DNA from: Pocillopora damicornis
Lineage: Eukaryota
NCBI RefSeq assembly: GCF_003704095.1
Contig: NW_020844573.1
Location: 806,001-870,000, forward strand
Direction of reading: 5' to 3'
Length of the DNA: 64,000 nt
In this document: in pieces, positions 1 to 64,000 of the stretch
Layout of the letters: each line of letters starts with the position of its first letter
How positions within the stretch are numbered: the first letter of the stretch is position 1
The notes under the pieces: model-generated
The model's input: the letters and a program-made list of their open reading frames with translations, nothing else
What the model was told of the DNA's origin: nothing
The model's database searches: none
Made by a program: the position numbers and the translations under genes

Positions 1-1508
1 CCCAGTTTTTGCTCTAACAAGTTTGAATCCTTGATCATGAGCTCTAAACTTTGAGTATCCATTTCTAGCAAAATTCCTGTCAATTTTTCTGCATCATCTG
101 GATATTGCTCTTCAATCAAGGCATACATCTGTTCACCTAAGGCTTGTTTTGTTTTAAAATTGTCATTGTGGTGTGTAGAGGATTCAGACGGTAAAATGCT
201 GCATCTTTCTAATTTATTACTTTTATCAGATATATCTGTGGATGAGTCTCTTACATGTGAATTCCCTCTGAAAGAAAGACAAGGATTTTCAGGGTTTGTG
301 CTTTGTTCATTTGTGCTATCTTTGACCAGTTGACAATCTAACCTGCAGAAGTGTTGTATACATTGTGGTTAAAATAAAACTTTCACTCAGTTTTTTTTCC
401 AAGCTGTAAAAGTTCAAGTTGAATTTACTTCATTTTAGATTACCTGATAGTACAAAGTTTCTAACAAAGAAAAACGAAAAATTTTTATCTAGTTTGAAAT
501 GTTTTCACCCTAGAAACAAAATTGAACCATTAGAAATAGGAATTAGAACAAATTCAGTATTTGTGATTTTCCAGTGATTTATTTTTGCTAAAAGTTACTT
601 TTACATGTCAAATAAAATTCATCCTTCAGTTCAAAACAATAAATTTTCATGACAAGCTCTATTTTCACTTTAAAAATTTCCATATATATTTTCAAAGATA
701 ACACTGATAAATAATACTGAAACTTACTTTTGTTACAATTATTGCTGTGGCAGGAACCAAAGATAGACAAACAGGCACCATGGTTTATCATAAATCAAAT
801 TTGTTAATTCTGATAAATTTTCATCAGAATAATTATATAGTCATGGAGCAATTTCATAAACAATAGGATTTTATGTGGGCTCTTTTGTTTGACGGAAATG
901 TAGGGAATATTTACAACAAAAACAAACTAATGTTAACCTTTCAAGTGAAAACATAATCTGATCTGCTTTTATTTAAATCTAAAAGAATAATATCAAATCT
1001 TCCGAAAGTTTAACAAGATTAAACACCTTTAATTAATGCTGCTATTTTCTCCAATAGGAGAAAGACAAGGGGAAAAATTTTGGTGGCGAAAAAAAATGAT
1101 TAAAGAATTGATTGAGAAAATCAAAGGCAAGCTATAGTAATAATTTATTTAGGGAAAACAGCTGTCTTTAATTCGACTTCGGAATGAATCAACAGGATTT
1201 CAATCACGCGATCTTGAAGATCGTTGGGGAAGAGATCGAAAGTGTCCGAGTAAAAGCCTTTACGCTAACCAACTGGTAATTTTGGCTTACCTTTCGGGAA
1301 GTACATGCCCTGCAGCTTTGTGAATCTTACAAAGAAGCTCTTCACGATTTGTTGAGGTTAGAATTCGTTTGAGTTCATTGCAGTCTAACTCCAGTAACAT
1401 ACCAGTAATGTAATCAGCATGTTCTGGATATATTTGTTGCACTATTTCGTACAATTCCTCTCCAAAGTCAGCTTCATTTTTCTCGCGTTCACTGAGTGAA
1501 TTTCCCAT
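1..1508 (-). CDS. Multi-MLLE (PABC) domain protein with a putative N-myristoylation signal; 3' part lies outside the window
   Basis: Exon 1 is 1508-1291 (ATG, then MGNSLSEREKNEADFGEELYEIVQQIYPEHADYITGMLLELD..., donor AG|GTAAG). Exon 2 is 342-<1 (acceptor TTCTGCAG), in frame, ending ...KQALGEQMYALIEEQYPDDAEKLTGILLEMDTQSLELMIKDSNLLEQKL. Both segments match the MLLE pattern (LGExLYxLI...A.KITGMLLE). Confidence 0.85.
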
Positions 1509-1849
1509 TTTCCTGCACAAAGAGCTCACGAGTGAATGACGAATGCCAGCCAGAGCCTTTCTGGGGTGAGGGGAGTTTCGAAGCGATTTAAAGAGCATTT
1601 TTTGCTTAATAAGATACAATCCTTTCCTACGTTTACAAAAAAAAAACCGAAAATAAATTTAGATTCTAAATGCCTTCCATCTTGTCGGAGTTGTGTTTTT
1701 TTAAAGCTTATTTATTTTGATGTTTCTGTAAGCAAATCATACCCTCCCTCCCCCGCAGGTGAGACAAGTTAGGTCTTTGGTAGAACCCAGGTTGTTGCGG
1801 TCGTTCCTTTCGTACACAGACTTGTCGCTGATTAAATCTCGGGTTCAAA
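1509..1849. promoter_or_regulatory. Compact bidirectional promoter between the MLLE gene and CCP110
   Basis: The divergent ATGs at 1508 (-) and 1850 (+) are only 341 bp apart. The region is locally CpG-richer, and a YY1-like CAAAATGGCG overlaps the CCP110 start. Confidence 0.65.
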
Positions 1850-4414
1850 ATGGCGCGGGAACTTGAGGTACAAAGTCTTTCTGCGTTTCTTTTTTCTTTT
1901 AGGCTTTCTAACGATTCTGCGAAGTTTCTTAACGCAGTTTTTTAAATAAGCACATCGAGTTAAACGCTATGAAACATTTTTATTTCAGGAAAAACATTCA
2001 GTGGAGATGCCATCTTGTTTGCGTGCGCTCTTTGAACAAACAAGCAGTGAACAGCAAGACAAATGGTTTGCAAACAACGCTCGTTTTTCGACGAAATCGC
2101 ACAAATCGATACTGTCATTCAATGGCATGGCCCTTCCACCACCTCTGGTAGGATTTTTAATGCTTGAATCGTTATAGAAAGAAACTTTTAGAGCCGTAAA
2201 TCTCAAATCCGATTTGATTTCTGTTGCAAGCTTAAATGTTGACACAATGTTTTTGGCGTCATCGCCAAATAAATGAAGTTTGTAAATACAGATGTACTCT
2301 TATTCTGTTTTGTTAAGCTCTTTCCGCGCTATTTTACATTGGTAATCGTACCGAAACTCATCACTCGTTCCTGCTCTCGGATATTGTGGATGCAGTATGC
2401 TCAATTTCTGTTTCATGAACTAATCAAATTTTACATATTTCTCTACTGTACACAAGTTAAACAACAGCCTTTCAGTTTTAAAATTAAAAATATCCGATGA
2501 TGTATTCAAACGCTCACAACAAGCTTTCCAATTACACTTGGTAATGTTCGTAATTTTGTTGGTGCCGTAATCATTTGAGTTATCCTAGCTTAACATTATG
2601 GAAGCTGTAACTGCATACAGTATTAGACTAGTAGTAAGGTTTTTGTGACTTATCAGTCGTAATATCACGGTGCTAATGAAAGGATATTTACTGAATTGTC
2701 ATTAACATCAATCTATTCATATTTCTTTGTAGAATATCATAGTGCATTGTTTTATTCTTGATTCATCTTTTTTTCACTGGTTAATTAGGACTGAGAATAA
2801 TTGTTTCCCAATTATTTGTTAAACTGATAATGGGTCTCATGGGTCATGTTGTGCTTTCCTGGCTCCACTTGTCAGAAATAAAGATACTTATTCCTAAATT
2901 GCTCTCTAGTGGACTGTGTTGTTTAAAATCCTGTTTTCCATAATCCTTAATGACAGTCAATTTGTTTTTGTAAGAACAGGCTAACTGCAAAATAGCTTGT
3001 TACATCAAACTCCTTTTCTACACTTTTTTTCATTATGGGATCCAGGAAAACTATGCCTATTCATTTAGCTTGTCCCAGGCTCTCAGTCATCAGAGACAAG
3101 TGATAGAGCAGGAGTATAACATACTACTGTTATGCTTGTTTGCCTGTTACAATTTTTCATTGTTTAGTCTGAGTGAAAGGTAGACTAGGTGTAATATAAT
3201 TTAGCAAATATCTGAATTGTTATCTCCTTAAATTTATGTTTTCCAGCTCACAGAGAAAGAGCGAGCTGAAATGCGTCAGCATAGAAGGGAAGCAGTCAAA
3301 TGTGAAGCCAAAATGTTTGGAAGAAGGAGAGAAAGGTATTCAGATCTACTCCTACAAGTCATGTCAGTCGTGGACAGGATTCAGGTGAGAAGACAAGAAC
3401 TAGCTCTTTAACTTTGAGAAAAACATTGCTAACTAATATAGAATGTAGAGCACATTCTTGAAAGAGGCAGGCTATAATTTATAACGATCAAGTGAAGTAA
3501 TCATTCTTATGATGAAGTCACTTTTGATGTGAAGCAGAACATTTTAACCTTGAACAGTGACTCTTCATTGGGATTTTAACGAGGATAATAATTGTTTTGT
3601 TTTGTAAGAAACAAAGGGATTTGAAGGAGTCAACTGAAGCTCAATTTGATGATCAAGATTTAAGAGAGAGGACACTTGCTTCAGAAAATGATCAGACAGG
3701 AAGCAGAACATTATATCCAAATAATATACAATCTGCTTTGTTTGAGACTGACTTTGATAGAAGATATGTGTGTGATGCTACTTCCAACACTGAAAGAAAT
3801 TCAAAACAAGAACAGTTCAGTTCATTACTAGGAGACTGGACTGAAAGCAGTAATCATAATGAGCAAACAAGCAGAGTGAACAGTCAGATGGATTATTTAC
3901 CAGAATCTACAAATACCAACTCTGGAAATCAAAGAGGAACATATAAATACCATGGCCATCCATTAAGAAATAAGAATTCTAGGGAAGAATTTACAAGTTT
4001 GCCTGGAAAATTTGCAAGTGAAGATTTCCTGTTTAGCTCCACTCAAAATAAGGAAACCTTTGATTTTAAAAGACCACTTTCAAAACTCTCTGTTGCTTCA
4101 GAAATTACTTTGCGAGGCTCCCTTGAATTGTTTCCAGACAAGAAGGGACACGTGTCTGATTCACTTGCATCTACTGTTTTGTCTGTGGCCTCATCAGGTG
4201 AGACTATAAGTTAATAATTGATAAATGCTTTGCCTTTTTTTGTCACAAAATTAATTTGCTTTGACATCAAATATATTGTTGCTCTGTATTTTTAAGATTA
4301 TATGGAAAATTATCTATGAATTGATAAGAAAGTATTCAGCAATATTACATTTTCAGAAATAGTTTGAATATTATAACTTAATTTCTACTAAATCTTAAAT
4401 ATATATAAATATAT

Positions 4415-4448
<34 letters not shown>

Positions 4449-7400
4449 GAAGTATACAATTAGCTCTCATCGTGAAATTACCTAAAGGAATATAAAAACT
4501 CAGTATTGTTTGGGAATAAATATAATGGTGAAACTGATAAAGTTGGTGACAATGCCTGACTGTTCCCTTGGAGTCCTTTGTGACTGTGTAGAGGGTAACA
4601 GCAGTGAGAAAATAAAAAAAATAGTTTAATAGCAGTTGAATTCAATTTGTTATACTATTGAACATAAATTGGACTTTTACACTACTGGACACAAATTTTT
4701 CATCCTTTATTTAATGATCAAGTCCAGTAAGTAAAGCAAGTCAGCCAACAATTTGTAATATTTTAAAGTTGGAATGATTATCATTTTGTTTCACTTTATA
4801 GATTACAGTGCTCCAACTATACAATCATCTGTTATAGAATCACAGCCCACAGGATCTTCCATTCAACAGAGTACAGATTCACCAGCTGAGAGCATCCATG
4901 ACAAAAACTTTGAAGACCAGACAAGATTGCCATCCACAAGGCAAATACCAAGTGGCAAGACTCACTCAAAGATAGTTTCAGGAAAACAAGAGTCTGAGAA
5001 ACAAAAGGCTAGAAATATACCAGCTGTCCAAGACCAAGATAAAACTCTGGCAAACTTGGAAAAACTAAGGCAAAAACTCCTTGAGGAAAAACAAAAGCAA
5101 CTAGATGCTCTGAAGCAACAGGAGCTTAAAAGGCTTCAAAAAAAAAAAAGGGTACAAGGAATTGGTTCAGAGCATACACATGCTTCCTTTCATAGCCACA
5201 GCGAGCATTGTACAATGGAGAGACCACAGTCTAGTTCTGTACCTTTGACAAAGCAATCAGACCTAACACAGGCACTCCTTGAGGAATCAGAAAGTCATAC
5301 AGTTAAAACTGATAGATCATCTGCAGATTATCACAGACCAGGAACAGCACCCCTTCGTAGACCTATTTCAATGCCTCCAGGTGAAATGTACTCTATTCTA
5401 GAGCTAAGTGGAGAGAATCTTGATTTTGATAACCATGATGAAGACAATGTTGAACCTGAATCATCTTCTGATAAAGAGAACCATGTTGGAGAGGAGGTTG
5501 AGGTTTTCAGAGAAAACAGAAAAAATGCTGTTGTGGAGAATGTTCCTGGTGATGTTATGAATAGAAGAAAAAGTGAGCAGAGAAACATGAATCCTTTCAT
5601 TGCATGGAAGGATTCCAAGATCTTCTCATCAGAAGTGGATGACCAGGTATTCATAATGTATATATTGGACATCTCAACCATAACTTTTAAACTTGATGAA
5701 AGTTCATCATTAGGATACTTGAGTCATCTTAGGTGAACCCTTTGACTGCTAAGAGTGACTACACCTAATTTCTCTTTACAGTATCATCTCTGGATCAAAT
5801 AGTAAGGTCGCAAGAGTAAAGGATATGATCATCAACCAAAGGAGCTCTTGATTATGAAACAAATTCTCTATTCCAGTTCTCCAACTTTTTTATATCATTT
5901 TGAGAATTTAATTCATCTCCCAAGGAATTGAGTCTAGTCAATTTATTTCATACAATCATTTCTTTCTGAACAATATTGTAGGGGTATAAATTTATTAGAA
6001 GCAATGATCATTGTGGGTCTCAGACATTTTGTATTATATTCCTTAGTTTGTGTATAATGGATGGGATAAATTTGCCAAACTCTCAGCCCATGCCAAAGGA
6101 TTTCTAACGAGGTTATTAATGAAAACTGACAAGGTACAAGGCTTGATAAAGACAGTCAAGGTGAGGATACTTTATTAAGTACTGTACTTTATTTTGAAAT
6201 TAGGAACCATGAAAATAATCACAATTAACTCAACACAATTATAATGGATTGACTTCAGTTTTGCTTCCACAGGACACCAGAGATGTGTTGGAAGATATAT
6301 GTAAAGAAGATACACAGTCTGTTCAGGAAAAGATACTCAAAGAGAATGTTGAGGGCCATGTATGTTCACTTCAACTGCATTAATTGACAAACTTTGGGGA
6401 AACTTTCCCAGCCATCTCATTGTGGTCACTTGTGCTTGTTCTGATTGAGTGATCTTTTTTTCTGCCCCTCCTTTTACTTCTGTGATTACAAAACATTAGA
6501 TCCCAAGATCTGAAAACGGATTTTTTTCCCAATAGTTGAAACAGAGCACAGAAGTTTGAACCTGAGGGAAGGGATATACATGGTGTTAGAGGGAGATGTT
6601 GTTTTGAAAGATTATAATGTCACTCCATTGCTCCTTATCTGGTGCTTTGGTGAAGTTTTGACACTGATTAATTGTCTGACTGTGATTGATTAAAGTTCTG
6701 GTTTGGAAAGTCTTCCTGAAAATGGAAACTTTTTCTTTCCTTTATAGCTAAGAATAGCAAGAGGTAGTCTACATGATGTGTTCTTTAAGATATCTATAAG
6801 GGAGAGAATGTCCTACATAGCCCATTCACGAGACTTAGCAAGAGCTAAAGAGGCTAAGCGCAGAAACACCAGGGTAAGTGAGAACTGTTTACATCATTTT
6901 TCTCATTTGTTGACACATTGAAACCTTCTGACAATTATAGCCTTTAATTGTTAAGTGAACTCCCTTGTTAGTGAGAAGTTGAAGAAGGTGAAATATTTGA
7001 ACTAGTTGCATGATACATGTCAAGTTGAATTTATGATAGATTGCCTATTGACTGAATAACAGTTACAGCAAATTTGAAGGGGAAAAACTGTCTTCTATGC
7101 TGCTCTTGATTTTTTTTACAGCTTCTTTTTGGTAAGAAACTGAAAGAGAGAAATGATCCTTCCCTACTTTTTAATCTGCATTTTCATATGGTATTGGATA
7201 AATTTTACAGTTCTGTAATAATAATAGTTTCTTCATTTTGTGACATAATCAGAGCTCTATAGGCCAGTCAAGACTATCTGCTGTCACTTTACGGGCAATA
7301 CAGAGAAGACAGGAAGGATTAGATACGTATCCTTTTAAAACTTAGATTACTGTAAGTTGCACTGTTAGTTATTTGGATTGAGATTTCAAAGAACATTGCC

Positions 7401-8663
7401 ATGTAAGAGACAATAGTAAATCTGTCTTGTTACTTTTGGTCCTTAATTTTTTCATTCCAAGCTCTGTAACACAAACTGTAAATTCAGAGGTGAAGCCAAA
7501 ACCTGAACTGAAGGAAGAGAAGAAAAAGAAAACTTGGAACATCAGGTTAGTTTGTGTGCAAGCAGTTGGCAAATGTATAATCCTCTTGAATACTATGCAA
7601 AAACTGGATTTTCTTATGCATGCTTTTGAATTTTTGCCTGTAAGTATGATGTTGCCGAAACAGTAGTAGTAATAAGTAACAAAGTGCTTGTAGCCATTCT
7701 GAGGTGGCTCAGAAAACTCCAAGGTAACATTTATTGATAATGATTACGGTGTTTCATGTACCAACTTCGTTGTGTTTGATTGTGTAAAGGGTTCTAAAAC
7801 CACAGCAGGGACATACTTCTCCACCTCTACCTGACAGAGCAAGGTATGTTGCATTTATCTTGACTATTTTTTTTTACTCCAGAAATGTTTTACAAATGCA
7901 CACATTCAACAGACTAATTATTGCAGTTTTTTACAGGTCAGTTACTCTGTGATTAACTGTCCTGATAAGGCAGTGAAATTCTAGAAATATTTCTGGTTTT
8001 CATAGTTTTCTGAGTTTTTTTTTTCTTTTTTTAGTGTTACTTCTAAACCTTATATATTCTTAACTTGGATAATGTTTATAGTCTGTGTGATCAAGGCTGG
8101 TTTCATTTGCTTTTCATAAATGTAATGTAAGTTTCTTTTCAATTACTTTTTCAAAGGTCTAAGAAGCCAAACTCCAGACCAGCCACAGCCCCAGAGAAAC
8201 CTCTGTGAGTTAACTTTATCACACTTTGCATTTAGCCACTCTGAGAGTAGACATCTTTTTTGCATGTGGCTAGGCCACACTAATTCCTTTTTTTTTTTTT
8301 TTTTTTGCTTTGTTAATTCAATTTTTTTTTTCACCTAGTAATCCCAGGTTTCAAAAGGATGATGCTCTTAACCGACCCAAAACAACAGGTAATACATATG
8401 GAAAACCTGATAAGCCATCCAGATCTAGCTTGGGAGGTGGATATCAACCTCCAAATAGACCATCAAGACAAAGTATTGGAAGTATTACTAAACAACCCAA
8501 AGTTGCGGCTCAACCAAGGGCAAAGAAACGACTGAGTCTACCAGAGAGTGCTCAACCAAGAATTAAAGGACATGTTACAACCAAAGATGCAGTGCAGAGG
8601 CCTAAAACAGCTTCAGAGGTGAAGAGAAGTTCAAGAACCTTGGCTGCAAACTTTTCGCATTAA
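1850..8663 (+). CDS. CCP110: Centriolar coiled-coil protein of 110 kDa (CP110) homologue
   Basis: Exons: 1850-1867, 1989-2147, 3247-3384, 3609-4197, 4802-5646, 6047-6160, 6273-6359, 6748-6873, 7253-7326, 7462-7545, 7790-7843, 8157-8204, 8339-8663, all phase-compatible. The N-terminal SILSFNGMALPPPL|LTEKERAEMRQHRREAVKCEA matches the CP110 N-terminal motif. The C-terminal KLSAHAKGFLTRLLMKTDKVQGLIKTVK|DT, LRIARGSLHDVFFKISIRERMSYIAHSRD, RLSAVTLRAIQRR and RVLKPQQG match the conserved CP110 calmodulin-binding C-terminal block. Confidence 0.9.
4414..4448. repeat. (TTA)n microsatellite in a CCP110 intron
   Basis: Imperfect run ttattattattattattattagtattattattat. Confidence 0.8.
7327..7461 (+). other. 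U12-type (minor spliceosome) GT-AG intron in CCP110
   Basis: 5' splice site is GTATCCTTTT. A branch site TCCTTAAT sits at 7440-7447, about 14 nt before the AG at 7460-7461. The flanking exons join in frame. Confidence 0.85.
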
Positions 8664-10662
8664 CTGACATAGGCTAAGAATATATTAGTTATGGTTGAAC
8701 ATCTAGATTGATGTGACAACAGACTTGTACATTGAATACAATGGATATGAATTTATCAGAGTATTTATCTAAAGGTGAGATTACTATTTAAAGGAAAACA
8801 TTATAAGAGCTACAGAGTGAATTTTGTAAGCCTTGATTTAGTTTTCATTTGCTATTCATCTGCATGGCCTTGTCCTGGTACTTTTTGTATACTTCCTTTA
8901 TTAGCTAACTTGGTAAGAGAATGTTGTTGCAAGTGACAATCTTTTGCCTTGGATGCAAAAATTTTTTCAATTTTCTGGTGAAAGATAAAAATAATTGTTA
9001 CAGCAATTTTCAATAGGGTGTGATGAGTCTGTCTAATTTTTGACAAAATTACAAAGTTCTCAATTTTTGTTTAATAATTTTCACCCATAGGAATTCTGAG
9101 GCTCTTTGTAAGCTTAATAGAAACATTGAACTTGTTTGTGGGACTCTTAAAATGGTGTAGCATTAAATTGTCAAATATATGCAAAAAGGTCTACTTTGTA
9201 AAAGTAACATTTTTTAAATAACTTAAATATTACGTGTGCTTAGTCTGGTCAAAAACCTTTTGTTAATTGTATTTGGAAAAGTGTGGCAATTTATTTATTA
9301 AAGAGCATTTTTGGTGCATTTTCAGTTTGTTTATCAGTGTTGTAACCTTTGCAAGGATGGGAGGACACCAGAAAATTTTGTGAAATGCTCACTTATGACT
9401 TGTGACTTACAGACCTCTAACACCCTAATGGGCTGTTGCATCAGTAACCAGATAGAAAGTGTAGCCTGTAATGGCCAAAACTGACACTTGCCAGTCATAA
9501 TGTTATCCTCAACTTTTTGATAAAGGCATGTTTTCCTTTTTTGGAGAGAGAAAAATGAAAGGATAATTAAATAACCATACCATAATTCGTTTTCCCGCTA
9601 ACCACCTGTTTCTGTTATCTGAGGCAGATAAAGGTGTCAACGGTCTATCATATTTTTTTTTGTTTTTTGCTCAACGAGGTCTAAGGTCGATTTCTTGACT
9701 GTACCAGTACGCGATTGGATCCAGAATAGCTCAAGTGATTTTTTAATTTTCAAATGATCCCAAGTCCGCGTTTATTATTTCTCAGTTTTTTCATTAATTC
9801 AAGAAATCAATTATCTTTCTTGTTTTACCCCCAGTTAAGTTGGTGCAAATCACTCGTGTAAAATCCTGGATCCACTCCTGCAGTAACTTTAAGGGCCTCG
9901 AGCCGTATCTTTAAATCGATCAATATTAGAACAGGTCTTACCTCAAAAAACGGAATAAAACAGTATATTCTCTTCCGTTTGCTGACATTTAATTGTTTTG
10001 TTAATATCTTGATCGTAGCACAGAAAGCAAACAAGCGGAGCCTTGCCCTCCACTTCCTAATTGAGACAACCAACTTCCTTCCTCAATGATTGAATCTCTT
10101 AGTAGAGAGACAACGACTTTTTGTTGTCAAACTTAATCGCACAAGAAAAGAAAAGAGCTAAGTCACTGTCTATTGTGTTAAATTAGTCAGTTTTAAAAAC
10201 ACCTTTCGCATAGAATTTGCCTGATTCGGTAAGCACGAGTCATCTGGATCGAGCACTGTTCAGAAGGTTGAAGGGGAGGGGGATGGGGAGGGGATTTTTA
10301 CGCTAGCCTCCTTCCCCTCCCCTGTTATATATGTTATGCATGCTGCTGTCAAACAACTCCCCGTCCGAAAAAAAAACCTTCCTAAAGCCTGACAAAGAAA
10401 CTTGCATGACTTCGTCTCAGACTTTCCAGTCTGGGGAAGATGTGAAAGACGAAGCTGAAGACAGGAAATGTCGGTTTCACCGACCCGGGAGTGAATTCGG
10501 CGCTGTGATTGGCCAGGTTGACAGCGTTTTTGTAGTGAACAAATCTTTCAAACTTCGAGGCTGTGTGTGCGGTCGGTTCGGCGATATGGCGGTTAAAAGC
10601 TCTCTTGTTTTAGCCTGTAGGGATTAATGTCCTCCCGCTGAACGTTTAACAGAGCATATCAA

Positions 10663-13600
10663 ATGGCTGCAAAGAATCCAAATCCTCAGGATATTGGTGA
10701 ATTTGATCGTATCCGGAAGGAAAATGCAGTGCTCCGAGATGAACTTGTTAACATGCGCGAAGAAATCTCAAGTGAACGACACACTCATGAACAGTTGTTG
10801 AAAAGCTTTCAAGTTCGACACAATGAAGATTCGAGGAAACTACGGGAGGAGAAGAAGCTCACATCGAAATTAGCGGAGGAAAATGGAGAACTTCGGTTGG
10901 AGCTTAAAGCTTTCAGGGAGCGTTCTCTGGCAAATGGAAGGGATCACGAAAAGTTACAGGGGTCAGATGTAAACGAAAGATTGTTCCAGGAACTCAGTGC
11001 TATGGGGAAACGGCTTGGATTACTGCACAATGATTTACTCTCAAGTCCTGCTCTGAAAAATTTGGATGGAAGGCATGCTGCCAAACGAGGTGAGAGAGGA
11101 ATTTTGTTGTGTACTTCTGAAAAGCGTCGCTTCAGTTACTTCCAAGCTTTTGAATTGTTTGTATCAATTGCAGGGTTACTAAATACTAAAGTTATCTCAT
11201 GTAAAAGGAGTAGATTATGGTAGATAAAGAGTCTTAAAAGAGGGGATGAACTTAATCGTTCTGCAATATGTGGGACAGCAAATCACAGATTTGAGAATGA
11301 TATGGAGGGTAGGCTAGAAAGTGATACCAATTGATCAAAGGTTCGAAACGCACATTGGTAGCAGAGGCACAGACTGTCTACCTCCAACCACTGCTGTGAT
11401 TTAGAAGTAGTAATAATGTTTCCTGAGAAGAGAATTCTTTGTTAATGAGTACGTCATCTTTATGTCGGCCTCTTAAAGGGGAAAGGTGGGAATTATTAGC
11501 TAATGACCAACTTAAATTGGCCCCAAGGATCTACGCATTGCTTGTTTGTTGACATTGGGTATAAATAGGGCAGTTTTGAAATATGAACTTGGCTGAAACA
11601 GAGCTGAAGTAATTTTAAAATCGTGGATTTATTCTGGGCTTTGTAATGTCATTAGTTGAAACTTTTAGTCTGGTATCAAATAACGCATGAGATTAAGATT
11701 GAGGTAGATTATGTACTTGATAACAGCAGACGCGTAATGTAATTAGTATGGAAAGCGTTGTGCTTCTGAACTTTAACATTCTTCGTTTCTTATCTCTGGG
11801 GGTAAATTTCTATCAATTAAACTTGAACCAAACACAAATTGAAAGAATGTGATGATTTCAAATTTCATTTTTTGTGAAAGGTTGATGTTGATAGGCAAGA
11901 TAAATGAGTGAAGAAAAGATTGTGCAAATTGAAGATGTACAGTATTCAAACTCCGCAGGAATGTGTTCTCTACTTTTTGTTTTGAGATTCTGTTTGAATT
12001 AAACTGAAGATTGATTTCATTGAATTGAAGAAAAAATACATAAACCCTTACAGTGCCATGAGTGACCAAGACATAACTTTTCCATATAATATCAACACTA
12101 TACCAAGCAGACAAGTGATGGGAATAAAGGAAAATATCAATTAGGGGATTATTTGTGGATCATTTGTGGATCCAATACCAAATTCTTTGAACCAACTTCA
12201 TAAAAATTGTATGACAGACAGTAAGGAGAATTACAATTGAGAACTTGGGAGTGAAAAGCTTACGAGAACTGGATGCAAAAGAAAGGAAAAATATGTAAAA
12301 CTTAGCGAGAAATACCATCTGTTATTTCAATGAGGTATTTTCTAGTTTGATGTGCCAAAAATGTATAATATCATACACAGGTGTTAAAAAGTGTACAATT
12401 TTTAATACTGTGTGGGATGAAAATTGATAGAGATTTGCAGATACCCTAATTTTGTGTTTGATAGGAAAAACTTCTGGGTCCAGTTGTAGAGAAGGGTGGA
12501 TAATGCTATCCAAAGGATAAATCGCTATCCAGGGCATAAGTGTTGACAAAACATACTGTGCTATCAACTGGGTAAAGATTTATTCAGCATATAATGTTAT
12601 TCACCCTTTGAACAACCAGGTCCTGCAGTTTTTACTTTATCAAAATATAACAGATATCCTCAGAGAGCTGTAACTTCCAAAGGCAAATATTCATATTCCT
12701 TTGATAATAATTATAATATCATTATATTTTGATGGAATGTAGAAGCTGGATCTGTTGTGAAAGACCCCTTAAAGAAACTAGGCACAGAACTGATGAGCTT
12801 AAGAGCCCTACTAACAGCAAAATCAAGCATCAGGCTCAATGGAGTTACATTACCAGATCATAGAGAAGGTAATTATATTCAGTATAAGTCTACACCAAAC
12901 AGGTGAATAGTGCTTTTTGCATCCATGATTGTCTATTTATTTAGTCACATTGAATCATTAGTCTCGAAATAAGAGCTATTTTATAAATAAAGTTGTGAGT
13001 TTTTCTCTTGAGTTGGATTCATTTTGTTCTTTCAGTTAAGACAAATGGTATGGCTTCAAATTCAGTGAGTGGTAATCAAACAAGTCTACCACCAGATGAC
13101 TTAGTCCATCTCACTGGACCAATCACAGAAGCTGCACTTCTGGGAGCTCTTCAACAAAGAAGTGCTGCAGCTGAAAATTATGTAGGTGATAAAATGGAAA
13201 CAGTGACATTCAACCTCTTCTTGTTTATATGCATCTGATGGAAATCAATGCTTCTTTACCTTTGAACCTTTAAGTAAAATATCTAAATTCCCATTTCACC
13301 AGTGTGGTAAGTTTTTCCTTCACAGGAAAATTTAGAATATTTGGTTCCATATTTAGGAAATTAGTATCATTTGCTATTTACATTTTGTGGTGCTGAAGGT
13401 TCTGAATATCCATGATATATTAATTAACCATAATAAAATAATTGAGATACTTAAAGTGCCCTGATTGGTCATAAACCTATCATCTATTGCACTGGTAAAC
13501 CCATAGAAAATTAAAGTTTATTTTGTAAAACTGCTAAACTACACTTTTGATTGGTTTTCCAGTATAATAACCCAGTTGGAATGTTAGGAATAGGAGAACG

Positions 13601-16600
13601 TTTGAAAAGTTTTTAAATCACTCACCTGGCCTTGACAGACAAGCTCAGAGTGTTTATTTTCTTTAATCTCTTGTGTCTCTTCTTTTCCTTTTTCCCAGAC
13701 AAATTTAGGTTCTGTGATGATTGCTATGAATTCATTTGATCGAGCTCAGTCCAAAACAGGCCTGCCTCAGAGTTTTTCCGATAATCAAAGACTACAGACA
13801 GTTATTCAAAGAGTGACAAGGAAGTTGGCTTATTCCAGTGCTCCACAAGTTATTGTTCTAAGGTAGATTGTATATTTCTTCCAAATTAATTTGTAACAAC
13901 ACCATACAGGATAATCTCAGTCTTTAAATTTAGAACAGCAATGAAATCTCTGAATGATGAGAAAACAACAACAACAAAACACATCAGCAATCTATGATCA
14001 CTACTAACAGTAGAGATAAACTATGTAAAGCTATAACCTTAATGTCTTTGCCTGGACCTCCTAATCTGGTGAGCAATACTCAGGGCAAGAGGTTAATTTT
14101 ACACCTTCCGCATAAAAAATGAAATTTGTTTATTTTTCAGTGGGAGTGGAGGTAGTGGGAAGACATTCACAGCCCAGGCTCTTGTCCATCATCTGTTAGA
14201 ACAGGCTGGGGGAGGAATGGATTCCGATATCTGTAAGGTTAGAGTATTTGTATAGTAACATCCATTACACTGTGGAAGATCCAGTGGGTAAATATGTTAA
14301 GAAAGGAGACATGTGTCAGTTACTGACAGAGGTGATCTACTTTGAAATATGTAATCAGCCTTTTGGGCAACAGTGATATTAAAATCAGGAATAAATGACC
14401 ATTTATGGAGGTTTTGGCCATAACATCACCTACTGAATATCTGGGTATCTCGAAGTGAGGTAACAGCAAGGGAGTTAATATGACAATGTGATGATGAATG
14501 GCCATAAATTTAGAGGGCTTTGTTGATATCTGAATTCATTGTCCTTTGATAGTTATAAAATGTTGACTCTGTTTTATCCTTTAGCACTTTCTGGCCTCTG
14601 TAGCTGTGATCCAATCTCTAGGAAATGCAAAGACCCCAACAAACTCAGATTCCTCTAGAATGGTATGATTATACTGCTAAAGTGTATTTTTTACCTTCCA
14701 TGTTTTTTAAGTAAAAATTGTTCAATTTCTTTTTCTTTGAATAATATATTAATCTGCAAATTGTCTTTCTTGACGTCTTAGGGGGCTCTTTTTGAATTCC
14801 ATTTGTCTGATGGTTTGATATCGAGAACCAAACTCCAGTGCTATCTCCTTGATTCTGTAAGTATCTGCAAGGTGTTGAATATGAAGGAAGAGTTTAACAA
14901 AATCTTAATCCATTTTTCATATCATGCTTTCTGATCAAAGCCATAATACACTGTTACCCTTACCCCATGGATGCCTCATTAAAGGTGTAGGGCTAAGGGA
15001 GTAGAGGTATCACAACTCTTGTCCCATCTTGTGTTGAAAGACTTTTGTGCAGATGGGCTGCTGATTAAACTTGCTGGCTGAGAAAGAGTTGATTGCCTGC
15101 TGGAGAGCAAGCANNNNNNNNNNNNNNNNNNNNNNNNNNNNNNNNNNNNNNNNNNNNNNNNNNNNNNNNNNNNNNNNNNNNNNNNNNNNNNNNNNNNNNN
15201 NNNNNNNNNNNNNTAGTGGCAATTCTTCTACTTGGAAATGTAGAGTTCGTTGATGGTGAAGGTCTTGAACTTGATGTCAAGGGAAATAATGGTAGGTGAA
15301 ATAATTTCAAGTATTAGGGAATAATCCAGTCATCAAACGAAGGATTTAAATGAGGGTACTAAAGGGTTGAAAATATTTCTTCTATTTTTGACAGAAATCA
15401 AAGCTGTTGCTGCTCTTCTTGGCGTTTCTGGGGTTTCATTGTACAGAGGTCTGACCACAAAAACCAAGAATGTGAGAGGGCAGATTCTTAGATCGCTGTG
15501 TGACTCTGTTACTGTAAGTTGATCAAAGTTTAGGTGTGTAACTAATTGACAATCTCTTTTATCCTAAGTGCTCAGCACGTGGAAATGTATGTAATGAGTA
15601 ACAAAGAGCAGTCAAAATTATGCAAGACTGGATTATGCAATATTGCTTAATAGCAAGTTTCATAGAAATAAAGAAGGGATTCAAGTGGACGAGTAAACAA
15701 AATCTCCAATAACCCTTTGTCTCGAAGTGACATTCAACTCCAAATCCTCCTCTCTATTCAGAGTTGACTCAAAGGGTCTTTTGATTCCTTTTTGTTAGGC
15801 AAATTCAAACAGAGACAGTCTTGCCAAGGCACTGTACTGCAGGACAGTAGCTGCTATTGTCCGACGAGTCAACAGCTACAAGAGACCTGCAAGTCTGATG
15901 TCAGTATCACCCCAAGGATCTTATGAGTCATTGCGGGCTGCATCCAGTTCTCCTGGATCAAATGGGTCTCTGGGTAAAAGTCCACTTACCTCCAGCAATG
16001 GTTTGCTAATGGCATCACTTCCTGGTATTGTGAAATTTGAAACATTGAATTGAAAATTAATTTTCTTTGGAATTTTGTACAATTTTGTGTAAGTAATAAG
16101 TTATACAGTTTCTTAAAATATAATATAACTTCATTTTTTCCTTTTGGTGAAAACTGGGGTAATATATGTTTTTCCTTTCATCATTCAACTGGTAGCATGC
16201 ATGTCCTTCAAGACTAACAAGAGTATCATTAAGGTTGTTAAGCCTGTCACTAGAAACATGTTTGGCTCACCAAAATAAATTTTTATTTTAAGAGGCCAGA
16301 GGGTTTATGGATTTCACTAGCCTTACATCAGCAAGATAACTTTTTTAGCATAAAAATCTGATGTTTACCTTATTACCTTCAATTTATTTTCTATCTTGTT
16401 TGATATTTTACCAGTGATTACTCCCCCATCCACTCCCAGCCTGGATGGTAGTTTCCAGTTCACCAAGGGAGCCTCTGGACTCATCGGCATCATTGATATG
16501 TTTGGCTTTGAAAACAGTGAGGTATGACATGGACCAATAACTGTCAATAAGTCAAGGAATGTACTAGGCATGGTGAATATCATAGCTACAAAGTTAAGTG

Positions 16601-19600
16601 CTTATTGCCCTCAACTTGCACTTCCATCTTGCATCAGGCTGATAATTCTTTGGATCACAAATTTTGAGCCATTTGGGGTCTCCCCTACCTGTCCCTCTTT
16701 TTGTTTGATAGTAACCCCCCCTTCACCAACACTGAGTGGAAGAATCTTTTTAATGATTAGTCTCTCAGGTGTTTTATACAAGAAGAGTTTGCCCTTCACT
16801 ATCTGCTGGAATCTGTTTTTGTCAATTCTGGGTCTCATTGATTTTTGTTTTTTGTCCTTCTCTTGTAATAGGTGAATCAACTTGAACAGCTCTGTGTAAA
16901 TCTGTGCTCTGAAACATTACAACATTTCTACAACACTCATATATTCAAGAGCAGAGAAGAGTACAGCAGGTATTGTTTCAAACCTGTTTTTCTTTTTATG
17001 TTACCTCCAGATTTTTTCTAACATTTCCCTCTTTAGGAAGGATCCAAGATCCAAGCCTTAATTTTTTCACCTCTCTTCATTCTACAGGGAAGACGGTGTT
17101 CTTTCAGATTTTGGAGTGGATTACTTTGATAACGCTCCGTGCATTGAGCTACTCACTTGCCAGGTACGTTAAAAAATGCCTGAGAGCAATTTTAAAAACA
17201 TTTTTCAAAAATATTGAAAGTGATTCGGGAGTTTACTGGTTTGCCTCTCTGTTCTCTAAAACTGGTCATGCAAACTCTCGCCATTTTCCGAGCCAATCAG
17301 GTGCAAAAATGAAACAAAGTGCGTCTTGGTTATTTGCGTTTTCCCGCGTTTGAAGCGCTCTCTGTTTCCTGTTATTGGTCCAGAAACTTCTCGACATTTT
17401 CTTAACCAATCAGATGCAAAAGTGAAACAAACCGCGTCAGGGTCGTCCGCGTTTTCCCGCGCTTGGCCACATTTGCATATAATTGTCTTGAGTTCTCATT
17501 GACCTCTTGTGATGTTGGCCTCTGTTCTGTTTGGCGATAGTACATACTTTAGTTTCCTTCGAAAGGCATCCTGTAAGCTGTCAATCCGCCCTATCATAAA
17601 ATTCTTATCTGATGATTATATTTGTTATGATTACAACCTTTCGTTGTTGCTAGACCTTAAGTTTGACTCTGAAGATGACTTCCGCACAGGTTGTCGAAAC
17701 GCCAGTCATCACTACCGACAACAGTCCTTCTCGGTACTACACTCACTCGGACGGTCAAAGTACGCTAATACATGTTACCCCCGGGTTCAAACCATTTACT
17801 GGAAGACCTTACGTTGTTTGGTGTCGAATCGAAAGCTATCATAATTTTCATTTGACTCTCTTTATCATAGCGTGCTGGGATTTTAACAGTGTTGGATAAA
17901 GAAAGCTTATTCGCAAGGTAAGAAGGTGATCGCGCTTTACAACTCTCATTTTATGGAAAGGTCTTCTTTTTCCTAAACAGTAAAGGTCTATGTTTGTTAC
18001 ATTCTTTAAGAATCAATTGATTGACGAAAGTAATTTGAGATTGTTATGGTTTTCCTTACCTTTGCTCCAAAAAATTGGTTAAGAAAACTCGCGCAATCCC
18101 CTCAACCATTTAGATGCAAAACCTAAAACAATCGTGACTTAGTCATTCGCGTTTTCCCATGTCCAAGCAGTTTGCTTGATAAAAATCACCTTGACCTCTC
18201 ATTGGCTAATGGTAATGTAAACTTTGTGCTGATTGGTCGCTAAGGATTACTTTGTAATTGGTCAAGAAAACTCTCGCTATTCCAAACCAATCAGGTGCAA
18301 AGACGAAACAAAGTGCGTCTTGGTTGTTTACGTTTTCCCGCGTTTGAAGCGCTCTCTGTTCCTTGTTATTGGTCCAGAAACCTCTCGCCATTTTCTCAAA
18401 CATTCAAGTGCAAAAATGAAACAAAGTGCGTTTTGGTTGTTTGCGTCTACCCGCGTTTGAAGCGCTCTCCGTTCCCAATAAGCTAAGCAAAGCTATCCCA
18501 AATTGCTTTCGATGATGTAAACCTTTGTTCTGATTGCTCGCTAAGGATTGCTTTGGATTTGGTTTTTTCGACGCACAAAAGAACACTGCTCCAGTAGCTT
18601 TAATCATAACAAAACATTCAGCAAGAAATAGAAAAAATTTAACCGTTCCAACTCAGTAGTGTTAAGGTGGAAAAACCTGTGACACGTTTCTGTCATGCTC
18701 GGAAAACGAGCTAGTGTTAATCGACGCGAGAAAAGGTACACGCATATGAGCAACGGTTATTTTTAAAACAGTCTATTTGTAATAAATGGTAAAAGAAAAA
18801 CGGTAAATGAGTGATCAAACGCAATAAAGAACTAGTATAAAAGTTATGGATTCACAGCGAAGATTGTATGTTAGATGGTAATGTTGCGGAGGTATCAACA
18901 AGGCTAATATTTCTTACAGAGGAAGCTACCAGAACTTCTTACAAAAAGTAAAGGGACAGCATAAAGACAGCGATAGGTAAGATAAAAATGTTAATTAACG
19001 TTCGAAACAACTATGACTGACGGAGAACTCTATTTGTACCGAGATTAAAGTAGAGGAACAAAATAGCATACTGTATTTATATAGTTCGATATGGAGGTGG
19101 TCAGATTCCGAACCGGAGCGGGTAGAGTCAATTAAAAAATTTTGTAATTTCTTTGATACGATTTTTCGTTTCAGCTTTTTTGATCCAGATCCCGAGAGTT
19201 CGTGTTTTGGAGTATCGCACTACAATGGAAATGTGAGTTGAAGCTCTTTACTTCAACCTCGTGTCCAGGTTCTTTTCTTTCTTTTTCTTCCCTCCTCTCT
19301 CTCTTTCTGGCTTTAGTGCGGAGGGGAACGGGTAGGGGGGTGGGGAGTGGGGAGGGTGAGAGGAGAGAGGTCCTGGAAAAGAGGTTACTTCTTCTCTTTG
19401 CTAACATTACAGAGTGTTGAATTGTGGTCAAACCGAATCAAAGTCATCACACCTTTTTCTGATTGGGAACCTGGTATGGGAGAGTTTTCTGGGACGGCGA
19501 CGTTCTGAACGCGACGCATTGAACGCGACGTTCTTCAGCACACACTGACTTTTAGTTCTGCTTCTCTGTAGGTCGTATATGATGCCAGCTCTCTTCTTAA

Positions 19601-22600
19601 CATCAACAGAGACTCAATTAATGATGACATTATCTGTGTGTTCTCAAGACAGGTTTGTTATTCAGACTGGCTTCACCAGGCAAGGGATTAGTATTGCTTA
19701 GTATTTCTTCACAATGTTTTGTCAAGTGGCAAAAGACTAAATGTATATTGTTATTTCAATCTCGAGGAAGACAGAATTAACTTAAACGTCACGCAACAAA
19801 GGTATTCTGTGACGCCAAGTGTCTGTCACGTCGACCGCGGAGCTGTGTTTCTCCGTGTATACCAATTAATACTGTTTTTTAGTGGCTCTTCACGCAGATT
19901 TACAGAAAAGTGGTAGTGGTATATGACGGCGAGTGTTTTTTTTTTTTTTTAAGAACTGTAATTTTGGTTTCGCTACGCATCTTTTCACCAATGATTTGAA
20001 ACCTCAGCAAGGACAGACAACAGCTCCCAAGGGGGTGCTTTACAGGATATCACCTACCCCTGCTCAGGAGGCGCAAAGGTGAGAGACAATCACAATTATT
20101 TACTATCCATGATTCTCGTCATGGGTTAATTTGATTTAAGGAATACTGCTCTACACCATCAGAACGTTGTTTTCCAGGGGTTCATTTGAACTCTTGTCAT
20201 TGAGGCTGTCTGAAGTGCGGGAAAGCGCGTGTAGTTACCAGGTTGTGCTCGGTTGTAGTTCGCATCTGATCGTTTGAGAGAGTGGTGTGATTTTTCTCGA
20301 CCAATCAAAATACAGTGTTAAATAAAAAAAATATTGCAATACAGGACTGACTCTGAGGTGAAAGAATGCTCTAAGCCGAAGATAACATGCTAGCCCTTTA
20401 ACCCCTATGAGTGGCTTGTATTTAACTTCTGTATACATCATGATACCACTGCTGAATCAAACATTAAGGCTTTGCGAATATAGGAAGTGACCACCGCCTC
20501 AAGAAGCTCACGATGTTTGAACATATTCTCCCTACCAATATAATTGTAAATGTATAGAGAACAGTATGGAGAATATACATACGGATGTTGGAGTGTAAAG
20601 GATTAAAGGAGCAAGCAGTACTTGCCTCTCGCAGCATTGTTTAAAACAACTTTTTTGTTCTTAACAACAATAATAACAGCCCCGCAGGAACAGCTGATGC
20701 TCCTCTTCGTACATTTTCTCAAGGATTTCAGGTCAGTTTTCCAAGGGCTAATCTTTTTCTTTATGTTTTAAAGTCTCGAGCAAAAGTAAAAAGTTTGCCC
20801 TGGACGGTTACTGCGAGATTCTCTTCCTCCTCGCTTATTTATCAAATTTTCGTCTTTCGAATAGATAACACTTAACTCCCGCGACTGACCAAGACAGAAT
20901 TTCTCCTAACAATATCAGTACAATATCAAACAGACAAGTAAAGAGAATAAAGAGAACTATCAAAAAATATGTTTTTAGTTGATCCAAAACCAAATTCTCC
21001 GAACTAACATCATAGGAATTGTGAGACAGATAGTAATGAGATCCTGGGAGGGAAAGGGTTAAAGAAACCCACAGTTTTGTATCATTAAATCCCATCGACG
21101 CCTTCACGGTGTGTTGTCTAATTTTTCTTTCTACTTTTTTTTATAGGAAAAAATTGATGGTCTCCTCAAAACCCTGGTTCAAGCGCAACCGACATTTGTG
21201 AGATGTATAAAGGCAAGTTATGATTGTAGGCCTGTTTTAACTATCTTATTTTGTTGTTCGAGCATTTTCCGATTAAGTGTCGTAAAAAGAAAACAAACGT
21301 CATCCCAACAGCCAATCAGATGAAAAGCAAACAAACGTTATTGCAACAGTCAATCAGATGTTAAAAAAAAAAAAACCTTAATTAAAGAGCCAATGAAAAC
21401 TCAAGGTGAAAGTAACCAAACTGCTTAAAGCGCGGGAAAACGCGGGCGACCAAGTCGTGATTGGTTGAGAGTGTGGCGCGAGTTTTATGGACCAATCACA
21501 AAGCGAAGTAAAGCAAAACCAACAAATCTCAGGTAACTTTCCATACTCATTGCTCTACTTACAATCTTGTGCTCTTCTGGTGACGCATGAAGTGTTTATT
21601 TCATGTGTTCAGTGAAATAAAAATCTAAAAACTTTTTTAGTGGTCGGCACAATTTTTTGTGCTCTACCAGAAGGGAGGAAAGGTGTCTCAATTGATACAT
21701 TTTCCGTCAAACAAATCTCTTTTCACTCTGTATCCAAAGTTATCAACAGTACTCTCCCTCGGAAAGCAGTTAGTTTCAGTTAGTTTTAATCTTTGTCGTT
21801 AACCTCCTGCTTCGTGTTTCACTTTTGATTACAGATAAATACCCGTGAGGAGCCATATTCCTTCGACCGTGGAATTGTCAGTCAGCAGATTCGAGTGTTG
21901 CAGATATTCGAGACTCTTCAACTGTTACAGTCAGGTAGTTAACCCTTAGACTCCCTTTAGTTACCAAGACAGAATTTCTCCTTACAATATCAATACAATA
22001 TTAAGCAGAAAATTCATAAGAATAAAGGAAAATATTAACTAGGGTGTTATTACTTGATCGAATACCAAATTTTCCGAACTAACATCATAACAATCGTATG
22101 GCAGGCTGTATGGAGAATTACTGATGGGATGTTGGGAGCGAACGGGTTAAACACATTTAAATGGAGTGTAAAGCGACTGAAAATCCCAGCCGTTTTTCCC
22201 TAAGTATAGAAAACGAAAAGAGCCCGTTGTTCTGTAAGGCCTTGAGACGAATCGTGATACAATTGACAACAAAAAAACAACGAATATAGATTACATGATA
22301 CATGATGCAAACCACATGGGAAGAGCTTTGCGTGTCCCTCGTCACTTTTATCAAAAAGTTACCCACACAAAATGCGGTTTAATCAGTAATTTCTTATACA
22401 TAATTATCCTATTTCAGCCCTCGCTAATCGCATTCGACTTGAAGCATTCGCCAAGAGATATAGCTTTGTCTCGCCGCGTAAAGTCCGGGGTCTGGAGGAG
22501 ACTGGGTATGAGGATTGCAAAGATATTCTGGAGACGCTGATGAGAAAAGTTGACAAGCCCAATAATGACGTCATGTTTGGCTCTTGGGTACTGGGAAAGA

Positions 22601-24779
22601 GATACGTTTTCTACAGGTAACTTGCAATCATTTTTTTTTTTTTTTCATTTTCAGTTTTCTCAATTAGTGAGTCTTTCTTTCGCATTTTTTTTTGATGTAA
22701 CGCTCCGAATTTCAATGCAAAATAGAAAGGAAAACCTCTGGAATTAGGGAAGACGTTGAAACAAAACAGATGGACATTATGATACTTTTTTAATGTGTGC
22801 CAGGCTTTGCACAATAATTGTTCGTCGCTTGTCGTGGACTTTTGTAGTGAGGTTGTGAAGCAAGAATTGGACAAATTATACGAAGAAAGAAAAGTGAAGG
22901 CCGTTGTGACGATCCAATGCTGTCTCAGGAGATGGATCTGTCGAAAGAGATGGCCAAACCTAAAACGTTCATTGGAACTTCAGAGAAAAGGCCGGCAGGG
23001 TAGCAAAACTAATCACAGGTAAATATTGTAAACCGATAGCCAAAGGTATTTGAAGAGTAGTAAGGAGGGATAAGGTTAAGGTTGATAGTGAATTTGCCAC
23101 GACGTCAAGACGCATAGCTTAGATTTTATTTTTGTCCCACGTTCATGAAGTACTTTGATTGCTTTTTCGCGATGTCGTCCAAGACTGTAGTTTGCTTCTC
23201 CCCTAACTAAGCCTCGTCGCTTTAACTCAATATCTCTTTTTATAGTCTTGTTCGCAGATCAGTTTCCCCGTCGGATGAGCTTCGGGTTGACACGAAGGCT
23301 GCCGACCAGTCATGCTGTCTCTTCGGAATCGATATGGTAGGTTGGCTTTCGTAAAGGAGAGAGTTGGGAATACAGTGATTCATTTAGGATTACTGCTGTT
23401 TAGTATGAAAAAATGGTTCGTAACGTGAGATAGAGCATTGTTTTTACTCTGCACCGCTTTGTGATCGATCTAAAACAAAAATACCGCGAAATGGAAAACA
23501 AGGACAGAATCATAAGTTTTTTGCTGCCATCTTTTCAGGAGACTCCCCCACCTTTGCCTAAAAGCCGTCCGTATACTGTGCTAGGAAATATGAAGATGGG
23601 GTTCCCACAAAATCGTATCATGAAAATGGATTATCCAGGTGAGTGAACTATGTGCTTCATTATAATTGGCAAAATAAGAAAATAAATTTCATTTTTTTTT
23701 TTTACTGCCACCTTTAGATGACGGAAGCGAAGTTCTCCTGAAGAAAGGAGAAGTTGTAAAGGTGGTTCGGGCATCAGAAAAAAGAGGTTATCTGGTTATA
23801 GAGCACAGAGGCGCAACAGTTCACTTACCTTTTCAGGTTATGGAGCTTAAGGTACGTGTTTAATATGCTTTGCCTTTGTTTATCACTCAAGCAATTTGAG
23901 ACGTTGTGCGACGTGATTGGCGAACGTGACCATGGATGTAATGCGTGCTAGCCATGACTCTAAATGTTCGGTTGCCTTAGTTAGTCTGCTTGTCCAGCGT
24001 CTCTTCTTGCAGATAACAATTTATTAATTGAATCTTTGTGCAAATGGTCATTAAAGTCTCGTTTTGTGGCGCCTAAGTTTTCCTTAGACAATTTAACTCT
24101 TTCGTTATCCGTATTTTGCCTGCACTGTTATTTTTTTTGACACCTGATTTGATTAAGACCTACTGGATATGTAGTTCTAACACTGACGCTAATATAACAT
24201 GATTTTAAAATAGTGTTCAGCTTTGATGTGGGATCGAGCGTCTTTGGATAAGGTTTACAGATAGGACATTTATCGATCAAATGAAGATTAATTTTGCAAG
24301 CAAGCAAACAAGAACTCAAAGGGGCATATGATTGGCAGGGAGGATGGCGTGAGATCCTTGGACCAATCAGTCTTAAGTTGAGGCAAACCACTGCTCTATT
24401 TAAACCAATCAAATGTAACGGAACATTGACCCTGAGCAAAGCTTGTTCCCACATTGCTGTGATCGTTTTCCGAACACAGTTCGAAAGTAAAGTTTGCGTG
24501 TCGTAGGTTCTGGGATTTTCCCCTTTAATTAGGGACAAATTAAAGTTTTTTCTTAACTGATAGCACCTTATTAATAGAAATGTTTACTTGGGTCGAATAA
24601 TTTACCTTTCTTCCCTAGAATTATAGTCGAATCATTCATGTTAAAGCAGTCAAATTCCCTCGATATTTCACCCAGGAATGATAGACAAGAATATTTTGAC
24701 TCTTTCATGCGAGCTTTGAGGAACGAGTGACTCAAAGGGTAATTTTTTCTAGAATTCTCCGAACCCTTCACCGAGGTGA
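10663..24779 (+). CDS. dachs: Dachs-type unconventional myosin (class XX): N-terminal coiled coil, motor domain, IQ motif, SH3-like tail
   Basis: Exons: 10663-11089, 12743-12868, 13036-13181, 13699-13862, 14141-14237, 14585-14662, 14782-14856, [gap], <15214-15291, 15395-15513, 15799-16024, 16415-16521, 16872-16969, 17088-17163, 17871-17917, 18920-18976, 19175-19232, 19572-19652, 19954-20078, 20680-20731, 21147-21212, 21835-21934, 22418-22616, 22848-23018, 23246-23336, 23539-23638, 23718-23851, and a probable last coding exon 24753-24779. Dachs-like motifs: DDLVHLTGPITEAALL, P-loop SGSGGSGKT, AGGGMDSDICKH, TNSDSSR, RDSLAKALYCRTVAAIVRR, DMFGFE, NCNFGFATHLF, FVRCIK, IQ motif TIQCCLRRWICRK, and tail PPPLPKSRPYTVLGNMKMGFPQNRIMKMDYP...LKKGEVVKVV...RGYLVIEHRGATVHLPFQ. 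Some motor exons fall in the N gap. Confidence 0.9.
12041..12262. mobile_element. Non-autonomous piggyBac-like MITE (degenerate copy)
   Basis: Internal sequence (GACCAAGACA...AATATCAA...GGAGAATTAC...TGGGAGTGAAA) is shared with the copies at 20866-21062 and 21939-22150. Confidence 0.65.
12475..12626. mobile_element. MITE with CTGGGxCCAGTTGT...TTGAACAACCAGGTCCTG-type terminal inverted repeats
   Basis: The termini are imperfect inverted repeats and resemble those of the element at 61493-61736. GGATA/TATCC motifs occur internally. Confidence 0.6.
15114..15213. other. Assembly gap inside the dachs motor region
   Basis: 100 N. The motor segment expected between YLLDS and AILLLGNVEF (normally carrying NYHIFY) is absent, so the true gap is probably larger. 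Confidence 0.95.
17200..17560 (+). repeat. Dispersed CCAATCAG/GCGTTTTCCCGCG repeat with an internal ~115 bp tandem duplication
   Basis: Two units of CTCG..CCAATCAG(G/A)TGCAAAA..GAAACAAA..GCGTC..GCGTTTTCCCGCG. Related copies lie at 18020-18590, 20215-20370(-), 21270-21550(-), 58540-58720(-) and 61385-61495. Confidence 0.75.
17664..17800 (+). mobile_element. Penelope-derived short repeat with a minimal hammerhead ribozyme core (cleavage triplet mutated)
   Basis: TGACT-CTGAAGA-tgacttccgcacaggttgtc-GAAAC-GCC-AGTCA. Helix I is TGACT/AGTCA, and the CUGANGA and GAAA boxes are present. The triplet is GCC rather than GUC. Confidence 0.7.
18020..18590 (+). repeat. Tandem array of the CCAATCAG dispersed repeat (about three units)
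   Basis: Units around 18085, 18270 and 18380 repeat the pattern seen at 17275-17470. Confidence 0.75.
19254..19387. mobile_element. Short MITE with CAACCTCG..CCAGG / CCTGG..GAGGTT terminal inverted repeats
   Basis: caacctcgtgtccagg ... cctggaaaagaggtta, flanked by CTT on both sides. The interior has a pyrimidine-rich half and a purine-rich half. Confidence 0.65.
20391..20606. mobile_element. piggyBac-like MITE (related subfamily)
   Basis: tagccctttaacccc ... ggagtgtaaaggattaa, with degenerate TTAACCCTTT/AAAGGGTTAA ends. Related copies lie at ~5735-5875, 25751-25930, 59727-59921 and 62697-62916. Confidence 0.65.
20866..21062. mobile_element. piggyBac-like MITE
   Basis: Right end is GGGAGGGAAAGGGTTAA. 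The interior is closely similar to 21939-22150. Confidence 0.7.
21213..21834 (+). other. GC-AG intron in dachs
   Basis: The exon ends FVRCIK with AAG|GCAAGT. The next exon (INTREEPYSFDR) starts in phase 0, and no in-phase GT donor is available. Confidence 0.75.
21270..21550 (-). repeat. Near-complete copy of the CCAATCAG dispersed repeat
   Basis: AAGCGCGGGAAAACGCGGGCGACCAAGTCGTGATTGG...GGACCAATCACAAAGCGAAGTAAAGCAAAACC is the reverse complement of the 17200-17560 family. Confidence 0.75.
21939..22150. mobile_element. piggyBac-like MITE with both TTAA target-site copies
   Basis: TTAA|CCCTTAGACTCCC ... GGGAGCGAACGGG|TTAA; 212 bp with no ORF. Confidence 0.8.
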
Positions 24780-27700
24780 CCAGGATGCAGTGATAAGTAA
24801 AGACAAGTTAAGCTATGGTAAGTTTTTTTTAACCTATTTTACTCCGCAAATACTACCGTATATTTTTTGACTCAGTGATAATCGCTGGAGTAAGTCTTAA
24901 AAAAAAAAAAGGTTTTTCGTTTTTTTTTTGTCGTCTACAGGAAATGTGATTGAAGCTTGTTGGAGAGGGTTTAGCTTATTACGTCAGCTATCCGTTCTAA
25001 TCTTAGAAAGCAGATAGGACTATGGCCCTCATAAGCAGAACACCGCAAAGTTACGAGCATGAACTCTATTGAATAAAAGGAAACGTATCACTCGCAAAAA
25101 CCTTGTCTTTTGAAAGCGCGTGAAGTAACACACGTGATGTGCACGTGGACATCGGCATTGTGTCAGGAGTTATTTACAATTGGCTAGTGCTGAAGATGGT
25201 TAATCTGTGTACCTATCTATCAGCTGAAAATCAACAGTAACAATAATGCAAGTACAGAAGTGGACATAGCGCAGCATTTCTTGTCCGATAAAATTTACGA
25301 TAGCATCTTGCTGAAGATTTATATATGTATATAGGGTGACAATGTATTTTAAGCTCTGTGAGTTTTTACAACCATGGTGTAAACCTTGACGAATGATTTT
25401 GTGGAATGATTTTTCTTCCTAAGTGAAAATACTGTTGAAAAATAGGAATATTTTTGTAACGTATGAACAAAGCATTTAAAGCTACCTGTTGTATGGTTCT
25501 TTTCTGAGTGACTACGTGGGCGCGTGGACGCGTGGCGGTGTATCTGCCGACTCGCGTGGTTACGTGGTAGTTAACGAGTTACGTGGGAGTTTGTTGATTC
25601 CTTGTATTCAAATCTGTTTTTCCCGCAAAAAACGCCAAGAGACTAGAAATCTTTCATTCGCGAAACGTCGTGTCGAAGAACACCAACTGAACTGAAGTTT
25701 GTTTTATTTTGGGTGTCTTAGACAGATATCAGTTTTAAGCCCGGTAGCGATTAACCCCTTTACTCTTAATACCACTTCTCCTCACTGTTTTCCGTACGTT
25801 TCTTGTAGTAAGGCCTGAGAAATTGGTGTTTGATCAAACACTAATTTCGTACTTATGTTTATATTTGTTCTCATCGCCTTTCTTTTTCGGTAATGTGTCG
25901 ATATTGTGGGAAGAAACTTCTCAGTTTTTACTGCTGCGAATAATTTCAGCCAGTGGTAGTCTCTTTTTCGGTTTTGATAGCCTAAGAATTGACCATGCCC
26001 ACTTTGAAATGTACTCGTGGCCTGTCATTCTCGCTTTCTCAAACAACTTGAAAATCTGTCATTTCTTAGAACTGGTGAGTTTTAGTGCGTAAGGTCGGTG
26101 CAATTAGCTTGTGTTTAAGCTAATCACTTTTATTTTGATGTCAGTTTTGCGGAAATTCTATAGGATTTGTAAAGACAAAGTTGCAGAAAGTTTTTCAGTT
26201 CACCTTTTCCTCTCCGGAGTTACGTCTTTGGAGTGAAAGTTTGCTTATTCTTGTGGTAATCCAGAAGCAAAAGCATATCAGGGGAAAACATTCCGAAACT
26301 ATTAAAGTTATTAACTCCAAATGAAATGTTTCTGGTTGGAGACGAGTTAGTTCGTCTTAATCGGCGTGTAAACTCGCGGTGGGTTGGTAGTTTCACTTCG
26401 ATAGCGGTTATCTGATGAAAAGTCGAGAAAGACGGTAAAAATGTTGAAGCACGGTTTAAATCTAATGATAAAATTTCAGTTGTTTATAGAAGATACGGCA
26501 TTGTTTACAGATGGAAGCCATATTTTTGTATTTTCGTGCGGTCATCGTTCATATTATGGATAGTCGAAGTTTCGAGCCTTGATGTTAAAGAAGAAGAAAC
26601 CTTTTTAGAACAAAATTAGCTTCAGGCATAACTATTGAATACTGATAGCACTTTACAATTTCCCTTACTATGTTTTTCCCTTCTTTGTCCTTCCTGGTGC
26701 CAAGTTCATCCCAGCAGGTGAATCATATTGATTTCACTCCCATATCTTTTCAACTCTCTGAGGACTAATTGTTTATAATGTTCAATTGCAGCTCTCGCAT
26801 TGTGCTCTTTAAAGGCATCGTGATTTCTTTAAGCAGGCTTTAAGCTGCAAAGTCAACTGACATGTTGCTTGCGACTGAATAGAGCGAACGAGTACTTCTC
26901 AGTGAAGGAAGAAAATTGTATTGAGAGCCTTTAGTCAATTGTCAAATTCTTCTATCGCTTTTTCTGTACATCATCTTCTTTGGCGCTCTTAAGTGTGGTT
27001 CATTTTAAAGCTCTACGGGAGAGAAAAACTCTTCCAAGGAAAAATTCAAAAATAAGAGAAATGGACTCTGATCTCCGAGAGTGTTCTCAACTTGTGTTGC
27101 TAAATATTGCTAATCGTTTATGACACAACGTTACACCTGACTTCATTTTTAAATACCCACTAGCCATTCGGCTTAAAAATGCCTTTGTTTGCCATAAATT
27201 GCCCCATAAACAAAGAAATCACCATCTAATAGCGATAATTTCCCCTCCGGCTTGTGAAAGGCGCGCCTATTTTGTTTTGGGAACGAGAAGAATAGGCAAA
27301 TGATCAAGCACAGTCCAGCTGAGATGTAACCTTTCAACTCTCTGTTGCGTTAGGTAATGTTTTCAGTTTTTCTTCTTCATCCATCTGAAAATAGCAGCGG
27401 TAAAGATTTCATCGCGGCTTGAATCCTGAGCGGGGACATTTTTTGAGGGGCTGGAATTTTAATTTTGGTTCTGAATTTCGAGTTTACCAGCTTCCTTGTC
27501 TTTTTAATATTTTGTTCTTTTTACCTTTTTATTCTTAAAGCTTGTCAGCAAACTATGTCCCCGATGCGGCCTCTCACTAAACTTTTCACCTCTTATATTG
27601 TAAATTACAAACACTGATTCCCGTTGAGAAAATGCATTAACGTTCAACTTTCAGGTTTTTTTTTGCCCAGCAACGACAGGACGAGAAAATTAGCCGACAG

Positions 27701-28229
27701 TCCTAAAAAAATCGATAAAATCAAAATCTTGTTATTATTGTTACTCTTCTTTAGTGGTGCGAAGGTTAACCGCTGTCATCCTTTTGAGACTAAAGCATTA
27801 CGAAAGTAATTGTTTCATTCTTGAAGAAATACTGTACTGAATTGATAAAGAGCTGCTCTTTGGGTTCTTAAACAAAAAAAAAAATATTACCTTCAAGCTG
27901 CTTTTTTAGAGTCAATTGACATAGTCAAACACAAAAAGCCTTGTTTTGTTACTCTATACCATGGTTATTAATAAATGAAAGAAAAAACCTGGCGTCCCAA
28001 AGTCTCGTGAACCGGCGCAAAAACAATCAGCTTGCCATTAAACTGTCCTTAGTTAACCCGTGAAAGCTTTCTTAACTTCAAACAAACCTAAACTGCTTTT
28101 CCAAACTGCATTAAACGCTGTGATGCCCCGGAAATACTGGGTCAGTTTGTCCTTAGCTCATAAATAAAATTCATTGGCTGACAGTAATCGAAAGACGCTG
28201 TTGTTCGAGATTGTTCCATTCCAAACGTG

Positions 28230-28510
28230 GCGTAAACAATCAAATGATAGTGTGGGTAAGTCATAAAGGCGTTGTTCTCGATTTTCTAAGTAAATATTTG
28301 CAGAAGCGATGCATGTGTCTTGTGACGCCGTGAAATATTGTCTAATGAGTCATTAGTGCGTGAGATGAGTTTTCTGCCAAGCAACCTGTTTCCGCTCTAA
28401 TCGGCCAATGTGTGGTCTAAATGCGGTTATGGATTGTTTGTAAATAAATAATTTGACACAAAAGCTCTACTTATCTTATAAACAAACAGTGCCGGTGGTC
28501 CATAAATAAA
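28230..28510 (+). promoter_or_regulatory. Fox-A promoter dense in forkhead (RYAAAYA) sites
   Basis: GTAAACAA at 28232, GTAAATATTTGC at 28290-28301, TGTTTGTAAATAAATA at 28435-28450, ATAAACAAACAGTG at 28478-28491, ATAAATA at 28502, and CCAAT at 28405. Confidence 0.6.
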
Positions 28511-28547
28511 AGTCACAACCCCGTGCGACTTTTTCCCAGTGCCTCCA

Positions 28548-29753
28548 ATGTTCCAAGCAGTCCTGACTGCTTCTCAAGATCTCCAGGCTTATCACTCCGT
28601 CCTTAAAGATCGCAAAGTGAACTCAAACGAGATGTTTCCGTCGCACCGTAGTTGTTACCCTACGCCGTACATGTGTCAGCCATCTTTTCACCCAGCTTTA
28701 CCGAGCTATACTTCAGCATTTTATCCTCAATGGGGTCGAGCTGGCTTCGCTCTGAACTGCCATGGCGGAGGAATATTCTTCCGTGAACAAGAGCCACTCC
28801 CAAAACCTCCTTACTCATATGTGGCTCTCATCTCCATGGCCATCAAACAAGCGCCAAACGAAAAAATTACACTCAGTGGAATTTATCAGTTTATCACGGA
28901 GAACTTTCCGTATTATCGCCTTAACAAACGAGGCTGGCAAAATAGCATTCGACACAACTTGTCGTTAAACAAATGCTTCGTGAAAATACCTCGCGAGCGC
29001 TCCGATCCCGGAAAGGGATGCTACTGGAGTTTGGATCCGTCTTACGAGGAAATGTTCGAGGAAGGAAATTTCCGAAGAAGGCGAAGGAGACAGAGAAATT
29101 ACCGCGGAAAGGAAGATGAAGATGACGAAGGAGATGAAGACAATGGAATTTCGACAGAGTTGGAGGCATGCTCAAAGGAGAACGACAGTTTGCGAGGACA
29201 CGCCGCTAAAAACCCTCTAAAGCAAGATGGACGAGCCGTAAAGACGACTGCTCAAGACTTAATTCATTCACCTTCGGCAAAAAGTCCTTGTATGGAGGAT
29301 TCTTCCACAGGCGATCAAAGCGAAGCGCAGAGAAACATACCTGTAAATCAGGTGAAGCAAGAGCCTTGCGCAATAGAGCCAATTCACCCTTTTAGTATTG
29401 CAAACATATTAGGGAATAAGCAAGCGAAAGAGAGGAGGGAACAGATAATGAACGAAACCACCTCGATAAACGAGAACACTGTCGGAGCGCAGACGGTTTC
29501 AGATTTGGTTAAGATTTCATCTTCACGCGTAGACGGGAATTTTCCTGCTCCAAGATTCAGCGTTCCCACAGACTACAGCAGTCCTGTGAAGGGATTCTGT
29601 AACAATTGCACAGCTTTAACCTGTAACAGCACAGGAATAAACCCTCATTCTCTCAACGTTTACAGTTCAGTTTGGACTGTTCCTGGTTCGCCGCGTTCGA
29701 GCGGATTGTGTAGTCAGTGTACCTGCCTGAACTGCCGTACTCTTAGTTACTAA
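28548..29753 (+). CDS. Intronless forkhead transcription factor (FoxL/FoxC-related, here Fox-A) with an eh1 motif and Cys-rich tail
   Basis: The first ATG is at 28548. Forkhead domain: [15 protein letters not shown]...[20 protein letters not shown]...[10 protein letters not shown]...[13 protein letters not shown]. eh1 motif: [10 protein letters not shown]. The subclass cannot be assigned confidently by eye. Confidence 0.95.
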
Positions 29754-32700
29754 CACACGGTGACTATCTTAAGCATGTGTGAACCGACATGAACAAGAGC
29801 TGGAAAGTTTTAGATTTTTTCTTGATTTGTGGTTATAAACGGTTTTCAAGCGATAGCGCACGAACGCGAGGCTAACAGGATCACGTCTGATCAGCCTTAG
29901 TTACTAAGCGTGGCTAATTGCAACTAAACGAAAAGTTACCGTTTGTGCCATTTTGCTGATAATTGGACAAATCTGTTGCCCACAACATTTAAAACTCGTA
30001 GATCACCCGAAAGATTTGTACCTAAACTTCCCAGGTATTGCGTCTTGAAGCGAAATTTGGGAAACACATAACTGCGGATGAATCTTCCTTGAAAATATGT
30101 TTTGATCAGAAAAATCGCATCAGTTCAAAATCGTAATAAAGTGATAAAATCTGAGACATTGATTTATCTTTTTATTTAATGGGTATTCTCCGCTCTTGAG
30201 TACTTAAATAACATACAGGAAAGCTCAAAAAATTACGGATGACAGAAAGATTTTGTACATCGATCGTTACAGGATGCTCTGTTCTAATTCAGGACGAGCA
30301 GGCGAAACACGAATTTGGCAAAGGATTAGGCATTCACTCGGAAAGTTTGCGGTAATTTTTTTTTCAAATTTGCTGAAAAACTATTCGAGGCGTGCCTCGA
30401 GACCTTTTACCCCAGGCGACCACAGTGGGTTACAGCTTTTCTATTAATAATATCTACCAATCCTTTCAAACGTATTTGTCTGAATTGCGCGATTTAGCTA
30501 CTGAATAAACATTTTTCTTTCCTATTTGCGAATCTTTCGTGTGTGCTGTAAATATTGATACGATGAAGGATAAACAAATAACTTTCCCTGTTGTCAAGAA
30601 ATATTGTTGAAGGGTAGTCAATTTAAGTAAATACGCCGACGACTCTCCTATTTTATTCTGACACTAGAAAAGAAAAACTTCAACAGATTTTAGCTTTACA
30701 AACACTAGTCCCGAGAAACACATTTCATTCATTATACATGCGGGCAGGGATCATTTGATGTTTACCCCTGACACTTCCGGTTCGCAGAATTGTTATTTCA
30801 GGGACTAAATTAGCGACTGAAATTGTCGTTTTACTGTTTATCCATCTTATTTCTCAAACACAGGTAAATAACTAAGTGGTTTCACGAAAAAAGGCTTTTT
30901 TCGATTTTTCCCATGCCACTCGATATGCGACCTAACTTGACACAGTCGTTTCGTAAACATTTTTAATTCACGTAACTATTGGAGAAAAGACAGCATTTAG
31001 CAAAGCGGTTTAGCTCGGTTTATAAAGACAGTAACCTTATTATAGATCTTGTTATTCTAGCTGCAGGTTGCTTTTACTAGCTTGGTCTTCTCTCTATGAC
31101 AAACGCGGGTCCTCGGGGTCGTAGTGGTAAAAAAAAAAGATTTCGCAGCAGGGATGAAGCCTGGAATAAAATGCGTTAGATGAGATTGTCGGCTGTGCCT
31201 TCAGAGGCCTTTGTTCATCCACTACACCTGTTTTCGAGGTATTTTATCAAAAATGTAAACCAAGAATCGAAGGCAGACAAAAGGGAACGTTTAAACATCG
31301 TGGTATGTCAAATTGACCTCATTAATTCTTAAACAAAACTATAGCAACTAATGGAAAAACTAAATCTTCAACAATCCGCTTATCGGACTAAAATCCTTGT
31401 GAAAACAAAGAATAAACTGTGTATTATCTGGGGGTTTGTAATAACATTATAACAGATTCATGAGACTACAGTGATCAGCAAGAGTTTCCTTAACGATAGC
31501 TTCTCATGGAAATGCAGCCGAGAAAAAATCTTTGACAAGCTTTTTTTTCTTTAACTTCGGCTGTTTGCCGCTCAAGCTTGCTTTGTTGTCTTTCCCGAAG
31601 TCAAACAGAACTCTAGGCGTTTGTATATACTGTATTGTGTTTAATGTGTTTGTGGAAGAGTTATTTAAGATGTAAGCTTCTTAGAGATTACGAAATATTG
31701 TCTGAATTCAATTTTCCGTTTTTCAAATTTTATTTCAACCAATGTCACTGTCATTCTTTGTTCATAACTGGCGTGTCTAAGAGACAGTTGTTGATTTCTT
31801 TTCATGTTCTTGTGGGTTTGCGGCATTATCAGCAGTGATATGAACAAGATTCATGTTATTCACCGATGACAAAAAGAAACTTAACAGGGCGAGGGAAGAA
31901 CGAAATCACGGCCGGCCGCCTCTCTCCTGAATCTCACGACACCGTTGCCTTTGGATTATCTGCGAGAGGGTTTTTTGTTTGACTCTTGATTAAAAAAGAA
32001 AAGGAATAATTTGAAGTAGAATAATTCGCCGTAGAGGTTTGCCCACAAGAGAAAAAAGTGACAGAGAGAGAGATATTGAGGTGAGAGGAAAGCACCCTGA
32101 ATCATACTGAGAAGATGTCCGTTAAAACGCATTGATAGGAATTTTCTGAATTAACTACGCGTAATTGAATCATCGAAACAGAGAGCACGAAACTGGGAAG
32201 CTGGCAATGTTTCTCTTCAGCTCTAAATGAAACATTGAAAAAATACACATCTGATGGCCGGGTTTAGAAATGAATATATATTGTTGTTCACTGGTTGTGG
32301 CAGTAATTCCGTTCGAGCCTGAACGGCAGATGAAAAAATCTTGTTGTTGCATCACAATTTTAATTGTATCAAATTTTCTGAAGAAGCCAAGATTCTCAAT
32401 ATCCAACATTTTTAAAACAACTGCGGTTTGAGGCAATCTTTAGTTGCACCCAAAATATAAAAAGAGATCTCAAGTAAAGTACTGTTCTTCTTCAAGGAAG
32501 GTCTGAACTGCTCAAATGAGTCAATCGAGGATGCTTCGCCTCACAGCAGGCTTCACAGATTTTCCTTTCTCTTTCAGTGTAAGAGTTCCTGATCAACCTA
32601 CATGAAACGTTCGCCCGTAAATCAGTGAGACAAAAACACGATCATAGAATAATCTATCTTAGGGAAACTTGTTTCTATTATTTTGCTTGACAAGATTTTC

Positions 32701-35700
32701 TGGTAAAGCTATTTAATACTAATGAAATACAACTATTTTCCACCATCCTGAACGGTTGCAGCGGTGACATCGGCCTTCTTCAGAGTCAAGTTGGCCTAGA
32801 AGCAATTTGTTTAAGCAACAAAACGGCGAATTTTTTTCACTCTTCCCTCTGGAAAGGAATCAGTGTCCTCATAAACTCAGTTCGGCGTAAATTTCATGCA
32901 AATTCGTCGCTGAATTTTGTCCTACCTCAAAACTGATCCAACGGTTCAATGCAATCTGCGGACACAAAGGTTTCCGAATTTCCTTTACGAGTTAAGTTTC
33001 AAATTGCCAACGACGCTGTTATTTTTCCGTTTTCCTCGAATTTTCCGCTAGCTGGGTTACCGCAAAAAGGACCAATCTTTGAAAGTGAGCCAGTTGAATT
33101 TAAAGACTAAAAAAAATTAGCGAAAGAGCTACAATGTACGTAAAACTTGGTAGGAAAGTTGTTCAACCAAGGGTACATGTTTACCGGTAATCATTGTAAT
33201 TATCAGAGCTGAGTAACTTCGTAAATGAGTTTGTTCAATAAACTTGTGGTCTTATCATAGTTATACAGCAGAGCCAACTATATTTATTCTCCAAATACGC
33301 CGTTCAAATACATCTGTCCAACTCCATGTGCACCTTTCTTCCGCTCTGTTTTGCGTTTGCTTTGTCGAGTGTAATGTGCGTGGTTTTTCGTGGCACATCT
33401 ATAAGCGTGCCGGAAAGTCTTATTCTTGTATACGTTTCACTTTGTTCATTGATGCTTTCACGTATTAGTTTGTGGCTGAGACCACCCGTACATGAAGCTC
33501 GCGAAGAATCGATCAGTGAGCATTTACCAAGGGTCAAAAAGGCCTTCCAATGGGTCAGAAAACTAGAAACACGGAATTTTCCTATCAAAAGAAAGCGATT
33601 AGAATGTGCCGCAAAAAAATCGAAGCTAACATTACTTTACTTTTGATGGAAAGGGACACCAACGCTTTCTGTGACGTATACCACATTCTAGTATTTTGTT
33701 AAGCATATCGATGTAAAAACTCCTGATTTTTTACTAAACGAGTTAGAGTTAATTACGCCAATGTAAATTTACCAAATAAAGTGTTATCAGGGCAATGAAG
33801 TTGGCGCAGTTTTTCAAAGGGCTTATATGCACATGAAAAATAAAAGGGCAACTTGTAGCGAGGGCGACATTTGCACAACCCTCAGAAAATGGCATTGATT
33901 TTATTCCGTCGGTTAGATATGGCGACACAAATATCGTTTTGATCATCGATCTACAACGATGAAGATTTAAAACTGCAGCAGTAATGCAAATAGTGAAAGA
34001 GTGAGGATTGTGTGCAGTCATAACTTCGAAATCGCGTAGCCTTTGTTTTAAATACGGATGTTTCTCCGCCCGCGACCGTTCGTCTCCCCCTATATCGAAA
34101 ACATTCAGCTTAGCCACAGATTGGTGTGTATTTTGCTATTGTACAGGGTGATCGGCTTGTAAGAACTTGCTGCGATCCCGGTACTAAGGTGGGGTTAGAT
34201 TGTTTAACATAAACTGAACATGTTGGCTATAGCAATTTATTCTAGCGGAGATTTTTATTGGCGTACGTAAACCTATGCTTGAATTTACGAGTGACTGGGT
34301 TGTTTACATTGTAAACGGACGGAGACTTCTTTCAAATGTAGTCGACCCAATGTTTACAGAGAAACGGGCGTGGTTATGACTAATAACTCAATGGAACGGA
34401 TCGTCCATAAAAACGAGATGTCTTGTTGAAAATGACGGTATGCAATACTTCAATCAATATTTTACTTGATGCCTTTATTTGCAAAAACTACATGGGCAAT
34501 TTAGTTTTACATCCTCTTTAACATGCTGTTAGAATCTCCTCAAGACTCTTGGACGTAGAGGTTTACTTTAACAATTAAATAATAATTTCCATGGTTGTAA
34601 GAGAATGAAAAATGTTTCAGACGAGTTTTCAGCTTCTAGGCAAAACACGCGCGAATTATCACGTTAGACAAGCCACGCGTAACTCACGTGGGAGTATTAG
34701 GAACCGTTGTCCAGTTAAAGTTAGGGGGGGACCTTAATCATGCAATCACAAAAAATGGAACATTTCTGTACTATTTCACCTATTCAATGACTAATTCGAT
34801 TTAATATACAATTTTTCCTACTTCCATCTTCGCTTGTTTGAGTCAGGTCCAAGAATTGCATGAGATAAATTTGCACACGTGGAAGCCATTTCACACCCAC
34901 GTGGTAGATGAAAGCCAACAAAATTTCACAGCGGCACGCGATCTTTTCTTTTTTGCGAAGAACATCGCTTTAGCTTGATGATAGGAAAAAACACTCAAGA
35001 TGTTTTCGATATCTTTTGTTTTCCAATACCATGAAAAAGACAATATAGGCAAGTTCCTATTATGAGTTCTTCCTGAAAGGTCGCCATTATGTCTCGAGCT
35101 TTTTTCAAAAAAAAAATACGAGAAAAAGCATTAGTCAGGGTTATTCTCTTTTTGCTATTATACCAGATTCCTTTGTGAAATGATCACTTCACTTGACGCC
35201 ACTATACGCTTACAAAGTCCATGGACAATTGCCAATCTGGCTTATTGTTGTAAATCTGTAGGAAGTTACGTTCCTGTGGTTATTTGAGCCGGAACAAAAG
35301 CTCTGTATGGTTCGACTCCACCTTGGCGCTTCGCAATCTATTCCTTCTGTCAAATTGGTGCCATCTGTGGGATTCGTCCCCTTCAAACTCATGCTCCTCT
35401 CAGCAGGACTCTCCATGTATTCTTCAAACATATCTACTCCAAAGATTTCATGTTATTTCATTTAAACCGAGCTTAATCGTCGAAAATTTAGATAACTGCC
35501 TTTTCTTTTTAACTGTCAAAATGAGTAATGTTTTTCCTTGAGATTTGTTTTTCGTTATTTTATCTAGTACAGCCGATAATCCCTAAACAATTTTCGTGTT
35601 TTCTTTTACTCCATTATATTCCCAAGGTGATATAATTATTAGGAACTGCCTGTTGTGTTCAATTTTAATCAAACGAAAATGATTTCTTTGTATCAACTGT

Positions 35701-38700
35701 AAATGTTGATCTACGTCTTGAAAGTAGAAATAAAAGAAATATTTCCCCGTTTGAATTTAATCTGGAATTCTAATGAACGCTCCGATGTTTTGTATGATAA
35801 CAGGAGAAACTTGGGAGCAATGACGAAAAATAAATGGTGCACTACATCGCATTACATTGCATGAATATAGCAACTCTCACTATTCTGAAGAAATTCTTTT
35901 TGCTTCTGATAAAAAAATAAAAGATTCTAGATAAAATATTGCTGAGAGGAAGCGTTGTTGTAACTTTTAAGTCTATGGATATTATCTGGTAATGTTGCCA
36001 TTTGGAAGAAACCTTATAAACAGCAGTTTCTCGAGTTATTTTCAAGTATTTTCGAAAACGGAATTTTGGGGTTTTTTCTAAAATTATCATATAAACCTCT
36101 CAGAAGTGAAAGAAATATGAATACTAGTGATTTTTGAAGAAAGGAACGTATACCTCATGACCTGTTACTTGTCGGTCAGACACGCAGTTAAGTCTTGAAC
36201 TATTGCCAAACCAATTTAATTTTGAACCACTGAAGTTGTTTATGTAGAGATATGAAAGTATTTCAGGATTTTTAGTTTATACTGGATAAACCGCAAGGTA
36301 AACATATCTGGCTGCTAGCAAAAGCCCGTTAAGTTACTCCTCATGGGGAAAATAAGAGGATTAAAACAGGCGAGATGATCCCTTATTGACAGATTAAACG
36401 CTGTCTCTTCATTTCAAAATGAAGAAGTTAAGAAGGAAGGAAGGAAGGCAAGAGGTCTCGAATACTTTGAAAAAAAAAAAAATGCTGTATCAAGCATTTG
36501 CAGGGTTAATCCGCTTCCTTCAACACTGACAGTGCTACCCTCATTCTACTCAGTTGGAAAGTTTCCTAATCGATTCCTGAACCTCCTATAGATTTGTTTA
36601 CGATGTTTTTCGATGGTTTTGTCCTGAAGCGCCCTAGTTTTCCGCCAACACAGCAGAAAGAACAAACCTCCTCCTCGTGGTCAAAAATATGAGCACGTTT
36701 TCACCGGCGAGACAATCGCTCTTCCTTTCCTGTTGTGAAAACTACACCTTTCGCCTGATTAAGAAATTTCAATTCGACTTGGAATTAAGTGAAGGGAAAA
36801 AAAAATCCTTCCAAATCATGGCGAATGGCGGACTTCAAACGCTATCCATCAGATGGTGTTTTTCGCGTTTGCAATGTATAATTCAATCAAATCAAGATCG
36901 TCTAGGTTACATATGTGTGAGCTCTCCACTTCATTGCGTTTTTCCATGCATCACATTGTAAATACGCATCTCGCTTTTACTTGGTTTCCTACTGAAAATT
37001 CCTTTTTTTTCTCCTGTTTTCCATAGTTCCACAGCCATAGCTTTTGCCAGTAATTTGGCAGTAAAGAATCCTAGGATTGTTTTGATTTTTAGTCAAGAAT
37101 TACGAATTAAATTAAAAACGCATTGAGTCCAAGTGTCTTTTAAGGAAGAGCAGACACTCTTATTTAATTCTAATTTGGCCGTCTGATACGCGTATGTAAT
37201 TAGAAGGCGGTCGTGGTATTCAAGACATCTTATAGACCGTTCACCGAATTATTTCGCTTTGTCACGAAGAACCTTGCAATTCATTTGCTTTATTTGTCGG
37301 TAAAATGAGTTAATTCCTTTAGCCTCTTTTTTTGTGAGTTCCGCGCCTAGCTTGCGATATTCGGTTTCACTAACCTCAGAATTCAAGAAAAAAAACTTGC
37401 ATTGCATTGCATTCTTTCGTTTAGAGAGAAAGTAGAAAAAATCGATTTAAAACTATATTAGACATTGATATGCTAGCTGTGAATTATGTCATTACCAAAC
37501 TTGTTCTTATAGATTTCGCAGACAGTTACATTCTTTGAGTCTCAAAGGGCAGCATCACACTCTTACAAACACGGCCTTACTTCTGGCATGAATGAATAAA
37601 ACTAAAACAATGTTTTGAATATCTGTCTTAAAAAGCTCTCGCGGTAGTTTGATTAGTTTAAGACACAATTCGAAACTTTATCGACATTGGCATCACACCC
37701 TTAACGAATCATCTGTTATAAATCCGTCCGGCGAGATCGAGTGCTTTTCTTACGCAGGAAAAGATTACTGTACTTAACAAGTGTTTTAAAACAGTTTATG
37801 CTCACGGTAATTCCGCCAAAAACGCAACCCTTAAAGGTATTAGGCGTATGTAGTTGCATTCAATATTGTTTTTGTCCTTCTCGGGGCGACATGAAGAGGC
37901 TAATACCCGTGTAAAGAGGTTGGGTCTTTATCTTTCAAACCAGCTTGTCTCATGTGCTGTCTGAACTGCTTTTTTTGAGAAGTCTCGCGTGATGAAACAA
38001 ACGCTATTGGATTTCAGGATATCGACACATTTTGTCTGTATTTCAACCCTTCTTGTTAACCAGAGGTCACTCAATATATTGAAAATTCCATCGTGGCTAA
38101 TTAAGACGTTTAAAAAGATACTCGAAGGCTCTCAATTTTGTGACCCTTTGCGCGGCTACGTCTAAAATCTAAACATATTTTAGTTGGCAAGCTCTTCCCA
38201 CCAGTGAAACATGTCCTCATCAAACTCTTAACCGAAAAAAAAAAGGTATATAGAATTAATTCTACCAAATTGGGCCAAGAGGCTTTGCAGTCATTAAAAA
38301 AGAAAACCTCTGAAATAATTCCGACTTTCGCTCACGACAATTTGGACGATAAACATTTTTTTGGAAAAAAACGTCAAATTGGGAGCATACCATAGAAAAT
38401 GCTGGGTTTCGTGGTAAAAAGGAAAAGGAAAGCTCTTTTAAACCGAGAGAATGTAAACTGATTTCCTCAATATCAGAAACTGTTAAATCATAATCACTGA
38501 CCCCGTTTTCGTTGTCTATACACCCCCAGATGGGTATTATAATTCGTTTTCTTTGGCTCTTTTTCCATCGCTTTACTTAACCCCGAACCAGGCATTTTAA
38601 GTTATCATCTATGCTTTGTCAAAAGAGGCCCGCCGTACAAATCGAATTTGGAACAAGCCTAAGTTTTGAGCAATGATCGTGAAACACCAATGGGTCTTGA

Positions 38701-41700
38701 AAGGAGTTCTGTGATGCATTCATAGCACTTTGAGGGATATTTAGTCTTAGAACTTTTAGTAAATCAGCGATGAGAATTACTTGGCAAAATCAGTGTATTT
38801 TTTATTACCGCAAGTTGCAGGCGACCTTGAACACCTTTAATGTGGAAGCTTTGAACCGTTTTATGCCATTTACTGGTGAGGAATGTTCACTGGAAACCTT
38901 CCTCCCCAGGCCTTTTTATGCGCACATGAATAGTTTGAGGAGATTATCAGTTTATATTCTCTTGAAAAATTTCCAAGTGTTCTTGTCAAGGGAACGTATT
39001 ATTTGTCTAATTTTGTTTTCAAAATGTTTTTCCTAAATTTATTTATGAATTTTTATCTGTGCGCCTGAAGAAAAAAACATACATTTCTATTAAATAAAAT
39101 ACTCGTGACTTTAAAGGATTACTCAAAACTACTTAGGTTACTCGAAGAAAAAAAAAATATAAGATCATTGACATTATTAATTGATGGAATTTTTTTAAGT
39201 ACAATGACCGACAAAATTACGAGCAGTGTGTGGTAAATTTTCAAATGCCGGAAAATGAATGGCACGCGAGCTTTCAGCTTATCTCGTTGCTGAGTAGATA
39301 CGAATTTTAGGGCATAGTCATCTATTACTGAAGAAAGAATCTTTTTCCAAGCTTTCCAAGCGGACTAATTTTATTCCTAGGGGGGAAAATCTTTCTATAA
39401 CCAGTCAAAATCGTTTGCGGATTGAGACTGGGACAAACAGATTACTTTTTTTTTCAATAAATAGAACTCGAGATCAAAAATTAATGAAGCACGAGAAAGA
39501 TTTAGTGTAAGCGCTTTATTAAACAATTGTTTGGTTCACGATAATAAAGCATTATTGCCCAGGCGACTAAGAGAATGCAGCCAGAAAGTCGTTTGTAATC
39601 TACTTCAAAAGCATGAGAATATACAAAGTTAATAATTTCTTGCTCGCAACTAAATATACATTCAGATTGTACTCCACTACAATCAAAAGCCACAGCGCTT
39701 TTTACAACCTGAATTGTTTGGTTATTTTTGAAAAAATAAAATGGATAAAGTCATCCCCTAAGTATATTATATAAATTAACAAACGTCAATAAAAAAAACT
39801 CTCGGAACTCTTACAGATTTAATGAAGGCTGAAATTTTCATATGGCCACTCTACCTGGCTGTCTCCAATCGAGAAAGACGTGTTGCTTCAAGGCTTAAAA
39901 TAGTTGTAGCCGACATGGCTTTGATTTGTTTATCGATCGCTGTCGTTCAGTTTTTTTTTTTTCGACACCCATTTGACACTTTATTCATTACAGCAATGCC
40001 TGCTAGGTAATTAGCAGAATTTAACTACTCTTCCATATCGCTGAGCTCAAAAGAAGCAGCAAGTCTTTCTATCGGGCATTCACCTTAGATTTCTTGTCAA
40101 AAGAGGTACGTGAGTTGTCACATACACAATTTGAGATGTCAGTGTTTCGGCTGCAATGAACTGAAAAGTGCAGACTGCCTCAGCAAGCAAAGTTTTCCTG
40201 ATTGTCATATAATCCTACCGAACAAAATGTCTTTCAAAATTTCGTGTTCATTTGTGGTTGGAGACCCTTTTTTCGGGTCAACAGTGATTGAGAAAATACC
40301 ATATACTTTTATTTAAAAGCTGTACTCAGTTCACTGATAACGAGTGAAAACACAAGAAAATTGACGACAAAGAGTCTCATTTACGGAAGGAATTTTGAGA
40401 ACATATCTTTAACTGATAGCACAGCGACTGTTTTGATTTCGTCCAAAATTGTTTCTCCGATCAGATGATTCCGATAAGGTTCGTAATGACGGAAATTGCC
40501 TAATTTTGTAGACGCATCTGGGAAGATAACTGCTTTCCCAGTTAGCGGCACGTCTCCGATCATTTTACTACATAAACAGTAATTTCCTCGGTTAAATAAC
40601 ATTGTTTACTAATTTGGCTTGGTATAACCTCACAGATTCTTGATGCTTTGCGGTCAAACTGATTCAATGAGTTATTTTTCATTTTCCGAGAGGAAATCTT
40701 TGCGAAGACTAAATTCTCCCAAATGGAAGTGTGGAAGATGTATAGCAATAGCCAGAAGATTTTTGATGTTGAGCTTACCTTGAGTTGTGACGGAGGTTTG
40801 ATGATGTAGCGGGTTTCCTTTCAAAGCGTAGCCTAATGGAGCACCAAGTCAAAACAAGATAACAAGCTGAGTAAAATACTCCAAGTCCTCTATCAAACTC
40901 TAACTCTTGCTTGATAATTTGTTAGGATTTCGTGATAAAGTAAGCGCTTTCAAAAAAAAAAGAAAAAAATTGGATATATGTTATTATGATAACAAACTGG
41001 GATGCACTTAGAAAACAAGTCCTCTAAATTTGCTCCTGTGTTTGAGGAAATGTATCGGGATAGTTCTTTTTAAAAGCCACCTGATATTTGCTAAATATCA
41101 AATATTGTTGAACGTGACTGATTGAAATCAGTACAGTTTTCGAGCTTGTTCATGAAGGCCTTTTTTTTACCAATCATTTAATAAACCCAGATAGACGACA
41201 CAATTCAGTGTTGAGTTTTGATTCTTTTATCTCAGGAAAACCGGCTGGAGATATTCAGCTCTTCCTTACAGCCTGACTCGTGGTTGTACAAATAAACTAC
41301 GCAGCACGCTTATGTAAACTTCATAGGCACGCTATCAAATAAACGTGGAAACCTTTCAGAGATAGAATTTGATAAATGTCAAAATAACCTCGCGTATACT
41401 GAGTAATTTCAGTAAGCCAAAATCCTACATACTGCCACGGATTGACGTTTGGTTTATAAGTATTTAACAAGAGACCGCGGTGTACAGGCGGAAGATTATC
41501 TCAGTTCTATATAGCTGCTAATCCATGTCAGTCTCATCCTGCTCTCCTCTAAGGAATTGGTTTTGTTTTTGGATTATCATACGACGACAGATTTTTCTAG
41601 TTCTTACAATATTTTTGATACAATTTTTGATACAGAAAAGAGAAGTTATGACTGCACCAACTGAATCAACTGTTTGCGAGACACTAAAAGAAAGGAAACA

Positions 41701-42649
41701 TCAAAGATTTAGGTTTAGTTAGAATTGAAGATTTGTAAGCGATAGAGGGTTAGATTTGTCTCAAATACAATAGAAAAAAAATTACGCCATAAACAGACAG
41801 AAGTTTTTTTGCTATATATTTTTATTCTCTTGTTTATCATTTTACAGTACAGTGTAACGTAAACAACGAGTGTGTTTTGAAAATGTCTCCAGCGTGTGGT
41901 TGAATTTTGGTTTTGTTATGTCGCAATTTGCTCATGTAACGACATGTAGACATCTTGCTACAAATACGTTTTCGCCCTGGATCTCTTATGGTCTTAAGAC
42001 CTTCTTAGTTGTTCGTTGGTTTGTTTACTTTTTCTTTTGGCAACCCATTATAGATAACTCATGAACAACGATTTGATCATAAAATATTTTGTCAACTTGA
42101 CTTGAGAGAGAACGGTGTTGTCGAAACTATTATCAAGTGAACAACTTCCCATTTCACTGAGACTCTCGAAAACACTAGTACCTTGATGACAACTACTTGC
42201 CCGCAAACAAAACCGAAATCTCCTTTGATTGCCGCAACTCCTACACATTAAATATAAACCAGGGACAACGGATATGAGACATTTTTTTTCCCTGATTTCT
42301 GTTTTGAAATAAAATGTTGTCTCGGCAGTCTGTACAGAGGCGAAAACATCAATACATTTCATTTGATTGACTTGAATTACAAACAACCGCGACGCGGCTT
42401 AAAAAGCTGGTTTAATTTTGATTTTGCAATTCTAGATGATAACACTTTTTCTGACCGAGATCAATTTAAATGGCCAGTGTTTGTTCGATTTTTCTTGACA
42501 TCAGTTTCTGAAAGGTTATTCATTCAAACTCAAATTTTGGGTTTCTCGTAGAAACGTAATATTGAAACATTTCTACTTGTACTTCTGCTGTTCATTGTCT
42601 CTTAGAAGGAACTCTACAGTTCTACTTTTCAAGCTAATATATATGACAA

Positions 42650-43456
42650 TCATCGATCACCAAGGAGTCTTTCGATGCTAAACTTCAAACCACAAGTTGA
42701 AGAGTCATCACATTTTGCATCCATAGCCATATTTTGTTCGTCAGGAAAGGTCGAGTGTCTTTGGTTTTGTAGTGGCGAAAAACAACGCTGTTTTTCGAAC
42801 GAACTTTCATGACAAAGTTCATTGTCAGAAGTCTCCAATTTCTTGTCTTCTCTGTCGCGATCGTAACTCGAACTTGCACTGTTGACGGTTTTCTCGCTTT
42901 GCTCTTCTGTCTCTTCGACGTGCTCTTCTCTAGGAGAACTCGGGGAAGTGTCTTCTTCTCGTTGTCTCGCACTGACTATTTGTTTCGGCCTTCGTTTTCG
43001 CCTCCAAAATCGCCCCTCTTCAAACATCTCCTCAAAGGACGAATCCAGAGTCCAGTAGCAGCCTTTTCCAGGATCCGATTTGTCGCGGGGAACTTTCACA
43101 AAGCACTTGTTCAACGAGAGATTGTGCCGAATACTATTTTGCCAACCTCTTCTGCTCTGCTGGTAGTACGGAAAGTTCATCATAATAAACTGGTAAATCC
43201 CGCTTAGTGTAACTTTTTTCTCCGGCGAGTTCTTGATGGCCATGGATATGAGAGCAACGTAAGAGTATGGTGGTTTGGGGAGCATTTCCGCGCAACCATA
43301 AATCCCGAATCCTGAACCATAGCTCGAGTAGCTGCAACCTGAATTGTAATAGCAACAAGAACACAGGCCTTCGATCCCTTGTTGTCGAAATCTCTGCGTT
43401 GGTAGAGAGAGTTGTGTGTACGGTGAAAATCTCATTGCGGCGAATGTGTTGTACAT
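42650..43456 (-). CDS. Intronless forkhead transcription factor (paralogue, here Fox-B) with a C-terminal eh1 motif
   Basis: The first in-frame ATG is at 43456 (the ORF track start at 43558 is a TTG). Forkhead domain: [75 protein letters not shown]. Terminal eh1: KFSIERLLG. Confidence 0.95.
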
Positions 43457-43489
43457 GTTGGATTGTGTCCGATGAGCAGTGGGCTCACT

Positions 43490-43940
43490 GCTTATAAAGC
43501 CTTTGTTTGTAGTCGACGTAACGCCAATGCTCACCGTGGCATTCTCAGCCAACTTCAAAGCGGATATGGGTTTGGAGACGCCCTAGACCACCCAGGCTTG
43601 GATTGATTGTCCTGAGACTGGTGTCTCACTGTTTGTTTACAGTACAAGTTTAAGTGTTTTTGAGACCACACAGCTAAGTATTACTATTGTTTTAAACATG
43701 GACGGCAGTTTGAGCTCGGATTAGTGAATTTCTGATTATTTTGTTCGAATTCCAACAACTCATAGTGCTTAGAGTTTTATTTGAAAATTACGATTTCAGA
43801 TAATGCAAATTATTGACATGCGATAACTTACGATGTTCAGAATAGAAAGGAAGAAACGTATGCGCGTTTGGAAGCGATCATCTGTTCGAAAATCCATTGC
43901 TCCATTATCTCTCGCCAGCAGATGGATAAATATTTACACG
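43490..43940 (-). promoter_or_regulatory. Fox-B promoter with a TATA-like box and forkhead sites
   Basis: On the minus strand: TTTATAAG near 43491-43498, GTAAACAAACAGTG at 43640-43627, and GTAAATATTTAT at 43937-43926. Confidence 0.6.
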
Positions 43941-45806
43941 GGAAGTTTGTTTTAAGTCATTTGTAAGCATTTAAAGTCCGTGTTTAGTTTGGCGCCGTCA
44001 AAAATGTAAACTGTAGTAAATCTTCTTAGGGCAATCACTAGATCCATGTCTAACCGTGTGAAGATTTTGACCTATTTATTACGCAACAAAATACCACAAT
44101 CTTTTTTTCCTGCCATGGTTCTTTTCGTTCTCGTCAGATTCTTTTGGTAGAAATGAGAAGTTAGGAAATGAAATCGACAATTAAATTAGCCCAATTTGCC
44201 ATATTGTGATCTGTCTGATAGTATCAGTGGCCTTGTGGCGCCGCGGAGTATGCTAAAACACAGAGACATTTTTCGATGGTCACAAAGGCCTATGTTAGAT
44301 GAGATTAGAATATTGCTTTGTGTATTAGTTTAAGATCTTATTGAAGCTCTGATTATGATCCTGATAAGTCGGAAGTTAATATGGCTTTTCCGAGGCGAGC
44401 CGAGTGTAGAATGCCAATGTTCTGGTTCTCGTCTTTCAAAAAAATCTTTCCTGTTATTTGGAGGTCAGGTCCACACAAAAAAAAAACATTACGTTTGTTT
44501 TTTCAACTGGATTGTATTGAAAACCGAGGAAAAGTGGACCGTGGGAACGAGGATGAGTTTAAAAAAAATTGCCTATGCTGAAAAGTAAAAAACTAGCCGG
44601 TGCGATTCTTCAGTCAACACGTTTTCAAATCTTGCCTCGGATCTGGAGTAACACCGAATTGAAAAGCGTATAATTATTCATTTTCTGTCTAGTTGAACAG
44701 CTTTTTCGTGCTGATAATCAAGAAATTTGTTTTCATAAACTCGATTTTCTTTTTTGAGGTCACGCAAAAACACGACCTTTTCGAAGTCAAGTGTTTTAAT
44801 TCAACAATAAATAAACTGTCGGCAACTTTGGTTTGACTTCGGTGAGGACAGCTTTTATTGAGCTTAACAGATCGGAGAACTTCAAACGACCTTTTTGTGC
44901 CATAAATAGGATTGATTGGATCTAGTGAAGAATAATTAATTGTAAGAGAGTGAGTAATGATCGTTGAGTTTGTTTTGATTTCTTAATGTCCTCAAAACGT
45001 GTTTGAACGTGTGAAAGATGATATACCGCTTGACGCCTTTTTTACAGGCGAGTTACTTGACACTTAAAATGAACTGGTAGAAATTGTTCTTTCTAAGTTT
45101 TCGCAGTTGTTTTACTCCGTTATTTTGTTCAACTAAATTTCGTGACTTTTTGTGTTACTTTTCATTAATATTCTGTGGTACATTTTTCAAACGACGGATA
45201 CACTTCGCTAAATGTTAAAATTGTTCATAAAATAAGGTCACTTGAAGTATCCTCAGAAAGGCCTATCTCATGTGCGCACCAAAAACAGCCCTCTTTGGCC
45301 CCTTCAGGCCCTTACTCAGTGATTGCGTGTGAAAAAACGGGCGAGCGACAAACAGCCATCATGGTTATCAGGGGAACGACTACGGTTTACTTTTGTTCTT
45401 TGCCTGATTCCCGCCATTTTACATGAACCCGTTTTGGGTTCGTCTGTATATGCTCCCTTTGAGACTGTAGAAAAAGAGAGTAAGACTGGGGAAAGACTTG
45501 CGAAGCAAGTGCGACAGTCTGCGCGATTCGGCTGGAATTCACTCTTCTTTCTCTACGTGCCTCACATGTGGGCTTCACGGGCTTTTGGAAAAAAAGAACT
45601 CGTTCCCAGTAGCAGTCCAGTCATGCCTTTTTATGGGCAGAGGGAAATGATACCTTTACCTCGAAATGACTGAAAAAAAAATTTGGTTGTGTCATTCTAA
45701 AGCTGAAACAGAGTGATACTAAAGCTAAAGGATGTAAGTATTGTTTTTTAAGCACGTCGATTGGCTGGTTCGGAAGTTGCGCAGGAGTAGAAAGAGAGGC
45801 TCTACT

Positions 45807-46188
45807 ACTGTGAATATATGAAAGACATATATTTGAACTGCGGATAAAGACGTGAATATGAAAGCAATCTTCGCAGTAATCAACACCACTTGAGCAGTTG
45901 TGAAAATAAGCCACTGATTTAGTTCACGAATTCTCTGTGGAAACAGCCCAACGATTACCTTGCATGTGAGATGTTTTTATTTTTCTTGTGCCTAGTGTTC
46001 TGCTTGGAGGTAACCAATCCGAAACCATGGCAGACTGCTGTTAACAAAAACGTTAAATAACCCAATTTGTTTCGGTAAACATGATTATTCTTCGTTTAAA
46101 TCCCGTGCAGGCCTAAATTTTTTTTGAGGCCTTATGTTCACTACTGCTCAAGTAATGTTCATTACTGCGAAGATCGCTTTCATATTCA
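45807..46188. mobile_element. SINE-derived inverted-repeat composite (tRNA-type B-box remnant)
   Basis: Arms 45853-45912 and 46128-46188 are ~60 bp near-perfect reverse complements. GTTTAAATCCC at 46094 is a degenerate B box. A direct repeat AGAG(G/A)CTCTACT flanks the unit. Confidence 0.65.
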
Positions 46189-46895
46189 AGAGACTCTACT
46201 GTGCAACACTGAGAATGATCCAAACCCGATTGGAAGAAGAGAATGGTAAGGTGAAATGGTTATAAAAACTTTTTGGTATCGAGAAGTTCTTTTGTGAGAA
46301 CAATTCAGCATTGCTCAATTGAAGGTTGCCACTCACTCTTCTGTCAGGTCTTTGAAATTTCGGAATTTTCTAAGACCTGACACTTAGGGCGTCCATTGCA
46401 GTTAGCCTGCATTTTTAGTTTTTGGCTCACATTCTCGTCCCCACTTGGTCTGTCTTTGTCCTGATACTGAACGAACAAAACTGTCAGTGGACTAGATGCC
46501 TTTTAAAAGGTTTCATTTTGATTCGTTTTTCTAATAGTTTATCTTGCAATTCTTCAGGTCGTAGAGGCTAATCCCAGCAGTGATTAGTTGTAACCAACTG
46601 AGCGCCTATCACAGGCCACTTAGACAGAGGAACAAGTCGGTAGGTTGGAGAGGAATGGCCGGCTAAAGGCGTAAGGAGATGCAGAATGAGGGAAAAAGGA
46701 TGGAAGCATGGGGAAAAAACTAGATGGAAAATAAATGATGAGAGAAATGTTAAACGGGAACATGAGCAAGTATATTCAATGGTTTGCTACTCTGTCTACT
46801 GTTTGGTCAACAGTGCCTTGACTCTACCCTTAATTGGTTCCATTCAGCGGGCGAAATTAGAGGAATTCAGCGAAAGAACGCTGAAATCTAGCATT

Positions 46896-47534
46896 AATAA
46901 TGACAATCTTTAATGAGGAAACTTTTTCACTAAAAAGTGGTTTACAAAAAGGACCTCGAAAATTAAAAATTAAAAATTTACAATGAATAAAAATGCTAAA
47001 AGATGCTACTAAAAACTAATGTATCTTATGTGTAATACAAAACTTAAATCAATGAATTAAAAATCTGACGCTTCAAAATATTTACATTATCAGAGGCTCG
47101 TATAGTTTTGTCCAGCGAGTTAAAATCACTTACAGCATGATAGCCAGTTCTTTGTTTGCCCCAGTTTCTTTTAACGGATGGAATTTTGAGGTTTGCTTTA
47201 TTTCTTGTGTTGTAACTATGCTGTTCTTGCTGAGTGACTAATGTTAGTTCGTGATGCGTGAGACCATTAAGACATTTATATACATGTACGCATCGGCGCT
47301 GGAAGCGCCTTTTTTCTAGTGTTAACCACTTCAGTGTAGTTAACGCATCAGACGCAGAGGAATACAGTGGTCGATCTAATATTATTTTAGCCGCCTTATT
47401 TTGAAGCACTTGCAAACTAGACATTAAAGTTACATTATGTTTGTCTCCCCAAACTAAATCAGCATACTCGAATAAGGGCATAACAAGGCTTTTATAAAAA
47501 AGGATGCGCACCTTAAACGGTAACAAATGCTTAG
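46896..47534 (-). mobile_element. 5'-truncated LINE (L2/CR1/Crack-like) with the ORF2 C-terminus and 3' UTR
   Basis: ORF 47526-47044 (LFYKSLVMPLFEYADLVWG...LQVLQNKAAKIIL...LKWLTLEKRR...HSYNTR) is the typical post-RT C-terminus of these LINEs. The 3' UTR has a hairpin ACTTTTT-cact-AAAAAGT and an ATTAAAG..ATTATT tail. AGCATT at 46890-46895 and 47535-47540 is a candidate target-site duplication. Confidence 0.85.
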
Positions 47535-47755
47535 AGCATTCCCTCTCCGTTCAGGCTCTTTCAGCATGGAGCTCTCGTTACACCCTGGTTATAATTCATT
47601 GCTACCAATTGTGTGAATTATTTTGCACAGAGCTTAAAAAGACAGCGAGAGAACCGAACCATCCATAAGCAGTTCGCCCTGGAGCCTGGGGACAGATTTC
47701 TATAGAGGCTATATTTCGTTTAAGGTTACATGAATAATGTTAGGGAAGTGAAATC

Positions 47756-48650
47756 ATGGCGGCTCTGGCGAGGTGTTCGTTTGGAAGGTTGCAGACAAAA
47801 TGTTCCTTGATCTCGAGTTTAAGGTGTTCAAATTTACCAAAACGCTCTCAGGTGGTTAAGCCAATCCTATCCCTTGGAAGGTGTGTTCCATTTTTTTTAT
47901 AAGATTGTTAATATTAACGAAATGGGATGACTATGCTGTATTATGTAATATTATTGGGGTGTTTGGGACGAAATGCGCATTTTTATCTCGTTTCTTCTTT
48001 GAATTCCGTTTCTGTTGTCTCTCGAAATGTTTGGCCTTGTAGAACCTTCGTATTGAATCTACGTGGAAGCTATTTTGAAGTATAGGCAATCACTATCCTT
48101 GCAATTCTCAACGTAAGAAGACATCTTATATTGTAATTACGCAGGATTACGCGAAGCATGAGCCGTAATTTTTTTAAATTTGGCCTGATAATAGAAATTT
48201 TGTTTGGTAAGATAATTTGTTATGTATAGCTAATGGCTACCCCGCCTCTGTAGTTATCTGGATATTTCCATCACGTCTCTGTCTTTAACTCTCTAGTTAC
48301 TTGAATTCCACTCTGTATGAGTTTACTTCATATCGGGTTGTTTGGTGTTTTTTTACAGCTTACAAGTGGCACACAGGGCATATTGTAGCCCTGCTAAGGA
48401 AACTTCAGACGAAGATTTAAAAAACCAGCCAATACGTTTTTCTACTTCAAGGGCACGGAGTATAACAGTTGGTCAAACACTAGGAGAAAGAAAAAAGAGC
48501 ACATCTATGGTGACAGTCTATGTGAGTCTTACAATCATGGTCATATTGACGTACATTATCTTCTTCCTGCCACCCTCTAAACAAGATGAAGAAGTATTGG
48601 ATGTTCTAAATGCCAGCATGGTGGCAAATGAGCAGGACAAAGAACAATGA
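47756..48650 (+). CDS. UQCC4: Small single-pass mitochondrial protein of the CCSMST1 family (complex III assembly factor 4-like), 138 aa
   Basis: Exons 47756-47880 and 48359-48650 join in frame. The N-terminus is Arg/Ser/Leu-rich and lacks acidic residues, like a presequence. The motif PIRFSTSRARSITVGQTLG followed by a TM helix resembles CCSMST1/C16orf91. AATAAA is at 48909. Confidence 0.75.
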
Positions 48651-49445
48651 TGTGTAAGACTAATATGAGGAACAATTTCAGAGCAAAATGCCTGCAATCC
48701 CTGGCAAATATGTTTCAAAGAAAGGTTCCCTTGGCATTGGAAATATAAATTTGTGGCAGATAAGGTCACTCTCTGAGAATTCCATTCCAATGTTCTTTTT
48801 TCAGATGGTCTGGAAAAGAAGTCATTATTAACTTTAACCAGACTTGAAATGTTCCTCTGGATCATGCAAGAGCCTCCAGGGCATTTGAGAATTTACACAA
48901 TATGGAACAATAAACATATTGAAACGTTGTTGTTTGTAGAAAGAGGTTTTCTTGTCTCTCCCAGCTGATGTAATACATTTCATTGTTGGCTAGTGTTGAG
49001 AATTTGGTTTTACATTTATGCACCACTCCTAGTTGATGGTTTTCTAAATTTTCTTCACTTGTATTGCTCAGCCAAAGAAAAGGTTGCTATAAGAATCCAA
49101 ACACACCTGAGTGGAATGGATAGCTCAAGCTTAAATTTGGTAGTAATAAATAATGTGCTGTCAAATCTGGTTTAACTCACCAAGAAAATACAGTAATAGT
49201 ATTCAATTCCCAATTTAATTAAATACAAAACAGTATAGCTATTGTAGTTACATTTTCAACTCATATGACCTAAAGCTTTGCTGTCCCATTTATAAAAAAT
49301 TGTCTACAGTACATCAGGCTCTTTTTATAATTTTTCTTATAAATGAATTTTAAAATATTTATCTTGCATTGTTCTTTCAGTTAAAGGATTGTTTTCTAGA
49401 ACACCATTATGTATGTAGAATAGAAACATCCTTGAAGATATTACA

Positions 49446-49655
49446 TAACACTCTCACTCTCATGTAACATGTAACTTCTCCTTATAATATCCATACATAA
49501 GCCAGCAAACGGGTAATGAGAATTATCAAATGTATCAGGCAGAGTTTGTTATCTTGATCTAACACCAAATTCTCATAACTCATTAAAACTCAAAGAAGTG
49601 TGTAACAGCTGGAGGGGAGAATTGAAAATCAGATCTTGGGAGAGTTAAGGGATTA
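49446..49655. mobile_element. piggyBac-like MITE (degenerate)
   Basis: TTCTCCTTATAATATCCATACA...CCAAATTCTC...GATCTTGGGAGAGTTAAGGGATTA; same family as 21939-22150. Confidence 0.65.
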
Positions 49656-50077
49656 TGGTAAATTGAGGTGAAAATGTCAGCATAAATAAGGACATTTATG
49701 CTAAAATAAATTGTTAGGATAACTGTTTCCTTTTTCAAACAGAGAAAAAAAAAAACGAGAAGCAACAAATAAATTATTTGAAAGATTGATGAATGAAAAA
49801 AGTTATTTTACACAACAACATTTAAGGGCAAAGTGTAGTAAAAGTGTAGTTATAATTTGGAGCCAACCCTCTAGGTTTGGGTTATTTTAAATGGATTTAC
49901 AACAGAGCTGAAATTAATCTGCAAGGAATTGAGACTCAGCCACTTAACTGTCTGGTTAATATACCAAATGGTTAGGGTGGGATTTTTACTGAAGGGCAGG
50001 TGTGAAATGAAATCTGCAACAAGGTAAGAATTTACTGCCAATAACAACAAATGACCTTTTATGTTTAAAACTCAACT

Positions 50078-50330
50078 GGGTAGAACAGGGTAATTAAGTG
50101 TTGTTAACTGAGTTGATAACGTTTATTGGCCACCATAATGAGTTAAAAAGCTGAATTTTTTAGCGTTAGCCCTTTGCTCTGACAAAGGGCTAGCACTCGA
50201 AACGTCAGCTTTTAAACTCTTTTCAGGGCCAATTTACATTATCTACTCAGTGGATAGCAATACTAAATTACTCTGTTCTACACTCCCACAGACACTGCAC
50301 CACAGTTTCTTTATAAACTTGCCCCTTTAT
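50078..50330. mobile_element. Penelope-derived inverted repeat centred on a minimal hammerhead core
   Basis: Arms of ~100 bp (50078-50176 and 50183-50282) are imperfect reverse complements. The core is GCT-CTGACAA-agggctagcactc-GAAAC-GTC-AGC at 50176-50209. Confidence 0.7.
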
Positions 50331-50899
50331 TCAACTGAGTATAATCTTGTAGTGACCAGGTATATTGCAATTTTGAAGATTACGTTATATGTTCATTTAT
50401 CATTGTTTATTTTTATAGAGTTTTTTCACCTTTAGAGTATGTTCTGAATATTTTCTCTTAAACTAGAATCCTAAAAAGCAATGGAGAGTAACTGCAAGAA
50501 GGATCATCGCTTTCACACATTTTGAAGTTAGATTTATTTCTCCACATTTACCAAGAAAAGAAACTTAGATCTAACATGAGATATTTTATCAATGCTATTT
50601 TATGAAATGTAGCATGACAAAGATCGCAGAAGAGATTATATTGCACCTGCCTGTTAACAATTTCCTCTTTTTTAGCACTTAATATATTTTTTTAATTAGA
50701 TCAAATCTTCTGAAAGTGAAATTTCTTACATCTCGGAAAGATTAAACTAGTCTTTTTTAAATTTGAAAGGTTATTTTAAACCGGCATTTCACTGATCTAT
50801 TACCGCTCGTGATTTTGTGTGTGCGTTGATCACTTTCGAACTTAGAATAGACAGAAGCCACGTAAACAGCGAGATGAAGTTGTTTTCTCCTAACGCAAA

Positions 50900-50960
50900 G
50901 CTGATTGGCTGAATCTACTGACGTCATGTTGGTGTTCCATTTAGCGCCGCCATTTTGAAC
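50900..50960 (+). promoter_or_regulatory. SGSM3 promoter with CCAAT box, full CRE and YY1 site
   Basis: CTGATTGGCT at 50901-50910, TGACGTCA at 50919-50926, and GCCGCCATTTTG at 50946-50957, all 70-125 bp upstream of the ATG at 51027. Confidence 0.75.
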
Positions 50961-51026
50961 ATGGTAGTGTTTTGGTCCTGTGAGAGTTGTCATAATCCTG
51001 TCTTTTTCCGCGGTTTTACTTGAAAT

Positions 51027-54000
51027 ATGGAGTTGACCAGGCAGGTTTTTAGTAGCAGTGACAGAAAGTCGACCGATGGATACAGCATGTACAACATAAA
51101 AGGTAGGTGGGCAAGACTTGTTTGTATTCTGTAACGGTCGTAGCTTCCTTCAAATTCCAAGCGATACCTTTGTTCACTCGATCATATGGAGCGATAAATA
51201 AATTATGACAAAGCCAAGCGAAGATCAAAAAATCTTTCCAGGCGTGAAGTATGAATTTTACGAACTTTACTAGATCGATAATATTGTAAAAATGCAGCTA
51301 AGGAGATAAATTATTGCGTAGACTGCTTGGGTGATTTTAATATTGACACTCGTTTGACAACACACACAGATTTAGCTGGACATTCGTTGTTGCCAGAGGC
51401 ACCGTCAGTAATTGTTCTGTTTCACGAGAGTATTGTATTTTTTCAATAGCGGTTTCCTCAAAGTTAGGTTGTTTTGTTGTTCAACGGATTTGACTCTCGC
51501 AACAAGGAAGTACATACATGCACGTACTAAAGCACTGAGGTTTATCTCTTATTAAATTATAACTCTATTAACTAAATATTCAGTCGCTAGAGAGCTCGTG
51601 TACATGAAGGAGGCAATCTAATATTTCACTCACTGATTGAGTCATGTTATTGAAATAAAAAATAGTTTTCAATCTTTTTTAAATCGGAAACACGTGTACA
51701 CCAATTCTTAGCTCAATTATCCAACTTTCAGAATCAGTAGATATCAGTTAATGTAATTATCCACACAACTATTTGTTGAGGATTCACAAAAGAATTACTA
51801 TGCCTCTCCAGTAACTTCTAACTACCAATGTAAATGCAATATCACACATTCTTAAGGATAGCACTTGACTGTCAAACACGCTCAAAATATTGTCCCTCCT
51901 GATATTACATTTTCTTGTGTTATTATTGTACGATTTCACGATATGTATTAAAGTTAACATGGCAACCAGATGGATAATAAGACATGGTTTGATGCTACTC
52001 TGGTGTAAAGATTTAGTGAGTGTAATTGAATAGTTACAATTCATAGACCCGATGTTTCGACACTCCTGTTTAGTGCCTTCATGACTGTGATCATGAGTAT
52101 ATTGGACAGACCAAATGTCAGTTTGGTACACATTTGAAAGAGCGTAAAAAAGTGGTCTCCTTTTGCAAAAAAGAAAATACAGCTTTATCGGAGCACATAT
52201 GCCTAACCAACCATACAATTGGGTGGGATAAGTCTAAAATTATCACCACTACCAGCGCCTTTGTTTGGAAGCGTGGCATATCAACTCCACCCACGCTCCT
52301 TTAAATCGTGATGATGGCAGCTTACTTCCTGACACCTATTTACACTTCATTGAAAAAAGGGCAGCTAATTAGTGAGCATAGAAAAGGACCTCTTGATGTA
52401 GTGTTTAGTTCAAGAAATTTTTTTTTGTGAAGCAGACTAGAGTTTTTGGGGTTGATGAATAAGAAAATTTTGTTGTAATCATTTGTATAAATGTAAATGG
52501 AGCATCTGGATGCCTTGGTTATTAAATTTCACTAAATATACAAATATAAATTCACAATAGAGCTGAACCCAGTGAGGGCTGGCACAATATACATGCAGCT
52601 GCTATACACTTGCAGGGTTTGAGCCAGGCCNNNNNNNNNNNNNNNNNNNNNNNNNNNNNNNNNNNNNNNNNNNNNNNNNNNNNNNNNNNNNNNNNNNNNN
52701 NNNNNNNNNNNNNNNNNNNNNNNNNNNNNNTGCATGGATTTTAATAGCATTGGTTGAAATATTTGATATAAATTCATGGGTGAATTTTAAAAGAAAAAAA
52801 TGTTGCTAACTTCCTTTAAGCCAGGGTAACACTCCTGCCAGTGGATTATTTGTGCATGTATTAATTTGTTTGATTGTATTTTATTTGATATTTCATCTGT
52901 GAGTGAATTTAAGCTGCATTTTAAAATTGTGTGAGTTTTTAGATCATACTTGAATTATAGGATTATAGGAGATGCTCTAAACATTTATGCTTTAAATGGT
53001 ATAAAAATTGTTTGCCATAGTAACCAAAATTATTTCCTAGAATGCTTTTGTTTGGAAAACTTACCAGTTTATTGAGCACTTGCTATGGTTATATTTATTG
53101 TGTGGCTTTCTTTTCATCAAATAGGATTTAGACACAACTATGTTCAAAGACTACTTAACTGAGATACAAAAAGATCAGCAGCGTTTTATTGGAAAGTTCT
53201 CTAAGTTTCTTCTCGTACATGTATCATAATTCATGGTTTCATAAATTAGAACTCTTTGCAGGGATCTACTGAACATGTATTTCATTGTATGGGGGTCTCT
53301 GCATTTAGTACACTTTGAAAGTGTCTTCTAAGAGTGCGGTCTTGTGTTTCAATGTTTCAGGAATGTCTATGAACTGAACATTACATAGTTACTTAAGGAA
53401 ACAATATATTTTCTCTTCGTGGTACCTTTAGCTCCCTCTTGAGCCAATCAATCCGAGTTATAGGAAATTGTGGTAAAGGTAAAGAATCCGATCCCACCGA
53501 CACATCAGCCCACACACCACCAACACACTACCAATGCGTCAGTCGACACACTATCAACTCGTCGGCTGACACACTACCAACACATTGGTAAGATCAAATG
53601 TATCGGTAGAAATCTAAATCACTGCCATTTTGAGAACGTAACACAACGCGCCGGTAAGATCTAACACATAATACTAACCTCGCAGGAAAAGAAATCTAAA
53701 TCACTGCCGTTTTGAGAACGAAAACATGACACATTAGTAAGATTGAAGATTTACATAAATAAGGTCCAAACAAAGTCACTGATGCAATAAGTTGTAAGTT
53801 AGAAAGATAAACAGTGGCCAAGACGACTGCCGACCATCGGCTGACGGCTGGGTTGAATTCTTTACCTTTACTGAAATTGTTTTAAATGATTTTGTTTTAG
53901 TTATTTCAGATTCTTAGTTCAAAAGCTACTGTGACTGAGTGTGGTATGCTTTGCTTTCTGTTAGTGTCTGTTTGGTGACAAAAATCTATTCCAAAGTCTC

Positions 54001-57000
54001 CACTTGGCAGATGGTTGAACACAATATGAATTGAAAATTAATTAAACTTGTGACTGAAATTGACTTGGAATCTTTTGCTATAAGTTGCCTTTTATGGAAG
54101 TATTAGATAATTTTGCATTACCAGTTTTACAGTGTAGCCATTTTGTGAACTAAAACATTGTGTCTGCATATTGTTTGTCAATGATGGTGAAAAATCTGAA
54201 GAACAAAAGCTTGGTTTGTTTTGACAACAAATAGCAGCTGAGAGATGTTCTTTTTCTGTTTAAATAAAGCAACACTATCAGGTATTGCCTCATCAATGAT
54301 TTGAAAGATTAAAAGAGCAAATTGATAAGTAAAATAATAGCACAGTTTTGCTTTCCCTCAGTTCAGGAAAATAATTGTGTTTTATGAGAGATTTATGGAT
54401 ATTTTTTATCAGTTGCGTGAATATGTGATGGTGAATGAACATGTAGGTCTCAGAATAATGCTCTTTAGTGTTCAATCATGGCTGGTCAATGTATATTTAG
54501 TTTTTGTCCCAGCTGGTTGGGAATCATTGCCTGGAGATCTGCAATCAAAGTTGAGATCTATGCGGCAAGCTGCAAGGAGAATTTTAAAATCTGTATGAAA
54601 AACATTCTTGGTAAGCATATATTAAACAAGTAATAATAATATCAAATACATACCTAAATCAATTTGTTTCCTCCAGGTTTTTACTGCTCCATTAGAAAGA
54701 ATATGTTAATTTTTGTGAACTGAAGGCTGGGATCAAAAGTTTAGATGGATGAATGCCACGAAAATACTAGAATTTGTCAAAGACTACGTACAAGTAAAAT
54801 TTTTATTTAATAATGATTTGCCTTCAAAAAGGTTTTAGAAATTAAGAATTTGCTCTTACACATGTTAACTTAATTAAGATGCACACATACAAAGTGTGAC
54901 TTAGGAGGACAGTACAAAATTGATGTTTGTATTTTTTTATTGTTGTTGTGTATTTTAATTAGACCATTATCCAAAAGGGGAGATGATTGAATTTTTGTTG
55001 TCGTGAAAGACTTGTAATGGANNNNNNNNNNNNNNNNNNNNNNNNNNNNNNNNNNNNNNNNNNNNNNNNNNNNNNNNNNNNNNNNNNNNNNNNNNNNNNN
55101 NNNNNNNNNNNNNNNNNNNNNNNNNNNNNNNNNNNNNNNNNNNNNNNNNNNNNNNNNNNNNNNNNNNNNNNNNNNNNNNNNNNNNNNNNNNNNNNNNNNN
55201 NNNNNNNNNNNNNNNNNNNNNNNNNNNNNNNNNNNNNNNNNNNNNNNNNNNNNNNNNNNNNNNNNNNNNNNNNNNNNNNNNNNNNNNNNNNNNNNNNNNN
55301 NNNNNNNTGTATTTTTGCACCTAGCTCCCACCCTGAGTGAAGATGAAGATGATGATGCTGTCCATGATAACACCCTTGCTTGGGATGACTCCTCCATCCA
55401 TGTTGCTACTGGTGGTACTCCAATTACAGGCTCTTTTGTGCCAGCTATTGGTGGTCCATTCTCTGCTCTCACACCGAGTATGTGGCCACAGGACCTACTG
55501 TCAAGAATTCAGCAGGTAATTGTATCTCACAACTGCAACTTTCCTCTAAAACAAAAAATATGATTATTCTTACTAAATTAACCAGGTTCACATGATGAAA
55601 GTGTAATGCTTAAGGTGTTGCTGTCACTTTCTCTCTTTAATCAGCTCTTTTCTTCAACTCAACTGGAACATAAATTGATGATGGTGAACAGTTAAAACAA
55701 GAAATTATTACAAAAAAAAGGATCCTTGCAAAAACATCAGATATAATTTTTTCCGCTTACAGAAGTACTTATTCAAAGCATGAAAGTTTTCATAAATCTT
55801 CCTATACTGATATAGAGTTGCATTGATCCTGTAACATGCTACTGTATATGTCAATGGTACTTTACTTGATGATTGATTTGATTCATGTTAGGACCTTTTT
55901 TTTAATATGATCAACCCATTTTTTCTCATTACCTTAAGTTTTCCAGGTTTAATTGTGCAGATCATATTGAGAGGGTTCCAAAGTAGAAGTAACATCTTTT
56001 TTATATCATCTTGGTGTTTTGTTTGTTTTTTTTTTTTTGGTGTACCTTACAGACAGAAGATGCAGGAGGTCGTCCAACTGGACATTATGATGAATTTGGG
56101 TTTATGGTTGATGGAGGTAAGTTCTTCTAGTGGCATCATGGTTTACTTCTTTGTTCTTTAAAGCTCAGGGACAGAAGGAGACAAGTGGTTGGGACTTGCA
56201 CTACTTAGGAATAGATGACAGCCTCAATTTGCTTGTTTTAATATTGAATTTTTATGAAATTCTGTAACTCTACTGCAAGGTTTTGCTCTAAAAAAATTAA
56301 CACTAGTTTAGATTAATGTAGTTATTGATGTGGCTTGTCTGAATGATTTGGATGCAATAAAAATTGAACAGTTTGTTGCAGAAACCTGGTTTGCCAATAT
56401 ATGGCCCCACATTTCATGTCCAGGCAATCAATAATATATTTTTATTTGAAATATTGTGTTGATCATTTTTGATATAATGCTTTATTACAGATTTAGAATT
56501 TGAACACAAAGATCCAGATCCAGGTAGTTTTGTGACAAGTGAGGATGAGGGACTTAGACTTAAATGGACAGCTTTCTTGGAGTTCACACAAAATCAAGAT
56601 GTTGGTGAAATGACTTGGGACAAGGTAAATGTTAATCAAATCTCATGTGGATTATTTAATTCTAATTATTAGACAATCATCTTCGTTGGTTATATAAATT
56701 TAAAATGCATTCATAATGAAATTAGCACACATATGTTTCAATTTTTTTTTCATCCTTGCACTTGTTATTTTCTCACTATAATTTTTTACTAGGTTTCTCC
56801 AAGTTTTCCTCATTCAGACAAGTTACGAGAGCTTGTTTATCTTGGAATTCCCCACAGCATGAGAGCTCCAGTGAGTAAAAACTAAAAAATTAAAATTTAT
56901 ATGCATTATAACTCTTCCATTGATTAACCAACTTCAGCTGTACAAGTCATTCACAGAAGTTGAAGATGAGTAACTGGGATCTCTACTAATGTTGATAACA

Positions 57001-60000
57001 TCAGTCACTGGTACTCTTTTCTAGATCTGGATGAGAATATCTGGAGCCTTACAGAAGAAAATTAGCAGTGATTTTACTTACAAGGTGAGTTTCTGAATTA
57101 CCTGTTCTATATTTTTTTGTAAATTAAACTGTTTAAAGAATTCTTGATCTGTCACTAAGGTGTTATAACATGCAGGTATGAACCTTCCCCATGTTGTATC
57201 ATTTACAGGTACATTGTATGGTAAACAATTTAGAATTCACAACTCATTGTACCTGTGCATGTACAAGTATATGATGTGCAGTATATTGTTTAGTTTGTTT
57301 TTTTTCTTTTGTAAATATTTGCTACCATATTTGTAAGTTGCACAGTGCATGGTTGACTCTCTTTTTCCTGGATTCTCTCAGCAAATTGTAAGGGCAAGTG
57401 CAGATGAAAATTCTTTGACAGCCAAACAAATTGAAAAGGTGAGCTAGTGTGTTATATTTGACTTTCCTTTTTATCCCAGGTGTGAACTTTGAAGACAGTA
57501 ATGGCCCTAAGTGTTGTACACTGTTTGTACATTGTACAAAAGCATTGTCCACTCTTATCATTTTGTAGAATTAAGATGGCCCAATACATACTTGTTGAGT
57601 TGATGAATACTATACATGTATGTTGATTACTGGAAGTATTATTCAGAACAAATTATTTGATCTAATCATCAAATAGGATATAAAATGTAACTTTGTATCT
57701 ATTTTAAAAGTTAGTAAAGTTTAAATTGTGTCTGTGCAGGACTTGTTGCGAACCATGCCAAACAATGCATGTTTTTCAACACCAACCAGTACAGGACTTC
57801 TACGGCTCAGAAGGATTCTTAGGTCCCTGGCTTGGTTATACACTGACATTGGCTATTGTCAAGGAATGGGCATGGTAAGTTTTAGTTTGGCTGTCAAATG
57901 TCTTCCTGCATGTACAATGTACTAGTTGCTATGATATGCATGTATTATAAGATAATTTTCCTAAGCAGCAAACCTAATGCTGTGGTCCTGTTTTTAAAAC
58001 ACCACAAATGCAGCATGATCCCCACACTATAAGCACCTTCCAACATATTTTGACCACGCAAATTATTTTTTGTTTCTGGAAATGGTAATCGGATAGTGGA
58101 ATCATCACTGAAAAGGACTGTTGTTGGCAGTATTCACTTTAACTTGGCATATATTTTTGGTGTACCTTTCTTTCTTTCTAGATTGTTGCATCCCTGTTAC
58201 TCTTTGTGGAGGAAGAAGATGCCTTTTGGTTGATGTGCACTATAGTTGAGGATCTTGTACCTACATCGTATTATTCAAGCACTTTGATTGGTGTACAGGT
58301 GATAATCTCTTTGAGAGAGCCATTTTAAAATTGTAATACAATGTAAATCAAATTTAAGTGTAGCTCTGTCCAGATTATTAAGGACTAACTTTTGAAGGGC
58401 TTTTCTCATTTAAAATACTGATTATGAAAGGCACTAGGGAACTAAAAAATAAGGCTTGAAGCACAGGGCAGTGGAAATGTAATAATTTTTATCAAAATGA
58501 TACCTGTAGTAAAATATTGGCCATTCAGAAAAAACAGGAATATCACAAGGAGTCGATATGAACCAAAAGGAAATAAAGGAATGAACCTGTCTCAGGAAAA
58601 AAATGATTGACCTAGATTAGTTATTCATCAGATTGGTTGAGGAGTTGGCCAAGGTTTTCTTGTTAAGTCAGTATGCACATACCACATGTAAATAAAACCT
58701 ATGTAATCTCAGGTTTCTGACAATGGTCAGTTGAAAAGGCTCAAAAGTGACTTCATATTATCAAGGCTGGTATTGTGCACATGGTAAATTATTGCTACCA
58801 TAAATTTTGTCTTAACTATAAGAGTTGCAGAGCTGTAAGTTTGAAAATTAAACACAAGTCCTACAATTTTTATTAATGTATCCAGGCTGATCAGAGAGTT
58901 CTGCGGCAGCTGATTGTCAGTTACCTTCCACCAATGGATGAACAATTAAAGGAGCACGACATTGAGTTGTCACTGATTACGCTTCACTGGTTCTTGACAG
59001 CATTTGCTAGTGTTGTACACACTAAGGTACAGAAATGATATCATTAATCATTAAAAAATAGATGGCTGTAAATAACCACTTCACCCTTAAACTCCCATCA
59101 GTGACCAAGACATTAAATTGTTAATGTTGTGAAGTACTATTGTGCCATCCAGTTGTCTTGTTAAGTTACAATGTGGGTCTCATTTTCCAAAAATTAAAAA
59201 TTAAATGGTACATAGCTACATACAAGGTAATTATTATTGATAGTCGTATACATGTACAGCTGCAATTAATTAATGGTTTGTTTATTTTTGCATCACCCAT
59301 TTAATTGCAGATCCTGTTAAGGGTTTGGGATATTTTCTTGTATGAAGGCTCAGTGACATTGTTCAGAATCACTCTTGGTATGCTTAAAATGAAGGTATGA
59401 TCTAACTCTAGACCAAAGTTGAATTTACTATGTTACTGTGCATGTAAGTCTGGTAAAGAATGAGAGATTTTAATGCAATTTCTGATCTGCTGTAAAAAAA
59501 TAATTACTTCAGGTGCACTTAAAAGCGAGTTTTAATGTCTTGATTAAATTATGTTTGTACAGGAAGATATCATTTTAAAGCTGGACAACTCAGCGCAGAT
59601 CTTCAACACACTCTCTGATATACCGGGTGATGTCAAGGATGCAGATGAACTGTTAGAGGTACATGTGCTTGATTTCTGTTTCTAACGTCGAACTCGACAA
59701 CAACATACGTGTGTGGCTCTATCATCTTGACCCTTTACACCCTAACATCAGTATGCATATTCTCCATACTGTTCTCTGTACATTTCCTAAGGTGCTGACA
59801 AGGAGAACTTGTCTAAAAATCAAAGGCTTCTTTATTAGGTGATCATTTCTTTTATTCTCGTGACCGTTTTGTGTCATTCAGGGGTGATATTGTAAAGAGA
59901 AATTAGATGCTGGTCACTCTCAATTTGCCTTGTTTTAGTGGCCTAGTAGGCGCTCGTTCTAATTGATCTAGGCCGGCACCCGAGCGATGAGTCACGGGCG

Positions 60001-63000
60001 AGGGATGTGTCTTAGCCTATTTCGTGCGTGTGACTTGATTTCTCACTGAGTGCCTGATACGCTGGTTTTTAGTTTGCACATGATACGAAATGTTATTTTC
60101 ACTTTGTATTAATAAAAGTAAGTCGTTGTTTTAAATTTTTAGGCAGCGAACAAAGCTTCTGCCTCGCTGACAGATGTCATCCTGGAGACACACAGAAAAA
60201 AGCACATGGCTTTCCTCATGGCTGACCTTGGGGTTCTGATGGATAAGGAGTCTGGAAAACAAATGTCCAGAGATGTAAGACAAGTTGTTTTAGTGGTGTA
60301 AGACATTGGATTGAAGTAGAATAACGTTGCAATTATGTTCACCCAGACAACAAACTGTATATTTTTCTTTATTTGCAGCGGCTTCAAAAACGCACCATAG
60401 CTCCGCCAAGAACTTTCTTTAGTCTGCTCTTTGGTGAGTTAACAAAGAGACAAAGGTTTGCCACTGTATATTTACGCTATGACTTGTATGTATTTTTGAT
60501 GGGATGAGTCAGGAAATTTTGAAAATGAGTCTTGTCAGTGGCAGCCATGATTGGTGTCATGAGAACTTGTGAACTGCTGAAATATTATCGCAAAGTGTTT
60601 GAAGTGAGAAGGCTGAAAACCCAAGCATAGTTGAACCAGGATTGAAAGAATTATCACTCATCTAGAGAGGAGAGTACATGTTATTGTGATAATTTATTAG
60701 AGCGCGACGGACATATCAAGACTGTCGCGAAGCAAAATCATTGCAGTCCTAGTGAATTATGGACACTCAGTTCAAAACTACTTTATGAAACAAAACTTCT
60801 GTTTTCATATACCAAAACTGATATCTCTCTCTACTTAATGGAGCGTTCATTTTCGTGTTCCTTTCAGGAAGAGGTGGTGGTGTTAGCTTGCAGAAGGCTA
60901 AAAATATCAGACAGACAGGTAAGTAACTTCAAACAACCGAAACAGGAGACTCAGACTGTTAAATATGTTGCAACCATAAGTTGGTGATTTATTGTAGGAT
61001 AATGACGGTAATAGGTAAATCTTTGAAAGCTGACGTTTCAAAAGTAAGCTCTTTGCGAGAGCAAATAGTTATAATGCAGGTGGTGAGAGAGCCTTTTGTG
61101 GCTTGTTTTCATGTCTCTTTAGAGACGTCTTTTGAAATCCTTCGCCTGATTTTAATTGGATGTATCTCTTAACTATACCATTCGCTGATTTTTATGCGAA
61201 GCTGTTTTGTCTTTGCAGAATTAGTAGCAGATTTGAGAGAAGCTATTCTCCAAATAGCCAGACATTTCGATGCTATTGATCCCAAGAAGGTGAGGACTTT
61301 ATGTTAGCATTCCTTTCGTTCAAGGCCGAAGAATTCAAGATTCACTCAGCGCGCAAAGAGATTTTCAGACTCAATCTCAGTTTTTCATGGAGCGTCTAAA
61401 GTAATCCGCGATTGCATTGGTTTTTGTTTTTCTTGTCCTTTTGATTGGTTTAGAGGACTTGCGCCACCTTTTAAGCCAATACCAATTGTGACTTGGGCCG
61501 AGTTGTTCAAAGCTGGGTTAAGATAACCTGGGGTTAGTGTGAAATTTGATTTTAAATCTGAAAGCTTGAAGAGCCAATTCAGTTTATTTCTTTTTTACTA
61601 CAATTTGATAATTGAATGCTCTAAAAACAATAGGTAAAATTATTCCAAAACGGCTTTTGAACAGAGAAATATAGAAACCTGGATTAAAATTTAATCCTGG
61701 GTTAGCGCTAATCGGCCTTTGAACAACTGGGTCCAGGTGAATTGCTTTTTTTTCCCGTGGGGGGAGTGGGAGGGGGTTGAGGCGGTTTCGCTTCCATCTA
61801 CTCAACTTGGATTGTTTGTGATTGCTTCCAGGGCCTGGAAGTTGACTATTCAATGGAAAGTCACGCAAGAGACCATGAGAGGTTCATCAACGTAGCGAGG
61901 TATTCATAGCAATGTAGTGTCTTAACCATAGTTGAGTAAAGGTCACGTGATATGGTTTTGTTAAATATTGGTTACGAAACGATTAGAAAGAGTTGTAACC
62001 CGGAGTGTGTGATAAAGAATAGAACGAAGGGTATATTGGCGACACAGATAAAATCTTTTAGAAGAGATTTCTTTGTAAGTAGGGTGTCAAGGTATGGTGA
62101 CATTCTTTGCACCTTTTTTTCGAAGGAATCGGCGCAGAAGAGCGAAAGCTCTATTGGACTTTGAAAGACATGATGACGACGAATTGGGATTCCGGAAAAA
62201 TGACATCGTTACGGTACGTAGTGAGACAACAATAAAATTTTTCCATAAGCTGCTTCCGATGATGTAAGAGTTGACTGTTCCTGGAAAAGGTATTGTTATG
62301 CCCCTTTCCGCTAGGGGTCCATGGTTATGTTCCCATAGAAAAAAAATGAAACCTAGGAGTTTGGAAATGTAATTTCCAGTGTTCTGCGCATCAAAAGAGC
62401 GCTTGCAGACTAAACAGTTAGGTGTGAGGGGCCTTGGCAGTGGTTTGACTGCTACTTTAATAGAAAACCTTGCTATACGCTGGATCGCTATTAAAATTTT
62501 TATCTTTTTTTCATTTTAGATAATTTCACAGAAAGACGAACACTGTTGGGTTGGCGAATTGAATGGTCTGAGAGGTGAGGCAAATGGTCGTGCAATCATA
62601 CAAACAGAATGAAATCGTTATTAAAGTGTGGGATGGATTGCGAGAAGCTTTCTTCCTGCAAGTTCCTGTACAGCTAGACAGTGAGAGAGTGTCTTTTTGA
62701 CCCTTTCACTCTTAAGATCTCGATATCCATTCTCCTCTCTGTCTTCAATACATCCCTTGTAATTGTAGCTGTGAGAATTTGTTGTCCAATCAAACAATAT
62801 TTCCCTGTTGATAGTTTACTATGTGTACAATCTTCTCATCACTTGTCTGGTTGATAATGTATTGACATTGTATGGCGAAATTGCTCATTGGTCAGTCGTG
62901 GGAGTGGAACGGTTGAGGCTTAGTGCTCGAGGGACTTTGTTGCAATTCAAAATGCGAGCTTATTTGCTGAAAAGAATAGAAGGGGTAGTGAGTCGAAGTT

Positions 63001-63685
63001 TACCCAAGAGGGCCTTCAAATATTTATCGCGGTTTGTTAAAAGTGTGGTCAGAAATACTGTATGTGCATTTGTGGATCCCCTGTCATATCTTTTGCTATT
63101 TCAGGTTGGTTCCCTGCCAAATTTGTTGAGATTTTGGACGAAAGAAGTAAAGAGGTAGGTGTCTTGATCTTTAGGTAAAGTTGAAACGTTGATGATTTTC
63201 CTCGAAGGTTTCAATGCTTTTTTTTTCTCTATCTACCGATGTAGTACTCAACTGCCGGAGACGATTCGGTGTCTGAAACTGTAACAGATCTCGTCAGAGG
63301 CGGGTAAGTAAGTCATAAAAGGAAACACCAAACTATTTCCAACTGCATGTATAAAAATAAGCCGTCTGTAACAAACGCAACTGAATAACAAAAGCGGGTA
63401 ATCCTTACATACAATAAATTAATTCCGGAATTTCCAATACAATCAACCTTCGTCCTTTTTTGTGGAAATAGGAAAAGTTTCGTTGTGATATTTATTGCTT
63501 GTACTTGGTTCTTTCTGAGAGAATTTGACTTGAAATCTTCCCTCGACCTTCCTAGGAAAAAGTGTGTTAATTTTCTCTTCATACATGGCAGGTTATGTCC
63601 CGCAATGAAGTCGATATTCCTGCACGGCATGAGGAAGCCGTCCATTCTTGGGGGACCGTGTCATCCATGGCTCTTTGTTGAAGAG
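51027..63685 (+). CDS. SGSM3: Small G protein signalling modulator 3 (TBC Rab-GAP, SH3, RUN); 3' part lies outside the window
   Basis: Exons: 51027-51102, 55325-55515, 56053-56116, 56491-56624, 56793-56870, 57025-57084, 57382-57438, 57740-57874, 58182-58278, 58886-59026, 59311-59394, 59563-59658, 60143-60274, 60379-60433, 60868-60918, 61219-61289, 61832-61899, 62126-62213, 62520-62574, 63105-63154, 63245-63303, 63592-63685. Motifs: [24 protein letters not shown] fingers IEKDLLRT and YCQGMG, SH3 [22 protein letters not shown]...[17 protein letters not shown], and RUN start CHPWLFVEE. The exon 1 link spans two gaps but is phase-compatible. Confidence 0.92.
51990..52400 (+). mobile_element. Penelope-like element fragment: decayed GIY-YIG endonuclease preceded by an inverted terminal piece
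   Basis: 52080-52372 reads [21 protein letters not shown]...[24 protein letters not shown], then after a frameshift [29 protein letters not shown]. Upstream, the minus strand reads GAAGGCACT...AGTGTCGAAACATC, a partial hammerhead. Confidence 0.85.
52561..54598 (+). CDS. Candidate unrecognised protein encoded by exons inside SGSM3 intron 1 (5' part unresolved, interrupted by a gap)
   Basis: Phase-compatible exons <52731-52779, 52842-52898, 53125-53214, 53901/53910-53943 and 54513-54598 give [16 protein letters not shown]|[19 protein letters not shown]|[30 protein letters not shown]|(LFQ)[11 protein letters not shown]|[29 protein letters not shown] possible earlier exon starts at 52561 ([23 protein letters not shown]). 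Confidence 0.55.
53472..53872. mobile_element. MITE with an 8-bp target-site duplication and GG-initiated TIRs (Merlin-like)
   Basis: GAAATTGT|GGTAAAGGTAAAGAAT ... ATTCTTTACCTTTACT|GAAATTGT. Internally it has CCGACAC-type repeats and a duplicated AGAAATCTAAATCACTGCC.TTTTGAGAACG. Confidence 0.8.
61493..61736. mobile_element. MITE nested in a CCAATCAG-family repeat
   Basis: TTGGGCCGAGTTGTTCAAAG ... CTTTGAACAACTGGGTCCAG. The host repeat runs 61385-61495 and appears to resume (TTTTCCCGTG) after the insert. Confidence 0.7.
62697..62916. mobile_element. piggyBac-like MITE (degenerate)
   Basis: TTGACCCTTTCACTC ... GGGAGTGGAACGGTTGA, with the same architecture as the other copies. Confidence 0.6.
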
Positions 63686-64000
63686 GTGAGTGGTACCTTG
63701 ACTCAGCTCTCTTTCTCTGCTTAGTCTTAGAATAACTTCCCCACCTTTTTTTTTTTTTTTTTTTTTTTTCTCACGGGGATGGTGCCCTGATAAAGAGCGT
63801 TTGGATGTAGTGTCATGAACGGAAATTCTAAATGGTGTCAATGGCAAATTAGAGAAAGTAGGTTTAGTTTTGCACCTAATTTATTTAGATGGTGGCGGGA
63901 GTTCCTACTAATTCACAGAGTGAAGTTCAGCAAAAGTAGTCCAATCACCCAAATGGTAATTCTTACGAGCTTCGAGAGTTTTTTTACCGTCAGGATTTGC

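Follow-up and report, generated by a model that had tools for sequence, protein, structure and literature searches.

A conserved, ordered set of promoter elements shared by two convergent forkhead genes of Pocillopora damicornis

Two forkhead genes lie tail to tail in the 64,000-nucleotide stretch of the Pocillopora damicornis genome analyzed here (the window), and matching forkhead-type words upstream of each gave rise to the original prediction that the encoded eh1 repressors form a mutual-repression switch across a shared intergenic desert. The question raised by this locus is what the resemblance between the two promoters records, and which proteins might read it.

Identity and age of the gene pair

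Gene A (28632..29753, + strand; 373 aa counted from the conserved ATG, a further in-frame ATG upstream at 28548 being non-conserved) and gene B (42650..43456, - strand; 268 aa) are, as predicted, convergent forkhead genes of one open reading frame each. They are the coral orthologues of Nematostella Fox5 and Fox1, respectively: B groups with Fox1 (ABA03228.1) in the tree, and A, compared by eye, agrees with the row for NvFox5 in the alignment of PMC4077281 supplement 6. No description of the linkage or promoters of Nematostella Fox1 and Fox5 was found in the literature searched. Forkhead domain analysis recovered an anthozoan Fox1/Fox5 clade, which includes the single octocoral gene, with support of 100/91 (95/86 in a 98-row tree), uniting hexacoral A and B at 97/89 and B with Nematostella Fox1 at 89/84. 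The duplication is dated early in Hexacorallia, and the pair and its orientation are likewise old, its linkage being conserved. In Stylophora the orthologues are XP_022781401 and XP_022781399, which rules out as a pair member the calicoblast Fox protein XP_022788808 described in PMC8162421.

With respect to bilaterian classes, the best named matches of A and B are mostly FoxL1; FoxL1 and the anthozoan group form a polytomy in a tree built without FoxI or FoxF rows, and AU tests uniting that group with FoxL1 (0.43), FoxL2 (0.38), or FoxC (0.16) rejected none of the three. The genome contains approximately 30 Fox loci (38 matches). As to the tight FoxC/FoxF linkage expected of the FoxL1 class, FoxC is on contig C901 and the A/B pair on contig C1208 of a fragmented assembly.

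Each protein also carries an eh1-type motif, in agreement with the original prediction: FSIANIL in A (29391..29411, +), conserved in 31/31 A-type proteins, and a C-terminal FSIERLL in B (42662..42682, -), conserved in 28/31 B-type proteins, the three that lack a match to the FxIxxIL-type pattern all being F-R-I variants. A and B are putative eh1/Groucho-dependent repressors.

An ordered promoter module

The 13-mer TAAACAAACAGTG is present, as had been noted, at 28479-28491 (+) and 43639-43627 (-), and it occurs nowhere else in the window. Among 3000 randomly drawn pairs of segments, between 0.6% (350 bp) and 2.0% (550 bp) share an exact word of at least 13 bases, and the 13-mer has 45 copies genome-wide versus 38 for its reversed control, so that the A/B match is above chance, but modestly. 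The conserved part of the word in A is the core AAACAAACA only (28480-28488, +), found in 12/12 coral A promoters, while the exact 13-mer is found in 1/12. The corresponding B site, GTAAACAAACAGTG (43627..43640, -), retains GTAAACAAACAGT in 9/9 B promoters and the full 13-mer in 7/9. The exact identity of the 13-mer between A and B, originally taken as kept since the duplication, is thus not ancient; such exact matches reflect in part the luck of this lineage. A role for the 13-mer as the TATA box of A was considered, since in the window it overlaps TATAAA, and was discounted because AAAAAC is present there in 10/12 A promoters. The word AACAATG is present in 10/12 A promoters and is lost in the window.

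The original prediction held that the DNA surrounding these words shows no evident similarity. This is wrong: in each promoter, and in matching order, the 13-mer is flanked by TGTGTGGTCT and GGTGGTC. The shared unit is therefore larger than first noted, consisting of GTGTGGTC, AAACAAACA, and GGTGGTC, with order and strand identical in every covered coral orthologue of A and B. In A, the first element is TGTGTGGTC (28409..28417, +), a GLI site with one mismatch or a RUNX-type site, retained as GTGTGGTCT in 12/12 coral promoters and altered to TGTGTGGCT in the distant hexacoral locus L024; the last is GGTGGTC (28494..28500, +), which departs from the GLI consensus at two positions and is present in 12/12 coral promoters as well as in L024, where the forkhead core likewise precedes the A gene. 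In B, TGTGTGGTC (43664..43672, -) precedes the forkhead site by 23 bp, and the final element is TGGGTGGTC (43586..43594, -), a perfect GLI consensus site that is the only one in the window and is kept in 9/9 B promoters covering it; the underlying word GACCACCCA has 666 copies in 234 Mb. The related word GACCACACA is carried by 8/8 B and 8/12 A promoters. The second gene of the distant hexacoral, at locus L051, has TGTGTGGTC-N23-GTAAACAAACAG upstream, GTAAACAAACAG being the counterpart of the B forkhead site, and thus preserves the B spacing exactly. The ordered module is accordingly conserved across corals and, in part, in a distant hexacoral.

Within a 20-kb span of the locus, GTGGTC is conserved at 4/4 occurrences, all in the two promoters and on the sense strand, compared with 4-12% for permuted words. 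No part of the module is more specifically conserved than its two GTGGTC elements, which the original prediction did not include.

An A gene with a B-type promoter at L051 would directly prove that the two promoters are homologous. L051 groups with B at 57/83, placement with A is not rejected (p 0.20), and the name of its contig has the same prefix and coverage as that of the A-type L024. It is more likely a B gene, and is counted here as deep conservation only. The octocoral-type locus L038 offers less than 100 bp upstream of the ATG for module comparison. Paralogous developmental genes are known to carry duplicated conserved non-coding elements, in which motif order is likewise retained, and the A/B locus similarly has further conserved elements in its gene-free interval. 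In contrast to such elements, A and B share short words at differing spacing and no alignable block.

Forkhead-type sites in promoters and intergenic DNA

Further upstream, GTAAATATTT occurs at 28290 (+) and 43937 (-) as originally described, these being two of the four copies in the window. Across orthologues it is found in 2/12 A and 7/7 B promoters. In both window promoters it belongs to a divergent forkhead pair in which AAATATTT has both half-sites intact: GTAAATATTTGC in A (28290..28301, +), represented by GTCAATATTTT in 10/12 A promoters, and GTAAATATTTAT in B (43926..43937, -), which lies in a 57-bp invariant run and is kept in all seven promoters covering it. The palindromic dimer site originally proposed for both genes is thus conserved in B but lost in 10/12 A promoters, which hold one variant half-site. 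The AAATATTT core with two forkhead half-sites is also the arrangement of the FOXA1 DIV homodimer element (PMC6009666), for which cooperativity has been demonstrated with FOXA1; the window sites are candidate dimer sites.

Forkhead-type sites also appear to be under constraint more broadly, both in the promoters, as had been suggested, and between the genes. Throughout the locus 23/75 RYAAAYA motifs are conserved versus 11.5% for permuted words (0/104 permutations as high), and in intergenic DNA 13/47 versus 8.8%. Within the promoters the corresponding figures are 9/15 versus 47% (p 0.23), because the whole promoter is conserved; preferential conservation above background therefore holds for intergenic motifs but not for those within promoters. 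By number, the A promoter has 10 RYAAAYA motifs in 500 bp, compared with a maximum of 5 among 19 other Fox promoters and 4 among 38 Sox/bHLH promoters. Three overlapping forkhead motifs, absent from the original prediction, are clustered at 28435..28450 (+), within a 19-bp run that is the longest invariant stretch of the A promoter.

Beyond the 3' end of A, an 87-bp deeply conserved non-coding element (30494..30580) contains five forkhead motifs, all kept in all six lineage sets, the distant hexacoral included; it lies in a larger conserved block (30359..31743) of approximately 70% identity that is rich in forkhead sites. A low-depth spliced RNA, apparently non-coding, extends over approximately 31135..35569 (+) with three GT..AG joints. 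A hidden intergenic protein gene is not supported: among 28 frames of at least 70 aa compared with other corals, matches were short, gapped, and mostly interrupted by stops. RNA contig ends are scattered (A, 28434-28573; B, 43469-43665), and no transcription start can be read off.

Candidate readers and rival explanations

The best, though tentative, reading is that an inherited shared-input module, likely comprising Gli input and forkhead feedback, drives co-expression of A and B. The module is likely homologous rather than convergent, probably inherited from a single ancestral gene, and would give both genes the same inputs. The likely reader of GTGGTC, and candidate activator, is a GLI-family zinc finger downstream of Hedgehog (or Zic/Runx). 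Forkhead proteins probably bind both promoters to provide feedback, and the two eh1 proteins may be among them, damping their own and each other's transcription; with approximately 30 Fox loci in the genome, nothing points to the A and B proteins in particular. Expression of A and B is predicted to overlap in endomesoderm or mesenteries, under negative feedback rather than as a toggle.

Consistent with a Gli reader, the promoters of B, FoxD, and Fox3 all carry the second GTGGTC element as a perfect GLI word, and GACCACACA is named a near-perfect Gli site at zebrafish ptch2 in PMC3828767. Sense GGTGGTC lies within 500 bp of 5/30 other Fox loci versus 0/38 Sox/bHLH loci (Fisher p 0.014). Against a Gli reader, it is absent from all 11 Fox loci added later to the comparison, and one-strand bias is unusual for Gli sites; the two mismatches of GGTGGTC in A and the altered first element of L024 also count against it. 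At other genomic sites with the same motif pairs, three 10-kb stretches read only for long frames contained nothing recognisable as a Hedgehog target. In Nematostella, ptc and gli act in endomesoderm (PMC7515634, the main text of which does not contain 'fox'), and fox1 is expressed in mesenteries during regeneration (PMC12804838).

It is possible, though somewhat doubtful, that the module is real and old yet has other readers, with Runx, Zic, or KLF at GTGGTC, Sox or another Fox protein (FoxA, FoxC, FoxL2) at the A-rich core, and neither Hedgehog input nor autoregulation. TGTGGTC, GGGTGGTC, and the AACAATG of A promoters fit the RUNX, ZIC, and SOX consensus words, respectively, and the genome holds a Runt gene in addition to its many Fox loci. 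The two patched genes, located by the TIGR00918 profile, lack a perfect GLI site across 50 kb and are not enriched in one-mismatch sites (7 in 50 kb, compared with 13 in 114 kb); one GACCACACA precedes the first matched exon by about 1.9 kb. Nematostella fox1 and runt are, moreover, both ERK-dependent (PMC12804838), which suits Runx equally as GTGGTC reader. Against such readers, there is scarcely any conservation of RUNX-type words in the rest of the locus (TGTGGY 2/18, p 0.48), the T of the RUNX consensus is missing from the second element, which forms the perfect GLI word described above, and the window itself has lost the Sox-like word.

That the A/B likeness is instead a convergent gain of common short motifs plus lineage chance, each promoter being conserved separately, is improbable. 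The rarity of the exact 13-mer among A promoters would fit, as would an A-B local alignment score of 27 against a shuffle maximum of 28 and the occurrence of GGTGGTC upstream of other Fox genes; the A-B chain score of 18 is reached or beaten by 0.4% of 4000 random pairs and by 2/209 other Fox promoter pairs, a higher score belonging to one unrelated pair. Convergence must nevertheless account for three elements in one order and strand in all covered coral orthologues of both genes, and for their partial persistence in a distant hexacoral. Still less probable is the mutual-repression switch of the original prediction, which is without specific support: retained eh1 motifs, retained forkhead sites in promoters and intergenic DNA, and conserved linkage all accord with it, but shared activator-type sites predict co-expression, RNA contigs cover both genes in 6/6 bulk runs (which cannot separate cell types), and the dimer site, a source of cooperativity, is missing from most A promoters.

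The preferred shared-input module recalls the vertebrate Foxl1/Foxf1 locus, which, according to PMC6538877 and work cited there, is Hedgehog-regulated through conserved Gli sites, Foxl1 being a Gli target. Conserved GLI-type sites and reported expression beside a Hedgehog source are common to both systems; unlike the vertebrate genes, A and B are paralogues of one class with promoter-proximal sites, are FoxL1-like by best matches only, and have a putative Hedgehog input. An origin before cnidarians and bilaterians diverged is conceivable, though unlikely, for a Hedgehog-Gli input to a FoxL1-like mesodermal repressor. Such an input would survive as a promoter-proximal GLI element next to a site for forkhead feedback in the two hexacoral paralogues, and also upstream of several other clade I Fox genes (FoxA, FoxD, FoxL2, Fox3, and a FoxQ2).

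To our knowledge, and as an impression rather than a survey, deeply conserved, motif-resolved cis-elements have rarely been described in anthozoans. This locus offers two promoters and one 87-bp element directly testable in Nematostella, in which hh1 and ptc have been mutated and gli knocked down (PMC7515634). Should Gli not be the reader, a well-supported old promoter module of an ordinary kind would still stand; should it be, A and B would become candidates for direct regulation by Hedgehog in the endomesoderm of cnidarians, and would bear on the age of the Hedgehog-Fox mesoderm link.

Architecture and ancestry of the gene pair

The original prediction of tail-to-tail Fox genes sharing two promoter words was borne out: gene A, the NvFox5 orthologue (CDS 28632-29753, + strand), and gene B, the NvFox1 orthologue (CDS 42650-43456, - strand), are convergent single-ORF forkhead genes lying 12.9 kb apart from stop to stop, with a common 13-mer at 28479-28491 (+) and 43639-43627 (-) and a second word at 28290 (+) and 43937 (-). 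The same convergent layout occurs on two metagenome contigs carrying both genes, and in Stylophora the two orthologues carry near-adjacent accession numbers and sit on equally long scaffolds. A and B are each covered by joint-free RNA contigs in 6/6 RNA runs from three studies, the runs having been selected via gene A and the contigs being no measure of level or start. Upstream of A, a + strand gene with several conserved exons and an IQ-like motif occupies about 20001-24783 (synteny kept at loci L035/L036), and a 145-aa minus-strand frame at 47044-47481, without a Pfam match, resembles a retroelement remnant by eye.

The host is a pocilloporid coral: the B protein is 87% identical to that of Stylophora, and its sequence cluster includes a Pocillopora protein. 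B groups with Nematostella Fox1 (ABA03228.1), and A resembles, by eye, the NvFox5 row of supplement 6 of PMC4077281. These two matches indicate that the A/B duplication is older than the anemone-stony coral split. In a forkhead-domain tree of 38 rows picked from 98, an anthozoan clade (100/91) was recovered, in which hexacoral A+B (97/89) has one octocoral lineage as its sister; in the full 98-row tree these nodes received 87/87 and 90/87. FoxL1 provides most of A's named bilaterian matches, and AU tests, using a tree without FoxI and FoxF rows, rejected none of the FoxL1, FoxL2 and FoxC affinities.

An ordered promoter module

With the conserved start of A at 28632, the 13-mer lies 153 bases upstream of A and 183 upstream of B; among random pairs of equal size, 0.6-2% share a 13-mer, and this one has 45 copies genome-wide. 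One scan returned 51 loci (11 coral A, 10 coral B, 2 distant hexacoral, 1 octocoral-type, and 27 dropped as unrelated Fox genes or non-Fox matches), the orthologous loci being non-independent: with the window counted, A comprises six sequence types, of which four are 88-91% alike in protein. The 11 B sequences were reduced to 9 by removing L069 (too short) and L029 (foreign DNA upstream). In L029, 7.7 kb of unrelated DNA, with a 446-aa frame lacking a Pfam match, replaces all but about the last 45 bp of the promoter before the B start, reflecting either an insertion allele or misassembly.

Among A promoters the full 13-mer occurs in 1/12 and its core AAACAAACA in 12/12, with GTAAATATTT in 2/12 and GTCAATATTT in the remaining 10; B promoters carry GTAAACAAACAGT in 9/9 and, among those reaching it, GTAAATATTTA in 7/7. 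Thus, the forkhead core is constrained in both promoters as proposed, whereas the exact A-B identity of the 13-mer is partly an accident of the window lineage. Overlooked in that proposal, GTGTGGTCT upstream and GGTGGTC downstream flank the core in both promoters; each is present in 12/12 A promoters and, respectively, in 8/8 and 9/9 of the B promoters covering them, and they are the sole conserved GTGGTC words of the locus (4/8). The distant hexacoral locus L024 keeps the core and GGTGGTC with an altered upstream word, and in its probable B partner, L051, the upstream word and the core are both retained with an identical 23-bp spacing. No description of the module was found in the literature searched, a search outside which subscription papers (e.g., the 2005 Nematostella Fox inventory) fell. 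The gene pair is known; its promoter module is real, old and resolved to individual motifs.

Forkhead words in non-coding DNA

Across 18.4 kb of non-coding DNA, two corals retain 23/75 RYAAAYA words, vs 11.5% for permutations (0/104 as high); the figures are 23/42 vs 35% in aligned DNA only (p 0.006) and 13/47 vs 8.8% in the intergenic part alone. In the two promoters taken by themselves, these words are conserved no more often than background (9/15 vs 47%), though their count exceeds all permutations. GTCAATA is a forkhead variant. An 87-bp element at 30494-30580 keeps five forkhead words as far as a distant hexacoral. Preferential RYAAAYA conservation and this element support the original proposal of forkhead regulation of the A-B interval, by a binder that may be any of about 30 Fox loci, and both promoters and the element are very probably functional cis-regulatory DNA. 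Further conserved blocks between the genes, at 68-83% identity to other corals, lie at 33212-33316, 34912-35330, 35570-35689, 36236-36611, 39966-40056, 40326-40589, 40801-40866 and 42020-42249. Spliced + strand intergenic RNA occurs within 31135-35569 (joints: X18, 31236-31831 and 32078-32576; X16, 34436-35261); its longest ATG frame is 53 aa in the chain tested, and its first donor is not conserved in other corals. Another joint, 32595-32924, has minus-strand ends.

Candidate readers of the module

Several observations favor Gli, the Hedgehog-pathway zinc finger. In the B promoter, the element downstream of the core matches the GLI consensus perfectly, a word found 666 times in 234 Mb, and sense GGTGGTC lies within 500 bp of FoxA, FoxD, FoxL2, Fox3 and a FoxQ2, that is, in 5/30 other Fox loci vs 0/38 Sox/bHLH loci (p 0.014; 39 examined, one without an ATG). 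All five were among the first 19 Fox loci, and 0/11 later-fetched loci carry the word, which counts against Gli. In these five own-genome loci (L004, L005, L007, L009, L010) the word lies 149-450 bp upstream of the ATG; a perfect GLI word precedes FoxD and Fox3, and another FoxQ2, L012, has one antisense 598 bp upstream. Class labels of this genome's other Fox genes are presumed, except where supplement rows match. FoxC has two divergent Fox genes (L002, L003; G000:C901) at distances of 21 and 35 kb. Published work describes GACCACACA as a near-perfect Gli site (PMC3828767), offers a favorable expression context in Nematostella (PMC12804838, PMC7515634) and, as cited in PMC6538877, links Gli to Foxl1.

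The strand bias of the GTGGTC words argues against Gli, as does the lack of GLI-type site enrichment within 50 kb at the patched pair, two tandem same-strand patched-like genes at G000:C3189:68283-104903. Parts of the GTGGTC words also fit the Runx, Zic or KLF consensus, and a Runt gene is present in the genome. That other factors read the module, with neither Hedgehog input nor autoregulation, is a possibility of some substance. Convergence seems improbable. The A-B colinear chain is matched by 0.4% of random pairs. Given that 2/209 other Fox promoter pairs also reach it and that A and B promoters align no better than shuffled sequence, the module is likely, though not proven, to be homologous between A and B. 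The mutual-repression switch first proposed appears more doubtful still; it draws on eh1, a motif class that binds Groucho; the motif is present in 31/31 A-type and 28/31 B-type proteins.

We tentatively prefer an inherited shared-input module, in which a GLI-type activator would switch on both A and B in endomesoderm. Feedback via promoter and intergenic sites would come from forkhead proteins, the two eh1 repressors probably among them.
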